A stretch of 60,770 nt of DNA from an uncultured Planctomycetales bacterium. Lineage in GTDB: Bacteria; Omnitrophota; Gorgyraeia; Aquiviventales; Aquiviventaceae. Below, one piece after another: positions 1 to 60,770 of the stretch (position 1 is the stretch's first letter; each line of letters opens with the position of its first letter). The notes under the pieces were generated by a model. It was not told where the DNA came from. It worked only from the letters and a program-made list of their open reading frames with translations, and did no database searches. The DNA lies in assembly GCA_964373175.1 (NCBI GenBank), contig CAYJTP010000003.1, forward strand, positions 12,177 through 72,946, written 5' to 3'. The position numbers and the translations under genes were made by a program.

Positions 1-29
1 TCTGATGTCTGTCCTCTGTCCTCTGACTT

Positions 30-63
30 CCCCGGCCCGCCTTTTGCCAAAGCCGGGGCGGGC
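30..63. repeat. CCCGCC-TTTTG GC-palindrome family member
   Basis: CCCCGGCCCGCCTTTTGCCAAAGCCGGGGCGGGC. Near-identical to 3302-3338. Confidence 0.75.
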
Positions 64-76
64 TGTCATCTGAACG

Positions 77-1372
77 ATGCAAGCGTTACGACAGACTGAT
101 CCAGAAATTTACGAAGCCCTCCAGCGCGAGCTCCAGCGTCAGCACGAGCACCTCGAGCTGATCGCGTCGGAGAACTTTACGAGTCTTTCGGTCTTGGAAG
201 CCCAAGGCTCTGTCCTGACCAACAAGTACGCGGAAGGCTATCCCCACGCGCGCTGGTATGGCGGGTGCGAGTTCGTCGACGTCGCCGAGCAGCTGGCGAT
301 CGACCGCGTCAAGGCGCTCTTCGGCGCTGAACACGCCAATGTCCAGCCCCATTCCGGCACGCAGGCCAACATCGCGGTCTTCTATGCGAGCCTGCAACCG
401 GGTGACAAGATCCTCGCCATGAGTCTGGCCCATGGGGGACACTTGTCGCATGGCCATCCAAAGAATTATTCTGGCAAGTACTTCACGATCGTCCCGTACG
501 GCGTGAACAAGACCACCGAGCAAATCGACTATGACGAGCTTGAAGCCCTAGCCAACGAACATCACCCGAAGATGGTGCTCGCGGGGTATTCCGCGTATCC
601 GCGCGTGTTGGATTTCAAGCGGTTTCGCGAGATCTGCGATCGCGTGGGGGCGATCCTCCTCGTCGACATGGCCCACTTTGCCGGGCTGGTGGCCGCCGGC
701 GTGTATCCCAACCCGACGCCGTATGCGGAGTTTGTCACCTCAACGACCCACAAGACCCTCCGCGGCCCTCGTGGAGGATTTATTTTGTGCAAGCAGCCTT
801 ACGCCAAGGCGATCGATTCGGCCGTCTTTCCCGGCACGCAAGGCGGACCGTTGATGCACGTCATCGCCGCGAAGGCCGTGTGTTTCTTGGAGGCCCAGAC
901 TCCGGCATTCAAAGCGAATCAACGGCAGGTCGTTGCCAACGCGAAAGCGCTGGCGAAGACCTTAGCGGATCGAGGCTATCGCATCGTCTCTGGCGGAACG
1001 GACAACCACTTACTGCTCGTGGACCTGACCCCCAAAGGCCTCACCGGCAAGGAAGCCCAAGAAACCCTCGATCAGGCCAAGATCACCGTCAACAAGAACG
1101 CGATCCCCTTCGATCCGCTTCCGCCCGCCAAGGCCAGCGGGGTCAGGTTGGGGACGCCGGCGGTAACCACGCGCGGGATGAAGGAACGTGAGATGGAGCA
1201 AATTGCCCAGCTCATTGACGAGGCGCTGGCGAACCGGACGGATGCGGGAAGACTTCAAGCCGTTCGCCGCGGAGTGGAGGAGCTCGTCGAGCGGTTTCCA
1301 CTGTACCCTGAGCTGCGGTCAACCGGACGATCAGAAGACAGAAGTCAGAAGACAGACATCAGATCGTCATGA
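77..1372 (+). CDS. glyA: serine hydroxymethyltransferase
   Basis: 431-aa ORF, SHMT-like over its full length, including the PLP-Lys region [15 protein letters not shown]. The last ~20 codons are encoded by a word-repeat hairpin arm. Confidence 0.95.
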
Positions 1373-1439
1373 GCGACTGGGCGTGGGTTATGTGGACTAC
1401 ACCGTCTTCTGTCTTCTGTCCTCTGTCTTCTGTCCTCTG
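1331..1439. repeat. word-repeat hairpin (CAGAAGAC/GTCTTCTG family)
   Basis: Left arm 1331-1364 and right arm 1404-1439, built from 7-9 nt units. The glyA stop lies in the loop. Related copies at 1-29, 22456-22612 and 55579-55654. Confidence 0.8.
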
Positions 1440-1447
1440 GACGATGA

Positions 1448-1557
1448 TCCCACCACCTGTTTGTGGTCTGCCTTTGGCAGACCAGACAATCCTCTTGAGG
1501 CGGTCTGAGGTGGTGGGGTTGTTCGCCGGTCTTCGACCGGCCAAACAGGTGGTGGGA
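1448..1557 (+). repeat. IR-bracketed start-codon cassette, copy 1 (before nrdR)
   Basis: Arms TCCCACCACCTG 1448-1459 and CAGGTGGTGGGA 1546-1557. Pairing extends inward (TTTG/CAAA). ATG at 1557. Confidence 0.85.
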
Positions 1558-2018
1558 TGAAGTGCCCCTTCTGCGGTCATCAGGAAGATAAAGTCGTCGA
1601 CTCGCGCGCCAGCGCCGAGGGGCTGGCCATCCGCCGGCGACGCGAGTGCCTGTCCTGTCGCAAGCGGTTCACGACCTATGAGCATGTCGAAGAGCAGCGA
1701 CTCATGGTCATCAAGAAGGACGGCCGTCGCGAGCCGTTTGACCGCAAGAAGCTGCTGAATGGTCTTGTGAAAGCGTGCGAGAAACGTCCGATCAGTATGG
1801 ACCGGCTTGAGCAAGTCGTGGAGGAGATTGAGCAAGATCTCTCCAGGAACTTTGAGCGGGAGGTTCCCTCACAAGAGATCGGGGAGCGCGTCATGAAGCG
1901 GCTCCACGCCCTGGATCCGGTGGCCTACGTCCGGTTTGCCTCGGTCTATCGCGAGTTCAAGGACGCTGAGCAGTTCATGCGCGAGCTCAAAGACCTCATC
2001 AGCCAGAAAGCGAGGTAA
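1557..2018 (+). CDS. nrdR: transcriptional repressor NrdR
   Basis: 153 aa. N-terminal zinc ribbon (CPFCG...CLSCRKRF) followed by an ATP-cone. The ATG lies in the right arm of IR cassette 1. Confidence 0.95.
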
Positions 2019-2025
2019 CAGCCTG

Positions 2026-2376
2026 ATGCCCCGCATGCTGGTGGTGGATGACGAGACGAAGATCTGCGACATTCTCAAAGCCCATTTCAGCGCCAAAGGC
2101 TTTACCGTGACCTGCGCCTACACCGGCGAGGAGGCGCTGGAATCGTTGATGGATGCGCCGGTGGATGTGGTGCTCTTGGACATCCGACTGCCGGACATGT
2201 CCGGGATCGATGTCCTCAAACGCGCCAAAGAGCTGTGCCCCGACGCCAAAATCATCATGGTGACGGCCGTGGATCAAGAGGAACCCCAGACGGATGCCAA
2301 GATTTATGGGGCCTGCGGTTATGTGACCAAGCCCTTTGATTTCTCCGACGCAACCTGGGCCCAGCTCCTTGGCTAG
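2026..2376 (+). CDS. stand-alone response-regulator receiver domain protein
   Basis: Internal ATG at 2026, 7 nt after the nrdR stop. Receiver motifs VVDDE, LLDIRLPDMSG and VTKPFD. No output domain. Confidence 0.85.
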   Translation: MPRMLVVDDETKICDILKAHFSAKGFTVTCAYTGEEALESLMDAPVDVVLLDIRLPDMSGIDVLKRAKELCPDAKIIMVTAVDQEEPQTDAKIYGACGYVTKPFDFSDATWAQLLG

Positions 2377-2623
2377 ACTGTTCTCGTCAGCTTCCTTTCC
2401 CGACCTGGCACCTTTCGCCTGTTGACACCGCGCCCTCCCCTCAGGCATAGTTGAGGTAGGGCATTGTAGCGACGTGGAGGGTTTCGAAAAATCCGCCAGA
2501 GTATGGGCGGATCCGCCAAGGACGTTGGCGGAGGCAAACCTCAGCCACAAGACAAGGCTGACACGCCACGTAGTGTGGCGTGCACCGCAAGGTGGGGACG
2601 CAAAGCCGCTGGCCCTCCAGGGC

Positions 2624-2673
2624 GGTTTACGGTGAACGGTGTACGGTTAACAGTAAACCGTAAACGGTACACC
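2624..2673. repeat. word-repeat hairpin (GTTTACGG/ACCGTACAC family)
   Basis: GGTTTACGGTGAACGGTGTACGGTTAACAGTAAACCGTAAACGGTACACC. Same word family as 45332-45380. Confidence 0.7.
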
Positions 2674-2691
2674 CCGCCCGAAGGGCGGCAG

Positions 2692-2730
2692 GGCTGCCGA
2701 ACTCCAAAACACGGCAGCCGTTTTAATTTA
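2692..2730 (+). terminator. rho-independent-terminator-like hairpin
   Basis: GGCTGCCG-N12-CGGCAGCC followed by GTTTTAATTTA, in the spacer between the two receiver genes. Confidence 0.4.
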
Positions 2731-2931
2731 TGGGGCCCGTCGAGGCATTCGTTCGGTGGAACGCTTGGTGGCCCCACCGTGGCCACCTGCGCTTGGCAGA
2801 TTTTCTCGCTCGTCCCGCCTTGTGGCGGGACACCGTGGCCGCTCGAAAATCTGAACGTCCACCTCACGAATGCCTCTCCACCCACTGGGGTGGGGAAAGA
2901 GAAAGGCGTTGTTGTTGAGGTGGTGGCTGCG

Positions 2932-3285
2932 ATGCCCAGGATGCTGATCGTCGACGACGAACCGGATATCTGCGACTGCCTGTCGGCCTTCTTCAGCGCC
3001 AGGGGCTTTACGGTGCGCTGCGCCTCCACGGGGCGGGAAGCCATTGGCCAGCTGGTCCTGGAGCCTGCCGACGTGATCCTCTTGGATATCCGCTTGCCGG
3101 ATATGTGGGGCATCGAGGTCCTCAAACGCACCAAGGCGCTCTGTCCTGATACCCGGGTCATCATGGTGACCGCCGTCGATCAACCCATGACTCGGTTTGA
3201 AGCCGAAATGCACGGCGCCTTGGCTTACGTCACCAAGCCGTTTGATTTCTCTGAATCGACCTGGGCCCCTGTGTTGTCCTCGTGA
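2932..3285 (+). CDS. stand-alone response-regulator receiver domain protein (paralog of 2026-2376)
   Basis: 117 aa from ATG 2932. Shares long identical runs with the upstream receiver (MPRML, LLDIRLPDM, IMVTAVDQ, YVTKPFDFS). The rest of ORF 2503-3285 is repeat-derived. Confidence 0.85.
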   Translation: MPRMLIVDDEPDICDCLSAFFSARGFTVRCASTGREAIGQLVLEPADVILLDIRLPDMWGIEVLKRTKALCPDTRVIMVTAVDQPMTRFEAEMHGALAYVTKPFDFSESTWAPVLSS

Positions 3286-3301
3286 ATCCCATCCTTGGAC
3301 T

Positions 3302-3338
3302 CCCCGGCCCGCCTTTTGAATCTCAAGCCGGGGCGGGC
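3302..3338. repeat. CCCGCC-TTTTG GC-palindrome family member
   Basis: CCCCGGCCCGCCTTTTGAATCTCAAGCCGGGGCGGGC. Confidence 0.75.
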
Positions 3339-3390
3339 AAGACTCACGACTCAAGTGTTGTGTCTTGGGTCTCGGGTCTTGAGTCCCTCT

Positions 3391-4986
3391 TCATTGAGGT
3401 TGGTCCAGGAAGCTCTTCAGGCGGGCTTGTTGGCGCAGAGACGCGAGCCACTCTGACAGGCGTTCGTTCTGTTTGGTGGTCAGCAGGGTCTGACGGAAGG
3501 CGGCGCGTTCCTTGGCAAACTGCGCAGGATCAGCGGGGAATTGTTCTTCCACCACGGCGATCACAAATCCCTTCGGCGTCTCGAGGACGCTAGACCACTC
3601 ACCGACTTTCAGCGCAAACAACGCCTCGGTGACATTCGGAACCTCGCCCAGCGATTCGATTGGGCCACCGCGGGTAAACGGCGCGGGTCGGAGAGGATGC
3701 AACCCAAGGCTCCCCCAGGCGTTTTCCACACTGAGCCCTTCCTGTTGCTTAGCCACCAGATCATCGTGGAGCTTGGTCGCCTTCGCCTTCGCGGCCTCGC
3801 GGGCCTGCTCAGCCGCGAGTTGCTGCTCAACCGCTGATCGCACCTCTTCGAAGGGGGGGAGGCGTGAGGGAAACTCCTCGACGGCCATCAGCAAGAAGAC
3901 CCCCTCGGGCGTGTGAAACACCTGCGTCATCTGGCCGAGCGATTCCTCAAACGCCGCCTGGAGCATCTCGCGGCTTGGTCCGTTCGGGATCGTTGCGGCT
4001 GATGGATCGAGCGGTCCCACTCGATGGGTCATCAGGTGTCTGGCGAGCGCGATCTCGACAAACCGAAGCCCCGCGTCCCGATCATCCTCGAGGTCCAAGG
4101 CGAGATTCGTGAGCCGTTGTTGCGCGCGGTATTCGAGGTATCGCTGGTGAGCCGTCTCACGCACGTCTGAGAGGGGCGGCACCGAGCCATCGCTTTGCTG
4201 GAATGCCTCCTGGTGGGCTGTATAGAAGGCTTGGAGCGCCTCATCGGTTGGGGCGTGTTCCTGGGTGAGGGCCTCGGCTGCCGAGAGACCAAGGTACTCG
4301 ATCGTTCGCTTCGCCGGGTGTTGGAACGCGGCTTGATGTGTGGAGTAATACTCGCGTAGGCGTTCGGGGATCAGCGTCCGCGTGACCTCTTGTGCAAATG
4401 CCGCGGGTTCGATCAAGATCAAGGAAACCTGCAGCCGCTCATGCGCCTTCGCGTAGGCCGCCTCAAGCTCCTCGTCGGTGACCTGGACTTGCGCCTTCAC
4501 GGCGTCGAGGAGTTTCTGGATCCGCAGCTCGTCGCGGAGGAACTCCTCGAACAGCTGCGGGTTCATGCCCAGGGCCTGCACGAGCTGGTAGTAGAGCGTG
4601 GCATCGAAGCGACCATTTCGCTGGAACATCGGCTGACGTTGGATGTACCAAGCCACCTCCTCGTCCGTGACTTTCGTGCGTCGACGGGCCTCTTCCCGGA
4701 GGATCAGACGGTCCCAGGTCTGTTGGCGAAGCCAGGGCTCAAATGACTCCGGCACCTGACCCCACCTCGCCTTGAGCGTTCCGCGGATGAGTTGGGACTG
4801 TGCTTGGAAGACATCCCACGGGATGCGCCGGCCGAAGATGACCCCCGCGCTCCCTCCTGGTCCTTGGCTCGATCGACCCCCCACACCCATATGGAAGAAC
4901 AGGATGAACGGCAGGACAAAGATAATGATCAACGTCCACAGGACAATGGTCTGGCGCCGCTTCAGGCGGAGCACGCGTTTGAACAT
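3391..4986 (-). CDS. PpiD/SurA-like periplasmic chaperone (peptidyl-prolyl isomerase family)
   Basis: N-terminal membrane anchor (TIVLWTLIIIFVLPFILFF), a long helical SurA_N-like region and a degenerate parvulin-like C-terminus. Start taken at MFKRVLRLKRR. Confidence 0.65.
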   Translation of the reverse strand: MFKRVLRLKRRQTIVLWTLIIIFVLPFILFFHMGVGGRSSQGPGGSAGVIFGRRIPWDVFQAQSQLIRGTLKARWGQVPESFEPWLRQQTWDRLILREEARRRTKVTDEEVAWYIQRQPMFQRNGRFDATLYYQLVQALGMNPQLFEEFLRDELRIQKLLDAVKAQVQVTDEELEAAYAKAHERLQVSLILIEPAAFAQEVTRTLIPERLREYYSTHQAAFQHPAKRTIEYLGLSAAEALTQEHAPTDEALQAFYTAHQEAFQQSDGSVPPLSDVRETAHQRYLEYRAQQRLTNLALDLEDDRDAGLRFVEIALARHLMTHRVGPLDPSAATIPNGPSREMLQAAFEESLGQMTQVFHTPEGVFLLMAVEEFPSRLPPFEEVRSAVEQQLAAEQAREAAKAKATKLHDDLVAKQQEGLSVENAWGSLGLHPLRPAPFTRGGPIESLGEVPNVTEALFALKVGEWSSVLETPKGFVIAVVEEQFPADPAQFAKERAAFRQTLLTTKQNERLSEWLASLRQQARLKSFLDQPQ

Positions 4987-5110
4987 CGTGGGGGTATCGT
5001 AGCGTATTCCCGGCATTCCCTCAACTGTCGTCCTTCGACTATCGCTCAGGACTCACCCTGAGCGAGGCCAACGGCCGAGTCGAACGGTACTGTCTCAATT
5101 TGACGTTGAC

Positions 5111-5199
5111 ACCGCAAAATCGCAAAATCCGCAAAGACGCAAAGTCTCTCGGAGACTTCCCGTTGCGCTTTTGCGGTGCTTTTGCGGGCTCTGCGGTGT
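5111..5199. repeat. word-repeat hairpin (CGCAAAAT/TTTTGCGG family)
   Basis: ACCGCAAAATCGCAAAATCCGCAAAGACGCAAAG ... CGCTTTTGCGGTGCTTTTGCGGGCTCTGCGGTG. Confidence 0.75.
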
Positions 5200-5234
5200 G
5201 GTCAAAGTAAGACACCACCAGTCGAACGGGTTCG

Positions 5235-5264
5235 TTGACACTACGTGCATCCGTACGGTACAAT
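5235..5264 (+). promoter_or_regulatory. sigma70-like promoter upstream of hisG
   Basis: TTGACA-N18-TACAAT. Confidence 0.5.
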
Positions 5265-5273
5265 CGAACGCCT

Positions 5274-5335
5274 GTCCCGCCCTTTTGAGGACGGAGGTCC
5301 CAAGAGGGCGGGTGTCTTGACCAAAAGGGCGGGAC
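5274..5335. repeat. CCCGCCC-TTTTG palindromic element
   Basis: Perfect 14-bp arms GTCCCGCCCTTTTG / CAAAAGGGCGGGAC. Confidence 0.8.
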
Positions 5336-5398
5336 AAGTGGGAACCCCGGTTCGTCGACCGCGCAAGCGGTGGCTCATCAATCCAAGGACCAGAATCC

Positions 5399-6385
5399 AT
5401 GAAGGCCAAAAACGCTACTCGCGCAAGCGCGAGCACACCAAGCTCCGTCGGGAGCTCCGGTCGCTTGAGCCGTAAGCCCGAGCGCCCGCGAACCGCCTCA
5501 GGGTGCCTCAAGATCGGCCTGCCCAAGGGCAGTTTGCAGGAGGCGACCCTCCGGCTCTTGGAGCGGGCGGGCTTCAAGGTGCTCATCAGTGAGCGTTCCT
5601 ATGCCCCGTCCATCGATGACCCTGAACTGGAGCCGATGCTGATCCGGGCGCAGGAGATGTCTCGGTACGTCGAGCAGGGAACGCTGGATTGCGGGATCAC
5701 GGGCAACGACTGGATCTTGGAGAATGGGTCGACCGTCGAGCGGGTCGCGGAGCTCGTCTATGCGAAACGCACCAGTCATCCGGTCCGATGGGTGTTGGCC
5801 GTTCCGCTCAATTCACCGATCACAACGCTCACCGACCTCAATGGCAAGCGCATCGCGACGGAACTGGTCAACGTGACGAAGGCCTATCTGGCGAAGCATC
5901 GCGTGGCAGCGGAGGTTGAGTTTTCCTGGGGAGCGACCGAGGGCAAGGTGCGGGCGGGGTTGGTGGATGCGATCGTCGAGCTGACCGAGACCGGACAAAC
6001 GCTCATCGCCAATGGGCTGCGGATCGTCGAGACGATCTGCGAATCCACGACGCAGCTCATCGCGAATCGCCAGGCCCTCGCCGATCCCTGGAAGCGGCGA
6101 AAGATGGAAAGCCTGAAGACCTTACTGGCGGGGGCGGTTGAGGCCGAAGGCAAGGTGGGGCTCAAGCTCAACGTGCCGGAGCGGCAGCTGAAGCGGGTGA
6201 TGGACGTCCTGCCGGCGATGAAACGTCCCACCGTGTCCCAATTGTGGTCCAAAGATGGCACGGATCCGTGGTGGGCGGTGGAGGTCGTCATCGAGGAACA
6301 TCAGGTGAAGGTGCTCGTCCCGAAATTGAAAGACGCCGGGGCCCAAGACATCATCGAGTATCCCCTGAATAAAGTGATTCACTAG
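5399..6385 (+). CDS. hisG: ATP phosphoribosyltransferase, long form
   Basis: [23 protein letters not shown], followed by a catalytic core and a C-terminal regulatory domain. The Ser/Arg-rich first ~35 aa make the exact start uncertain. Confidence 0.9.
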
Positions 6386-6392
6386 CACGGAT

Positions 6393-6445
6393 GAAACCAG
6401 AAACCAGTAACCAGATGTTTTCTCTGGTTTCTGGTTACTGGTTAC
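6393..6445. repeat. word-repeat hairpin (AACCAG/CTGGTT family)
   Basis: GAAACCAGAAACCAGTAACCAGA-TGTTTTC-TCTGGTTTCTGGTTACTGGTTAC, just after the hisG stop. Related words at 48844-48872 and 51517-51566. Confidence 0.8.
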
Positions 6446-6472
6446 GTGGTTCGCATTGAGAGGAGGCGCAAC

Positions 6473-6562
6473 GTGCCAAGCGGCAGAAAGCGCAAGCTGC
6501 GGAAAATCCGCACGCACAAGCGCAAGAAATTGCGCAGGCGGATGCGGCATAAGAAGCACTAA
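6473..6562 (+). CDS. 29-aa highly basic peptide, bS22 (AURKAIP1/COX24-like) small ribosomal protein candidate
   Basis: GTG start 6 nt after GAGAGGAGG. Peptide VPSGRKRKLRKIRTHKRKKLRRRMRHKKH. Below the ORF-track length cutoff. Resembles the K/R-rich bS22 pattern (..KKRRKRM.KKKHRKLLRRTR..) from memory. Confidence 0.5.
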   Translation: MPSGRKRKLRKIRTHKRKKLRRRMRHKKH

Positions 6563-6683
6563 TCGCCGTGTCTGAGACGGCGAGTCGATCAGGGGAGTGG
6601 CCCGTCCCGGTCCTTCCAGGGGCGGGAGCGGTTGCACAGCGAGCCCTGAACCCAACAGGGGGAAGGGCGGCCCATGGCGATGG

Positions 6684-8177
6684 ATGGTGACCTCGACGAG
6701 ACTCATCTGGCTGCTGCTTTGCACACTCGGGGTGGGGGGATGCGCCCACGTGCCGTTGCAGAGCAGCCAAGAAGCCAAACGGAATGTGTACGCCTTGTAC
6801 ATGCGCGGGTTGATGCTCGAACGCTCGGCCCATCTGTCCGATGCGCTCGAGACGTATCAGCAGGCCCTGGAGCATGATTATGAGTCACCCTCCCTGTACG
6901 TGCGGATTGGCGCGACCTACGTCAAACTCGGGGAGATTCACCAAGCCCTCAAGTCGTTTCAGCGGGCGCTGACCCTCGATCCCTCTCACCGCGATGCCTT
7001 GCGGTGGGTGGCGATGCTCCACACCTCGCAGGGCGAGCTCGATGAGGCGATCCGCGCGTATGAACGCCTGATCGAGCAAGAGCCCACGGATCGCTTTGTG
7101 CTCAGCACCCTCGCCGATCTCTATGTGCTTCAAGGGCAACTCGAGCAGGCGGCCCACCTCTACGAGCGGCTCATCAAGGAATATGGCTCCTCGTCCCAGT
7201 TGCGCTTCAACCTGGGGGTGCTCTACGGGCGGCTCGGCCAGTACTCCTCAGCCATCCAGGAACTGTCCCGTGCGATGGAGCTGGCGCCCGACTCCATTGA
7301 GATTCGGGTCGTCTTGGGCCTGACCTACGAACTGAACAACCAACTGGACAAGGCCGCCGCGCATTTCGAAGACGCCATCCGCTTGGATCCCTTGAACCCA
7401 CGGCTCTACCTGCATGCTGCCCGGGTCTACGCGAGCCAGCAGCGAACCAAGGAAGCCATCGACGAATACGAGACGGCCTTGGACTTAGCCCCGAATGATC
7501 TCGAGGCACTGTTCGGGCTGGTGCGGTTATGGCTCGTGGACAAACAGTATGCCAAAGCTCAACACGTGATTGGCGAAAAACTTCCGAACGCCGCCCAACC
7601 GGCAGACCTCTATCTGATGCTCGGGGTGGTGTATCGCGAGGCCGACGCCCCGGCGGAAGCGCTGCGGGCGTTTGAACGAGCCGTGGCCCTCAACGGGACG
7701 TCCGCCCAAGCGCACTTCTACCTTGGGGCCCAGCTCGACCGCCTCCAGCGCAAACAGGAAGCCCGGCAGGAACTACGGCGTACGATTGAGCTCGATCCGA
7801 ACCACGCGGATGCGCTCAACTATTTAGGGTACCTCGATGCGGAGGCAGGCGTGAATCTCAAAGAAGCCAAGGCCTTGATCGAACGGGCCGTGGCGCTGGA
7901 TCCTGACAACGGGGCCTATCTCGATAGTCTGGGATGGGTCTCCTACCAACTGGGTGAGCTAGACGAGGCGATCCGCCAGCTTGAGCGCGCCGCCACACTC
8001 TTGGACACGGATCCGACGGTCTTCGATCATCTCGGGGATGCGTATCGGCGGCAAGGCAACCTCAAGAAGGCCCAAGCCGCCTGGGAGAACGCGCTGCGCC
8101 TCGATGCGAGCCTTGAGGTCGTGAAACACAAGCTGGAATCCCTCTTGCATCGGGACGTGATGGCGATTGCCCCATGA
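6684..8177 (+). CDS. TPR-repeat lipoprotein
   Basis: ATG 6684 gives a signal peptide with lipobox-like LGVGGC. More than 10 TPR-like repeats follow. The stop TGA sits in the left flank of IR cassette 2. Confidence 0.8.
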   Translation: MVTSTRLIWLLLCTLGVGGCAHVPLQSSQEAKRNVYALYMRGLMLERSAHLSDALETYQQALEHDYESPSLYVRIGATYVKLGEIHQALKSFQRALTLDPSHRDALRWVAMLHTSQGELDEAIRAYERLIEQEPTDRFVLSTLADLYVLQGQLEQAAHLYERLIKEYGSSSQLRFNLGVLYGRLGQYSSAIQELSRAMELAPDSIEIRVVLGLTYELNNQLDKAAAHFEDAIRLDPLNPRLYLHAARVYASQQRTKEAIDEYETALDLAPNDLEALFGLVRLWLVDKQYAKAQHVIGEKLPNAAQPADLYLMLGVVYREADAPAEALRAFERAVALNGTSAQAHFYLGAQLDRLQRKQEARQELRRTIELDPNHADALNYLGYLDAEAGVNLKEAKALIERAVALDPDNGAYLDSLGWVSYQLGELDEAIRQLERAATLLDTDPTVFDHLGDAYRRQGNLKKAQAAWENALRLDASLEVVKHKLESLLHRDVMAIAP

Positions 8178-8314
8178 TCCCCCCACCTGATGCGGGCTGC
8201 CGAAGGCAGCCCATGCAACGTGGAGTGATGGATGAGAGTGTTGAAATTCGGGTGGGACAACATCTGGTGTGTTGCATTGTCCCGCCTTCGGCGGGACAGC
8301 ATCAGGTGGTGGGA
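8178..8314 (+). repeat. IR-bracketed start-codon cassette, copy 2 (before transketolase N)
   Basis: Arms TCCCCCCACCTG 8178-8189 and CAGGTGGTGGGA 8303-8314. The upstream stop TGA is at 8175-8177. Confidence 0.85.
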
Positions 8315-9144
8315 TGACGAAACCTGATCTCACCGCGTTGCGGCGGCTGGCCGTTGAGTTACGGCAGGACATCTTGACGATGATTGCCAAGGCAGGCAGC
8401 GGCCATCCCGGCGGATCGCTCTCGATGGTGGAACTTCTCATCGGCCTGTACTGGTACGCGCTGCGGCATGATCCCAAGCATCCGTCGTGGCCGGGGCGGG
8501 ATCTCTTCTTGCTGTCGAAAGGTCATGGATGTCCGGCGCTCTATGCGGTCTTGGCGCATCGAGGCTATTTTCCGAAAGAGGAGCTCATGACGCTCCGACG
8601 CTATCCGACCCGATTGCAGGGGCACCCGGAAAAAGATTCGCCGCCAGGGGTGGAGATCGCCTCGGGGTCGCTTGGTCAAGGGCTCTCAATGGCCAACGGG
8701 ATTGCGCTCGCCGATCGCTTGGACGGCCGCACGCGGCGGATCTACTGTCTGCTGGGCGATGGGGAAATTCAGGAAGGCCAAGTGTGGGAAGCGGCGATGA
8801 CCGCCCACCATCACAAGCTGGAGAGCGTGTGCGCGATCATCGATGCGAATCAGTTGCAGCAAAACGGTCCGGTGAAAGAGATTCAAGATATCGAGCCGCT
8901 CGCCGATAAGTGGCGGGCGTTTGGGTGGCATGCGATTGAGATCGACGGCCATGACCTCGTCCGCGTGATCGACGCCTACGATGAGGCGAAGACCATCCGT
9001 GGCAAGCCTCAGGTGATTATCGCGCGAACGGTGAAGGGCAAAGGGGTTTCGTTTATGGAACTCAATCCCGCCTGGCATGGGGTGGCTCCCAAACCCGATG
9101 AATTGGACAAGGCGTTGAATGAGCTGCGGATGGTGAAGGTCTAA
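8314..9144 (+). CDS. transketolase, N-terminal (TPP-binding) subunit
   Basis: GSGHPGGSLS and GDGEIQEGQVWEA motifs. Start taken at the ATG in the right arm of IR cassette 2 (MTKPDLTALRRLA). Confidence 0.9.
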   Translation: MTKPDLTALRRLAVELRQDILTMIAKAGSGHPGGSLSMVELLIGLYWYALRHDPKHPSWPGRDLFLLSKGHGCPALYAVLAHRGYFPKEELMTLRRYPTRLQGHPEKDSPPGVEIASGSLGQGLSMANGIALADRLDGRTRRIYCLLGDGEIQEGQVWEAAMTAHHHKLESVCAIIDANQLQQNGPVKEIQDIEPLADKWRAFGWHAIEIDGHDLVRVIDAYDEAKTIRGKPQVIIARTVKGKGVSFMELNPAWHGVAPKPDELDKALNELRMVKV

Positions 9145-10103
9145 TGGCGGACAAACCGACCCGTGACGGATTTGGCGAAGGGTTGTTGGAATTGGGCAAG
9201 ACCCATCCCAATGTCGTTGCCCTGTCGGGCGATCTTGAGGACTCTGCGCGAGCGATCTGGTTCAAGAAGGCCTACCCGCATCGTTTCTTTTCCGTTGGGA
9301 TCGCGGAGCAGGATATGGTGGGCACGGCTGCGGGCCTGGCGATGATGGGCAAAATCCCCTTTGCCTGCTCATTTTCACAGTTTGTGACCGGCAAAGCCCT
9401 TGAGCAAATGCGCTTGGCCGTCTGCTACCAACAGCTCAACGTCAAGATTGTTGGCTCGCATGGGGGGTTGTCTGTCGGCGCCGATGGGGCAACCGCCGAG
9501 GCGCTGGAAGAATTTGCACACCTGCGAAGTCTTCCACATATGACCGTCCTGGCCCCCTGCGATGCCATCGAGGCGAAGAAAGCCACCTTGGCCTCCGCCG
9601 CGCATCCGGGGCCTGTGTACCTGCGCTTGGGACGCAGCCCCGTTCCGATCATCACAAAACCCGAGGAGCCTTTCACCATCGGCCAGGCGACTGTTCTGCG
9701 CGAGGGCAACGATGTGAGCCTCGTGGCCTGCGGGATCATGGTGTCGCATGCACTCCAAGCTGCAGACCTGTTGGCGAAAGAGGGGATTGACGCCCGCGTG
9801 ATGAATGTCCATACTATCAAACCGCTCGATAAGGTGATGTTGATTCGCGCGGCGCGCGAAACCGGTGCTCTGGTGACGGCCGAGGAACACACGGTCTTAG
9901 GCGGACTGGGCAGCGCAGTGGCGGAGGTGATCGTCCAAGAGCAGCCGGTGCCCATGCGGTTTGTCGGGGTGCTGGATCGCTTTGGGACCTCGGGCGATCC
10001 GGCTGATCTCCTGAAGGCGTTTGGCCTCATGCCGGAGGACATCGCGCAGGCCGCGCGGGATGTCCTTCGCTTCAAGCAACACGCTCTAGGCTCGGGGCTG
10101 TAG
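9144..10103 (+). CDS. transketolase, C-terminal (pyrimidine-binding) subunit
   Basis: Typical split-transketolase C half (GIAEQDMVGTAAGLA...). TAATG overlap with the N subunit. Confidence 0.9.
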   Translation: MADKPTRDGFGEGLLELGKTHPNVVALSGDLEDSARAIWFKKAYPHRFFSVGIAEQDMVGTAAGLAMMGKIPFACSFSQFVTGKALEQMRLAVCYQQLNVKIVGSHGGLSVGADGATAEALEEFAHLRSLPHMTVLAPCDAIEAKKATLASAAHPGPVYLRLGRSPVPIITKPEEPFTIGQATVLREGNDVSLVACGIMVSHALQAADLLAKEGIDARVMNVHTIKPLDKVMLIRAARETGALVTAEEHTVLGGLGSAVAEVIVQEQPVPMRFVGVLDRFGTSGDPADLLKAFGLMPEDIAQAARDVLRFKQHALGSGL

Positions 10104-10172
10104 ATTCAGTCAACCCTTCCCCGGCGTGCACGGTTTCGCTACCAGCAATCCTGAGGGCTGATCGACTGGTCC

Positions 10173-10583
10173 ATGGTTTCTGCTAAAAAGTGGCATATCC
10201 AGCTCTATGCCACATTGTTATTTTTTGGTGGATTGTTGTATGGGTGCACAGCCGGTCTCAGTACTACGTATTGCACCATCAATGAACTAGCCTATGCGAT
10301 TTTTTCCGGAGTCGGCGGCGTGCTTGTTTGCACGACGATCGGATGTCTGCATGGATTGAGTCATTTTCGTACATGGGCGAGAAAGCTCACGATTGTCCTC
10401 AATCTCATATTTCTCCTCCATTTGATCTTGGGAAATTTCGTCTGTAAGGGGGAAGGAAGTCTCGCATCCGTCTTGATGACCCTTCTCTTCGGTTCGGTCC
10501 CCGTGTCGTTGGTGATCTGGTATTTTTCCCGCCCACCAGTGAAAGCCTTATTTGACGAAGTGAACGCACAAGTCAGTCAGTAA
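10173..10583 (+). CDS. hypothetical small integral membrane protein
   Basis: 136 aa with about 4 hydrophobic helices and no recognisable family. The local sequence is visibly more AT-rich than its neighbours. Confidence 0.45.
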   Translation: MVSAKKWHIQLYATLLFFGGLLYGCTAGLSTTYCTINELAYAIFSGVGGVLVCTTIGCLHGLSHFRTWARKLTIVLNLIFLLHLILGNFVCKGEGSLASVLMTLLFGSVPVSLVIWYFSRPPVKALFDEVNAQVSQ

Positions 10584-10672
10584 TCACGCGACTCTTTTCA
10601 GGGCGTTAGCCTAAAGCGAGTCGGTTTGGCCTAGAACCTAGAACCTTCAACCCAGAGCACGTGGGTGATCTC

Positions 10673-11686
10673 ATGCTGCGCCTCCTAGCTCCTGCCAAGC
10701 TGAATCTTTCCCTGCACGTCGTCGGGAAACGGCCTGACGGCTACCACGAGCTCGAAACGCTCTTTGAACGCCTCGATCTGGCTGACGAACTGACGTTGGC
10801 GCCCCAGCCTCAGGGGATGACGGTCACCTGCGACGATCCGAACCTTGACTGTGGACCTGAGAACCTCGTCACCCAAGCCGCCGCGTTGGTCCAAGAGACG
10901 TGTGGCGTTCAGCAAGGCGTTGCGATCCATCTCATCAAGCGGATTCCTATCGCAAGCGGCTTAGGGGGCGGCTCCTCAGATGCCGCGACGACGCTCATCG
11001 GTCTACGCCAGCTCTGGAACGTGCGACTCTCCCGAACGCAGCTCCTCGAATTGGCGGGTCGCCTTGGCAGCGACGTGCCCTTTTTCCTCGAGGAGGCGGC
11101 GTTTGCCATTGGCCGGGGACGCGGGGATCAGTGCGAGCCGCTGGATGGCGATCTGCCGACCCTGTGGCACGCGCTGGTGGTGCCCCCCGTGCGCCTGTCG
11201 ACGAAAGACGTGTACGCTGGGTTCGACGGACGCCGCCAAGAATCCCGCTTGACCCCGCCCCAATTTGCTAAGCCGAAACGGAAACTGTTACTCAAGATGT
11301 TTTGCCGAGACGATGCGGTTTACCGTGCTGGAGCCGAGTCGGAAAAATTGGGGCGGGGCTTGACAGAACCACCCCCCTCCATTACGATGTGCCTACACGC
11401 CTTGTGCAACGGCTCGCTCGGCGAGCTCGCCAAGGGATGTTCGAATGACCTCGAACCTGAGGCGATCCGGCGTTGTCCTGTCATTACGGAGATTCAGACC
11501 TGCCTGCAGCAAAGCGGGAGTCTTGTCGCACGCATCTCCGGGAGCGGACCCGCCGTCTTTGGACTCTGTCGTTCGCGTGACCATGCCAACACCGTGGCCC
11601 AGCAGCTTCGGCAGGCTGGCTCCCCATCGTGGTCGGTTCATGTGGTCAAGACGCAGCATGGGCGTCTAGCCGATGGAGATCACTGA
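10673..11686 (+). CDS. ispE: 4-diphosphocytidyl-2-C-methyl-D-erythritol kinase
   Basis: MLRLLAPAKLNLSLHV and the GHMP motif PIASGLGGGSSDAA. Carries a 37-codon in-frame palindromic insert (11253-11358). Confidence 0.9.
   Translation: MLRLLAPAKLNLSLHVVGKRPDGYHELETLFERLDLADELTLAPQPQGMTVTCDDPNLDCGPENLVTQAAALVQETCGVQQGVAIHLIKRIPIASGLGGGSSDAATTLIGLRQLWNVRLSRTQLLELAGRLGSDVPFFLEEAAFAIGRGRGDQCEPLDGDLPTLWHALVVPPVRLSTKDVYAGFDGRRQESRLTPPQFAKPKRKLLLKMFCRDDAVYRAGAESEKLGRGLTEPPPSITMCLHALCNGSLGELAKGCSNDLEPEAIRRCPVITEIQTCLQQSGSLVARISGSGPAVFGLCRSRDHANTVAQQLRQAGSPSWSVHVVKTQHGRLADGDH
11253..11358. repeat. palindromic element inserted in frame in ispE
   Basis: Perfect 14-bp arms CCCCGCCCCAATTT / AAATTGGGGCGGGG. 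5-bp direct repeat CTTGA at 11248-11252 and 11359-11363. Confidence 0.85.
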
Positions 11687-12110
11687 GGTTCGCGTGGCCT
11701 TGCGCGACCATCCGCAAACGCGCTTGAAGGCGTACGCCACCTTGACGTTCGACAACTGCTTTGTCGTGCGCAACGTGAAGATCATCGAAGGCAAACACGG
11801 GCTCTTTGTAGCGATGCCCTCGCGAAAACCCAAAACGAGTTGCCCCAACTGCCAGGCCAAAAATGACCTGGGCCACCGCTTTTGCAGCCAGTGCGGCGCG
11901 GCCTTGCCACGGCACACCCCCCCGCTCGCTGGGACGGGGGAGCTCGAGACGTCCGACGCGCTCTCCCATCGTGACATCGCGCATCCGATTACGATGGAGT
12001 TCCGGCAATACCTCCAGAAGAAGGTCCTGGAGGCCTACGAAGCGGAGCAATCACGGGGCGGCATCTCTCCCTCTCCGAGTGGCGCAGAAGGGGAGTATGA
12101 GGCGCTCTGA
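11673..12110 (+). CDS. spoVG: SpoVG family protein with zinc-ribbon insertion
   Basis: MEITEVRV..LKAYATLTFDNCFVVRNVKIIEG..GLFVAMPSRK ... HRDIAHPIT. CPNC..CSQC is inserted between the two conserved blocks. Confidence 0.9.
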   Translation: MEITEVRVALRDHPQTRLKAYATLTFDNCFVVRNVKIIEGKHGLFVAMPSRKPKTSCPNCQAKNDLGHRFCSQCGAALPRHTPPLAGTGELETSDALSHRDIAHPITMEFRQYLQKKVLEAYEAEQSRGGISPSPSGAEGEYEAL

Positions 12111-12885
12111 CCGCGTTGAGGCGATTCGCTTACGCCAACATGGCGCAACCTATCAGGACATCCTCAAACATGTTGGGGTTGCAAAATCAACCCTCTGGCG
12201 GTGGTTCAAGGCAGAAGGGTTCGTTGAGACACGCCCTCAGCGTTTGACGGAGTTAAAACGGCAGGCGCAGCGAAGGGGCGCGATCGTCGTTCGAGAGAGA
12301 AGGGTTCAACGAACCCAGGCCATCATTGAGCAAGCGAAGCGAGAGGTTGGTACGTTGACCGAGCGCGATCTCTTCATGCTCGGCATCGCCTTCTATTGGG
12401 CAGAGGGTTCGAAGCAAAAGCCGCACAATGTCTCCGCGAGTGTGATTTTTTCCAACTCAGATCCAAGAGCGATCAAGATCTTTCTCACATGGCTTCAAGC
12501 GAGTTGTCTGATCAGTCTCAATGACGTGACGTTTGAGATCTACCTTCATGAGACGGCAGACGCGAGGAAGGCCCAATCATTCTGGGCCGAGCAGTTGAAC
12601 CTCTCCCTTCGAACGTTTCAGACCATTCGCTGGAAACGCCACGCCATTCGGTCTCGACGGAAGAACATCGGTGATGCGTATCACGGCTTGGTCCGGGTGC
12701 GTGTCCATCGCAGCGCGAACCTCAACCGGAGAATTGCGGGATGGATCGAGGGTATCTGCCAACGTGTTGGGGAGTCGGCTAACGGTAAGCCATCAGGCTT
12801 TGGACCTGAGTATCCTGGTTCGATTCCAGGCTCCCCAGCCAACTCGGCGCTGGGGCCAACGCAACTGAAGGATTGTCACTCATGA
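12097..12885 (+). CDS. HTH + single-motif LAGLIDADG-like homing-endonuclease-like protein
   Basis: N-terminal resolvase-type HTH (GATYQDILKHVGVAKSTLWRWFK). LGIAFYWAEGSK...VIFSNSDPRAIKIFLTWL resembles the LAGLIDADG core. The ORF has no stop until after it has crossed tRNA-Gln. GC looks lower than in neighbouring genes. Confidence 0.5.
   Translation: MRRSDRVEAIRLRQHGATYQDILKHVGVAKSTLWRWFKAEGFVETRPQRLTELKRQAQRRGAIVVRERRVQRTQAIIEQAKREVGTLTERDLFMLGIAFYWAEGSKQKPHNVSASVIFSNSDPRAIKIFLTWLQASCLISLNDVTFEIYLHETADARKAQSFWAEQLNLSLRTFQTIRWKRHAIRSRRKNIGDAYHGLVRVRVHRSANLNRRIAGWIEGICQRVGESANGKPSGFGPEYPGSIPGSPANSALGPTQLKDCHS
12768..12841 (+). tRNA. tRNA-Gln (anticodon TTG), CCA encoded
   Basis: Hand-folded cloverleaf. 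Acceptor stem TGGGGAG/CTCCCCA (U1-A72, G73). D stem GGCT/AGCC. Anticodon stem TCAGG/CCTGA with loop CTTTGGA. T stem CCTGG/CCAGG with loop TTCGATT. Confidence 0.9.
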
Positions 12886-14375
12886 GACCCATTCAAATCA
12901 TGATTCTTGCCGCGGGCCAAGGGACCCGCATGAAGTCGAGCCTCCCGAAAGTGTTGCATCCGATCTGCGGGCGGCCGATGATCGCGTATGCGCTTGACCT
13001 GGCGGCCGCTTCAGGGGTCAAGCAGCCGATTGTCATCGTGGGAGAAGACGCCGAGCAGATCAAACCGCAGCTCCCCAAAGAGGTCAAGGTGGTCATCCAA
13101 AAGGCTCCCCTGGGGACCGGGGATGCGGTGTTAGCCGCCAAGCGGACCTTGGGCAATCTGTCGGGGGACGTGTTGATTCTGTATGCGGATACCCCGCTTT
13201 TGCGTCGCACGACCATCCAACGGTTGATCGAATCCCATTTCAAGTCCAACGCCACGTGCACCTTCCTCACGGCACACCTCGCCGATCCTGCCGGCTATGG
13301 GCGCATTGTCCGCGAGGCGACCGGCGCCATCACGGGCGTCGTTGAGGAAGCGGAAGCCAACGCCCAGCAGCGCGCCATCCGCGAAATCAATGTCGGGCCC
13401 ATCTGCGCCAAGGCCCAGCCCTTGTTTGAAGCGCTGGCGAGTGTTGCGCCAAGCCAGACGAAGAAAGAGTGGTACCTGACCAAGGCCATCAGCATCTTGG
13501 CGACGCGGGAGGGCACGAAATTTCAAACCGTGCGGGTGGAAAAAGCGGCTGAGGCGATGGGGGTCAATTCGCGCGTGGACTTGGCGGAAGCCACGCGGGT
13601 CATCCGGCAGCGGATCCTCGACAGCCACCTGAGTAACGGCGTCACGATTGTCGATCCCCAGACGACCTTTATCGAGCACGGGGTGACGATTGGGCATGAT
13701 ACGACCATCTATCCCGGCACGGTCATTGAGTCGGACGTCGTGATTGGCAAACGGTGCGCGATCGGGCCGTTTGCCCGGCTGCGTCGCGGGGTGGTCGTGG
13801 AGGATGACGTGCGCGTTGGCAACTTCGTGGAACTCGTGCGCACAAAACTCGGCACGGGGGTTCGGATCAACCACGTGAGTTACCTTGGCGATACGACGGT
13901 GGAAGACGACGTCAACATCGGCGCGGGAACCATCACGGCCAATTTTGATGGGACCAGCAAGCTGCCCACGACGATTGGGAAGGGCGCGTTTATTGGCTGC
14001 GACACCATCCTCATTGCGCCCGTCAAGGTGGGAGCCGGCGCGGTGACTGGCGCTGGCAGCGTGATTCCGAAAGGCCGTGATGTGCCGCCGCGCGGGGTGG
14101 TGGTCGGGGTCCCCGCGCACCTCTTGGACCATAAAGCCTCCGATGCGCACGAGGCGTCAGCCGCCAAGACCAAGCCGCAGCCGGCAGCGAAGACCGGCGT
14201 CAAGAAACCGACGGGTGCAAGACGAGCCGCTCCAAAGAAACCCTCCACAAAGAAACGACCAGCCAAGCCAGTTCGCCGCCGTCCCGCGCCAGCGAAGAAG
14301 CGAAAGGGTGCCAAGCCGCCCCGGCGCAAGGGCGCCGTGGCGACGCGACTGACCGCCAAGTCGAGGCGGCGATAA
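12882..14375 (+). CDS. glmU: bifunctional UDP-GlcNAc pyrophosphorylase / GlcN-1-P acetyltransferase
   Basis: LAAGQGTRMKS, followed by a left-handed beta-helix hexapeptide region. Carries an extra 80-aa Lys/Pro/Ala/Arg-rich tail. Confidence 0.93.
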   Translation: MRPIQIMILAAGQGTRMKSSLPKVLHPICGRPMIAYALDLAAASGVKQPIVIVGEDAEQIKPQLPKEVKVVIQKAPLGTGDAVLAAKRTLGNLSGDVLILYADTPLLRRTTIQRLIESHFKSNATCTFLTAHLADPAGYGRIVREATGAITGVVEEAEANAQQRAIREINVGPICAKAQPLFEALASVAPSQTKKEWYLTKAISILATREGTKFQTVRVEKAAEAMGVNSRVDLAEATRVIRQRILDSHLSNGVTIVDPQTTFIEHGVTIGHDTTIYPGTVIESDVVIGKRCAIGPFARLRRGVVVEDDVRVGNFVELVRTKLGTGVRINHVSYLGDTTVEDDVNIGAGTITANFDGTSKLPTTIGKGAFIGCDTILIAPVKVGAGAVTGAGSVIPKGRDVPPRGVVVGVPAHLLDHKASDAHEASAAKTKPQPAAKTGVKKPTGARRAAPKKPSTKKRPAKPVRRRPAPAKKRKGAKPPRRKGAVATRLTAKSRRR

Positions 14376-14380
14376 CGACG

Positions 14381-15340
14381 ATGCCAACGCGCAACAGCGA
14401 CTTAGCGATTTTCAGCGGGAACGCCAACCCGACGCTCGCCAGAGCGGTGTGCCGGCGTCTGAAGACCAAGCTCTCCAACTGCCTCGTCGGTCGATTCAGT
14501 GACGGGGAAATCCGGGTCAAGATCAACGAGAACATTCGTGGCAAGGATGTGTTTGTCATCCAGCCAACCTGCCCACCGTCCAACGACAATCTGATGGAAC
14601 TGCTCATCATCATCGATGCGAGCCGTCGGGCGTCGGCGCGGCGCATCACGGCGGTCATCCCGTATTACGGCTACGCGAGGCAGGACCGCAAGGACCAGCC
14701 TCGAGTGCCCGTGACTGCAAAGCTCGTCGCGAATCTCATTACCACGGCCGGGGCGGACCGGGTCCTCACGATGGACCTCCACGCCGGGCAGATCCAAGGG
14801 TTCTTCGATATTCCCCTGGATCATCTCTATGCGGTGACGGTGTTTGAGCAGTACATCAGACGCAAGCGGCTCGCCCCGCTCGTCGTGGTCTCTCCCGACG
14901 TCGGTGGGATCAAGATGGCCCGGGCGTATGCCAAGCGGCTGGAGGCGGGGCTGGCGATTGTGGACAAGCGCCGCAAAACCCCGGAGTCCATCGAGGCCAT
15001 GCACATCCTCGGGGAGGTCCAAGGGAAGTGTTGTCTGCTGGTTGATGACCTGATCGCCACGGGCAGCTCCATCCTCGAGGCGGCGAGAGCCTTGAAGCGC
15101 GCTGGAGCGAAAACCATCTATGGAGCCGTGACCCACGCGGTGCTCTCAGGTCCGGCGGTGTCGAACATCGCCAGTTCCCCGTTACAAGAGTTCATCGTGA
15201 CCGATACCATCCCACTGCCCGAGGACAAACGTCATCGCAAGCTCAAGGTCCTGTCAGTCGCCCCGCTCTTGGGCGAGGCGATTCGGCGGATTCACGATGA
15301 GCGGTCCATCAGCTCGCTCTTCGATGGAGTATCCGGATGA
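14381..15340 (+). CDS. prs: ribose-phosphate pyrophosphokinase
   Basis: DLHAGQIQGFFDIP and VDDLIATGSS motifs, 319 aa. Confidence 0.95.
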   Translation: MPTRNSDLAIFSGNANPTLARAVCRRLKTKLSNCLVGRFSDGEIRVKINENIRGKDVFVIQPTCPPSNDNLMELLIIIDASRRASARRITAVIPYYGYARQDRKDQPRVPVTAKLVANLITTAGADRVLTMDLHAGQIQGFFDIPLDHLYAVTVFEQYIRRKRLAPLVVVSPDVGGIKMARAYAKRLEAGLAIVDKRRKTPESIEAMHILGEVQGKCCLLVDDLIATGSSILEAARALKRAGAKTIYGAVTHAVLSGPAVSNIASSPLQEFIVTDTIPLPEDKRHRKLKVLSVAPLLGEAIRRIHDERSISSLFDGVSG

Positions 15341-16128
15341 GCCCCAAGAAACCCAGCGGTGAACAACTGGCTGAACTCGTGGCGAAACGACGCACGACAG
15401 CGGGGACACGGGCCGTTGGCCGGTTGCGTCGGGAAGGCTTGATCCCCGGCGTGGTGTATGGCAAAACGACCTCCCCGACGCCCGTGGTGATCAGCCATCG
15501 GGATCTCGTGAAATTCCTCCACGCCAGGGCTGGTGAGCATGGGTTGGTCAAACTATCCGTCGAGGCGGACCCCGCCCTTTTGGGACGATCCGCAGAGGTG
15601 TCTCGCAGCCAAAAGGGCGGGGCGTGGCAGAAACCAGTCCTGATCAAGCATCTGCAGCGCGATCCGGTCACTGGGGAGATCACCCATGTGGACTTCCACG
15701 CGATTACGCTGACCGAGCAGATTCGCATCAAGATCCCCATCGTCTTGAAGGGTGAGCCGGTGGGGGTCAAGCAAGAGGGCGGGGTGCTCGAGCATTTCTT
15801 GCGCGACATCGAAGTCGAGTGTCTGCCCACCGCCATTCCCAAACAGGTGGAGTATGACGTCAGTGCGCTGAAGATCGGGGAGACGATCCATGTCCGGGAT
15901 CTGGCCCCGCCCGAGGGGGCACGGATGACGACAGACCCCGAAGGGGTGATTGCCTCAGTGCTGGCGCCGAAGGAAGAAAAGGTGGAAGCGGTCGCCGAAG
16001 CCGTGACGGAGCCGGAGGTGATTCGCGAGAAGAAACCGGAAGCGGAAGGTGAGGCGGCCGAAGAGAAGCCTGAGAAAGCTGAGAAACCTGAGAAACCCGA
16101 GAAGGCCGAGAAGAAAGACGACAAGTAA
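15337..16128 (+). CDS. rplY: 50S ribosomal protein L25/Ctc (general stress form)
   Basis: RRTTAGTRAVGRLRREGLIPGVVYG...HVDFH. ATGA overlap with prs. Contains an in-frame palindromic insert and an EKP/EKA repeat tail. Confidence 0.9.
   Translation: MSPKKPSGEQLAELVAKRRTTAGTRAVGRLRREGLIPGVVYGKTTSPTPVVISHRDLVKFLHARAGEHGLVKLSVEADPALLGRSAEVSRSQKGGAWQKPVLIKHLQRDPVTGEITHVDFHAITLTEQIRIKIPIVLKGEPVGVKQEGGVLEHFLRDIEVECLPTAIPKQVEYDVSALKIGETIHVRDLAPPEGARMTTDPEGVIASVLAPKEEKVEAVAEAVTEPEVIREKKPEAEGEAAEEKPEKAEKPEKPEKAEKKDDK
15570..15622. repeat. palindromic element inside rplY coding sequence
   Basis: Perfect 14-bp arms CCCCGCCCTTTTGG / CCAAAAGGGCGGGG. Confidence 0.8.
16063..16116. repeat. 6 x 9-bp imperfect tandem repeat (GAGAARSCN)
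   Basis: Encodes the EKPEKAEKPEKPEKAEK tail of L25. Confidence 0.8.
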
Positions 16129-16141
16129 CGGGGATGGATGA

Positions 16142-16297
16142 TCCCACCACCTGTCGCCGGTGGCACTTCATGGAGAGGGCTCAATGGTCGATTGCGTTTG
16201 TGCGCCACATGAACCACGTCACGCCACCGTGGCCGGTGAGCAGTTTTCAGGGGGCGGCCAGGGCTCGCGGAACGCGAGCCTGCGCCAGGTGGTGGGA
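16142..16297 (+). repeat. IR-bracketed start-codon cassette, copy 3 (before pth)
   Basis: Arms at 16142-16153 and 16286-16297. ATG at 16297. Confidence 0.85.
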
Positions 16298-16902
16298 TGA
16301 AACTCATCGTGGGCCTTGGCAATGTCGGGCAGCCCTATGAGGGTACGCGACACAATGTGGGTTTCGAGGTGGTCCGGCGACTGGCCAGAACACGCCGGGT
16401 TCAGTGGAAACCGAAATTCAAAGCGCGTGAAACGATCGCACTGTCTGGGGATTGGAAACCCGGCCACGCCGTGGTTCGGCTGTTCCTCCCGCAACTCATG
16501 ATGAATCAGTCGGGGGAAGCGTTGGCCACTGCCGCTGAACGACCGGTCCTTCCTCAGGATATGCTGATTGTGTGTGATGACGTCAATCTCCCCTTGGGGA
16601 CCCTGCGCTTGAGGCCAAAAGGGAGCGACGGGGGGCACCATGGGTTGGCTTCCTGTCTTGAGGTCCTGGGGACCCACGCGGTGGCTCGCTTGCGGATTGG
16701 CGTTGGGGCAATGCCCCTGCCGAGAGACCTGACCGAGTTTGTCTTATCGCCATTCGACGCGCAGGAGCGTCCGACGGTCCATCAGATGATCGAACAGGCT
16801 GCGGTGGCGTGTGAACTGTGGGCGACACAAGGGATTGAGGTGGCGATGAATCGTGTGAACCCCGCCAAATGGCGGGATCATGGGGGCGGGGTGAACGCGT
16901 AA
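16297..16902 (+). CDS. pth: peptidyl-tRNA hydrolase
   Basis: MKLIVGLGNVG..Y..TRHNVGF. The ATG lies in the right arm of IR cassette 3. Confidence 0.93.
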   Translation: MKLIVGLGNVGQPYEGTRHNVGFEVVRRLARTRRVQWKPKFKARETIALSGDWKPGHAVVRLFLPQLMMNQSGEALATAAERPVLPQDMLIVCDDVNLPLGTLRLRPKGSDGGHHGLASCLEVLGTHAVARLRIGVGAMPLPRDLTEFVLSPFDAQERPTVHQMIEQAAVACELWATQGIEVAMNRVNPAKWRDHGGGVNA

Positions 16903-17228
16903 TGACGACGGACCGACTGTACGAAGTGCTTGCGATCCTGAAGGCGTCCGGCACAGACGCGGAGCTGTCTCAATCGGTGGCTCAGCTGGAAGAGCCGATC
17001 AAAAAACTCGGCGGCCAGATTGAGCGATCCGAAAACTGGGGACGCCGACGCCTCTCCTATCGGATTGCGCGGCAGCAAGAGGGCCACTATCACCTGGTCC
17101 AGTTCCGGATGGCCCCGGCACAACTCGATGAACTCAAGCGGCTCCTTCGGCTCAACGAGGCGATCTTGCGCTTTCTGGTGCTCAACCGGACCGACCACCA
17201 CCTGGCCAAACAGCCAGCGGCCAGTTAA
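16902..17228 (+). CDS. rpsF: 30S ribosomal protein S6
   Basis: MTTDRLYEVLAILKAS...WGRRRLSYRI. TAATG overlap with pth. Confidence 0.9.
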   Translation: MTTDRLYEVLAILKASGTDAELSQSVAQLEEPIKKLGGQIERSENWGRRRLSYRIARQQEGHYHLVQFRMAPAQLDELKRLLRLNEAILRFLVLNRTDHHLAKQPAAS

Positions 17229-17231
17229 CCG

Positions 17232-17654
17232 ATGGCCAATCTCAATCGCGTGCTGCTGATCGGCAACCTCACCCGGGATCCTGAGCTGCGCTATACGCCA
17301 AGCGGCACCCCTGTCGCGAACCTGCGCGTGGCGGTGAACTCGTTCTTTAAAGATCAGGCTGGCCAGCGCAAAGAGGAGGCGTGTTTTGTGACCGTCGTCG
17401 TCTGGAACAAACAGGCCGAAATCTGCAACCAGTATCTCAAGAAGGGCCGGTCCGTCTTCATCGAAGGTCGGCTCATTTACCGCAGCTGGGAGCAGGCCGG
17501 CAAAACCCGCTCGACCCTGGAAGTGCGAGCCGATCGGGTCCAATTCCTTGGGCCCCCGAAAGGCAGCCCTGAGCCCGCTGAGGCACTCGCGGCGGAAGAA
17601 CCCATGGCGGACAGCGTGCCGCAAGACCAAGCCTTGGAGGAGCCCCCGTTTTAA
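17232..17654 (+). CDS. ssb: single-stranded DNA-binding protein
   Basis: MANLNRVLLIGNLTRDPELRYTPSG, an OB fold, and an acidic C-terminal tip ...LEEPPF. Confidence 0.93.
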   Translation: MANLNRVLLIGNLTRDPELRYTPSGTPVANLRVAVNSFFKDQAGQRKEEACFVTVVVWNKQAEICNQYLKKGRSVFIEGRLIYRSWEQAGKTRSTLEVRADRVQFLGPPKGSPEPAEALAAEEPMADSVPQDQALEEPPF

Positions 17655-17782
17655 GAGTCCGTTTCAAAACCTCCGCTCGTTCAGGGCTCTGGGTTCAGGG
17701 CTCAGGGTAACGGCCCTGAGCCCGCAGCCAAGAGCCGAGGAGGTCGCGTGGCCCATCAGCAGAGCATGAGGAGCTTGAGCAG

Positions 17783-18007
17783 ATGCCAATAATCCGACGA
17801 GGTCCTCCGAAATCCTGCCGGTTGTGTGCCGAGCGGATTGACGAGATCGATTACAAGGAGCTCGATCGGCTGAGCCGGTTTGTCAGTGAGCGAGGGAAGA
17901 TCACCCCCTCACGCATTACCGGGACCTGTGCCAGGCACCAACGACGGTTGGCCGTGGCGATCAAGCGGGCCCGGTATATGGCCCTCCTGCCGTACGTCGC
18001 GATGTAA
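17783..18007 (+). CDS. rpsR: 30S ribosomal protein S18
   Basis: [42 protein letters not shown]. Confidence 0.93.
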
Positions 18008-18013
18008 ACATGA

Positions 18014-18168
18014 GAAGACTCAAGAAGGCTTTAAAGGGCTTGAGAGGGCCCAGAGGGCAGTATGACCGAGAAACGATCCAATGCCTTCTGGCCTTTTTTG
18101 CCTTCTTACGCCTGCTGTGCCCTCTTGTGATCTTCTCAAGTCTTCTTGAGCCTTCTCAAGCCTTCTCC
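18014..18168. repeat. word-repeat hairpin (CTCAAGAAGGC/GCCTTCTCAAG family)
   Basis: Fills the rpsR-rplI spacer. The arms are made of CTTGAGA/TCTCAAG-type units. Confidence 0.7.
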
Positions 18169-18170
18169 TA

Positions 18171-18614
18171 ATGGATGTCATTCTTCTGAAAGACGTCGAG
18201 CAAGTCGGCAAAGCGGGGGGTGTCGTGCATGTCAAGCCCGGCTTTGCCCGCAATTACTTATTCCCGCAAGGCCTCGCTCTTGAGGCCAACCCGGCCACCC
18301 TGCGAGCCGTCGAGGAACGCACGCGCCAAGCCCAAGCGAAACTCACCCGCGTGCGCGAGCAGGCCGAACAGCTCAAGCGCCAACTCGAAAGCCGCTCGCT
18401 CAGCGTGAAGCTGACCCTCGGCGAGCACGACGTGGCCTTCGGGTCGATCACCGCCCACGACATCGTGGAGATGCTCGCCCAAGAAGGCATCACGCTTGAA
18501 AAGCACGCCATCAAGCTGGACGAACCCATCAAGACCCTGGGGATCTACGACGTGCCGGTGCGTCTCCATCCTGAGGTCACCGCGACGCTCAAGCTGTGGG
18601 TCGTCAAGGCCTGA
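18171..18614 (+). CDS. rplI: 50S ribosomal protein L9
   Basis: MDVILLKDVEQVGKAGGVVHVKPGFARNYLFPQGLA. Confidence 0.93.
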   Translation: MDVILLKDVEQVGKAGGVVHVKPGFARNYLFPQGLALEANPATLRAVEERTRQAQAKLTRVREQAEQLKRQLESRSLSVKLTLGEHDVAFGSITAHDIVEMLAQEGITLEKHAIKLDEPIKTLGIYDVPVRLHPEVTATLKLWVVKA

Positions 18615-18624
18615 AGGAAAAGAC

Positions 18625-18732
18625 ATTGCGGATTGTGCCCGCCTGCCCCACGACCCAAGGAGCGGGCAGGGAATGCGGATTGCGGATTGAATAATCTCTC
18701 AAATCCAAAATCGACAATCCAAAATCCGCAAT
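18625..18732. repeat. word-repeat hairpin (GCGGATT/AATCCGC family)
   Basis: Lies in the rplI-dnaB spacer. Same word family as 54676-54742. Confidence 0.75.
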
Positions 18733-18757
18733 AGACGAAGTTCGTGAAAGGACTTCA

Positions 18758-20092
18758 ATGGATTTGCCAGAACTCACCACCCTCGAGCGGCTTCCCCCGC
18801 AGAACCTCGACGCCGAGATGGCAGTCCTCGGTTCGATGCTCCTTGAAGAAGAGGCGCTGGCGACGGCTGCCGAGTTCTTGGAAGAAGAAGCCTTCTATAA
18901 AGAGGCCCATCGCAGGATCTTTGCGGCGATCCTCAGCCTCTACAAGGGCAACGTGGCCGTGGATCTGGTCACCTTGACGAACGAGCTGAAGCGCCGCAAC
19001 GTCCTTGAGGAAGTCGGCGGGCCAAGCTACTTGGCCACCTTGACGAGCGTGGTGCCGACGGCCGGGAATATTGAACACTACTGCCAGATCGTCAAGGAAA
19101 AAGCCATCCTGCGCAACCTCATCAGAGCCTCAACCCACATTGCCAGCGAATGCTACGAGGAAACCACCGCTGCGGATCTGCTCCTCGATCGGGCGGAAGC
19201 GAGAATCTTCGACATCGCCTCGAAGAAGATCAAGCGCGACGCGGTCGCCGTCAAGGAGCTGATCAAAAGTTCCATTGAGACCATCGACACCCTCTACCAG
19301 CGCAAGGGCTTTATCACCGGTCTGCCGACCGGATTTACGGAGCTGGACCAGATGCTCGCAGGACTGCAGCCTGCGGAGTTGATCGTCGTCGCGGGCCGGC
19401 CCGCCATGGGCAAGAGCAGCCTTGCCCTGAGCATCGCCGAGCACGTCGCGTTGGTGGAAAAAGCTCCCGTGGCGATCTTCAGTTTGGAAATGTCCAAGGA
19501 ACATCTTGTCCAACGGATGCTGTGTTCCCACGCCCGGATTAACGCGCACAATGTCCGCACGGGGATGCTGGCGACCAGCGACTGGCCGAAGCTCACGCAG
19601 GCCGCGGGCAAACTCTCCGAGACCCCGCTCTTCATCGATGACACGCCGGGGCTCTCCGTCTTGGAACTGCGGGCCAAGGCCCGGCGGTTGAAGAGCCGTC
19701 AGGGGATTGCGCTGGCGATCCTCGATTACCTGCAGTTGATGGAGGAGCGCTCGCGGTCGGAGAACCGTCAGCAAGAGATCGCGGTGATCTCGCGCAACCT
19801 TAAAGCCCTGGCCCGGGAGCTCAACATCCCGATCATCGCGGTCAGTCAGCTCTCGCGGGCCCCCGAGCGCCGCGAGACGTTTCGTCCCCGATTATCGGAT
19901 CTCCGGGAATCCGGCTCGATTGAGCAGGATGCCGATGTCGTCCTCCTCCTGTTCCGGGAGGAATACTACAATCCGTCGGAAGACAATAAAGGTATCGCGG
20001 AAATCCTCATCGGCAAGCAGCGTAACGGCCCGACCGGCACCGTGAAGCTCGCCTTCCTCAAGGAGTACACGCGATTCGAAAACCTCGCGTAG
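18758..20092 (+). CDS. dnaB: replicative DNA helicase
   Basis: 444 aa. PPQNLDAEMAVLGSML N-terminal domain and Walker A GRPAMGKSS. No intein. Confidence 0.95.
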   Translation: MDLPELTTLERLPPQNLDAEMAVLGSMLLEEEALATAAEFLEEEAFYKEAHRRIFAAILSLYKGNVAVDLVTLTNELKRRNVLEEVGGPSYLATLTSVVPTAGNIEHYCQIVKEKAILRNLIRASTHIASECYEETTAADLLLDRAEARIFDIASKKIKRDAVAVKELIKSSIETIDTLYQRKGFITGLPTGFTELDQMLAGLQPAELIVVAGRPAMGKSSLALSIAEHVALVEKAPVAIFSLEMSKEHLVQRMLCSHARINAHNVRTGMLATSDWPKLTQAAGKLSETPLFIDDTPGLSVLELRAKARRLKSRQGIALAILDYLQLMEERSRSENRQQEIAVISRNLKALARELNIPIIAVSQLSRAPERRETFRPRLSDLRESGSIEQDADVVLLLFREEYYNPSEDNKGIAEILIGKQRNGPTGTVKLAFLKEYTRFENLA

Positions 20093-20136
20093 GGTCTGGC
20101 GTCCACCGGCCACGGGCGCTGCAACTGCTCGGTCTG

Positions 20137-22437
20137 GTGGTCGTGACGACTGCCGCGATCACCGGCGCGATCGCAAAAGACGACACGGCCACAACCACCG
20201 CACCCGCAGGCCGTCGGGTGGTGATGGTGGAGGTGCGAGGCACGAGCACGATTGCCAAGGAAACGTGCTTAGCGCGGGTGCAAACCAAGCCGGGGATGCC
20301 CTATCAGGACAGCATCATCAGCGAGGATATCCGACGCCTCTATGCGCTGGGCTACTTCACTGACGTGCAGGTTGAGACCGAGTCCATTCCTGAAGGGTTG
20401 CAGGTCATCTTCGTGGTGAAGGAGAAACCCACGCTTGGCGCGATCGACGTTGAGGGCGCTCGACGCCTGCGCAAAGACCGCGTCCTCAAGCTCCTGGGGA
20501 TCAAGAAGGGCGAGCTCTACGATCCCCGCAAGCTCAAGGAGGGGGTTGACCACGTGAAAGCGGAGTATCACCGCAAGGGCTACTTTCAAGCAGAAGTTGC
20601 CACGAACCTCGTGGAGGATCCTAAGACCAACACGGCGACCGTCTACGTGGTGGTGGACGAAGGTCCCCGGATGCGCATGAAGGAGATCTTCGTGGAGGGC
20701 AACCTCGCCTTTCCGGATCGCCAGATTCGCCGGCTCCTGAAGACCAAGCGGAAGCAGTGGTTGACGTCAGGGGTGTATGATGAGCAGGTGTTCGAGGAGG
20801 ACCTCGAGCGCGTTCGGTCCTTCTATCGCCGCCATGGCTATCAGGATGTCGCGGTGACAAAGACCGTCGCGGTGGATCCTTCCGGTAAAGGGTTGGTGGC
20901 GAAGCTGACAATTACCGAAGGCCTCCAGCATCGGGTGGGTCAGGTCGCGATGGCGGGGGCGGTGCTCTTCCCAGAACATGAGCTGCGCAAGTGGCTCACG
21001 TTGAAACCGGGAGCCGTGTACGACACGGAGGCGCTGCAGGCCGACCTGCGGGCCATCAAGCAGTATTATGGCGACCGTGGGTACATCAATGCGCAGGTGA
21101 ATCCCGACACCCAGCTGGATGACGCCACGAAACGCGTCAATCTGACCTTTCGGATTACGGAGAATGAACTCGTGTATGTGAACCGGGTCGAGGTCCGCGG
21201 GAACCTGCACACCAAGGACGTCGTCATCCGTCGGGAGCTGCGCATTGCCCCAGGACAGCCCTTTGACGGGAAAAAGATCCGCCGTTCGATCGAACGGCTC
21301 TATAATCTCGGGTTCTTTGAAGAGGTTGATGTCAATACCGAGCCGACCACCCAGCCCGATCATCAGGATCTTGTCGTCGAGGTCAAAGAAGCCAAGACTG
21401 GCAGTTTCAGTTTTGGCGGGGGGCTTTCCTCGGTGGATCGCCTCGTGGGACTGGTCGAGGTCGAGCAGCGCAATTTTGACTTGAGGAACTTCCCGACGTT
21501 TACGGGGGCGGGGCAGGATCTCCGGTTCCGCGCCGAGGTCGGGACTGTCCGTCGCTTCTTTGATCTGTCATTTACCGAGCCCTGGATCTTTGGCTATCCG
21601 TGGTCGTTTGGGATCGATGTGTTCAACCGGACTCGCCTGCGCAGCCGCAATCTGGGATTGGCGTTTGAAGAGGAGCGCCAGGGTGGGGGGATTCGGCTGG
21701 GCAAGGAGTTTACTGACACGCTCCGACTGGATCTGAACTATCAGCTCTTTCGGATCGCAATCTCCGATGTCGTGGCGGATGCCTCAGCTGACCTGAAAGC
21801 CGAGCAGGGTCGCAATCACGTCAGCGTGGGCGGACTCACGCTCACATGGGATACCCGGGATAACCGGTTCGATCCAACAAAGGGATTCTATGCGTTTGGG
21901 TCGGCGGATTTGGCTGGCGGGATCCTTGGCGGAGACAAGGAGTTCTACCGGTTCCAAGGTGGGGCCAGCGCCTATCTGTCCCATTTTGACCGGTTTGTCT
22001 TTGAAAGCCGTGCGCGGGCTGGTCTCGTGAACGAGTTTTCCAATACTCCCGAAGTCCCCATCTTTGAGCGATTCTTCGCCGGGGGGAGCAACACCATTCG
22101 AGGGTTCCGCGAGCGGCGTGTCGGACCCGTGGATTCAGCATCCAACGACCCCATCGGTGGGGAAGCCATGTTCCTTGGGACGCTGGAAGAGGTCGCCACC
22201 CTGTTGAAGGACGAGCGGGGCAAACCCATCCTCAAAGGATCGCTCTTCTACGATGTCGGGAACGTCTGGCGGCACCTCAGTGATTTTGGCAGCTCCCTGA
22301 AATCAGGCGTGGGGATTGGGACGCGGGTGAACACCCCGATTGGCCCGGTTCGTGTGGATATAGGGTTTCCAGTCAGCCGTCTTGCAAGCGAGAAGCGCCG
22401 GCCTCGTCTGCATTTCAACATTAGTCGGAGCTTCTAA
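20137..22437 (+). CDS. bamA: outer membrane protein assembly factor BamA
   Basis: POTRA repeats followed by an Omp85 barrel ending ...RLHFNISRSF. The signal-peptide-like sequence continues upstream of the first canonical start, so the start is uncertain. Confidence 0.88.
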   Translation: MVVTTAAITGAIAKDDTATTTAPAGRRVVMVEVRGTSTIAKETCLARVQTKPGMPYQDSIISEDIRRLYALGYFTDVQVETESIPEGLQVIFVVKEKPTLGAIDVEGARRLRKDRVLKLLGIKKGELYDPRKLKEGVDHVKAEYHRKGYFQAEVATNLVEDPKTNTATVYVVVDEGPRMRMKEIFVEGNLAFPDRQIRRLLKTKRKQWLTSGVYDEQVFEEDLERVRSFYRRHGYQDVAVTKTVAVDPSGKGLVAKLTITEGLQHRVGQVAMAGAVLFPEHELRKWLTLKPGAVYDTEALQADLRAIKQYYGDRGYINAQVNPDTQLDDATKRVNLTFRITENELVYVNRVEVRGNLHTKDVVIRRELRIAPGQPFDGKKIRRSIERLYNLGFFEEVDVNTEPTTQPDHQDLVVEVKEAKTGSFSFGGGLSSVDRLVGLVEVEQRNFDLRNFPTFTGAGQDLRFRAEVGTVRRFFDLSFTEPWIFGYPWSFGIDVFNRTRLRSRNLGLAFEEERQGGGIRLGKEFTDTLRLDLNYQLFRIAISDVVADASADLKAEQGRNHVSVGGLTLTWDTRDNRFDPTKGFYAFGSADLAGGILGGDKEFYRFQGGASAYLSHFDRFVFESRARAGLVNEFSNTPEVPIFERFFAGGSNTIRGFRERRVGPVDSASNDPIGGEAMFLGTLEEVATLLKDERGKPILKGSLFYDVGNVWRHLSDFGSSLKSGVGIGTRVNTPIGPVRVDIGFPVSRLASEKRRPRLHFNISRSF

Positions 22438-22455
22438 CACAAGGAGATCAGATGG

Positions 22456-22612
22456 CAGAGGTCAGAGGTCCCTGCCCGCCCCTCGGATCACAGGGCAGGC
22501 GGGAGAAGTCAGAGATCAGAGGACAGAAAGCAATGATCAGGACGAGGCGCTCACGTTCGCCGTGGTTTGTCTGTCTTCTGTCTGCTGTCGTCTGCTGTCT
22601 GTTGTCTGTTCC
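22456..22612. repeat. word-repeat hairpin enclosing the skp start codon
   Basis: CAGAGGTCAGAGGTC..core..AGAAGTCAGAGATCAGAGGACAG (5' UTR) pairs with GTCTGTCTTCTGTCTGCTGTCGTCTGCTGTCTG (codons 12-27). Confidence 0.75.
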
Positions 22613-23093
22613 TTGTTCCCCGTCTGACGCCGCCGACACAAAAATTGGCTACGTGGATCTGGCGCGGGTTTTTGATGGGTATCAGCGGACGAAGGAATCC
22701 GACCAGGTCTTAGAACAAACCAGCAAGCAGAAACAAACCGAGCTGGAGGGTCGCGTGAACGAGCTGAAGAAACTGCGCCAGAACCTCGAGCTCCTCAACG
22801 ACCAAACCAAGGAGGCCAAGGCCAGGGAAATCGAAGAGAAGTCTGACGAGTTTCAACGCCTGAAGACGCGCACCGAACGGGAGCTCGTGCGCAAGCGCAA
22901 CCAGCTCGCCAAGGACATCCTCGATGAAATTCAGCAGACGGTGACGGAGTACGCCAAAGCGAACGGGTTTTCGCTCGTCCTGGATCAACGCTCCTTGTTG
23001 TATGGCCAGGATGCCTATGATGTGACCGACGATGTGCTGAAACTCCTGAACAGTCGCTACGCGACGAAAACCAGCAAATCGGATAAGCGCTAG
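22533..23093 (+). CDS. skp: OmpH/Skp family periplasmic chaperone
   Basis: Signal peptide followed by KIGYVDLARVFDGYQRTKE and a coiled-coil region. The signal-peptide codons are a word-repeat hairpin arm. Confidence 0.8.
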   Translation: MIRTRRSRSPWFVCLLSAVVCCLLSVPCSPSDAADTKIGYVDLARVFDGYQRTKESDQVLEQTSKQKQTELEGRVNELKKLRQNLELLNDQTKEAKAREIEEKSDEFQRLKTRTERELVRKRNQLAKDILDEIQQTVTEYAKANGFSLVLDQRSLLYGQDAYDVTDDVLKLLNSRYATKTSKSDKR

Positions 23094-24413
23094 ATGTCCG
23101 AGGCTCAACGCACGCTGGCGAAAGACGTCTCGATCCGTGGTCTTGGCATTCACACCGCTGAGGCCGTGACCCTGCGGATTCTCCCAGCGCCCGCAGATAC
23201 CGGGGTGATCTTCATCCGGACGGATTTACCCCATCGGCCCACGATCCCGGCCAGTCCCAAGCATCTCGTCGATCCTGGAGTCGGCATGCGCCGGACGAGT
23301 CTGGCCAAAGACGGGGTGGAAGTCCAGACCGTTGAGCATTTCATGGCGTCCCTCTATGGGCTGGGGATCGATAACGCCTATGTCGAAGTGACGGGTCCTG
23401 AGCTGCCGGGGGTCGACGGCTCAGCGTCGCCGTTTGTCCACCTGTTGAAATCGGCTGGGACCGTGGAGCAACAGGCCCCACGGAAATTCTTCTCCCTCCG
23501 TGAGCCTATCATGGTGCAAGAAGACGACTCGATGCTGGCGGTGTTTCCCGACCGGACGTTGAAGATCTCCTACACCTTGAGCTACAACCACCCCATCTTG
23601 AGAGCCCAGTTTGCAAGCTTCAATTCCCTGGAAACCCTGTTTGAAGACACCATCGCCCCAGCCCGAACGTTCTGTCTCTTGGAAGAGGCGGAGGCCCTCC
23701 GGGCCAAGGGCTTTGGGAAGGGGGCGACGTATGAGAACACCTTGGTCATCGGTAACGGCGGGGTGATCCAGAATACGCTGCGCTTTGAAGACGAGTTTGT
23801 CCGGCACAAGATTCTCGATCTGGTAGGGGATCTGTACCTGTTAGGGACCCGCTTGCACGCCTCGGTCATCGCCATCAAAAGCGGCCATCCGTTGAACGCG
23901 AAGCTCCTCCACAAACTGGATCAGGCGATGGAACAGTGGCGCGTGGGCTCGCTCCAATCGGGGACGCGCGAGGTCATGGTCGGGCCGCAGCTCGACATCA
24001 CCCAGATCCAAAAGATCTTGCCCCACCGCTACCCATTTCTCCTCGTGGATCGGATTGTGGAGTTGACGGACACCAAAGCCGTCGGGTTGAAATGCGTGAC
24101 GATTAACGACTACTTCTTTCGGGGGCATTTTCCTGATCGGCCGGTGATGCCGGGGGTCCTGCTCGTTGAGGCGATGGCGCAAGTCGGGGGGATCCTGATC
24201 TTGAATAAACCTGAGCACAAGCGCAAGCTCGCGTACTTCATGGCGGTGGACCAGGTGAAGTTTCGCAAGCCCGTGGTCCCAGGGGACCAACTCATTATTG
24301 AGGCGGAGTTAGGGAAGATCCGCTCCAGGACGGGGCAGATTACGAGCCGGGCGTCCGTCGATGGGAAGGTCGTCTGTGAAGGTGAACTGATGTTTGCGTT
24401 AACCGATGCGTGA
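23094..24413 (+). CDS. lpxC/fabZ: bifunctional UDP-3-O-acyl-GlcNAc deacetylase / 3-hydroxyacyl-ACP dehydratase
   Basis: LpxC fold over the N-terminal ~280 aa. The C-terminal FabZ hotdog domain has LPHRYPFLLVDRI...GHFP..PVMPGVL. Confidence 0.9.
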   Translation: MSEAQRTLAKDVSIRGLGIHTAEAVTLRILPAPADTGVIFIRTDLPHRPTIPASPKHLVDPGVGMRRTSLAKDGVEVQTVEHFMASLYGLGIDNAYVEVTGPELPGVDGSASPFVHLLKSAGTVEQQAPRKFFSLREPIMVQEDDSMLAVFPDRTLKISYTLSYNHPILRAQFASFNSLETLFEDTIAPARTFCLLEEAEALRAKGFGKGATYENTLVIGNGGVIQNTLRFEDEFVRHKILDLVGDLYLLGTRLHASVIAIKSGHPLNAKLLHKLDQAMEQWRVGSLQSGTREVMVGPQLDITQIQKILPHRYPFLLVDRIVELTDTKAVGLKCVTINDYFFRGHFPDRPVMPGVLLVEAMAQVGGILILNKPEHKRKLAYFMAVDQVKFRKPVVPGDQLIIEAELGKIRSRTGQITSRASVDGKVVCEGELMFALTDA

Positions 24414-25239
24414 CGCGGACGTGAACGCCAAGGCTCGGGTGCGGCGCCGCGCCTCTCGAGGCACGGCGGTTCATCCGATGGCGCTTGTGGATCCCCAGGC
24501 CGTCTTGGAGGCTGGGGTCGACGTGGGTCCGTATGCGGTGGTCGGTCCCCAGGTGCGGATTGGTTCCCGGACTCGGATCGGCGCGCACTGTGTGATCGAG
24601 GGAGACACTACCATCGGCTCCGACTGCCAGCTTTTTACGGGCGCGGTCATCGGGAGCATTCCTCAAGATCTCAAGTATACCGGCGAGAAAACCCAGCTGA
24701 TCATCGGGGACCGCAACCGGATCCGCGAGTACGTGACGATCAATTCAGGCACCAAAGGGGGCGGCGGCAAAACCGTCATTGGCTCGGACTGTTTGCTCAT
24801 GGCGTATTCCCATGTCGCCCACGACTGTTTCATCGGGAACCAGGTGGTCATCGCCAATAGCGCGGCCCTGGCCGGGCATATCCTCGTGGAAGATGCCGCC
24901 GTCATCGGCGGGTTGGTGGGGATTCATCAGTTTGTGCGTGTGGGGACCCTCGCCATCATCGGGGGTCTGTCGCGGGTGGTCCAAGACGTCCCCCCGTACG
25001 CCACGTGCGTCGGCTACCCCGCCAAGGTCTTTGGGGTGAACACCGAGGGGTTGCGTCGGGCCGGGATCTCGAAAGACGCCAAGGAGCATCTGCGCAAGGC
25101 CTTCCGCGTGCTGTTCCACTCCGGCCTGTTGATGAGCCACGCCATCGATCAGGTGGCGCAGGACGCCAATCACTGCCCAGAAGTCGACCATCTCCTGAGC
25201 TTCATTCGACAGTCGAAACGCGGCGTCTGCCGCGCCTAG
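24406..25239 (+). CDS. lpxA: acyl-ACP--UDP-GlcNAc O-acyltransferase
   Basis: VHPMALVDPQAVLEAGVDVGPYAVVG hexapeptide beta-helix followed by a helical C-terminal domain. Overlaps the lpxC/fabZ stop. Confidence 0.9.
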   Translation: MRDADVNAKARVRRRASRGTAVHPMALVDPQAVLEAGVDVGPYAVVGPQVRIGSRTRIGAHCVIEGDTTIGSDCQLFTGAVIGSIPQDLKYTGEKTQLIIGDRNRIREYVTINSGTKGGGGKTVIGSDCLLMAYSHVAHDCFIGNQVVIANSAALAGHILVEDAAVIGGLVGIHQFVRVGTLAIIGGLSRVVQDVPPYATCVGYPAKVFGVNTEGLRRAGISKDAKEHLRKAFRVLFHSGLLMSHAIDQVAQDANHCPEVDHLLSFIRQSKRGVCRA

Positions 25240-25274
25240 ACCCGCTCAACCAACAACAGCCTGACCCCAAGCCC

Positions 25275-26114
25275 ATGCCTGATGCGTGTGCGGTGATCGC
25301 GGGAGCTGGCTCGTTTCCCCGTCATGTGGCGCAGGAAGCCAGACGCCAAGGCCTGACGGTGGTGGGGATCGGGCTTCAAGGCTGGGTCGATCGTGACTTT
25401 GCTCAGCATGTCGATGTGTATGAGGAGATCGCGATTGGGCAACTGAAACGCCTCATCGACCGGCTGGATGCTCACCACGTGCGCCAAGCCGTGATGGCGG
25501 GGAAAGTCACGAAAGAAATCTTGTTTGATTCGCGCGTCCGCTTCGATCCTGAGGCCCTGGGCATTGTGACGCATGTGAAGGAGTTTTCCGTCAACGCGCT
25601 GTTGGGGGCGCTGGCTGCGCGTCTTGCCAAGGCCGGGATCACGTTGCTGGATTCCTCGACGTTCCTCAAGCCCAACCTCTGCCCGAAGGGCGTGTTGACC
25701 AGGCGGGAACCGACGCATGAGGAGCAGGAAGACATCCGCCTGGGAATGCAGGCCGCTCGGCACCTCGCGCAGTTGGATATCGGCCAGACCGTCGTCGTGA
25801 AGCATCGGGTCGTCGTGGCGGTCGAGGCCTTGGAAGGGACCGACGCGGCCATTCAACGAGCCGGCCACCTGGCCGGGCGGGACCTCGTCGTCATCAAGAT
25901 GGCCTCCCCCACCCAAGACATGCGCTTCGATCTGCCCATCCTTGGTCCCCAGACCATCGCGGTGGCCATCGCCTCGGGGGTTCGGTGTCTGGCGGTGGAA
26001 GCCGCAAAGACGCTGCTGCTTGAACGAGACGCGCTGATCGCCCACGCCGACGACGCTAACCTCAGTCTCGTGGGCGTTGAAATCCCTGATCCGGTGCACA
26101 CGGATCGGACATGA
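25275..26114 (+). CDS. lpxI: LpxI family (DUF1009) UDP-2,3-diacylglucosamine hydrolase
   Basis: AVIAGAGSFP...DIGQTVVVKHRVVVAVEALEGTDAAIQRAG. The stop TGA sits in the left flank of IR cassette 4. Confidence 0.78.
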   Translation: MPDACAVIAGAGSFPRHVAQEARRQGLTVVGIGLQGWVDRDFAQHVDVYEEIAIGQLKRLIDRLDAHHVRQAVMAGKVTKEILFDSRVRFDPEALGIVTHVKEFSVNALLGALAARLAKAGITLLDSSTFLKPNLCPKGVLTRREPTHEEQEDIRLGMQAARHLAQLDIGQTVVVKHRVVVAVEALEGTDAAIQRAGHLAGRDLVVIKMASPTQDMRFDLPILGPQTIAVAIASGVRCLAVEAAKTLLLERDALIAHADDANLSLVGVEIPDPVHTDRT

Positions 26115-26256
26115 TCCCCCCACCTAGCTTCCCCCCCGGCTGTCGCCGGCGTCGGGCCGGGGGGGCCGACCTCGTGGGAAGCGAAGTATTGATTCGCCTT
26201 CCCGCCGTTGGCGGGATCCGCCAGAGGCGCGATCGGCGAATAGACAGGTGGGGGGA
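26115..26256 (+). repeat. IR-bracketed start-codon cassette, copy 4 (before rhomboid)
   Basis: Arms TCCCCCCACCTA 26115-26126 and CAGGTGGGGGGA 26245-26256. The upstream stop TGA is at 26112-26114. Confidence 0.8.
26131..26165. repeat. GC palindrome shared with 36593-36624 (opposite orientation)
   Basis: CCCCCCCGGCTGTCGCCGGCGTCGGGCCGGGGGGG. Its reverse complement matches 36593-36624 with 1 mismatch over 32 nt. Confidence 0.8.
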
Positions 26257-26936
26257 TGATCCCGGTTCGTGATACCATTCCCTCCAACCGCACCGCGTGG
26301 GTGGTTCGCGCCGTGCTCCTGGCCAACGTTGGGCTGTTCTTCCTGGAGTTGCGGCAAGGCGCTGCGGTTGAGACGATGCTCTATCGGTTTGGGGTCGTGC
26401 CGGCCGACTGGGAGTTGAGTACCCTCCACGACGTCTTCCAATGGCCTCGGCTGATCGGGACGCTGATCACCTCGCAGTTTCTGCATGGTGGCTTGCTGCA
26501 TTTAGGATCCAATATGCTCTATCTCTGGATCTTCGGGGACAACGTTGAGGATCTGTTAGGGCACGGGCGCTTCCTGTTGTTGTATCTCGGCAGCGGCATC
26601 GCGGCGGGGCTGGTCCAGTTGGCGATGCAGCCGCAAGCGACGGTGCCGATGATTGGCGCAAGCGGGGCGATCGCCGGCGTGTTGGGGGCGTATTTCCTGT
26701 TGTTCCCGTTTGCCCGGATCGTCACGCTCATTCCCTGGTTTTTCTTCTGGCAGTTCGTGGAGCTCCCGGCGTTTGTGTTTTTAGGATTCTGGTTTGTCCT
26801 CCAGTGGCTCCAAGGGATGACGACGATTGGCCAGATGGTCCATCTGGGCGGAGTGGCGTGGTGGGCCCATGTCGGGGGATTCGTTGGCGGACTGGTCTTT
26901 GCGGTGAATCTGCGCCCTCGCCGACGCTATTTTTAA
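26256..26936 (+). CDS. rhomboid family intramembrane serine protease
   Basis: FLHGGLLHLGSNMLYLWIFG and GASGAIAGVLGAY motifs, 6 TM helices. The ATG lies in the right arm of IR cassette 4. Confidence 0.85.
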   Translation: MIPVRDTIPSNRTAWVVRAVLLANVGLFFLELRQGAAVETMLYRFGVVPADWELSTLHDVFQWPRLIGTLITSQFLHGGLLHLGSNMLYLWIFGDNVEDLLGHGRFLLLYLGSGIAAGLVQLAMQPQATVPMIGASGAIAGVLGAYFLLFPFARIVTLIPWFFFWQFVELPAFVFLGFWFVLQWLQGMTTIGQMVHLGGVAWWAHVGGFVGGLVFAVNLRPRRRYF

Positions 26937-26990
26937 CCCCACCGACCTTCCCCGACCCGTATAATAGGCTGGTTGTTGAACCGTGATGCC

Positions 26991-28199
26991 ATGAAGACCG
27001 ATGCGGTCTTGCTCCACGAAAAAGAGGCCTTTACCAAAGTTGAGGCCCCCTGCCCCTATTTCGGGACGTGCGGCGGCTGCAGCCTGCAGGATCTCGCCTA
27101 CGCCGATCAGATTGCCTTGAAGCACCAGTGGCTTCTCCGATCCGTTGGCGAATTGGATCCAACGCTGCCAGTCGAGGTGGTGCCGCTCGATGACCCGTGG
27201 CGCTACCGCAATAAAGCTGAACTGACCTTCAGCGAATCCCAGCAGCACTTGACGTTAGGCTATCATGCCGCACGGTCGTTTTGGCGCATCGTGGATATCG
27301 AGGACTGTCTGCTGCTGCCTGAGGCCATGAGTGCAGTGCTGCGCGATGTCAGGGGGTTGGCGCAACGGACCGGCCTGCCAGCCTACAATCCAAGGACCCA
27401 CCACGGGTTTTTCCGGTACCTCACCCTGCGATTCAGCCACGCCACAGGGAAGCTCCTGGTCTGTCTGATGACGACCCAGGGGACGCGCTCAGTCATTGAA
27501 GACATGGCGGATGAACTCATCCGTCGGCATCCGGAGATGACGAGCTTCTACTGGGGCATCAACCAGAAAGTCGCGGATGTTGCCATTCCCGATGAGCTGT
27601 TTCTCCTGCGAGGCCATCCCTATCTGGAAGACCGCATCGGGCCGTTTGCGATTCAACTGCATCCCTTGAACTTCCTCCAGCCCACCCCCCTCCAAGCTGA
27701 ATGGATGTATGCCAGACTCGTGGAGCTCGTCAGCAGTGTGCCCTCCGGAATCGCCTGGGATCTCTACTGCGGGATCGGGTTGATCGCGTTCTACCTGGCC
27801 TCAAAATACCGGACGGTGTATGGGATCGATGTGGATGCGCATAACCTCCAGATGGCTCACCTCAACGCCAGGCAGAACGCGATCACCAACGTCCAGTTTC
27901 ATTTGGGTCGGACCGAAGAGCTCCTGGCCAACAAACGCTTTTGGCTGTCGGAGGCAAAGCCCGACGTGGTTGTTGTAGATCCCCCCAGATCTGGGCTGCA
28001 TCACCGGGTGACTGGAGCGCTCCTCGCCGCCAGACCAAAGCAAATCGTCTATCTCTCCTGCAACCTCCAAGCCCTCACCCGGGATCTCAAGCTGCTCGTG
28101 AGCGGATTTCCGCGCTATCGGCTGTGCCAGGCCGTCGCGTTCGATCTGTTTCCTCACACCAATCACCTCGAAGTCCTCACCCTCCTTGAACGGGCGTGA
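26991..28199 (+). CDS. RumA/TrmA-family RNA (uracil-5-)-methyltransferase
   Basis: Fe-S Cys cluster CPYFGTCGGCSLQ, a SAM-binding region DLYCGIG, and DPPRSG...YLSCN. ATG 26991 is preferred because the TTG at 26973 lies only 8 nt from a TATAAT box. Confidence 0.8.
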   Translation: MKTDAVLLHEKEAFTKVEAPCPYFGTCGGCSLQDLAYADQIALKHQWLLRSVGELDPTLPVEVVPLDDPWRYRNKAELTFSESQQHLTLGYHAARSFWRIVDIEDCLLLPEAMSAVLRDVRGLAQRTGLPAYNPRTHHGFFRYLTLRFSHATGKLLVCLMTTQGTRSVIEDMADELIRRHPEMTSFYWGINQKVADVAIPDELFLLRGHPYLEDRIGPFAIQLHPLNFLQPTPLQAEWMYARLVELVSSVPSGIAWDLYCGIGLIAFYLASKYRTVYGIDVDAHNLQMAHLNARQNAITNVQFHLGRTEELLANKRFWLSEAKPDVVVVDPPRSGLHHRVTGALLAARPKQIVYLSCNLQALTRDLKLLVSGFPRYRLCQAVAFDLFPHTNHLEVLTLLERA

Positions 28200-29734
28200 T
28201 GGCGCTCCGCCTGCCTTGGGTGGTTCCCGGCGATCTGGACGGATTGTTTGGGCTCTTCCTCGACAACGTCATCCAGTTGTTGCTGATCACCGTGCTGTGC
28301 CACCAGGTGGTCGGTATCCCCCTGGCGTTCGTGTGGGGGACCATCTTGCCAGGGGCAGCGATCTCGATCGTCGTTGGAAATCTCTTTTATGCGTGGCAGG
28401 CGCGACGGCTTGCCTACCAGACAGGGCGACCTGATGTCACCGCCCTCCCGTATGGCATTAATACGGTGAGCCTGTTTGCGTATGTCTTGCTCGTCATGAA
28501 GCCGATTGCCGATCAGACCCGCGATCCCCTCTTGGCATGGCGGGTGGGATTGCTGGCTTGTTTCGTCAGCTCGCTGCTTGAGATGAGTGGGGCGTTTGTG
28601 GGGGGGTGGCTCCGACGCGTCACGCCGCGTGCGGGATTGCTCGCCTCGCTCGCCGGCATTGCGATGACGTTTATTGCCATGGACTTCGTCTTGCGCACGT
28701 TTGACAACCCCCTGGTGGCCCTGTTGCCGCTCGCCATCATCTTGGCTCAGTATATGTCGAAGGTGGCCCTGCCGTTACGCCTCCCGGCGGGGTTGGTGGC
28801 CGTTGTCGTCGGGGTTCTCCTGTCTCGGCTCATCCCTGGATACCAGACCGCCGTCCCCAGCGGGGCGGCGTGGGGGATCGCCTGGCCCCATCTCTCGCTC
28901 ACAGAACTCGTGTCCACCCTAAAGCCCGAATACCTGTGGGCCTACCTCTCCGTGACGGTGCCTGTAGGCTTGGGCAACGCCCTGGGCAGTCTCCAGAATC
29001 TTGAGAGTGCTGAGGCTGCTGGGGATCGCTATGCCGTCCGATCCTCCTTACTGGTCAATGGGCTGGGGTCGCTGGTCGCCTGTAGCTTTGGGAGTTGCTT
29101 CCCCACGACGATTTACATTGGCCATGCCGGATGGAAAGCCTTGGGCGCCCGCTCGGGCTACTCGCTCCTCAATGGGGTGGCGATTGTGTTGCTGTGTCTC
29201 ACGGGGACTGTCGGCTGGGTCTTTCAGGCGATCCCGCTCGAAGCGGGAATGGGCATCTTGTTGTGGGTGGGGATCATCATCACCGCTCAGGCGTTTCAAG
29301 AGACCCCCAAGGCCCATGCGCTCGCCGTCGCCCTCGGCTTGTTTCCCGCGATTGCCGCGTGGGCTCTCATGGTCCTCGAACAAGGTCTCAAGGCGGTTGG
29401 GAGTAGCTTGCTGGCACTGGCGAGTCAACCGCAGAGCGGGATCGCTCTGCGCGGCCTCATCAGTGTCGAGCGGGGATTCTTGTTCACGTCGATGATTATG
29501 GCATCGATCGCGGTGTGGCTGATTGAACGGCAATTCCTGAAAGCCGCCGGGTGGGCATTTGTTGCGGCAGCCCTCAGTCTCTTGGGATTGATCCACGCCT
29601 ATGTCTTGACCCCCGGGGGGCTCGTCAGCCCCACGGCCCTTCACCTAGGCAGCCCCTTTGTGATCAGTTATACTCTATGTGGGTTGTTTTTTCTCGGGAT
29701 GCATCACTGGGTTCGACGCAAGGAGGTTCGATGA
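28199..29734 (+). CDS. polytopic permease, NCS2-like (xanthine/uracil/vitamin C permease-type) by resemblance
   Basis: About 12 TM helices. The N-terminal GDLDGLFGLFLDNVIQLLLI pattern is recalled from this permease family. Assignment is tentative. Confidence 0.5.
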   Translation: MALRLPWVVPGDLDGLFGLFLDNVIQLLLITVLCHQVVGIPLAFVWGTILPGAAISIVVGNLFYAWQARRLAYQTGRPDVTALPYGINTVSLFAYVLLVMKPIADQTRDPLLAWRVGLLACFVSSLLEMSGAFVGGWLRRVTPRAGLLASLAGIAMTFIAMDFVLRTFDNPLVALLPLAIILAQYMSKVALPLRLPAGLVAVVVGVLLSRLIPGYQTAVPSGAAWGIAWPHLSLTELVSTLKPEYLWAYLSVTVPVGLGNALGSLQNLESAEAAGDRYAVRSSLLVNGLGSLVACSFGSCFPTTIYIGHAGWKALGARSGYSLLNGVAIVLLCLTGTVGWVFQAIPLEAGMGILLWVGIIITAQAFQETPKAHALAVALGLFPAIAAWALMVLEQGLKAVGSSLLALASQPQSGIALRGLISVERGFLFTSMIMASIAVWLIERQFLKAAGWAFVAAALSLLGLIHAYVLTPGGLVSPTALHLGSPFVISYTLCGLFFLGMHHWVRRKEVR

Positions 29735-30414
29735 CTTCGATGAACACGAATCGGCGCAACCACCTCCAGCTCAACGAGCCCTGGCGGGTCTTCCGCATCA
29801 TGGGAGAATTCGTCGAGGGGTTTGATGAGCTCTCTGATCTCACGGATGCCGTGTCGATCTTTGGCTCGTCCAAGATCAGTCGGACGGACAAATACTATCA
29901 CTTGGCAGAGGCGGTTGCCAAGGCCCTGGTCAACGCGGGCTATGCGGTGATCACCGGGGCAGGTCCTGGGATCATGGAGGCGGCGAACAAGGGGGCCACC
30001 CAAGCCAACGGGGAATCCATCGGGTTAAATATCGAGATCCCGATCCCTCAGGAGCCCAATCGGTACGTGAAGCGCTTGCTGAACTTCCGGTATTTTTTCA
30101 GCCGCCGGGTGATGTTTGTGAAATACTCCAAAGCCTTCGTCGTGATGCCCGGGGGATTTGGAACCTTGGATGAGCTGTTTGAGCTCGTGACACTGATCCA
30201 GACGAAGAAGATTCAGCCGATCCCGGTGATTCTCATCGGGCGGGAATATTGGATGGGGCTCTTGCACTGGTTAACAGACGAGGGCCTGCGCCGGGGCTAC
30301 CTGGATCCCAGCGATCTCAAGCTGTTTACGGTGTGTGAAACCCCCGCAGAAATCGTCAAGACCATCCGCGCGTTTTACCGCAAGCCTGTGTCCGCCGCGC
30401 GCCGACGGCGTTGA
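29731..30414 (+). CDS. LOG family (TIGR00730-type) nucleotide 5'-monophosphate nucleosidase
   Basis: GGGPGIMEAAN-like GAGPGIMEAANKGA and PGGFGTLDELFE motifs. AGGAGG SD. ATGA overlap with the permease. Confidence 0.85.
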   Translation: MTSMNTNRRNHLQLNEPWRVFRIMGEFVEGFDELSDLTDAVSIFGSSKISRTDKYYHLAEAVAKALVNAGYAVITGAGPGIMEAANKGATQANGESIGLNIEIPIPQEPNRYVKRLLNFRYFFSRRVMFVKYSKAFVVMPGGFGTLDELFELVTLIQTKKIQPIPVILIGREYWMGLLHWLTDEGLRRGYLDPSDLKLFTVCETPAEIVKTIRAFYRKPVSAARRRR

Positions 30415-31214
30415 GCCGGTGGGACCAGCAACACCAGCATCTCCTCGTGAATCCGTCCGTTTGACGCCACGACCTGTCCGTTCTCAAGCCGCACTGAATG
30501 GCCACGGAAATCGGTGACTCGTCCGCCGGCTTCCTGCACCAGGAGAATCCCCGCGGCGATGTCCCACGGCCAGAGATCCCGCTCATAGAACCCGTCGTGT
30601 CGACCGCAGGCCACATACGCCAGGCTCAGGCTGGTGCACCCAATGCGCCGGACGGCATGGCAACGGCTCTGAAACGCCGTAAACCATTGCAGGAACGGTT
30701 TGGGGTGGTGGCGGAATCGAGCCGAGAACCCTGTGGACAACAGGCTCATCGCCAGCTGCCGCGTGGGTGAAACCCGAATACGTTTGCCATTGAGCCAGCT
30801 CCCGCGGCCACGCAGGGCCGTATACGTTTCGCGTCGCATGGGATCGTGCACGACCCCGACCAAGCATTCGCCTCGATGGACCAGTCCGATCGAGATCGCG
30901 AAGGTGAGGGCGCCGTGCACGAAGTTGGTCGTGCCATCGAGGGGATCGACAATCCAGCGGTAGGGAGCGTCGGGGTTGGTGAGGGCGTGCTCTTCTCCTT
31001 GGAATCCATGATCTGGAAACCGCCGCTGGATGGCGTGATGGAGCAAGCGCTCGGAGGCACGGTCGATCTCCGTGACGAGGTCAATGGGGTTGCGCTTGGT
31101 GCGGATGGTTTTGGGCCGGCCCGCCCACGAGGCGAGAAGCCTGCCTGCCTGGTGCGCGGCGCGCGTGGCCACCGTGAGATATTGCTCAAGCGGTTGATGA
31201 GACATGAAGCGCAT
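30375..31214 (-). CDS. suhB: inositol monophosphatase family protein
   Basis: DLVTEIDRASE, WIVDPLDGTTNFVHG and the WDIAAG motif. The start is either 31214 or 31205. The longer track ORF runs into IR cassette 5. Confidence 0.85.
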   Translation of the reverse strand: MRFMSHQPLEQYLTVATRAAHQAGRLLASWAGRPKTIRTKRNPIDLVTEIDRASERLLHHAIQRRFPDHGFQGEEHALTNPDAPYRWIVDPLDGTTNFVHGALTFAISIGLVHRGECLVGVVHDPMRRETYTALRGRGSWLNGKRIRVSPTRQLAMSLLSTGFSARFRHHPKPFLQWFTAFQSRCHAVRRIGCTSLSLAYVACGRHDGFYERDLWPWDIAAGILLVQEAGGRVTDFRGHSVRLENGQVVASNGRIHEEMLVLLVPPAQRRRRAADTGLR

Positions 31215-31302
31215 TATACGGGCACCACAGGCGTTCAGCAAGTCTTCCAACTGTTTTCCACGTGGCATCTTGGGTATACTTGACGCGTTGGAGGGATCAT
31301 GA

Positions 31303-31451
31303 TCCCACCACCTGTGCCGGCCCCGCCTCTCGGCGGGGCCCGAATGCCAACACAGGTTCGTGAGGTGTGGATCATGGGTCAGCCGCTGCATTCGTCGCGG
31401 CGGTGATGTCGGCGAGACTCCGCAAGCCGCCGTAAGGCGCAGGTGGTGGGA
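31303..31451 (+). repeat. IR-bracketed start-codon cassette, copy 5 (before glpK)
   Basis: Arms at 31303-31314 and 31440-31451. ATG at 31451. Confidence 0.85.
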
Positions 31452-32935
31452 TGATTCTGGCCATTGACCAAGGCACAACCGGAACCAGCGTGTTGGCGTT
31501 CGACCGCAAGGGTCGGGTCATCGCCCAGGGCTATGAGGAACTGCCCCAATATTTTCCCAAGCCGGGCTGGGTGGAACATGATCCAGAGGACATGCTGGCT
31601 GTGACCCTGCGGGTGATCAAGCGGACGCTTGACCGCGCCCATCTTCGCGCCACACAGCTTCTCGCTATCGGGATCACGAACCAGCGCGAGACGACCGTGC
31701 TCTGGGATCGGCGGACCGGACGGTCCGTGGCCAAGGCAATCGTGTGGCAGTGCCGGCGGACCGCCCCGATGTGTGAACGCTTGAAACGCCGTGGCCTTGA
31801 ACCGACAGTGCGTCGCAAGACGGGTCTGGTCCTCGATGCCTATTTTTCAGGCACCAAGGTGCGCTGGTTCCTCGACAATCTCCGAGGACTTGCCGCACGA
31901 GCGAAGCGGGGCGAGATTGCCTTCGGCACCGTCGACAGCTGGCTGCTCTGGCACTTGACCGGCGGCCGCATCCATGCCACGGACTACACGAATGCCTCGC
32001 GCACCCTGCTGTATAACATCCGCGCCTTGAGCTGGGATGACGACCTGCTGCGAATGTTCGCCATCCCGCGCACGCTCCTTCCAGCCGTGAAGTCGTCCAG
32101 CGGGCTCTTCGGGACCACGACGCGCATCGGGCCCCTTGCTGCAGGGATCCCGATTGCCGGAATCGCGGGTGACCAACAAGCTTCCCTGGTGGGCCACGGA
32201 TGCCTTGAGGCGGGCGATGCCAAAAACACCTACGGCACGGGATGTTTTCTCCTGCTGCAGACGGGCGCTCGCGTCGTGCTGAGTCGGCACGGGCTCATCA
32301 CGACCTTAACCTACGGGGGAAGGGAGTCGCCAAGCTATGCCTTGGAAGGCAGCGTCTTTATTGCCGGTGCCGCGATTCAATGGTTGCGGGACGGCCTGAA
32401 GGTGATCAAGACCGCCGCCGAAACGGAAGGAATCGCCAAGGGCGTCAAGAGTACCGGCGGGGTCTATGTGGTTCCTGCATTTGTGGGACTGGGCGCGCCC
32501 TATTGGGACATGCACGCGCGAGGAGGGATTGTCGGCCTCACCAGGGGGACGACTCGAGATGTGCTGGTGCGCTCGACGTTGGAGTCGCTCGCCTATCAGA
32601 CCCGTGACGTCGTGGAGGCGATGCAGCGCGATAGCGGCATCCGTCTCAAGCGACTTCAGGTCGACGGGGGCGCAGCCCGCAATAACTGGCTCATGCAGTT
32701 TCAGGCGGATCTGTTGGGGATTGACGTCGTGCGGCCCGCGCTGGTGGCCAATACCGCCAAGGGCGCGGCGTTGTTGGCCGGGATCGCCATGGGGTGGTGG
32801 GATCCAAGACGGCTGTCGACCTTGATGGGTGCGCCTGAGCGGATCTTTCGTCCACGGATGAACGCCCAAGAGCGCCAACGCCTGTACGCAGGGTGGCACG
32901 AGGCGGTTCAGCGGATGCGAACGCAGCGTCGGTAA
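31451..32935 (+). CDS. glpK: glycerol kinase
   Basis: MILAIDQGTTGTS...GITNQRETTVLWD. The ATG lies in the right arm of IR cassette 5. Confidence 0.95.
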   Translation: MILAIDQGTTGTSVLAFDRKGRVIAQGYEELPQYFPKPGWVEHDPEDMLAVTLRVIKRTLDRAHLRATQLLAIGITNQRETTVLWDRRTGRSVAKAIVWQCRRTAPMCERLKRRGLEPTVRRKTGLVLDAYFSGTKVRWFLDNLRGLAARAKRGEIAFGTVDSWLLWHLTGGRIHATDYTNASRTLLYNIRALSWDDDLLRMFAIPRTLLPAVKSSSGLFGTTTRIGPLAAGIPIAGIAGDQQASLVGHGCLEAGDAKNTYGTGCFLLLQTGARVVLSRHGLITTLTYGGRESPSYALEGSVFIAGAAIQWLRDGLKVIKTAAETEGIAKGVKSTGGVYVVPAFVGLGAPYWDMHARGGIVGLTRGTTRDVLVRSTLESLAYQTRDVVEAMQRDSGIRLKRLQVDGGAARNNWLMQFQADLLGIDVVRPALVANTAKGAALLAGIAMGWWDPRRLSTLMGAPERIFRPRMNAQERQRLYAGWHEAVQRMRTQRR

Positions 32936-32937
32936 CC

Positions 32938-34572
32938 ATGAGCCGTCGAGACGAGCTACTCAGCAAGCTCCGGACCGAATCGTTTGACCTCCTCATCATT
33001 GGCGGAGGGATCGTCGGAGCGGGGATTGCCCGTGATGCCGCCATGCGAGGCCTTCGCGTCGCCTTGATTGAGCGTGGAGACTTTGCGGGAGGGACGAGCT
33101 CCAAGACCTCCAAGCTGATCCATGGCGGCTTACGGTATCTCGAGCAGGGGCATCTGCGGTTAGTCGCTGAGAGCTTGAGAGAGCGGCACATCCTGCGCAC
33201 GATCGCCCCCCAGCTCGTGCGGCCCCTCTCCCTCATGATTCCGGTCTACAAAGGCGATCCCCGCGCGCCATGGAAGATCGCCCTGGGGTTGACCTTCTAT
33301 GACTGGATGGCCATCCAGTGGGGTCTCCACGGCCGTCGGATGTCCTCAACGCACGCGGCACTTCGCATGGAGCCGAAACTGAGGGCTGAGGGGTTGCGCG
33401 CCGCGGGGTCCTACGTCGACTGCCAGATGGACGATGCGCGTCTGTGTCTGGCCAATATCCTTCAGGCGGTGAACTTCGGGGCTGTCTGCGGCAATTATGT
33501 CCGTCTGTTGGCGTTTGAACGGACCCCCGCACGGCTCTGGAGCGCCGTCGTTGAAGACGTCAACACGCATGAACGCTTTGCGGTCAAGGCCACCGTCTTT
33601 ATCAACGCCACAGGGCCCTGGGCCGATACCGTCAGAACGCTGAGCGAGAAAGACGCTGGCCGTGCCCTGGCCCCAACGAAGGGGATCCATCTCCTCGTGC
33701 CACGCCTGCTCAATCACGCGCTCTTCTTTCAAGCCCGATCCGATCGCCGAATGATGTTCCTCCTGCCGTGGGGGGAGTACTCCTTGATTGGCACCACCGA
33801 GTCCACCCAGTTCGACTCGCTCGATACCCTGCAGGCTCGTCCAGAAGAGGTGGACTACCTCTTGAGTGAGGTCAACCGCATCGTCCCAGAGGCTGCTGTG
33901 AAACCAACCGATATCGTGGCGACCTATGCCGGGGCGCGTCCCTTGTTGGCCTTCGCCGGCTCCCCGACCCATGCCTCGCGAGAACACCGCATCGAGATCG
34001 ACCGCTACGGGCTGGTGAGCGTTCTGGGCGGCAAGTACACGACCTATCGACTCATGGCGAAGCAAACCGTCGATCTCGTGATCAAACGCTGGGGGCTGCA
34101 TGCTGAACACTGTTTGACCGATCAGATCACCTTGCTTGAGCCAACCCATGCGGTGGTGGTGAATCGCTGGCAGGATGTGTCGCGCAGGATTCCTCAAGAA
34201 CTCCTGGCACGGCTGTTGACGGTCTACGGCACCGGCGCGTTTCACATCTTGCGGCTGTTGGAATTTGAACCTCAGCTCGGGCAGCCGGTGTGCCCCCATC
34301 ACGACTACATCCAGGCGGAACTCGTCCACGCGATGCAGGAAGAGTTGGCCTGCACCATCAGCGACGTGTTGATTCGGCGGACCCGTATTGCCTATAGCGC
34401 CTGCCAAGGCCTCGATCTGCTTTCGACGCTCACAGAGCTCCTCCAACGGTACTGCCGGTTCTCTCCCGGTGAGCTGGAGATGCAGCTCCAGGACTACCGC
34501 CAGTTTCTCACCGACAGCCTGGCCTGCGTGTCGAAGCCCCCGCTCGTTGCGGACGTCTCGTCACGCACCTAG
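32938..34572 (+). CDS. glpD: FAD-dependent glycerol-3-phosphate dehydrogenase/oxidase
   Basis: DLLIIGGGIVGAGIARDAAMRG...SSKTSKLIHGGLRYLE. Confidence 0.9.
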   Translation: MSRRDELLSKLRTESFDLLIIGGGIVGAGIARDAAMRGLRVALIERGDFAGGTSSKTSKLIHGGLRYLEQGHLRLVAESLRERHILRTIAPQLVRPLSLMIPVYKGDPRAPWKIALGLTFYDWMAIQWGLHGRRMSSTHAALRMEPKLRAEGLRAAGSYVDCQMDDARLCLANILQAVNFGAVCGNYVRLLAFERTPARLWSAVVEDVNTHERFAVKATVFINATGPWADTVRTLSEKDAGRALAPTKGIHLLVPRLLNHALFFQARSDRRMMFLLPWGEYSLIGTTESTQFDSLDTLQARPEEVDYLLSEVNRIVPEAAVKPTDIVATYAGARPLLAFAGSPTHASREHRIEIDRYGLVSVLGGKYTTYRLMAKQTVDLVIKRWGLHAEHCLTDQITLLEPTHAVVVNRWQDVSRRIPQELLARLLTVYGTGAFHILRLLEFEPQLGQPVCPHHDYIQAELVHAMQEELACTISDVLIRRTRIAYSACQGLDLLSTLTELLQRYCRFSPGELEMQLQDYRQFLTDSLACVSKPPLVADVSSRT

Positions 34573-34634
34573 TCTCTGCGAGCGCCCTCCTGGTGTTGAC
34601 AGACGCTCGCCAGCACGCGAAGATGATGTGATCC

Positions 34635-35765
34635 ATGCAGACCCCAGACACTGACGCCGCACGTTACGCGAGGATCCGCTATCGCCTCCTCCTGCTTGAG
34701 TTGGGCGGGTGGTGCCTTTTTTTGGTCGCCTATCAGGCCGGCGGGGTTTCCAGGGTGGTGGCCACATGGGTTTCCTCGTGGACACCGCACGAGCCCCTGC
34801 AGCTGCTCGGCTACCTTGGAGTGTTTGGAGTCATCTCGTACCTCATCTTTGTTCCGCTCCATCTGTACAGCGGGTTCCTGCTCGAACATCGCTTCGGTCT
34901 CTCCCGTCTGACATTCCCTCGCTGGGTGTGGCGGGAAGCCAAACGCCTTCTGGTGAGCGCAACGTTCAGCCTGGCGCTCTTTGAAGGGTTGTATGCCCTG
35001 TTGCGGTCTGCTCCGAGGAGTTGGCCAGTCTTTGCGACCATCGGATGGGTGGGGGTGAGTGTGGGGCTTGCGCGCGTGTTTCCGACGTGGTTGCTGCCAA
35101 TTTTTTACCAGACGGCCCCAATCAGCGATGAGTCGCTTGGGCAACGGTTGCTTGCGCTCTGTCGGCGGACGAGTCTGCCGGTGCTTGGGGTGTTTCGCGT
35201 GGCCCTCGGCGCGGAGACTCGCAAGGCAAACGCCGCCCTGGCCGGGTTAGGCCGCACGCGGCGGGTGCTGCTCTCTGACACCTTGCTTGAGCACTTCACC
35301 CCTGACGAGATTGAGACGGTGCTGGCGCATGAGCTTGGCCATCATCGGCATCGCCATCTGCTCAAGCTTCTCATCCTCAGCGGCGTTGGCTCCTGGGTCG
35401 CGTTTTCGCTTTTGGCGACAAGCTCAGAGGTTTGGTTAAATCGGCTGGACTTGCATGGCTTAGCGGACATCGCAGGGTTTCCCATCGTGTTGTTGTCGCT
35501 GTCGCTCATGGGCCTGGCGGGCCTGCCGATGCACAATGCGATCTTGCGCCATTTTGAATGGCAGGCGGATCGGTTTGCCGTGACCGTGACCAAGCGGCCA
35601 GCCGCCTTCGCCGGAGCCTTACGCAAATTGGGGGAATTGAACCTCGCCGATCCTCACCCCCCTCGTTGGATCGAATGGTTGTTCTATGATCATCCGCCTA
35701 TTCAGCAACGCATCCAGGCGGCTGAGGCTGCGTCTGCCACTCGCCCCGCCCTTTTGCGCGCTTGA
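34635..35765 (+). CDS. M48 (Ste24/HtpX-like) zinc metallopeptidase
   Basis: N-terminal TM helices and an HELGHHRH zinc motif. The C-terminal codons (..TRPALLRA) come from a palindrome arm. Confidence 0.8.
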   Translation: MQTPDTDAARYARIRYRLLLLELGGWCLFLVAYQAGGVSRVVATWVSSWTPHEPLQLLGYLGVFGVISYLIFVPLHLYSGFLLEHRFGLSRLTFPRWVWREAKRLLVSATFSLALFEGLYALLRSAPRSWPVFATIGWVGVSVGLARVFPTWLLPIFYQTAPISDESLGQRLLALCRRTSLPVLGVFRVALGAETRKANAALAGLGRTRRVLLSDTLLEHFTPDEIETVLAHELGHHRHRHLLKLLILSGVGSWVAFSLLATSSEVWLNRLDLHGLADIAGFPIVLLSLSLMGLAGLPMHNAILRHFEWQADRFAVTVTKRPAAFAGALRKLGELNLADPHPPRWIEWLFYDHPPIQQRIQAAEAASATRPALLRA

Positions 35766-35797
35766 CCTGAAAGGAACGACTGGGCAAAAGAGCGGGG
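35744..35797. repeat. CCCGCCC-TTTTG palindromic element spanning the M48 peptidase stop codon
   Basis: Arms CCCCGCCCTTTTGC / GCAAAAGAGCGGGG (1 mismatch). The stop at 35763-35765 lies in the loop. Confidence 0.75.
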
Positions 35798-35865
35798 TTG
35801 ACGGGGGGAAACATTCACTGTTAGAGTGCATGAAAAAGGAGGTACTGCCTTAAATTGCGATGTCT

Positions 35866-36036
35866 ATACCACAGAACCACAGAACGGCCACAGAAGCCCA
35901 GAGAGATCCCGACGAGGATTCTCTGTGTCTCTGCGCCTGCCCGCCCCTCGTTTACCCGCGGCAGGCAGGGAATTTCCGCCACACTGCTTGGCGGATCCGC
36001 CAAGCTTTTTGGCGGACTGTGTCCTCTGTGGTGTGA
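35866..36036. repeat. composite word-repeat hairpin (CCACAGAA/TTCTGTGG family)
   Basis: Flanked by an 11-bp direct repeat AAAAAGGAGGT (35833-35843 and 36059-36069). Same word family as 37531-37631. Confidence 0.75.
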
Positions 36037-36076
36037 AGCAGGAAATGAAGGCACTACCAAAAAGGAGGTGATACGC

Positions 36077-36391
36077 ATGCTGGCTGAACTTGCAGTGGTG
36101 CCTATTGGCACACCCAGCGCGAGCCTCAGTAGTCTGTTGGCTCAGGTGGCCAGGCTCGTGGATGAGAGCGGCTTGGACTACCGGGTTGGCCCAATGGGGA
36201 CCGCCGTCGAAGGGGAATGGGATCAGGTGATGCAACTGGCCAAACGGTGTCACCAGGCGATGCTGCAACACGTCAGTCGCGTCATGACGACCATTCGGAT
36301 TGACGATCGCACAGATACACCCGGCGTCGGACGCATCACCCAGAAGGTCCAGTCACTTGAAGCCAAAGCGGGAATCCCCCTCAAGAAATAA
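36077..36391 (+). CDS. MTH1187/YkoF-like (UPF0045) thiamine-binding family protein
   Basis: MLAELAVVPIGT...VGPMGTAVEG. 104 aa from ATG 36077, preceded by AAAAAGGAGGT. Confidence 0.75.
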   Translation: MLAELAVVPIGTPSASLSSLLAQVARLVDESGLDYRVGPMGTAVEGEWDQVMQLAKRCHQAMLQHVSRVMTTIRIDDRTDTPGVGRITQKVQSLEAKAGIPLKK

Positions 36392-36395
36392 CGGT

Positions 36396-36674
36396 GTGCT
36401 CGTGACGTCCAAGACCGTTCGCGTCGGTCAGGTTGCCGTCGTTGCCGCCATTGGGTTCCTCAGTTGTGCGCAAAGTCTCCCGGATCACGCGAAGGTTATT
36501 CGGGTCATCGACGGGGACACCATCGAGCTCGCGGATGGACGGCTCGTGCGCTATATCGGGATTGATACGCCGGAGTTTCGACGTTGGGCCCGCCCCCCCG
36601 GCCCGACACCGGCGACAGCCGGGGCGAACGGCGGGCCGGGGCGACTCGCTAGTGCTTCGACAGCATTGACATGA
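36396..36674 (+). pseudogene. truncated thermonuclease (SNase-like) lipoprotein gene
   Basis: A signal/lipobox-like N-terminus, then VIRVIDGDTIEL.DGRLVRYIGIDTPE. The SNase fold then stops and the frame runs into a GC palindrome (36593-36624). No remainder of the domain is seen downstream. Confidence 0.45.
36593..36624. repeat. GC palindrome shared with 26131-26165
   Basis: CCCCCCCGGCCCGACACCGGCGACAGCCGGGG. Sits at the truncation point of the SNase-like ORF. Confidence 0.8.
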
Positions 36675-36701
36675 GGGGTCCAGGGGCTCCATCCTGTCGA
36701 A

Positions 36702-36801
36702 GCAGTCCATAGTCAAGAGTCCATAGTCGATAGTCAGACGAAACAACCAGGACTGCAACTCGTTGTTGGCTATGGACTACAGACTATGGACGATCGACTG
36801 C
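36702..36801. repeat. word-repeat hairpin (CCATAGTC/GACTATGG family)
   Basis: GTCCATAGTCAAGAGTCCATAGTCGATAGTC ... GGCTATGGACTACAGACTATGGAC. Confidence 0.75.
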
Positions 36802-36875
36802 TCCGTCCACGCCCCGCGAGGGTAACTTAGAGTCATGCGGATCGCCCGACTACGCAAATCAAAGTGGACGGAGCA

Positions 36876-37262
36876 CTAGGTGGCTTGTGAGCTGACGAGG
36901 AGTTTGATCAGTTGGCGAAACGTCGGGACGCGACGGACGTTGGCCAAATCCGGGTCCTTCATCAAATACTCGAAGTCGTCGTAGCCAAGCGAGACGGCTC
37001 GACGGAGAGATTCCAGCGCCTCATCGAGACGGCCTAGGAGGCTGTAACTACAGGCCAGGTTGTACCAGGTCACCGCGTCGCTCGCTTTCAGTTGGGCGAG
37101 TTGTTGGTCCACCGCAAGCCCCTTCTCGTACCACCCGCGTCGGGTGTACGCCTCGCCAAGCGCCGTGAGGGCGTCGACGAAATTCGGGTACCGCTGCACG
37201 AGCTGCTCGTAAAAGGCAATCTCGAACTCCAGGATCTCGTGCGATTTCGATGGCTTCGACAT
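36876..37262 (-). CDS. small TPR-repeat protein
   Basis: 128 aa with three TPR-like repeats (ALGEAYTRRGWYEKGLAV..., WYNLACSYSLLGRLDEALE...). Confidence 0.75.
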   Translation of the reverse strand: MSKPSKSHEILEFEIAFYEQLVQRYPNFVDALTALGEAYTRRGWYEKGLAVDQQLAQLKASDAVTWYNLACSYSLLGRLDEALESLRRAVSLGYDDFEYLMKDPDLANVRRVPTFRQLIKLLVSSQAT

Positions 37263-37513
37263 ACGACCTCCTGATATTTCTGGCTATTGTGACAGGCGGT
37301 GACCACTTGTCAAGTGGAGCTCCACCCCGCCACGGCGGGGTGGCACCCTGCAACCACGCCCCGCGTGGGGCGACATCCCGCCCACGCGCACGATGCGGCC
37401 ACGCGGGCCCACGGCCGAAGGCCGTGGCCCGATGGCGGGGTCGACCGCAGGGATGGCCGATCCATGATCCGGCGGACGGATTGGGATCCCAACGGTACCA
37501 TCGCGTCGGTAGT

Positions 37514-37642
37514 GTCCTAATTTCAGCCGTCACACCACAGAAGCACAGAACGCCACGGAGGCACAGAGCGCGTCTTCCTGCAACCGCCTCTGTGTTTCTG
37601 TGGGATTTCGTGTCTCTGTGGTGTCACAGAGCAAGTTAGGAC
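37514..37642. repeat. word-repeat hairpin with 7-bp terminal inverted repeats GTCCTAA/TTAGGAC
   Basis: Flanked by a 14-bp direct repeat GGTACCATCGCGTC (37494-37507 and 37643-37656). Confidence 0.8.
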
Positions 37643-37719
37643 GGTACCATCGCGTCACGGATAGCGGACGGAGCCTTCCCCTTCGAGTATAATAGTATCC
37701 CCAAGTTCCCGACGGAACC

Positions 37720-39177
37720 ATGAGCGCACACGCTTTACGTGACCTCATATTGTCTCAGGTCAAGGCCTTTGCGAAGGCGAAAGGCCTCTCCCTCTATCTG
37801 GTGGGTGGGTTCATTCGCGATGCGCTCCTTGACCGCGACCATCTCCCATCGAATGTGGATTTCGCCATCCCCGCGCATGCCTTGGAAGTCGCCCAGGAAC
37901 TGGCCGCCCGCCTTGGCGGGACGTATGTGTGTTTGGACGACGTCGTCGCGACAGGCCGCGTTGTCGTGTCCACCCCTCAAGAGCGCGTGGAGCTGGATCT
38001 GGCAGATTTCCGGGGCGCGGCGATTACAGATGATCTGGCCCGGCGGGATTTCACGATCAACGCGATGGCGCTGCCCCTGGAGGCATGGCGCGAGGGGTCG
38101 TGGGATCACGCCTCCCTGATCGATCCACTCGGCGGTCAGCACGATCTCGCCCAGCGGCGGTTGCGGGCCTGTTTTGCCGAGACGTTTTTGGAGGATCCCG
38201 TGCGGATTCTACGCGCCGTTCGCTTCGCCGTCGAATACGACGCATCGCTGGACCCCGCGCTCCTGCCGTTGATGGGAACCGCGGCGTCCCGATTGGCCAC
38301 CGTCGCTGGCGAGCGCATTGGTCATGAGCTGTTTGCCGTGTTGCAGACCAACCGCGCTTCCTGGGCGCTCCAGGAACTCAATCGGGCAGGGGTCCTGGAC
38401 GTTCTCTTTCCTGAGCTCCAAGCGGGGCGGGGCGTTGAGCAAGGGGGGTATCACCACTTAGATGTCTTGGACCATCAACTTGAGACAGTTGCCCAATGTG
38501 ATCGCATCCTGACCGATTGTCGAGAGTTTTCCTCCGTCCTTCAAACACCGGTCATGCAGTACTGTGACACCATGGTGGTGGAGGGGCGGTCTCGCAAGGC
38601 GTTGATTAAACTCGGTGGGCTCCTGCATGATGTCGGAAAACCTGGCACCAGACGGGTCAAGGAGGATGGGGAGATTTGGTTCCTTGGCCATGAGCAGTTC
38701 GGGGCCATGCTGGTGGCGACGACGGCTGAACGCCTGCGGCTCTCAAAACGGGAAAGCGAGATGACCCAGCGGCTGGTCCTCTACCATTTGCGGCCCGGGC
38801 ATCTGAGTCGAGAACCCCACCTCACCCCCCGAGCGATCTATCGGTTCTTTCGCGATTTAGGCGACGATGGGCCGGCCTGTCTCTTGCTGTGGTGGGCTGA
38901 TCGGATGGCCACCCGCGGACCCGCCTCGCGGCTCGACCAGATCGATCAACAGCGCGAGCGTCTTGAAGAGCTCCTGCACGCCTATTTCCTCAAACCGGAG
39001 GAAACGATCAAGCCCCCGCGGCTGATTGATGGGCATCAGCTCATGGACGCCCTCGGTCTTGCTGCCGGCCCGCGCGTCGGGCAGCTCCTCCGGGCGATTG
39101 AAGAAGCGCAGGCAGAAGGCACCGTCCACTCCACCCAAGAAGCCCTCTCGTTTGCCAAGTCACTCCTCAACGAGTGA
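37720..39177 (+). CDS. cca: CCA-adding enzyme / poly(A) polymerase family with HD domain
   Basis: LVGGFIRDALL...DFTINAMA head domain followed by HD region LLHDVGKP. Confidence 0.85.
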   Translation: MSAHALRDLILSQVKAFAKAKGLSLYLVGGFIRDALLDRDHLPSNVDFAIPAHALEVAQELAARLGGTYVCLDDVVATGRVVVSTPQERVELDLADFRGAAITDDLARRDFTINAMALPLEAWREGSWDHASLIDPLGGQHDLAQRRLRACFAETFLEDPVRILRAVRFAVEYDASLDPALLPLMGTAASRLATVAGERIGHELFAVLQTNRASWALQELNRAGVLDVLFPELQAGRGVEQGGYHHLDVLDHQLETVAQCDRILTDCREFSSVLQTPVMQYCDTMVVEGRSRKALIKLGGLLHDVGKPGTRRVKEDGEIWFLGHEQFGAMLVATTAERLRLSKRESEMTQRLVLYHLRPGHLSREPHLTPRAIYRFFRDLGDDGPACLLLWWADRMATRGPASRLDQIDQQRERLEELLHAYFLKPEETIKPPRLIDGHQLMDALGLAAGPRVGQLLRAIEEAQAEGTVHSTQEALSFAKSLLNE

Positions 39178-40463
39178 TGACGCCTCCTCGGGGCCCAGCG
39201 CGGTTGATCTGGCTGTGCCGGGCGGCGGCTGTTGGGTTCTGCGTGTCCGGGTTGACGCTGTGTCCCCACGCAGCCTCCGCAGAGCCCCTCGTTGTGGGGA
39301 CGGCCAAACTTGACCTGATCCCTCCGGTGAAGACGCCGCTGGCTGGCTACAGCCGGCGCAAAGGGCGGCTGGCGACCGGCGTCCATGATCCACCCTTTGT
39401 GCGGGTGGTGGCGATCCACGCTGACGACACGACTGTCGCACTGGTGAGTTGCGATCTGCTCGTGATCGACGAACGGCTCTTCGATGCGGTCAAGACCCGG
39501 TTTCAAGCCACCGAACCACACCGGCCGATCCATCTCCTGCTTGCAGCGACCCATACCCACTCCGGTCCTGGAGCCTATGGACAGAAGTGGTTGGAAAAAA
39601 TTTCGATGGGGCACTTTGATCCGGTCGTCTTTGAGTTCCTCGCCTCGCGCATCGCCCAAGCCATTTCCACGGCCTTGGCAAAGATGCAGCCGGTGACCAT
39701 GAGCGATGCCGCGACGATGACCACCGGGTTGGTCACAAACCGCATGCGTCCTGACGGCGTGGTGGATCCTGAGTTGAGCGTCGTCGCATTTCTGGATGCG
39801 CAGCGTAACCCGGTTGCTGTGGTGGTGGATTTCAGCGCCCATCCGACGACGTTGGGAGCCTGGAACACCTTACTGAGCGCAGATTATCCGGGTGTGTTGG
39901 CCCAGCAGATTGAGCAGCGCTATCCAACGTCGGTGTGCCTGTTTCTGGCTGGCGCGGTGGGGGATCAAGGCCCGGTCAAACAGGGAGAGGGGTTCGACCG
40001 GCCCACGTGGCTCGGGACGGAGTTAGCAACGCACGTCTCAGTGTTGGTCGATCAGTCCCATCCAGAGCCTGTGCCGTCAGTCTTCGTGGAGCAGCGCGTC
40101 GTGCGCCTCCCCCCGGCGCATCTTCGCCTCGGATCCGTGTTGCTGCCGTCGTGGTTCAGCCAACCGTTCGTCGATGACGACGCGACGCTCACCGTCATCG
40201 CCATTGGTCCGGTGCTCCTCATGGGTGTCCCGTGTGATTTCAGTGCCGAACTGGGCCTGACGCTCAAATCGTATGCTCGCGAGAAAGGCTTTCGGCCTCT
40301 TGTGGTTGGGTTTGCCAATGACTACATCGGCTACTGCTTGCCAGAACGGTGGTATCGGACGCAGGCGTATGAAGCCATGCTGGCGTTTAATGGCCCGAGG
40401 ACGGGTGAGCTGCTCGTCGAGACGCTCAAGCAGATGATCGATCAACTTGCGAGTGATGAGTGA
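39177..40463 (+). CDS. neutral/alkaline ceramidase-like secreted hydrolase
   Basis: Signal peptide, then GTAKLDLIPPVKTPLAGY...VVAIHADD...ATHTHSGPG. The final codons SDE-stop are word-repeat sequence. Confidence 0.65.
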   Translation: MTPPRGPARLIWLCRAAAVGFCVSGLTLCPHAASAEPLVVGTAKLDLIPPVKTPLAGYSRRKGRLATGVHDPPFVRVVAIHADDTTVALVSCDLLVIDERLFDAVKTRFQATEPHRPIHLLLAATHTHSGPGAYGQKWLEKISMGHFDPVVFEFLASRIAQAISTALAKMQPVTMSDAATMTTGLVTNRMRPDGVVDPELSVVAFLDAQRNPVAVVVDFSAHPTTLGAWNTLLSADYPGVLAQQIEQRYPTSVCLFLAGAVGDQGPVKQGEGFDRPTWLGTELATHVSVLVDQSHPEPVPSVFVEQRVVRLPPAHLRLGSVLLPSWFSQPFVDDDATLTVIAIGPVLLMGVPCDFSAELGLTLKSYAREKGFRPLVVGFANDYIGYCLPERWYRTQAYEAMLAFNGPRTGELLVETLKQMIDQLASDE

Positions 40464-40629
40464 TGAGTGCCCGCCCCCCCGGCCCGCCGAAAGCGTCCGC
40501 CGGGGCGGGCGGCGATCGCCAGAGGCGGGCCGGGGATGAGTGATGAGTGACAAACAGCCTTACGCTATTTATCGTTGGGCGCTCATGATCGTAGTTGCTG
40601 CACTCGTCACTCACCACTCGTCACTCACC
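40451..40629. repeat. word-repeat hairpin (GTGATGA/TCACTCAC family) with GC-palindrome core
   Basis: GAGTGATGAGTGATGAGTG ... GATGAGTGATGAGTGAC ... CTCGTCACTCACCACTCGTCACTCACC. Spans the ceramidase-like stop and the C45 start. Confidence 0.75.
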
Positions 40630-41790
40630 ACGGCGGAAGCTGCTCGCTTGGAAGTCCACGAGGGCTTGCCCGTGGCCTACCTGGAAGGCACCCCCTACGA
40701 ACTGGGATACCAACACGGGCAGCTTCTCAGAGACACGGTCCAACACGCGGTCGCGCAGATCCTGGGATACTTCAGGGGGTATCCGAAGCTTCCCCTGCTC
40801 GGAAGCCTTGCGATCAATTGGTGGCTGGATCGGCCGTGGAAGCAAGCCCTGCCCTTTATCCCGGCGGAGGACCTTGAGGAGCTGCGCGGGCTCGCCGATG
40901 CATCAGGGGTGCCGCTGCGTGAACTCTGGCGCCTCCACGCGATTCCCGATCGTACGTACGCTTGTTCCAGCCTGGCCGTGTGGGGGCAGGCGACCGTCGA
41001 TGGGCGGCTCATCCACACGCGGAATCTCGACTGGAATATCGATGCCGGGATCCAGCGCTACGCGGTCGTCTTTGTCGTCAAACCCAAGGGAAGACACGCG
41101 TATGTGAACCTCGGCTGGGCTGGGTTCATTGGTGTGTTGACTGGCGTCAACGACCAGCGCATTTCGATTGGCCAGGTGGGGGCGGAGACGACGGACTTGT
41201 CGTATCGGGGACTGCCCATGACGTTCGTGATGCGCAAGGCGCTTGAAGAGGCAGGCGGTCTCGATGAGGCGATCCGCGTGATTCAAGCAGCCCCCAGAAC
41301 GGTCGGCGTGAATTATGTCGTGGCTGACGCGAAGGTCCCGAGGGCGGTTGCGATTGAGACGACCCGGCAACTCGTCAGCGTGTTTGGGGCGAATGATCCG
41401 AGGGAACGCGCCGTGTCGTATGCGCGGCCGATCGCGGATTGCGTCTTTCGAGCCGATACCGCCATGGATCCACAGATTCGTGATCGGCAGCTCGCCTCGG
41501 ATGGCAAGCCGAGCATTCCTGGACTTGAACCGCCAGGCGGGTCTGCCTATGAGGTGCGGTATTTAGGCCAAGCGGCGGGAATCTCAGCCCACTATGGCCG
41601 GATCACTGTCCAGGTCGCCACACAGATCGCGAAGACTGTTGCGCCGAGCTCGAACATCCAGAGCGTGATTGTGGCCTGGCCTGAGGTGTGGGTGGCCAAC
41701 GCCCAAGGAACGACGCCCGCAGCTCGGATGACCTACCATCGGCTTGATCTTGAGCAGTTGTTTGCCACGACGCCGGCTACTCGCCAATAA
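40543..41790 (+). CDS. C45-family (acyl-CoA:6-APA acyltransferase-like) Ntn peptidase
   Basis: Signal peptide, then ..[26 protein letters not shown] (nucleophile Cys context). Confidence 0.65.
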
Positions 41791-42190
41791 TCTTCACCAC
41801 GACCCGCTTCTTGCGCTTGCCGTCAAACTCCGCATAGAACACCTGCTCCCATGGGCCAAGATCGAGCTTGCCCCTCGTGATCGGCAGGACCGCCTGGTGA
41901 TGCACGAGGGTGCGTTTGAGGTGGGCGTCGCCGTTATCTTCACCGGTCAGATGGTGCTTGTAGTCGGATCGAAACGGCGCCAGCCGTTCCAGGAGCTCCC
42001 AGAAATCCTGCCACAGCCCCTCTTCGTCGTCATTGACCCAGATGCCCGCGGTGATATGCATCGCGGAGACGAGACAGAAGCCCTCTTGCACGCCACTTCG
42101 CGCGACCAGCTGCTCGACGGTGTCGGTGATGTTGAGCAGATCCCGTCGGGTTTTCGTCTTGAACCAGAGATACTCTGTGAGGTGTCTCAT
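41777..42190 (-). CDS. yjbQ: YjbQ/UPF0047 secondary thiamine-phosphate synthase family protein
   Basis: 137 aa. ...[15 protein letters not shown].. and HLKRTL motifs typical of UPF0047. Confidence 0.85.
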
Positions 42191-42250
42191 GACACACCCT
42201 CCTTGTTGAACGGGTTCGGCTGTGTTGCGGAAGACTCAGAGGACCACTCG

Positions 42251-43225
42251 TTACGATGTGGCTTGAGAGGCTGGGGCGGGGCGGGAGGGGGCGAGTTGCG
42301 TCAGTTCGCGCGGGAGGCCGAAATTCACGTCTTCACGAACCAGCTCCAACTCTTCCACACGGGTCGCCCCGAGGCGTTTGAGAGACGTGACGACTTCCTG
42401 CACCAGATGTTCCGGCGCGGATGCCCCTGAGGTCACGCCGACGCAGCGCACCCCCTCAAACCACTGCGGGTTGATCTCCTGGGCGTCATTAATCAGGTAG
42501 GCTTTCCGTCCCACACCTTCGGCAACCTCGGTGAGGCGGATGGAGTTCGAGCTGTTCTTGGCGCCGATCACCAGGATCACTTCGGCTTCTTTGGCGATGG
42601 CCTTGACCGCGTTCTGCCGATTTTGCGTGGCGTAGCAGATGTCATCCTTGGGCGGCATGACGAGCGTGGGAAACCGTTGCCTGAGGACATCGAAGATCGC
42701 TTTGGTGTCATCGACGCTTAAGGTCGTCTGGGTAATGATGGCGACTTTCTCTGGGTTTTGGACCTGCACCTGCTTCGCGTTTTCGACAGTCTGCACGAGC
42801 TGGATCGCCTGGGGCGCTTCCCCGGTGGTTCCGATGACCTCATCGTGCCCGTCGTGGCCCACCAAGAGAATCGAGTAGCCTTCGGAGGCATAGCGGACCG
42901 CTTCGCTGTGGACTTTGGTCACCAAAGGGCAGGTGGCGTCGATCACGCGCAAGCCGCGCGTCTTGGCCAGTTCCCGAACCGCTGGCGCGATCCCATGGGC
43001 GCTGAAGATCGCAATCGCTCCGTGGGGGACCTCATCGAGCTCCTCGACGAACACCGTGCCTTTCTGACGTAGCGCATTGACCACATGGGGGTTGTGGACG
43101 ATCTCTCTGCGCACATAGACCGGCTCCTGGACCTGCTCGAGGGCCCGCTCCACGACCTCAATGGCCCGTTCGACGCCTGCACAGAAGCCGCGCGGCTTCG
43201 CCAAGATGATTTTTTCGAGGGACAT
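42251..43225 (-). CDS. ispH: 4-hydroxy-3-methylbut-2-enyl diphosphate reductase
   Basis: PRGFCAGVERAI...IVHNPHVV...CPLVTKVH. Confidence 0.95.
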   Translation of the reverse strand: MSLEKIILAKPRGFCAGVERAIEVVERALEQVQEPVYVRREIVHNPHVVNALRQKGTVFVEELDEVPHGAIAIFSAHGIAPAVRELAKTRGLRVIDATCPLVTKVHSEAVRYASEGYSILLVGHDGHDEVIGTTGEAPQAIQLVQTVENAKQVQVQNPEKVAIITQTTLSVDDTKAIFDVLRQRFPTLVMPPKDDICYATQNRQNAVKAIAKEAEVILVIGAKNSSNSIRLTEVAEGVGRKAYLINDAQEINPQWFEGVRCVGVTSGASAPEHLVQEVVTSLKRLGATRVEELELVREDVNFGLPRELTQLAPSRPAPASQATS

Positions 43226-43403
43226 GTCGAGCGCTATTATACGCGCTAGGTCGCTCGTCAGGCAAGAAGAACTGTACTGGTTGCTCTAATGAGGAGCGCG
43301 TTGCGACGCGACGTCAGATTGCTTGACGTCAGGTTTCTTCACGAAGGAGGACAGAGGATGAGATGAAGAGAAGGGATGTGTTGCGCGGAGCTGATGAGAG
43401 AGG

Positions 43404-44633
43404 TTAGTCCCCAGCCCAACCACCCTTGCCACTACTACTACCTCCGCTGGAGCTGCCACCGCTTGAGCTTGAGGAGCTGCTTGAGCTTGAGGAGCTGCTT
43501 GAGCTTGAGGAGTTCGTCACGTCGACAAAATCAGGAAGTCCATCACCCCCACTGCTGCCCCCGCGGTTGCCCCAGAAATTGACCACGATCTTGGCCAGGG
43601 TCGGGCTGAAGTTCACAGGGTTATTGTCCACTCGCTTGTCATATAACGCATAGCCCCCCGCGCCTTCTGCGACTGGCGCGCCAGCCGGCCGGTTCATCGT
43701 GACCTTCTTCACCACGGCGGCGCCTTGGAACCAATGGCCTTCGATCACCATCGGCATGGTGGGGGCATAGATCAACGCGGCGGTCCGGCCCGTCTGGCCT
43801 CCATTGCCGCCCTTCAGGACGATGGCATCGTCACTGCCTGGACGCGGCTTGGCAAAAATCCTCAAGTTCTCAGCCCGATAGCGCTTCGGGTGGTTCGGGT
43901 CCGGATTGGGATCGTTCGAGTGCTTGCCGTAGAGAAAGCTGTTGTCTACGAGAATGGGGCCCTCCACGTACAAATCCACCGGATTGCCGTCGGTGCGCAG
44001 GATGGCCCCGTTGGTCAGCGAAATCCACGTCGCATAGTACGTGATCGCGTAGGTTCTTCGATCAATGACGACCGTGCCTCCCGGCAGAATGACCGGTACG
44101 CCTCCACTCAGGACGAGTTCATTATTCACTGCCCCAGGAATCTGATGGACAAAGCCGGTGATCGCCGTAGGCACCTTAACAGGAGCCAGCTCAGGCATGT
44201 CGAGAGTCTTGCGTTGTCCGTCCCACGTGCTGTTACTCGTCGTGACCACCGAGGAAATAGGTGGAGCCTCATCCTTTAAGAAAATGTCGCCCTTGAGGCG
44301 CGATTGCTCCAACAGTTGAATCGTGGTGGGGGTGGCCGCCTGGGTCGACGCTAAGGCCATCGAACTTTTTTCCGAGCTGACCCCCCCGTCCGAACTGGAT
44401 CCGCCGCTGGAACTCGAACTGCTACTCGATCCACCGCTGGAGCTCGAACTACTACTCGATCCCCCACTCGAACTCGAGCTTGAACTTGAGCTTGAACTTG
44501 AGCTTTCCCCCATGCCACCTCCTGCGAGGGCAAGAGGAATCGTTGCGACGAGCAACACCAGGACCATCGCCAGGTGGAGAAAGGTAATCGCCGATTGACG
44601 CATCACACGTGTCTCGTTCGTCACTGTTCTCAT
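43404..44633 (-). CDS. secreted Ser-rich protein homologous to the C-terminal body of the large PilX-like protein
   Basis: Start taken at MRTVTNE, 4 nt after the upstream stop. Signal peptide and poly-Ser/Gly tracts. The block DLYVEG...NLRIFA...ALIYAP...GAAVVKK aligns with DLYITG...NLRIFV...AVVYAP...GAVVAKQ of 45493-47610. Confidence 0.55.
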   Translation of the reverse strand: MRTVTNETRVMRQSAITFLHLAMVLVLLVATIPLALAGGGMGESSSSSSSSSSSSSGGSSSSSSSSGGSSSSSSSSGGSSSDGGVSSEKSSMALASTQAATPTTIQLLEQSRLKGDIFLKDEAPPISSVVTTSNSTWDGQRKTLDMPELAPVKVPTAITGFVHQIPGAVNNELVLSGGVPVILPGGTVVIDRRTYAITYYATWISLTNGAILRTDGNPVDLYVEGPILVDNSFLYGKHSNDPNPDPNHPKRYRAENLRIFAKPRPGSDDAIVLKGGNGGQTGRTAALIYAPTMPMVIEGHWFQGAAVVKKVTMNRPAGAPVAEGAGGYALYDKRVDNNPVNFSPTLAKIVVNFWGNRGGSSGGDGLPDFVDVTNSSSSSSSSSSSSSSSSSGGSSSGGSSSGKGGWAGD

Positions 44634-44637
44634 GGGA

Positions 44638-45294
44638 TTAATTCCCTGATCCTCCCCCACTGGAACTCCCGCTGCTTGAGCTCCCGCTGCTTGAGCTCCC
44701 GCCGCTTCCGATTCCTTCGCCGAGGTGGCCGACCACCCCGGAGTGGGCTTCGATGGAGTCGAGGGCGAAGATCGCGTGTTTAAAGGTATAGACAGGCTTT
44801 CGCCGCTCAATCTCTCCGGCGATGAGGTGGGTGGCCTGCCTAGTCCCCTTGCTGGCTGTACCTTGGCTGACAATGCGGTAGCGATCGAACTGTCCGGTTT
44901 GGCGATCGGCGAGACAAATCTGGTAGGTGGTGCTGAGCGCGTTGTTGAGAAGGAACAGAGCCTGTGAGGTGATGCAACTGGCTTCGCAGTTGGTACGTCC
45001 GTCGCGTCGGCATTGTGGGTTGTCCTTTAAGGGGGTCGTGAGGGTGTCTGGAGGATTCCATAAGAGGCTGTTGAAGGCCAGATCAAGACCCGTTTCCGAG
45101 GTCCAGAAGGCCTGGCTGAGATCGACGGTGCGTTCGGATGTCCGGAGATCCTGGGTGCTGCGGGTGAGCATGGCGGTTGAGAGCGCCACGATCCAGATGA
45201 CCAGAAAGTAGCAGTAGCCGAGGAGGGCAAACCCGCCCTCCGACTGCAGCAGGGAACAGCGGTGTGTTCGAGCCTGACAGGTTGTGTGCGTCAT
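44638..45294 (-). CDS. PilX N-terminal domain (type IV pilus minor-pilin-like) protein, short form
   Basis: MTHTTCQARTHRCSLLQSEGG/FALL prepilin-like leader, a hydrophobic helix, and QAFWTSETGLD. The first 25 codons are identical to those of 45493-47610. Confidence 0.6.
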   Translation of the reverse strand: MTHTTCQARTHRCSLLQSEGGFALLGYCYFLVIWIVALSTAMLTRSTQDLRTSERTVDLSQAFWTSETGLDLAFNSLLWNPPDTLTTPLKDNPQCRRDGRTNCEASCITSQALFLLNNALSTTYQICLADRQTGQFDRYRIVSQGTASKGTRQATHLIAGEIERRKPVYTFKHAIFALDSIEAHSGVVGHLGEGIGSGGSSSSGSSSSGSSSGGGSGN

Positions 45295-45313
45295 CTCTCG
45301 CCTTCGGCAGCCC
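45220..45313. repeat. 94-bp perfect direct repeat, copy A
   Basis: Identical to 47536-47629. Covers 19 nt of leader plus codons 1-25 of the short PilX-like gene. Confidence 0.95.
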
Positions 45314-45331
45314 AACCACCCTTCGGGTGGC

Positions 45332-45380
45332 GTTTACAGTTTACCGTGTACCGTTCACCGTACACCGTTCACGGTACACC
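45332..45380. repeat. word-repeat element (ACCGTACAC family)
   Basis: GTTTACAGTTTACCGTGTACCGTTCACCGTACACCGTTCACGGTACACC, in the leader of the short PilX-like gene. Confidence 0.7.
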
Positions 45381-45393
45381 GCCCGTTGGGTTT

Positions 45394-45425
45394 GTGGCTT
45401 TGCGCCATACGGTTGCCCGTATGTT
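45394..45425 (-). promoter_or_regulatory. conserved 32-nt leader element, copy A (short PilX-like gene)
   Basis: Identical to 47740-47771. On the minus-strand RNA it contains CAUACGG-GCAA-CCGUAUG (7-bp stem, GNRA loop). Confidence 0.5.
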
Positions 45426-45492
45426 GCCTTTCTCGTGTGCGAGCCTTCCTTGGAAATAGCAAGGGAACAGATGATTCGTGGGACGGCGTTCA

Positions 45493-47610
45493 TTAACAGT
45501 GCATCGGCACGCCGTTCTCGTCGAGCTGTGGACCCTTTCCACCACCACAGCGACCCCCACTGCTACTGCTACTGCCAACACCTCCACTACTACTTCCCCC
45601 ACGGTCTTCACCCCTGTCGGTACCCCCTTGGACCAAGAAGCGCCCCAGGCGATACCACAGCGTGAAGATTTCTGGCTGTGCGGTGTTCACCGAGAACTTG
45701 GACCCGCCCAGACTCTCATCATAGAACACATGCGAGTTCGTCGAGACGTCCGCTTGCTTGGCCACGACCGCCCCGATCATCGCATGGTAGGGTCCAATCT
45801 TGATGTTGGTCTTTGGCGCATAGACCACCGCGGCGGTCACCCCTGCTGAAAACTGGACGCTTGCCGAGGGCGAGGTCACAAAGATGCGCAGGTTCTTTGG
45901 CGCATACTGATGGAGCGGGGTATGGAACGGTTCCTGCGCGCTGCCGAGTTGTTTCTGGCCATAGAGCTCGCCCCCATGCTGGGAGATATTGCCGGTGATG
46001 TAGAGGTCAACGGGTCCCTGCGTCCAGAGGACTGGCGAGACCTGGTCGGTTTTGTAGGTCGTCTGCGTGACGTACTCGGTTTTTGTCTGATAGGTCACCA
46101 CGTCTTTGTAGGTGGTTTTTGCGACCATCTTCGTCTGACACTGGTTTGTCGTCGAGCACTGGTTTGTCGTCGAGCACTGGTTTGTCGTCGAGCACTGGTT
46201 TGTCGTCGAGCACTGCTGGGTCGTCACCGGGGTGCAGGTCGTGACGGGGTTGCAGGTTGTCACCGGGGTGCAGGTCGTCGAGCACTGGTTTGTCGTTGTG
46301 CAGGGGTTCCCGGCTGCATAGGCCGGTTCTCCAAAGAGCAAGCAGAGCATCCAGTTCTCGGCATCCGGTTGCCTGTCCCACAAAAACGCGTCACCACCAC
46401 CCCCGCCCCCGTCTGAGGGACAGACCGTCACGGGTGTGCACTTCGTGGTGCATTGGTTCGTCGTCGAGCACTGGTTCGTCGTCGAGCACTGCTGGGTCGT
46501 CACCGGGGCGCAGGTCTGAACGGGCGTACAGGTCTGAACGGGCGTACAGGTCTGGACCGGCGTGCAGGTGGTCACATCTTGGCAGGTCGTGACCGGCTCC
46601 TGCGTCGTGACCGGCTCCTGCGTCGTGACCGCCACCTGCGTGGTGACAGGGACCTGGGTCGTGACCGGCACCTGGATGGTGGCGGTGTCCATGGACAGGT
46701 TGCTGGCTTTGTAGACACCTGGCGCAAGCGATCGCGTCGTCCCATTGAGCACGATGGCTCCAAGATTCTGTGCAGTGCTTGGAGGCACGATGGAAGTTGG
46801 GAGGAGCGCCTGCTGCTCGAGCTCCCCCACCGTCGCTGCTCCCTGCGAGTTTTCGAAGGTACTGCTCCTGTCAACGGTGACCGCCGTCGTGGGAACGCCC
46901 TTGGGGATCAGGATATCGCCCTTGACGGTGGAACTATTCGCAACTTTGATCAGATCGGTTTGGTCCTTCGCCGTGGTGGCGAGGTTCCCGTAGCGTCTCG
47001 TCTCATATGATTGGGGCAACTTGAATTTGTTGTTTTCATATCCCCCGAGGAGCGCTGACGCAATGGATCCGAAGGTTGAGCTGTTCACGCTGATCTTGTC
47101 GGTTGACAGGAGCGCGTTGGTGAGTCGCAGGTTACTTGACGGGATCGTCACAAGCATCGTGATGTCCTGGGCGATCGTGTTGCTGACCCCTGTGGCGATG
47201 ACGTTGTATTGGCCTGTTTCGGTGAGGCAGATGTCGTAGCTGCTGACCGTGGGACTGCTCTGATTCGATGCGAGCGTGTCGGCGGCTACGGGGATGGGAG
47301 TCGCTGAGGTGGTGTTCGACGCCAGCAGACTGGTCTTTGTAATGCAGTAGTTTGTGGCGAGTGCTGGGGGATTGACCTTGAGGGTGTACAGCGATTCATC
47401 GAGGGCCGCTTCGGCTTGCCAGAACGCCCGGTTTTGCTCCAGGGCAATCTGGGCATGCCGGACCTCCATGGAGCTTCTGGTGAACATGGCGGTGGTCAGG
47501 AGGGTAAACCAGAACACGAGAAGATAGCTATAGAGGAGGAGGGCAAACCCGCCCTCCGACTGCAGCAGGGAACAGCGGTGTGTTCGAGCCTGACAGGTTG
47601 TGTGCGTCAT
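45493..47610 (-). CDS. PilX N-terminal domain protein, long form with Cys/Thr hexapeptide repeat stalk
   Basis: Same leader and helix as the short form. Repeats (VTTQxP)n, (TPVQTC)3 and (QCSTTN)n, followed by a C-terminal beta-rich body. Confidence 0.6.
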   Translation of the reverse strand: MTHTTCQARTHRCSLLQSEGGFALLLYSYLLVFWFTLLTTAMFTRSSMEVRHAQIALEQNRAFWQAEAALDESLYTLKVNPPALATNYCITKTSLLASNTTSATPIPVAADTLASNQSSPTVSSYDICLTETGQYNVIATGVSNTIAQDITMLVTIPSSNLRLTNALLSTDKISVNSSTFGSIASALLGGYENNKFKLPQSYETRRYGNLATTAKDQTDLIKVANSSTVKGDILIPKGVPTTAVTVDRSSTFENSQGAATVGELEQQALLPTSIVPPSTAQNLGAIVLNGTTRSLAPGVYKASNLSMDTATIQVPVTTQVPVTTQVAVTTQEPVTTQEPVTTCQDVTTCTPVQTCTPVQTCTPVQTCAPVTTQQCSTTNQCSTTNQCTTKCTPVTVCPSDGGGGGGDAFLWDRQPDAENWMLCLLFGEPAYAAGNPCTTTNQCSTTCTPVTTCNPVTTCTPVTTQQCSTTNQCSTTNQCSTTNQCSTTNQCQTKMVAKTTYKDVVTYQTKTEYVTQTTYKTDQVSPVLWTQGPVDLYITGNISQHGGELYGQKQLGSAQEPFHTPLHQYAPKNLRIFVTSPSASVQFSAGVTAAVVYAPKTNIKIGPYHAMIGAVVAKQADVSTNSHVFYDESLGGSKFSVNTAQPEIFTLWYRLGRFLVQGGTDRGEDRGGSSSGGVGSSSSSGGRCGGGKGPQLDENGVPMHC
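46139..46210. repeat. perfect tandem repeat, 4 x 18 bp (CACTGGTTTGTCGTCGAG)
   Basis: Encodes (QCSTTN)4 on the minus strand. Degenerate 18-bp-period arrays continue to about 46680. Confidence 0.9.
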
Positions 47611-47629
47611 CTCTCGCCTTCGGCAGCCC
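47536..47629. repeat. 94-bp perfect direct repeat, copy B
   Basis: Identical to 45220-45313. Covers 19 nt of leader plus codons 1-25 of the long PilX-like gene. Confidence 0.95.
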
Positions 47630-47739
47630 TGCTACCCCACACCCAGCGCGAACCCCTTTCGTCGTACCAACACCGTCGCGTTCAGCGCATGCATTCCGCC
47701 ATGATCACCGCGATGAATGCAGCGCTGGGTGTGGGGCCA

Positions 47740-47771
47740 GTGGCTTTGCGCCATACGGTTGCCCGTATGTT
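47740..47771 (-). promoter_or_regulatory. conserved 32-nt leader element, copy B (long PilX-like gene)
   Basis: Identical to 45394-45425. Lies downstream of the predicted promoter, so it falls in the 5' leader. Confidence 0.5.
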
Positions 47772-47806
47772 ACCCTTTCGGAGCGAGCCGTTCTTTGGTC
47801 ATTACG

Positions 47807-47836
47807 ACTATACCACGCCGGGCCATCTAGTGTCTA
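47807..47836 (-). promoter_or_regulatory. sigma70-like promoter with AT-rich UP-like tract for the long PilX-like gene
   Basis: On the minus strand, TAGACA-N18-TATAGT. Preceded (47838-47878) by the only strongly AT-rich tract in the window. Confidence 0.45.
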
Positions 47837-47913
47837 GTTATTTTAAAACATTTTTTAAATAGTACATTTAATTAGTCAGGTAGAGGGCCTTTCTGCTGGA
47901 GTTCGTGGTTGAT

Positions 47914-48906
47914 CTAGGGAATCAAAAGGTGCGTTTGGAAGAAACGGAGACTCGCGTACTTCAGGTAGGGAAGCACGAGATACGTCGTATAGTGGCCAAG
48001 TGGAATAAACACCGCCTCAGGGCGTCCGGCTGCCTTCCAGAGCCGGAGGGCGTTTGGCGTGCCGATGGTCCGGTCAATCAAGGCAATCACCATCAGGAGC
48101 TGGCGTGAATCGACATACGGCGTAAGGCGCAGGGGGTCCGTCTGCAGCTGCTCTGCGAGGATGGCGTGCATCGTGGCCGGGTCAAGGTGGTGAGCGGCTA
48201 AGTACTTGGCGCGCGGCTTGGCAATGAGCTTGTCGCGGGAATCGCGCAGGATATCCGCGAGGCTGCCTCCAGCGAGTGCAACGACATGGCATCGCAGCCG
48301 CGGGTCAACCGCCGCCGTCATGAGGTTGGCAATCCCTCCCATGCTGATGCCAAAGCCGCAAAGACGTGTTGAATCGACCTGGGGGTGACTCGCGATCCAA
48401 TCGAGGATCTGGCGGTTGCGGAAGATTCCTTGTCGCAGCAGCAGCTCCAGGTGCTTGGCATCTTTTTCGGGTGACACCTTCAAGGTCTTGCGGTGGACCA
48501 AGGCGACATGGAAGCCGCGGCTTGCGAAAAAGCGGCAGATGCCGCGTTCGAGCGGGTAGTCCCCGCCGAGGATCGGCGAGAAGAGAATTGCCGGATGCTT
48601 CCCGGGACGGATGACCTCAAACCACTCGAATTCGACGGTGGGCTCGGTCGGCTCAAAATCAGGCGCGGTAAGGGGAAACCGCACAAGCAGCCGCTGGTAG
48701 CGGCGTCGGACCTCGAGTGGTTCACTCGTGGCTTGAGGGGTCGTCTGAGGATAGGTGTAGTACGCGGTCATCTCACGGGGAAGCCGGAGCGGACCGCGAT
48801 ACCGGGCATCGAGGGGCACATGGGCGCAACCGGTTGCCCCAGTCACCAGGAACCAGGAACCAGTAACCAGAGAAAGAAAAGAAAGGGGTCTGTTGATTTC
48901 CATCAC
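47914..48906 (-). CDS. alpha/beta hydrolase lipoprotein
   Basis: Lipobox LVTGATGC and nucleophile elbow GFGISMGG. Confidence 0.7.
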   Translation of the reverse strand: MMEINRPLSFLSLVTGSWFLVTGATGCAHVPLDARYRGPLRLPREMTAYYTYPQTTPQATSEPLEVRRRYQRLLVRFPLTAPDFEPTEPTVEFEWFEVIRPGKHPAILFSPILGGDYPLERGICRFFASRGFHVALVHRKTLKVSPEKDAKHLELLLRQGIFRNRQILDWIASHPQVDSTRLCGFGISMGGIANLMTAAVDPRLRCHVVALAGGSLADILRDSRDKLIAKPRAKYLAAHHLDPATMHAILAEQLQTDPLRLTPYVDSRQLLMVIALIDRTIGTPNALRLWKAAGRPEAVFIPLGHYTTYLVLPYLKYASLRFFQTHLLIP

Positions 48907-48912
48907 TGACGC

Positions 48913-50139
48913 TTACTGCGGCTTGCTCACGGTGGATGGCTTGCTTTCTTGAGAGGACTCTCCAACAGGCGCTGTCACGTAAATGGGATTGGAGAAGATC
49001 CAGGGCTTGCCTTGGCGGGTGGCTTCCAGGCGGTAGACGCCGGGCTCCCGGACCGGAACGTGCCACACGGCTCCGCTCGAGGTGGCGATCTGTTGCCCAT
49101 CCTTGAACAAGGCGAGTTGGGCTGGGGCGGGCAGGATCGCCGTCAGCTGGAGATTGGGCATAAGGCTGACCTCATCACCCATGATCCCCACCACCGTCGT
49201 CGTATCCTCCGCCATGAACGTGAAGTGGCTTGCATCCGTGACAAGGTCGATAGAGAAATAGGCATGGCCATGGCGCAAGGCGTCGTAGAGCGCTTCGGCG
49301 GAGACCTTGGCGTCTCGAATCAAGAGGTGGGTTCGGATCAACTTGAACATGATGTCATAGGGGGCGATTTTGAGGCCGAGCAAACGCACCTCGTGGGCAT
49401 CGCTTGAACCGATCCCCACCACCTTGCCGTGGAGGCGCAAGAGCTCATCCCATTTGGCCAGGGGATCGTAGGGACGTGCCACAATCGAGAGAAACATGGC
49501 ATCCGCCGGCATCGTGAAACTCCACAACACCAGTTGGAGTTTGCTGTGGTCGAGGGATTCGTGGGCCACGTTAAAACCCTCCACGCCTGTGAAGCCGTGG
49601 ACGGTCCAGTCGGTCCAGCGGCGTTTCCGGAAGTAGGGATGCGCGATGAAGCCTAAGCCCCCTTGGCGGTTGACCTCGTCGATGATGGCTTGCGTGGGCT
49701 GGTGGCGAGAAATCTCGTCCTGGACATTCAAGGCGAGATAATGCCCGCCGCGCGTGGAGATTTCCTCGCCCACCAAGATCAGGGTCATGCCATACCAGCC
49801 CTGCTTGCCATCGCGTAGGGGTTTCAGGGTGTTATGATCCGTGACGATCAGGTAGTCGAGTTGTTGCTGGTTGGCGACGCGGGCGATGTCCTCAAAGGTG
49901 CCGCCGCCGTCGGAATACACCGTGTGGATGTGGATGACGCCGGTGACATCGTGATACCCGTCATCGAGCACTTCCGCTGCGTACGGTTCCCCGTGAGGCA
50001 CATGTCGCTTGATCGGGCTCACGAAGGCGCAACCCGCTGCGAGCAGACAAAGCAGCAAGATAGTGGCGAAGTGGCGAAGTGGCGAAGTGGCGAGGCAAAC
50101 CCTTTGCCACTTTGCCATCTTGCCACTTAGCCACTGCAT
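48913..50139 (-). CDS. PHP-domain (CehA/McbA-like) metallohydrolase lipoprotein
   Basis: Start taken 2 nt after the pmbA stop. Lipobox LLAAGC. HIHTVYSDGGG PHP motif. Confidence 0.7.
   Translation of the reverse strand: MQWLSGKMAKWQRVCLATSPLRHFATILLLCLLAAGCAFVSPIKRHVPHGEPYAAEVLDDGYHDVTGVIHIHTVYSDGGGTFEDIARVANQQQLDYLIVTDHNTLKPLRDGKQGWYGMTLILVGEEISTRGGHYLALNVQDEISRHQPTQAIIDEVNRQGGLGFIAHPYFRKRRWTDWTVHGFTGVEGFNVAHESLDHSKLQLVLWSFTMPADAMFLSIVARPYDPLAKWDELLRLHGKVVGIGSSDAHEVRLLGLKIAPYDIMFKLIRTHLLIRDAKVSAEALYDALRHGHAYFSIDLVTDASHFTFMAEDTTTVVGIMGDEVSLMPNLQLTAILPAPAQLALFKDGQQIATSSGAVWHVPVREPGVYRLEATRQGKPWIFSNPIYVTAPVGESSQESKPSTVSKPQ
50062..50134. repeat. word-repeat hairpin (GTGGCGAA/TTGCCAC family) inside the first 26 codons of the PHP gene
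   Basis: AGTGGCGAAGTGGCGAAGTGGCGAAGTGGCGAGGCAAA ... TTTGCCACTTTGCCATCTTGCCACTTAGCCAC. Confidence 0.8.
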
Positions 50140-50141
50140 GG

Positions 50142-51491
50142 TCAGTCTTCGGAGCGACCGGTGAACCGAAACTTCGAAAGATGCAGCATCGGCATCACGG
50201 CACAGGCCCCGTCTTGTGTGGCATCGGCGATGACGCGGCGTTCTTTCGAAATCCCGACGACGTGGTTGAGCGCCTCCAGGAGACTTTGGGTGAAGCGCAT
50301 GGTGGTAATCGGAGCGTTCAATTTGCCGTCCTCGATCAAACACGCCCCCTCGCGGGTCAGGCCGGTCATGAGGGCCTCGCGCGGATTCAACAGGCCGTTG
50401 ATGTAATGAAAGCGAGGGATCAACAGGCCTCGTGGGCAAGCGCGGATGAGATCCTCTCGTCGCGTTGTCCCCGGTTCCACGGACAGGTTTGCGGGAAGCG
50501 GGCCTTCCACCTCATCGGGGGGCAGGGCATGCCCCGTCGAGGGATGGCCATAGAGGAGGCCGTAGGTCGTGTCATAGACGATCCCCGACGCCTTCCCCCG
50601 ATCAATCAACAGCACGCGTTGTTTGGGCGTGCCTTCGAAGTCAAAGGGAACCCGCAAGCCCGCCGGATCGTTGCCGTCGTCGGCAATCGTGATGGCGCGT
50701 GCCATGACCTGTTCCCCCATCCGCCCGGCCAGGAAGCTGGTGCGCTCTTGGAAGCTCTTCGCCCCAAAGGCAATGTAGCCCAGCCACTCCAGGAGCTCGG
50801 CGACCGCCTCAGGCTCCAGGAGGACGGCATACGTCCCGATGGGAAGCGTGATGGGATCGCGGCGATGGAGGCACTGTTTGAGGGAACGCTCCAGCAACTG
50901 CTCGAGGTCCAGTCGGTCGATGTGGCGGTGGACTCCGCTGGCGAACCCGGAGAGTTTGCGATAGAACGTGACCAGTTTGGTTCCCGCCACGGTGGAGGCG
51001 GTGTAACAGGAGACCCGGCGTGAGTTGACCACGGCCAACTCGTCCTCGCCGACCACGAAGGAACCCGCCAGTTGTGCGTCAAGTCCCTGACACACATGAA
51101 AGAGGTGTTTCAGCGTGCCGATCAGTTGTGGGGCGGGGAGCTGGGCGGTGGTCTTCACGTAGTCCTGGGTTGAGCGGCGGTGAACATCACTGGGAAGCGG
51201 CGGGAGATCTTTGAGGGGTGGGGCGTGCCGGGCAATCTCCAACGCCGCCTTGAGACCATGGTGGAGGCTGGCGTGGTCTAAGGTGTCTGTGACGGCGACC
51301 CCCACGCGACGGTCGGCGATGACCTTCACGTAGACCGTCACGCTTTCCTGCACGAGATCCTGGTGGATCCGCGCCATGGCAAACCGCACCACCCGTCGGG
51401 TCTGGGCTTGGGCGCAGACGCTTGTCGCGTCGGCTTTCGAACGTTTCACCAGGCGTTCAAGTTCAGCCAGAATGCGATCAGCGCCAATCAT
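50142..51491 (-). CDS. pmbA: PmbA/TldE metalloprotease subunit
   Basis: TldD/PmbA fold throughout. ATG 51491 (MIGADRILAEL) is preferred because the upstream codons belong to a word-repeat hairpin. Confidence 0.85.
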   Translation of the reverse strand: MIGADRILAELERLVKRSKADATSVCAQAQTRRVVRFAMARIHQDLVQESVTVYVKVIADRRVGVAVTDTLDHASLHHGLKAALEIARHAPPLKDLPPLPSDVHRRSTQDYVKTTAQLPAPQLIGTLKHLFHVCQGLDAQLAGSFVVGEDELAVVNSRRVSCYTASTVAGTKLVTFYRKLSGFASGVHRHIDRLDLEQLLERSLKQCLHRRDPITLPIGTYAVLLEPEAVAELLEWLGYIAFGAKSFQERTSFLAGRMGEQVMARAITIADDGNDPAGLRVPFDFEGTPKQRVLLIDRGKASGIVYDTTYGLLYGHPSTGHALPPDEVEGPLPANLSVEPGTTRREDLIRACPRGLLIPRFHYINGLLNPREALMTGLTREGACLIEDGKLNAPITTMRFTQSLLEALNHVVGISKERRVIADATQDGACAVMPMLHLSKFRFTGRSED

Positions 51492-51579
51492 CGCTCTCTC
51501 GCAGCCACGACACCAAAGACCAGTAACCTGAAACTCGCGATGTTCTGGCAACTGGTTTCTGGTTTCACTCTTTCCTCCA

Positions 51580-53076
51580 TCAGCGGGCCGGGGCGATCAT
51601 CACGCCGTCAAATCGCGCGAATGGCGCTCCATGCCCCACGTGCATCGACTGCACCGGCTCGCCCTTCGCGCAGTTGGGGACTCCCCACAGTCTCCAGGTT
51701 TGGCGGTTCGAGACCTCCGTACACCGCTGCCAAAATTGATGCGTGATGCCGGTGTACAAGGGGTTCTTGAGGATCGCCCCGAGTTTCCCGTTGATGATCT
51801 CCCAGGCCAGTTCTGTCGTAAACTGAAAGTTGAGGCGGCGATCGTCAATCGACCAGCTCTTGTTGGTCGACAACAGATACCCGCGCTTGATGTCCTGGAT
51901 CAGCTCCTCGAAGGTTGCGGTGCCGGGTTCGAGGTTCACATTCGTCATACGCACAAGCGGCGGGGCATCCCACAGCTCGGCCCGCATCGCTCCACCGCTA
52001 GCAGGGAATCCCACCCTCGCGGCCGATTCCCGGGAACTGAGATAGCCGACGAACATGCCGCTGCGCACGAGGTCCACCCGCTGGGCGGGCGTGCCTTCGT
52101 CGTCGTAGCCGAAGCTGCCCACCCCGCCGGGGATCGTGGCGTCCGCGACAATCGTCACGTGGTCAGAGCCGTAGCGAAAATGCCCCAACCGATCTGGGGT
52201 GAGGAAACTGCCTCCCGCATAGCTCAGTTCCTGGCCGAGGACACGGTCCAGCTCGACGGGATGTCCGCACGATTCATGGAGTTGCATGACGACTTGCGTG
52301 GGATCGAGGACGAGGGTGGTCAGTCCGGCCTTGGGCGGGTCCGTGCGCAACAGATGCAACACCTCGGTCTGGATGGTCTTGGCCCCGCCCACTAAGTCCA
52401 AGCCCTTGACGTACTCAAACCCCGCTTGAGCGAGCGCCCCGTGGTGTGAGTTGGGGTAGCTGCGCGTTTGGACTTCAGCGCCTTGCTGGGCGACGACCTC
52501 AAGACCCGCGCCGCTTTCAACAATGTGCTGCTCGATGCGGGAGCCTTCGGTAGACGCGAAATACTTCGTGCGCTTGAAGAAATCCATGTGGCCCGTCGCC
52601 CGCTTGATGGGTTTGGGTCCGAGGAGGCTTGAGGTGGCCCACAGGAGGTAGTCGAGTTTTTTCGCAAGCGGCACGTCGAATGGATCGATCTGCCAGGGTG
52701 AGCGGTGGATGGCCTTCACAGGCTGACTGGGACACAGGCGGACGGACTTTTTGTTGATGGCGGCGGACGCCTTCGCCAGGGCCACGGCCTGCGCGGAGGT
52801 CCGTTTGAGGCTGGCAAGCGCCAGGTGCGGCGTCGATGCGAATCCCCACGAGCCGCGGATTAAGACCCGAATCCCGACCCCCGCGCTTTCCGAGAGGCTG
52901 ATCGAGGTGACACGGTTGCCATCAACGACCAGGCTTTCATGGAGGAGGCGCTCAAACCGCACGTCCGCATAATCGACATTCCGATGGGTGAGTTCGCGGA
53001 CCAATTGCAGCACGAGGTCTTGCGGGATGCTGAATTTCGCCATGCGCGGATCAATCAAGGTCACCGATGATACCAC
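51580..53076 (-). CDS. tldD: TldD metalloprotease subunit
   Basis: HESCGHPVELD (HExxxH) motif. GTG at 53076, with an alternative ATG at 53043. Confidence 0.9.
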   Translation of the reverse strand: MVSSVTLIDPRMAKFSIPQDLVLQLVRELTHRNVDYADVRFERLLHESLVVDGNRVTSISLSESAGVGIRVLIRGSWGFASTPHLALASLKRTSAQAVALAKASAAINKKSVRLCPSQPVKAIHRSPWQIDPFDVPLAKKLDYLLWATSSLLGPKPIKRATGHMDFFKRTKYFASTEGSRIEQHIVESGAGLEVVAQQGAEVQTRSYPNSHHGALAQAGFEYVKGLDLVGGAKTIQTEVLHLLRTDPPKAGLTTLVLDPTQVVMQLHESCGHPVELDRVLGQELSYAGGSFLTPDRLGHFRYGSDHVTIVADATIPGGVGSFGYDDEGTPAQRVDLVRSGMFVGYLSSRESAARVGFPASGGAMRAELWDAPPLVRMTNVNLEPGTATFEELIQDIKRGYLLSTNKSWSIDDRRLNFQFTTELAWEIINGKLGAILKNPLYTGITHQFWQRCTEVSNRQTWRLWGVPNCAKGEPVQSMHVGHGAPFARFDGVMIAPAR

Positions 53077-53138
53077 AAGTCCCGCGCTTTGTCTTGTGGC
53101 GCGAGGCCAACCTTGTTAGAATATCGGCTCATCGATGG

Positions 53139-53279
53139 TCCCACCACCTGGCTGTCGCGGCTTCACGCGATAACCAACCGCGCAGGATGCCGCGACCGAG
53201 GCGGGTGGTGGGAGGCAAGAGGATTGAGCACGCCCGCCGCGGGTCCCGCCCGCAGGCGGGACACAACCAGGTGGTGGGA
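53139..53279 (+). repeat. IR-bracketed start-codon cassette, copy 6 (before ATP-grasp gene)
   Basis: Arms at 53139-53150 and 53268-53279. Flanked by ATGG on both sides. Confidence 0.85.
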
Positions 53280-54670
53280 TGGACTACGTCCCTGAGCATC
53301 TCCTCCGCCACCGATTGAGGCGTCTCAGCCGTCGGGATCTGACGGAGCGCTTGCAGGCGGCGCGGGCGCTCAGTACGGTGCGCGGCTTGCGGTTCCTCGA
53401 TGATCGCAGCCGCCCCCGGACGATTGACCTGGCGTTGGTGCCCTGGCTGCTCACCCCAGCGCAGATCGCGTTCTTTCGCCAGGTGGCCCAGCTCCTGGCC
53501 GATGCGCTCCTGCGGCTTCCCCATCTCTATGCCCAGCAGGCGCGCGTTCGCCAGCTCCTGTTCTTCGATGACACCCACGCATCCTGGGTGCGCCTGGCTT
53601 CCCACCCACGCAGCCGTCCGCTGGCGGTGATGGGACGGCTCGATTCCACCGCGACATTCTCCCACGCGGGATGGCGCAGGGCCTTTGCGATGCTTGAGCC
53701 AAATGCGGTGGGGGTGGGCGGGGTGCACTATGCGCCGACGGCCTGTTCAGTGGTGCTCGATGTGTTGGGGGATGTCCTTGAGCAGGCCTTTCCTGCCTAC
53801 CGAGTCGTTCCCACCCCTGATCCCCGCCAGTTGTTGATGGAGGAACTCACGGGGGTGAGCCGACGGCTTGGTCGGCGCATCCGTTCGGTTGCGCTCATCG
53901 AAAACGCGGACTATACCACCGGGACGGATGAGTTTGGCCAGTTGGCCCGGTATTTCTGCCAACACGGGTTGCACGCCCTCGTCGCTGATCCGCGGGAATT
54001 CCGTCTGTCGCACGGCCGGCTTGTGGCCCAGGGGCGCGAGATCGATCTCCTCTATCGGGACTGCGAACTGAGCGAGTTCGTGGAGATGGAGGCTGGCGGG
54101 CGTCGCTTGACGGCGCTGCGCCACGCCATTCAGGACGGCCGTCTGATCTCGGGGCTGTTGTGGGAGTTCGACCACAAGTCCAGTTGGGAGCTGTTTACGG
54201 ATCCTGTGTTTGGGCGCTACTTTTCTTTGCGCCAGCGACGATTCTTCCGCGCGCATCTGCCCTGGACCCGGCTCGTTCGTGAGGCGGTGGTCTCTGACCC
54301 AACGGGGAAGCGGACCGACCTCATCCGCTACATCAGGCGACACCGGGAGCATCTTGTGTTAAAACCGAACACCCTCTACGGGGGCCAAGGCGTCGTCGTA
54401 GGATGCACCGCGACGCCGGCGCTGTGGGACCGAACCATCGCCAAAGCCCTGCGGGGCTCCACCCACTACGTCGTCCAGCAACTGGCTCGCGTCAGGACTC
54501 ATCGGTTTCCCATTCTCGATCATGGGAGACCGCGAGAAGTAGAGCGTCAGGTCGTCTCTGGATTCTTCTTTAACTCGTCTCACGTCGGGCTGGTGGGGCG
54601 CTTCTCAAGCGATCCCGTCGTGAATGTGTCCCGAGGGGGCGGATTGCTCGCGGCCCTCATGGTCCAATGA
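53279..54670 (+). CDS. circularly permuted ATP-grasp / glutathionylspermidine-synthase-like protein
   Basis: 463 aa. ...HLVLKPNTLYGGQGVVVG... and a C-terminal NVSRGGG pattern recalled from the CP-ATP-grasp type 2 family. The ATG lies in the right arm of IR cassette 6. Confidence 0.5.
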   Translation: MDYVPEHLLRHRLRRLSRRDLTERLQAARALSTVRGLRFLDDRSRPRTIDLALVPWLLTPAQIAFFRQVAQLLADALLRLPHLYAQQARVRQLLFFDDTHASWVRLASHPRSRPLAVMGRLDSTATFSHAGWRRAFAMLEPNAVGVGGVHYAPTACSVVLDVLGDVLEQAFPAYRVVPTPDPRQLLMEELTGVSRRLGRRIRSVALIENADYTTGTDEFGQLARYFCQHGLHALVADPREFRLSHGRLVAQGREIDLLYRDCELSEFVEMEAGGRRLTALRHAIQDGRLISGLLWEFDHKSSWELFTDPVFGRYFSLRQRRFFRAHLPWTRLVREAVVSDPTGKRTDLIRYIRRHREHLVLKPNTLYGGQGVVVGCTATPALWDRTIAKALRGSTHYVVQQLARVRTHRFPILDHGRPREVERQVVSGFFFNSSHVGLVGRFSSDPVVNVSRGGGLLAALMVQ

Positions 54671-54675
54671 AAGGT

Positions 54676-54742
54676 GGATTGCGGATTTGGGATTGCGGAT
54701 TTGCGATTGTGTGTAAATCCGAAATCCGCAATCCGAAATTCC
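54676..54742. repeat. word-repeat hairpin (GCGGATT family)
   Basis: GGATTGCGGATTTGGGATTGCGGATTTGCGATTG-TGTGT-AAATCCGAAATCCGCAATCCGAAATTCC. Confidence 0.8.
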
Positions 54743-54748
54743 TCTAGT

Positions 54749-55576
54749 ATGCCGATGGGCGAAAAGTTAGTTCTTGATTTAGAAACCCAGCGAGATTTCA
54801 CCGAGGTCGAAGGACGCCGCCATGAACTGCTGGGGGTGTCGGTCGTGGGGATTTACCGCTACGGTGCGGACCGATATGAAGCCTATCAGGAATCGGACCT
54901 GGCGGTCTTCGCGCCGCTCCTCCAACAGGCGGAGCTGGTGATTGGATTCAACATCAAGCGCTTTGACCTGCCGGTCCTCGCGCCCTATCTGTCCTTTTCG
55001 ATCTCGACGATTCCGGTGCTGGATCTGCTCGACGACGTGGTGAAACACCTGGGCCACCGGGTGAGTCTTGAGAGTCTCGCCCAAGCGACCCTCGGGCGCG
55101 GCAAAACGGGGAGCGGGCTTGACGCGCTGCGGTGGTTTAAGGAAGGGAAGTTCGATCTCATCAAACAGTACTGCCTGGACGATGTCCGCCTGACCAAGGA
55201 GCTCTATGAATACGGCAAACAGCACGGACGGCTCTATGCCGAAAACCGCTACGGCACCGGGAGGTTGGAGATCCCGGTGTTCTGGCCGGAGCGCAAGCGG
55301 GATCTCGCCTCGATGTTGAAGATGCTGACCGAAGCCTACGAGAAACGCCTGCAAGTAGAAATCGAGTACCTCTCGATGAGCGTCCAGACGGGCGAGTCGC
55401 CCCAGCGCGTGCGCCGCGTCGATGTCTATCATATCCGCGAGCCGTACTTCGAAGGCTACTGCCACTTCCGCAAGGACCTGCGCCAGTTTCGCATCGACCG
55501 CCTCCTCGACATCAAACCCACCTGGCAGCGCTACACGATCCCCGCAGATTTTGTCCCAACTGCCATTGCCGAATGA
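54749..55576 (+). CDS. DEDD-type 3'-5' exonuclease (RNase H-like fold) fused to a C-terminal WYL domain
   Basis: Exo motifs LVLDLETQ, GFNIKRFDLPVL and QYCLDDVRLTKELY. The C-terminal VEIEY...YFEGYCHFRKDLRQFRIDRLLDI matches the WYL pattern. Confidence 0.6.
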   Translation: MPMGEKLVLDLETQRDFTEVEGRRHELLGVSVVGIYRYGADRYEAYQESDLAVFAPLLQQAELVIGFNIKRFDLPVLAPYLSFSISTIPVLDLLDDVVKHLGHRVSLESLAQATLGRGKTGSGLDALRWFKEGKFDLIKQYCLDDVRLTKELYEYGKQHGRLYAENRYGTGRLEIPVFWPERKRDLASMLKMLTEAYEKRLQVEIEYLSMSVQTGESPQRVRRVDVYHIREPYFEGYCHFRKDLRQFRIDRLLDIKPTWQRYTIPADFVPTAIAE

Positions 55577-55578
55577 TC

Positions 55579-55654
55579 AAAGACAGACCTCAGACAACAG
55601 ACATCAGTTTAGCGATCTGTAGTCTGAAGTCTGAGGTCTGACGTCTGAAGTCTG
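55579..55654. repeat. word-repeat hairpin (CAGAC/GTCTG family) abutting the MBL gene ATG
   Basis: AAAGACAGACCTCAGACAACAGACATCAG ... CTGTAGTCTGAAGTCTGAGGTCTGACGTCTGAAGTCTG followed directly by ATG 55655. Confidence 0.8.
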
Positions 55655-56404
55655 ATGAAAATCGTCATCCTCGGCAGTGGCACCGGCGTCCCCGTCAAGA
55701 CGCGTGGCTACGCCGGGATCCATGTTCGCGTGGCGGGCGAGCACCTCCTCCTCGACGCTGGCCCAGGGACCTTGAAGCAGCTTGTCAGGCTTGGGGTGAC
55801 CTATGTGGACCTTGACCGGATTTTCCTCACCCATTACCATCCGGATCACTGCCTCGACCTCGTCTCGATCCTGTTTGCGATGCGCCTGCCCGAGCCCGCC
55901 CGGACAACACCCCTCATCATCTATGGTCCGCGGGGACTGCGCACGCTGTACCGACGTCTCAACACGGCGTTTCATCACTGGATCGCCCCGCGCACCTACC
56001 GCTTGACGCTGCGCGAACTCGGCGACACGACGTTGCGGCTCGGCGGCTATACGGTGCGGACCAAACGGATGAACCACTCAACCGCGGCTCTAGGCTATCG
56101 GCTCGAGGCTCAAGGCAAAAGCGTCACCTATTCGGGTGATACGGATGTGTGTCCAGAAATTGTCCAGCTTGGCCACAAGGCGGACCTCCTCATCCTGGAG
56201 TGTTCCATGACCGATGAGCGCAAAGTGCGCGGCCACCTCACGCCAACCGAATGCGGCCAGATCGCGGCTCACGCCCGCTGCCGTCGTCTGGTTCTCACCC
56301 ACTTCTATCCAGTCTTCCAGGGTTATCACATCCGCCAACGGGTGCGCCGGTCGTTTCATGGGCCTGTGACCCTCGCCACAGATTTTGCCTCGTTTCGTCT
56401 CTAG
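55655..56404 (+). CDS. MBL-fold metallo-hydrolase (short RNase Z/ElaC-like)
   Basis: MKIVILGSGTG and THYHPDHCLD motifs. Confidence 0.8.
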   Translation: MKIVILGSGTGVPVKTRGYAGIHVRVAGEHLLLDAGPGTLKQLVRLGVTYVDLDRIFLTHYHPDHCLDLVSILFAMRLPEPARTTPLIIYGPRGLRTLYRRLNTAFHHWIAPRTYRLTLRELGDTTLRLGGYTVRTKRMNHSTAALGYRLEAQGKSVTYSGDTDVCPEIVQLGHKADLLILECSMTDERKVRGHLTPTECGQIAAHARCRRLVLTHFYPVFQGYHIRQRVRRSFHGPVTLATDFASFRL

Positions 56405-56582
56405 CCCTGTCAGGTCCCTCGACGGTTCCATGATTTAAGGCTGGCTGCTGCGGGTTTCCCACCCCCCGCGCCACACACTCTCGGGCGTTTCCCATTGTTG
56501 AGATCCAGCAGACGTTTTATTAACTGCCGCAGCTGAAGAGGAACGAGACATGGCGCGTCCAGGGAGGCGTTGCGGGGTCACA

Positions 56583-56611
56583 TTGACAGCGCGGTATGGA
56601 AGCGGGATAAT
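56583..56611 (+). promoter_or_regulatory. sigma70-like promoter upstream of htpX
   Basis: TTGACA-N17-GATAAT, about 60 nt upstream of the ATG. Confidence 0.55.
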
Positions 56612-56670
56612 GATGTACCTGCAGCGAAGGGAAACCTCTCACCCGCAGGCCACACAGGAGGCAACAATCC

Positions 56671-57531
56671 ATGAACGTGCTCAAGACAGGGTTTTTGCTC
56701 GTGTTGCTGAGCGTGTTGCTGGTTTTCATCGGGCATGTGCTGGGCGGACCACAGGGGGCAACGATCGCCTTTGGGTTTGCCCTGCTCCTGAACCTGGTGT
56801 CCTACTGGTTCAGCGACAAGATCGTGCTGGCGATGTATCGGGCAAAGCCCTTGGGTGAGGCGGAGGCCCCTCAGGTTTACCGGGTCATCCGGGAGATCGC
56901 CTCTCGCAGCCAGATCCCGATGCCGAAGCTCTACTGGATTTCGACCATCACGCCTAACGCATTCGCCACTGGACGAAGTCCTTCGCATGCGTCGGTTGTG
57001 GTGACGTCCGGGTTATTGCAGATCATGGGTGAAGAGGAGCTCAAAGGCGTCCTCGCGCATGAGCTCAGCCACGTCAAGAACCGCGACACGCTGACCATGA
57101 CGATTGCCGCGGCGATTGCCGGGGCAATCATGTGGCTGGCAGATATGGCGCGGTGGGGGTTGATGTGGGGTGGGGCGCGACGAGATGAGCGTGAAAATCG
57201 TGGTGCCGGGACGTTGCAGCTTGTGGTGCTTATGCTCGTCATTATTCTAGCGCCGCTTGCAGCCATGCTGATCCAACTGGCGATTGCTCGCACGCGCGAG
57301 TACGGGGCAGATGAGACCGGGGCGCATCTTGCCGGCAGCCCCTATGGCCTGGCGAGTGCGTTGGAAAAACTTCAGACAGCCAGCCGTGAGTGTCCACTTC
57401 CCAATGCCAATCCCGCGACGGCGCACCTGTTCATTGTGAATCCGCTATCGGCCGGTACAATCGCCTCGCTCTTTTCCACGCATCCGCCGATCGAAGAGCG
57501 CGTTCGCCGCTTGCGCCAGATGCGCCTGTAA
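56671..57531 (+). CDS. htpX: zinc metalloprotease HtpX
   Basis: HELSHVKNRD motif and 4 TM helices. AGGAGG SD. A consensus sigma70 promoter lies upstream. Confidence 0.9.
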   Translation: MNVLKTGFLLVLLSVLLVFIGHVLGGPQGATIAFGFALLLNLVSYWFSDKIVLAMYRAKPLGEAEAPQVYRVIREIASRSQIPMPKLYWISTITPNAFATGRSPSHASVVVTSGLLQIMGEEELKGVLAHELSHVKNRDTLTMTIAAAIAGAIMWLADMARWGLMWGGARRDERENRGAGTLQLVVLMLVIILAPLAAMLIQLAIARTREYGADETGAHLAGSPYGLASALEKLQTASRECPLPNANPATAHLFIVNPLSAGTIASLFSTHPPIEERVRRLRQMRL

Positions 57532-57600
57532 TTCCGTTGGCCTGTTAGCCAGTGCACCGGTTGACCCGTGCACTCGCTCACTGGCGAAACCCGACATCGG

Positions 57601-58152
57601 ATGAGATCCGACTGGGTCACCATCAGCGCCCACACAGCATCCACGACGGGACGTCGAAGACGATGTCTGGCTCGCATCGGGCATGGGGTGGTGATCGGGA
57701 TGATGAGCACGTCGGTGCTGATCCCTGCCTCCGCCGAGCCGCCCGCCCGTCCAGAGGCAAGCGCCAAGCGGGACGGGGCGACCGACACACAAGGGTTGCA
57801 CCTCTCGGCCCAGGTCGATAAGACCACGGTCGATGTCGGAAGCCAACTGACCCTCACCCTGACGATTGAGGGCGAGTTTGCCAAGGCAGAGTTGCAGCCG
57901 GTTGAATTCCCCAAGGCCCTGCCGGTTGTGGCCCAGAGCCGCTCGACGAATCTTTCGATCCAGTTGGGTCGCGTGCAGCGATCCGTCAGCCTGGTCTATG
58001 TGCTGCTTGCCCAGGAACCCGGGACGTTTCAACTCGGGCCGTTTCAGGTGACCTATCACGGAAAACCAATCCTCACCGACCCTATCCAGATCGTCGTCAA
58101 TAAACCGATCTTGCCCCCTCACCTCGAGGAGCATGAGCGCATTACCCTCTAA
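57601..58152 (+). CDS. BatD-like (oxygen-tolerance family) N-terminal domain protein
   Basis: Signal peptide ...VLIPASA/E, then VDKTTVDVGSQLTLTLTIEG...GTFQLGPFQVTYHGK...SDPIQIVV-like pattern. Confidence 0.55.
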   Translation: MRSDWVTISAHTASTTGRRRRCLARIGHGVVIGMMSTSVLIPASAEPPARPEASAKRDGATDTQGLHLSAQVDKTTVDVGSQLTLTLTIEGEFAKAELQPVEFPKALPVVAQSRSTNLSIQLGRVQRSVSLVYVLLAQEPGTFQLGPFQVTYHGKPILTDPIQIVVNKPILPPHLEEHERITL

Positions 58153-58186
58153 CACCGCAACCGCTAGGGCCTTGTTCTCGTCGAGC

Positions 58187-58202
58187 ACACAACATCTTGT
58201 AG
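58187..58202 (+). promoter_or_regulatory. NrdR-box-like site 1 upstream of nrdJ
   Basis: ACACAACATCTTGTAG, 12/16 match to the recalled consensus acaCwAtATaTwGtgt. Confidence 0.45.
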
Positions 58203-58242
58203 AGATGCCAAACTTTTCGCTTGACATCACCCCCCCCTCTAA

Positions 58243-58258
58243 CCACAATACGTTGTGG
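58243..58258 (+). promoter_or_regulatory. NrdR-box-like site 2 upstream of nrdJ
   Basis: CCACAATACGTTGTGG, with perfect 6-bp palindromic arms. Overlaps a possible -10 (TTGACA 58221-58226, N17, CACAAT). Confidence 0.55.
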
Positions 58259-58326
58259 ATCAAGCTGGCTGGAAAACAAGATCTGGGGGATTTCAGGTAT
58301 ACTGATTGAGGTAGAGGAGGAGGGGG

Positions 58327-60770
58327 ATGGCTGAACACCTCAAGACAGGCGGTCGCTTGACGGTGACACCGACGGCTCCACGGGTGCTCCACGAGGAGCC
58401 CGCTGACGGGAAGACGGAGCAAGGCGTATCCGTCCCGCGTCGGTGGACCCGAGCCGGCATTCATCCCTTCGATGAGGTGCCCTGGGAACTGCGCACCGCC
58501 TCGATCGCCAACGAGAAGGGCGAGGTGGTATTCGAGCAGAAGGATGTGGAAGTCCCCAATTTTTATTCCCAGCTGGCGACCAATGTCGTCGTCTCCAAGT
58601 ACTTCCGGGGTGCCCTCGGCACGCCTCAGCGAGAGCGCAGCCTCAAGCAGCTCATCAGCCGGGTTGCGAACACCATCGCCGAGTGGGGGATCAAGGATGG
58701 GTATTTCGCGACGCCCGAGGATGCCGAGGCCTTTCGTGCGGAGTTGATCTACCTCCTCCTGCACCAATACGCCGCGTTCAATTCCCCCGTGTGGTTCAAC
58801 GTCGGCATTGAGCCCCGCCCGCAGTGCAGCGCCTGTTTCATCCTCTCGGTGGACGACACGATGGATTCGATCCTGGAGTGGTACCGCAATGAGGGGATGA
58901 TCTTTAAGTTTGGGTCGGGCTCAGGGGTGAACGTGTCACCCATTCGGTCCTCGCGCGAACGGCTCGCTGGTGGGGGCACGGCCTCAGGGCCCGTGTCGTT
59001 CATGAAAGCGGCCGATGCCTCAGCCGGGGTCATCAAGAGCGGGGGCAAGACGCGCCGGGCGGCCAAGATGGTCGTCATGAACGCCGAGCATCCCGACATC
59101 AAACCGTTCATCCTCTGTAAGTGGAAGGAAGAGGAGAAAGCCCACAAGTTGATCGACTTGGGCTACGATGCCTCAATCGACGGGGAGGCGTACTCCTCGG
59201 TGTTCTTCCAGAACGCGAACAACTCCGTCCGGGTGACCGATGAGTTCATGCGGCGGGCCCTCAACGATGAGGACTGGGAGCTCCGGGCCGTCACGACCGG
59301 CGAGGTGATCGAGCGCGTGAAGGCCAGAGACTTGTTGCGGCTCATCGCCGAGGCCACCTGGCACTGCGGCGATCCGGGGATGCAGTTTGACACGACGATC
59401 AATGACTGGCACACCTGTCCCAACACCGGTCGGATCAACGCGAGCAACCCGTGTTTTACGGGAGACGCACGCGTCTACACCGACAAGGGCCTCATTCCAT
59501 TCAAGGAACTGTACGAACGCTCGCAACTGGGCGAGACCTTTCGGGTCTTCACGCACGATCAGGCCAATCCGGATCAGCCGATGCCGACCGTGAGTGCCAC
59601 AAAGCCCACACGGGTCATGTGCACAGGGACCAACGAGGTCTATCGGCTTCGGTTTTCGAACGGGGTTGAAGTGAAAGCAACCGCGAACCACCGATTCTTC
59701 ACGACGAATCGGGGTATGGTGGCCGCGAAAGACTTGAAGCTGACCGACGAAGTCATGCTGCTTGACCAGCCAGTCGAGTTGCTCTCCGCTTCTCTTGCTA
59801 TTGATTTGGATGACGCGTCTATTTTTGTAAGCGGCTGGGGCGGCCGTGACACGAAAGAGCACAAGCCGGTTCAATTACCTCGGGTATGGACGTCTCGATT
59901 GGCGGAGTACGTGGGCTATCTCGTTGGTGATGGAAGTGTGGTAGAAGCTACTGACGCCGAGCACCGCTTGAGTACCGCCTCGGTTGTTTTTGGCGACGAG
60001 TCGGAGGCTGACGAACTGACTCCACATTTTGAACAGGTCTTCGCCGACATGGGCGTCACCCAGACACAAACAGTGACGATGCCGAACGGAACGGTGCAGT
60101 TTCGGGTGAATCGCACGCCTGTGGTGCGATTCCTGAAACAATTGGGCGTGTGTGAATGTAGAGCCCATGAGAAGCGAGCCCCACGCACGATCTTCCAAAC
60201 GCCGACTCACATCATCGCCGCGTTCCTGCGGGGATTGTTTACCGCGGATGGGTGTGTCTATGACGGCAGGACAAGTCGGTACGTCGGACTGGGTAGCACC
60301 TCATCTCAGCTTCTCAAAGAGGTCCAGCAGCTTTTGCTTCTCTTCGGAATTCGCAGCCGTTTCTATCGCATCTCTGGTGAAAGAAAAAAGTTCTCATACA
60401 CGAAGAAAGACGGCACATATGTTAAATACACGTCGAAGCCGCTTTACGACCTCCGAATTAGCGGCCCATCGATCGTTCATTTCAAGGAGCACATTGGTTT
60501 CTTGACGACCCAGAAGCAGGCGAAGCTCGATCAGCTCCTCGCGACTCATGAGTTCTACCGAGATGGCATCACAACTCGACTCGCTGAAAAGGCTCACCTT
60601 GACTCCGAGCCTACATACAATTTGACGGAGCCAAAGAACCACAGCTACATCGTGAACGGACTTGTTGTAGCGAACTGCTCAGAATATATGCACTTAGATA
60701 ATTCCGCCTGCAACTTGGCCAGCGTCAACCTCTTGAAATTCCTCGACGATGACGGCAACTTCCTGATCGA
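58327..60770 (+). CDS. nrdJ: adenosylcobalamin-dependent (class II) ribonucleotide reductase, 5' partial, interrupted by an intein
   Basis: Open to the window end, so absent from the ORF track. ...VVFEQKDVEVPNFYSQLATNVVVSKYFRG...GSGSGVN.S.IRS...GRINASNP[intein]CSEYMHLDNSACNLASVNL. Confidence 0.9.
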   Translation, partial: MAEHLKTGGRLTVTPTAPRVLHEEPADGKTEQGVSVPRRWTRAGIHPFDEVPWELRTASIANEKGEVVFEQKDVEVPNFYSQLATNVVVSKYFRGALGTPQRERSLKQLISRVANTIAEWGIKDGYFATPEDAEAFRAELIYLLLHQYAAFNSPVWFNVGIEPRPQCSACFILSVDDTMDSILEWYRNEGMIFKFGSGSGVNVSPIRSSRERLAGGGTASGPVSFMKAADASAGVIKSGGKTRRAAKMVVMNAEHPDIKPFILCKWKEEEKAHKLIDLGYDASIDGEAYSSVFFQNANNSVRVTDEFMRRALNDEDWELRAVTTGEVIERVKARDLLRLIAEATWHCGDPGMQFDTTINDWHTCPNTGRINASNPCFTGDARVYTDKGLIPFKELYERSQLGETFRVFTHDQANPDQPMPTVSATKPTRVMCTGTNEVYRLRFSNGVEVKATANHRFFTTNRGMVAAKDLKLTDEVMLLDQPVELLSASLAIDLDDASIFVSGWGGRDTKEHKPVQLPRVWTSRLAEYVGYLVGDGSVVEATDAEHRLSTASVVFGDESEADELTPHFEQVFADMGVTQTQTVTMPNGTVQFRVNRTPVVRFLKQLGVCECRAHEKRAPRTIFQTPTHIIAAFLRGLFTADGCVYDGRTSRYVGLGSTSSQLLKEVQQLLLLFGIRSRFYRISGERKKFSYTKKDGTYVKYTSKPLYDLRISGPSIVHFKEHIGFLTTQKQAKLDQLLATHEFYRDGITTRLAEKAHLDSEPTYNLTEPKNHSYIVNGLVVANCSEYMHLDNSACNLASVNLLKFLDDDGNFLI
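59452..60675 (+). mobile_element. 408-aa intein with LAGLIDADG homing endonuclease, inserted at the catalytic-Cys NPCSEY motif
   Basis: Block A CFTGDARV and block B TANHRF. DOD motifs YLVGDGSV and GLFTADGCV. C-terminus IVNGLVVAN followed by extein Cys. In frame. AT-richer than the exteins. Confidence 0.88.

Follow-up and report, generated by a model that had tools for sequence, protein, structure and literature searches.

A family of MITE-like elements with a putative relay reading frame that probably inserts at start-codon TGA sites in Omnitrophota

Cassettes at gene starts in the window

The window, by which the whole analysed stretch of 60,770 nucleotides is meant, stems from an uncultured bacterium of the Omnitrophota (assembly GCA_964373175.1, contig CAYJTP010000003.1) and contains six copies of a short cassette in 60.8 kb. 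The copies are listed below together with two unoccupied gene junctions of the kind that the element uses.

1445..1560, + strand: cassette 1, between glyA and nrdR; element 1448-1557 (110 nt, perfect arms); direct repeats TGA 1445-1447 and TGA 1558-1560; mini-ORF 1444-1560 intact (38 aa, MIPPP…QVVG*), its stop overlapping the nrdR ATG (1557)
8175..8317, + strand: cassette 2, between a TPR gene and transketolase-N; element 8178-8314 (137 nt), left arm TCCCCCCACCTG with one mismatch; direct repeats TGA 8175-8177 (the TPR stop) and TGA 8315-8317; mini-ORF 8174-8317 intact (47 aa)
16139..16300, + strand: cassette 3, between rplY (stop TAA 16126-16128) and pth; element 16142-16297 (156 nt); direct repeats TGA 16139-16141 and TGA 16298-16300; mini-ORF broken by TGA 16210-16212, ATG-to-ATG distance 159 (0 mod 3)
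26112..26259, + strand: cassette 4, between lpxI and a rhomboid gene; element 26115-26256 (142 nt), arms with a compensated A>C / T>G change (CCCCCC / GGGGGG); direct repeats TGA 26112-26114 (the lpxI stop) and TGA 26257-26259; out of frame, ATG-to-ATG distance 145 (1 mod 3)
31300..31454, + strand: cassette 5, upstream of a glycerol-kinase-like FGGY gene; element 31303-31451 (149 nt); direct repeats TGA 31300-31302 and TGA 31452-31454; GGAGG box 5 nt upstream of the left ATG; mini-ORF in the right frame, cut by TGA 31404-31406
53136..53282, + strand: cassette 6, between tldD/pmbA (minus strand) and a 463-aa gene without Pfam match; element 53139-53279 (141 nt, perfect arms); direct repeats TGG 53136-53138 and TGG 53280-53282; internal arm-like CGGGTGGTGGGAGG at 53202-53215; mini-ORF cut by TAA 53171-53173
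15337..15340, + strand: uninterrupted ATGA stop/start overlap of prs and rplY, unoccupied
29731..29734, + strand: uninterrupted ATGA stop/start overlap preceded by AAGGAGG, unoccupied

The word cassette is used here as a label only, as in the initial annotation of this DNA, and neither an array nor an integrase of the integron type was found within the window. Integron attC sites are imperfect palindromes that close promoterless cassettes at the 3' end, in arrays beside intI, whereas here the 5' ends of ordinary housekeeping genes with conserved synteny carry the elements. That annotation had described five copies framed by ATGA and one by ATGG, and inspection of the sequence confirmed the left ATGA at 1444-1447, 8174-8177, 16138-16141, 26111-26114 and 31299-31302, the matching right ATGA at 1557-1560, 8314-8317, 16297-16300, 26256-26259 and 31451-31454, and ATGG at 53135-53138 and 53279-53282 around the sixth copy. 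It had been equally right that copies 2 and 4 have the stop codon of the upstream gene (TPR gene, 6597-8177; lpxI, 25005-26114) as their left TGA and that the two ATGA overlaps listed above are intact.

A repeat search over the whole window missed the cassettes, whose interiors diverge too strongly and whose lengths differ, and they were located via the arms instead; the arm motif CAGGTGGTGGGATG has 13 matches at up to 2 mismatches compared to 0.75 expected from shuffles and hence does not occur by chance. Contigs from four independent metagenome runs cross both cassette 2 and cassette 3, which therefore are not assembly artefacts, and among the runs matched the sequence was present in DNA metagenomes only. 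No Rfam family was found at the cassettes, either at the gathering score or at a permissive E-value, the sub-threshold matches being generic miRNA hairpins only (E up to 1), and no association of the cassettes with tRNA or tmRNA was detected.

Distribution of the family

Outside the window, more than 100 copies with the same flank pattern are present in 19 other assemblies, nearly all of them Omnitrophota. The family is patchy in this phylum, and a few assemblies labelled Planctomycetes or Auribacterota also carry copies. The census set comprises about 107 copies from the window and 82 loci (106 copies in the flank-pair counts) and was collected with a pattern requiring exact arms, which under-samples decayed copies; that the arms stay conserved in genomes labelled 45-67% GC by their assembly names is for this reason partly an ascertainment effect. 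Elements are 110-168 nt long, with an additional short form of 78-81 nt. The sole ORF inside encodes a peptide of 38-52 aa whose interior is not conserved. In the literature, neither a description of the element in Omnitrophota nor a paper with the arm sequence in such a context was found.

Termini and the flanking direct repeat

The element ends in a perfect 12-nt inverted repeat, TCCCACCACCTG…CAGGTGGTGGGA, of which 12/12 positions pair in almost every copy, and about 92 copies (~92%) are flanked by TGA. The initial annotation had read the flanks as a target duplication made by a MITE-like element; this part is supported, whereas the proposed duplication of four bases, ATGR, has to be shortened to three, TGA or TGG. 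A 4-bp repeat would agree with the identical 4-mers of 79/106 copies (ATGA/ATGA in 76; ATGG/ATGG in 3, to which window copy 6 is added) and with the matches GTGT/GTGT at locus L028 and GCTA/GCTA at L060. It is nevertheless very improbable, since in 14 copies the left TGA is preceded by G, T or C and the right flank is still ATGA, and since it leaves the T at the left end without a pairing partner, while a 3-bp repeat yields the perfect inverted repeat TCCC…GGGA. The base before the left TGA is A in 76 copies, G in 8, T in 4 and C in 2-3, whereas the right-hand base is always A because the inverted repeat ends with this A. Moreover, the terminal T/A pair has changed to C/G in L006 (flanks TGA), L028 and L060, a covariation which fits the 3-bp reading and accounts for the apparent 4-mer matches in the latter two.

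That the flanks co-vary had been claimed from a single variant copy and now holds across the window and the 82 loci, where flanks other than TGA are usually identical on both sides, including CGA/CGA (L004), TGT/TGT (L028) and CTA/CTA (L060), and unmatched flanks occur in 4 copies only. Matching flanks might also arise as a by-product of composition, since bacterial genes often have A at position +4 and often overlap by ATGA; A indeed stands at +4 in 42% (26/62) of the genes of cassette-free relatives, and ATGA overlaps are frequent. However, A is found at +4 in about 97% of the cassette-bearing genes over roughly 100 copies, G drops from 40% in the background to 4% at cassettes and is then always accompanied by G on the left flank, and flanks that are not start codons are duplicated too. 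These flank counts, variant flanks and background frequencies effectively refute an explanation by composition. The first base of the left flank (A > G > T > C) behaves like that of a start codon and mirrors start codon usage in the relatives (ATG 53, GTG 4, TTG 4, CTG 1; n=62).

Two further explanations of the flanks were rejected. In RNA pairing, left -1 would pair with the U of AUG and left -3 with +4, which does not explain identical 3-mers. Translational bypassing between matching take-off and landing codons was dropped, as the frames do not fit.

Empty sites, independent insertions and tandem copies

Seven syntenic Omnitrophota loci (about 124 kb) contain zero copies. The single ATGA that had been predicted for orthologous junctions without the cassette is found in all cases checked at nrdR (4/4), pth (3/3) and the rhomboid gene (4/4), cassette-free tktN junctions read ATGA, ATGG or ATGC, and the rhomboid site is empty in L066 as well. 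L041 and L053 are orthologous on both flanks, and yet their cassette interiors are unrelated (59% identity vs 56% after shuffling); their duplications differ, TGG and TGA, each fitting the local second codon, and the L053 cassette shares 73-76% identity with cassettes elsewhere in its own genome, at unrelated loci. As judged from these comparisons, the two represent independent insertions at one gene start. Interiors reach 93% identity between loci of the same genome, one subfamily is present in both orientations relative to the gene, and tandem copies with one common ATGA occur at L010, L012 and L067.

No allele with an empty site was seen in the contigs of the four runs that include the genome (97% likeness), a weak result given that contigs hide rare variants. 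When contigs of related runs were mapped at 80% likeness, the many relatives in them and the breakage of unitigs at the arms produced too much noise. The joints near 1463/1541 correspond to other family members with the same arms.

An autonomous partner with the same termini, for which a search had been recommended, was not found in the window and about 0.75 Mb of fetched loci, where all arm pairs lie within 230 nt of each other and none encloses an ORF of transposase size. A scan of viral contigs for the element gave 0 matches. Contigs of MAGs often end at IS copies. Arms without a partner represent chance matches or, as at L005:1316, a truncated copy.

The target site

The target is the TGA within NTGA at the start codon of a gene, which in 70/101 evaluable copies is also the stop of a long upstream ORF, the upstream stop/start arrangements at the target being ATGA or TGATG overlaps. 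In relatives, start-codon TGAs make up only 16% of the non-coding or boundary TGA/TCA sites, whereas they hold at least 90% of the copies. The upstream flank is G-rich and resembles the arm (5.3 vs 3.9 matches of 12, p = 8e-5), which is to be taken as a hint since the background was derived from other genomes. An extended target of palindromic form was also considered and rejected, as only the effect of the upstream flank is significant. The downstream flank is somewhat C-rich, an effect that is not significant.

We know of no transposase family with 3-bp duplications that has such a strong start-codon bias. We infer that it is in part a preference for TGA, perhaps in an end-like context, and in part selection against other insertions. 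A further-reaching proposal, which we regard as possible though doubtful, is that the element homes to translation starts and that host lineages may depend on it as a widespread translational relay or gate. The enzyme would then recognise a TGA following an SD-like stretch that resembles the right end of the element itself, and every insertion would regenerate the target site, which would explain the tandem copies. If the hosts had come to depend on it in this way, the polyproline leader MIPPP and the SD-burying stem would tie the expression of about a tenth of the genes to upstream translation and possibly to EF-P activity as well.

A read-through ORF, a rebuilt start codon and a closing stem

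After insertion the left TGA still closes the upstream gene, and a new ORF opens at the old start codon (ATG ATC CCA CCA CCT…, MIPPP…) that reads from the left ATG through to the right TGA as MIPPP…QVVG in 76/107 copies. The distance between the two ATGs is 2 mod 3 in 80/107 copies, and the ORF is open in 76 of these 80, compared to 52% for another frame and 46% for the flipped element. It is intact more often where the left TGA closes a long upstream ORF (53/67) than otherwise (17/34; p = 0.0055). In the window 2/6 mini-ORFs are intact, which means that the relay is not essential at every site. The downstream ATG is rebuilt from the last A of the element and the duplicated TG, 4 nt after an SD-like AGGTGG, and the stop of the mini-ORF at the right TGA overlaps it. 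This arrangement supports the central idea of the initial annotation, namely a nearly neutral insertion after which the upstream stop remains on the left and the downstream start remains on the right, beside a new SD. Judging from the sequence, the gene junction is probably still functional despite the interruption.

The inverted repeat extends into a 16-bp stem in which the left end is base-paired to the SD-like right end and the inner four positions covary: positions 13-16 are paired in 83-93% of copies vs 43-65% in shuffles. The predicted folds of the six window copies have -73 to -95 kcal/mol (z -5 to -8.5) and place both the SD and the AU of the start codon in paired positions. One subfamily retains its stems, with 6 compensated pairs, while the loops are free. 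Conserved stems together with free loops suggest selection at the level of the host, so that the elements may not be purely selfish.

Origin of the cassettes

Taken together, the cassettes are likely to form a non-autonomous, MITE-like family of DNA transposons with the start-codon TGA as target, a 3-bp duplication and a relay ORF. They are small, have terminal inverted repeats and a 3-bp duplication, contain no transposase, and occur in many dispersed copies with presence and absence at orthologous sites. The element would be moved by a putative transposase making 3-bp staggered cuts. Ribosomes initiating or re-initiating at the old start would translate the mini-ORF, melting the stem that buries SD and AUG, then terminate on AUGA and re-initiate on the downstream gene, by which expression and translational coupling would be relayed and the insertion rendered nearly harmless.

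Mobility without a staggered-cut duplication appears unlikely. A site-specific or single-strand enzyme (HUH, IS200/IS605- or REP/RAYT-like) would in this case recognise TGA beside a hairpin, and the second TGA would belong to the element or its cleavage site. The strongly hairpin-forming ends and interior, the highly specific target (TGA in about 92% of copies) and the lack of a DDE-type partner among the sequences searched are all compatible with such an enzyme, and identical termini in genomes labelled 45-67% GC would fit one that is conserved and host-encoded. However, IS200/IS605-derived and REP/RAYT elements are recognised by the absence of an inverted repeat and of a duplication, by subterminal hairpins and by insertion 3' of a fixed tetra- or pentanucleotide, a description from which the present family departs with its perfect terminal inverted repeat and its duplicated, variable flanks. 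In addition, the element is found in both orientations, and an unusual left 3-mer (TGG, CGA, TGT, CTA) is copied on the right, which is not what a fixed, element-borne cleavage site would produce.

Less probable still is an immobile cis-regulatory leader, vertically inherited or evolved in place, in which a small upstream ORF and an SD-sequestering stem would act, for example, as translational attenuator, thermosensor or EF-P/proline sensor via MIPPP, the ATGA flanks being its own start codon and its stop overlapping the start of the gene. This would account for an ORF that is open in one orientation only, for a stem kept by compensatory change with free loops, for the very stable predicted fold burying SD and AUG, for the start-codon-like behaviour of the left-flank base, and for cassettes at nrdR, tktN and the rhomboid gene in several genomes each. 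In contrast, it offers no reason why flanks that destroy both codons (CGA/CGA, CTA/CTA, TGT/TGT) are still identical on both sides, nor for the TGG/TGG covariation in four copies, which neither coding nor pairing explains. Tandem copies, related interiors at unrelated loci and in both orientations, in-frame inserts within uvrA, a korA-like gene and cmk, and the complete absence of the cassette from the seven syntenic relatives also speak against a leader and are in line with the MITE-like family.

Relation to known elements

Like Correia/NEMIS, ERIC, RUP and BOX, the element is small, lacks a transposase, has terminal inverted repeats and target duplications, occurs in many dispersed copies, is predicted to form long hairpins and would be co-transcribed with its neighbours. 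Classical MITEs target short AT-rich sites (TA for Correia) anywhere between genes and in both orientations, and a relay ORF and a rebuilt ATG are not among their described features. Known IS families with 3-bp duplications are the IS3 group, IS5/IS1031 ('TNA'), IS30 and PIF/Harbinger, which the element resembles in its 3-bp duplication and in a target that is short and partly symmetric, though it is assigned to none of them, as no transposase was found in the sequences searched. IS30-type elements favour targets similar to their own termini, and the arm-like context upstream would agree with this; the ends described here differ from IS3 in having no TG…CA termini, and the target differs from that of IS5/IS1031 in being TGA rather than any TNA. 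A 2024 review of prokaryotic MITEs makes no mention of 'start codon', 'Shine-Dalgarno' or 'ribosome binding'.

Transposon insertions usually cause disruption, and the family illustrates a compact way around this damage of which every part can be read from the sequence. It is also relevant to the annotation of Omnitrophota that about one in ten genes of the window carries a structured 5' insert of ~140 nt, and that gene callers will mis-place starts at cassettes or call spurious small proteins. There is also a parallel in synthetic biology: in bicistronic designs a short leader ORF delivers the ribosome and coupling removes the effect of repressive structures (PMC12548453). Such designs, which serve to insulate expression from mRNA structure, are engineered from a leader ORF, an embedded SD and an overlapping stop/start, and the element would be a natural, mobile counterpart.

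The closest analogues appear to be the MIRUs of mycobacteria and the RPEs of Rickettsia. MIRUs are direct, often tandem units of 46-101 bp restricted to mycobacteria; they are not known to have terminal inverted repeats or a large closing stem, and a target duplication is not documented for them. They are portrayed as short, apparently mobile repeats inserting at start codons or between cistrons in the orientation of the gene, with a -4 coupled ORF and an impact on expression thought to be minimal (Supply et al. 1997, as summarised in PMC12548453). The family resembles them in its internal ORF overlapping the flanking stop and start (76/107 copies, with 70/101 left TGAs closing a long upstream ORF) and differs in its size, inverted repeat, 3-bp duplication, SD-like end, self-rebuilt start and unrelated phylum. 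The element would thus work as a MIRU does, by a coupled ORF at start codons, yet lies outside that group. It provides a second, independent example of the MIRU strategy, now with inverted repeat and target duplication, and insertion at start codons becomes mechanistically testable because clear transposon hallmarks are present.

RPEs are characterised as palindromic sequences of about 100-150 bp that are tolerated in protein-coding genes as in-frame peptide inserts (PMC10969869). The 78-81-nt form of the element likewise lies in frame, as an 81-nt insert, inside uvrA, a korA-like gene and cmk. This likeness is one of description only, and the two differ in that RPEs lie mostly within genes, with neither start-codon specificity nor an SD described for them, whereas intragenic copies are a minority in the present family (3 of about 107). 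The insert in uvrA corresponds to roughly 28 residues in the PDB alignment.

Cassettes at translation starts

The initial annotation described six copies of a short MITE-like element thought to insert at ATGR and to duplicate it, and all six were recovered where it placed them, on the + strand, the right end of each falling precisely on the ATG of a gene of that same strand (6/6 in the window). Its account of their left and right ATGA or ATGG flanks, of a left TGA that is the upstream gene's stop codon at copies 2 and 4, and of two ATGA overlaps without a cassette (15337-15340 and 29731-29734) likewise holds.

Cassettes of the window: left flank, strand, upstream / downstream neighbours (Pfam)
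1444-1447, +, cassette 1: glyA / nrdR
8174-8177, +, cassette 2: TPR protein / transketolase-N
16138-16141, +, cassette 3: rplY / pth
26111-26114, +, cassette 4: lpxI / rhomboid
31299-31302, +, cassette 5: neighbour not named by Pfam / FGGY glycerol-kinase-like gene
53135-53138, +, cassette 6: tldD/pmbA (opposite strand) / 463-aa protein without Pfam match

The left end (TCCCACCACCTG) and right end (CAGGTGGTGGGA) together form a perfect inverted repeat, whose arm motif has 13 matches with at most two mismatches in the window against 0.75 expected from shuffles, and cassettes 2 and 3 are crossed, unchanged, by contigs of four independent metagenome runs. Among 105 distinct copies arm positions 1-12 are almost invariant, a conservation that is partly ascertainment since copies were gathered by an exact-arm pattern; positions 1, 5 and 8 also show double changes, and positions 13-16 are variable yet complementary (paired in 83-93% of copies vs 43-65% shuffled). 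The interiors always give two or three GC-rich hairpins and differ so much that a whole-window repeat search missed the cassettes; no Rfam family matches them. Predicted folds of the six window copies have energies between -73 and -95 kcal/mol and z-scores between -5.3 and -8.5, with an outer stem joining the left end both to the start codon's A and U and to the SD-like right end. A 127-nt subfamily drawn from three genomes keeps its stems, with compensation at six pairs, and lets its loops vary freely. Judging from the general 16S 3' end, AGGTGG would be the SD; its 4-nt spacer to the start gives the same geometry as AAGGAGGttcgATG at 29720-29733. A second, internal right-arm motif (GAGGTGGTGGGG, CGGGTGGTGGGAGG) occurs at 1507-1518 and 53202-53215 and in two fetched loci (L022, L048), and might pair with the left arm in place of the SD-containing arm, making a two-state fold possible.

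Flanks and target choice

Flank pairs across 106 copies are ATGA/ATGA (76), GTGA/ATGA (8), TTGA/ATGA (4), CTGA/ATGA (2) and ATGG/ATGG (3), to which window copy 6 adds one further ATGG/ATGG pair. Matched flanks thus support the proposed duplication, but not its length: on the left the first base is variable, on the right it is invariably A, which makes the duplication 3 bp long. The right-flank A is the final base of the inverted repeat; in loci L006, L028 and L060 the terminal T/A pair is replaced by C/G on both arms, which confirms the 3-bp repeat. Counts of the base preceding the left TGA are A 76, G 8, T 4 and C 2-3, in agreement with start-codon usage in cassette-free relatives (ATG 53, GTG 4, TTG 4, CTG 1). 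Among the 13 exact-arm copies with a base other than A there, four have ATGATG as their right flank, so that the native junction was a TGATG overlap. Further copies lacking matched flanks, which the initial annotation named as damaging to its proposal, are not the rule, as unusual 3-mers match across the element (TGG four times, CGA in L004, TGT in L028, CTA in L060); flanks are unmatched in four copies. RNA pairing was rejected as the cause of the matching because the pairable flank positions are not the covarying ones, and coding because CGA and CTA abolish both codons.

The +4 base is A in 42% and G in 40% of background starts vs ~97% and 4% at cassettes, hence the element prefers TGA specifically, not any start codon. 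In cassette-free relatives just 16% of the TGA/TCA sites in non-coding or boundary positions are start-codon TGAs, the kind of site where at least 90% of copies sit. Selection must contribute to this bias: the common length class frameshifts genes, and intragenic survivors add a multiple of three. Target preference is likely to contribute as well: the 12 nt 5' of occupied sites share 5.3 matches with the right arm vs 3.9 for background starts (p = 8e-5), a difference inflated by tandem copies and between-genome differences. The intragenic form, of 78-81 nt, lies in frame within the housekeeping genes uvrA (L004), a korA-like 2-oxoacid oxidoreductase gene (L028) and cmk (L080), adding ~27-28 residues to the host protein, such as LIPPPAAQPKGLRSLRERAATGGATGGGT in UvrA, where residues 186-214, an insert relative to solved UvrA structures by alignment, coincide exactly with the element.

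Distribution and mobility

Matching with the exact-arm pattern gave 82 loci, spread over 19 assemblies that are almost all Omnitrophota MAGs (GC 45-67% as labelled in assembly names), with some labelled Planctomycetales and one Auribacterota; viral contigs gave no match. The best hits of the window's proteins are Omnitrophota, and its gene order is common to seven fetched Omnitrophota loci which, over ~124 kb summed, hold zero copies vs six in the window's 60.8 kb, so that the element is patchily distributed and lineage-specific.

Comparison with orthologous cassette-free junctions, suggested in the initial annotation, bore out the single ATGA at the starts of nrdR (L086-L089), pth (L083-L085) and rhomboid (L066, L083-L085), with the exception that cassette-free tktN starts read ATGA, ATGG or ATGC. 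The regions on both sides of the L041 cassette are orthologous to those around the L053 cassette; L041 has TGG/TGG flanks and gene start ATGGCC, L053 has TGA/TGA and ATGAGC. The two cassette interiors are unrelated (59% identity vs 56% shuffled), and elsewhere in its own genome, at unrelated loci, the L053 cassette has counterparts of 73-76% identity. L041 and L053 are independent insertions, one start codon having been hit twice. One subfamily occurs in either orientation relative to the gene, interior identity between loci within a single genome reaches 93%, and tandem copies with one common ATGA are found in L010, L012 and L067. In contigs of the four metagenome runs that contain this genome, no polymorphism was seen within the source population.

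A truncated copy at L005:1316-1380 (ATGA and left arm, no right arm, rpsQ start within ~40 nt) resembles an element that has decayed or lost part of its sequence, and arm-like SD remnants (AGGAGTGGTGGGATGA, CATTGTGGGATGA) lie at otherwise empty starts at L043:6050-6066 and L032:4425. In one relative (L083:1610-9945) the rplY-pth junction, site of cassette 3 in the window, contains an insert comprising an RHS/YD-repeat gene of 1953 aa, a HicB-like antitoxin gene and several small ORFs.

A read-through frame

Element lengths are 3-periodic (127, 130, … 154). ATG-to-ATG spacing equals 2 mod 3 for 80/107 copies, and in 76 of those 80 the frame from the left NTG runs unbroken to the right TGA, compared with 52% open for another frame and 46% for flipped elements. 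This mini-ORF begins ATG ATC CCA CCA CCT (MIPPP) and ends CAG GTG GTG GGA TGA (QVVG*), its TGA overlapping the gene's ATG; the peptides are alike only in their arm-encoded ends. In 70/101 evaluable copies the left TGA ends an ORF of 100 codons or more, and the mini-ORF is intact in 53/67 copies where this TGA closes such a long ORF vs 17/34 others (odds ratio 3.8, p = 0.0055), as a relay of translational coupling predicts. In bacteria, termination followed by re-initiation at ATGA overlaps is an established process (PMC6728339), and MIRUs are reviewed as using exactly such a coupled ORF (PMC12548453). Of the six window copies, 1 and 2 alone retain the mini-ORF, and the proposed relay is therefore dispensable at some sites. 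At first-in-operon cassettes a TATAAT-like box lies just 6-13 nt 5' of the left ATG (L080, L062, L073, L078, L012; window 53114-53119 before cassette 6), which suggests that the mini-ORF, and formerly the gene, is translated from leaderless or very short-leader mRNA.

Relation to known elements

Four of five MITE features tested are present; the fifth, the autonomous partner that the initial annotation expected, was not found: neither a transposase nor an autonomous copy was seen in the window or ~0.75 Mb of fetched loci. Although the element works like a MIRU, its inverted-repeat ends, duplication, closing stem and different phylum place it outside that class; its intragenic form behaves as Rickettsia RPEs do (PMC10969869). 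The terms 'start codon', 'Shine-Dalgarno' and 'ribosome binding' are absent from a 2024 review of prokaryotic MITEs, and nothing relevant was found in the literature on Omnitrophota repeats or the arm sequence. The element illustrates cleanly, on the scale of a phylum, a transposon built for harmlessness at translation starts; it possibly homes to them or now serves as a co-opted translational gate.

Other repeats and riboswitches

Two c-di-GMP-I riboswitches (45303-45438 and 47619-47784, both - strand; Rfam 54.6 and 49.5 bits) each lie in one copy of a duplicated leader (129 + 47 nt; identity 91% and 87%), separated by a 705-aa ORF (45493-47610, -) whose stretch 46131-46699 repeats with an 18-nt period. 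GC-rich nested palindromes (CCCGCCCCCCCGGCCCG…CCGGGGCG…GGCGGGCCGGGG) make up a second repeat family, located at 30-70, 36588-36640 and 40469-40530, with short tandem motifs such as gagtgatgagtga on either side (40455-40550). Low-complexity short tandem motifs (cttctgtcctctg…, gggatttggg…, ccccgaac…, caccaaa…, cctagagc…) fill many intergenic spacers just 5' of starts in these Omnitrophota, as at 1403-1440 in the window and upstream of gene starts in L038, L057, L058, L088 and L089.
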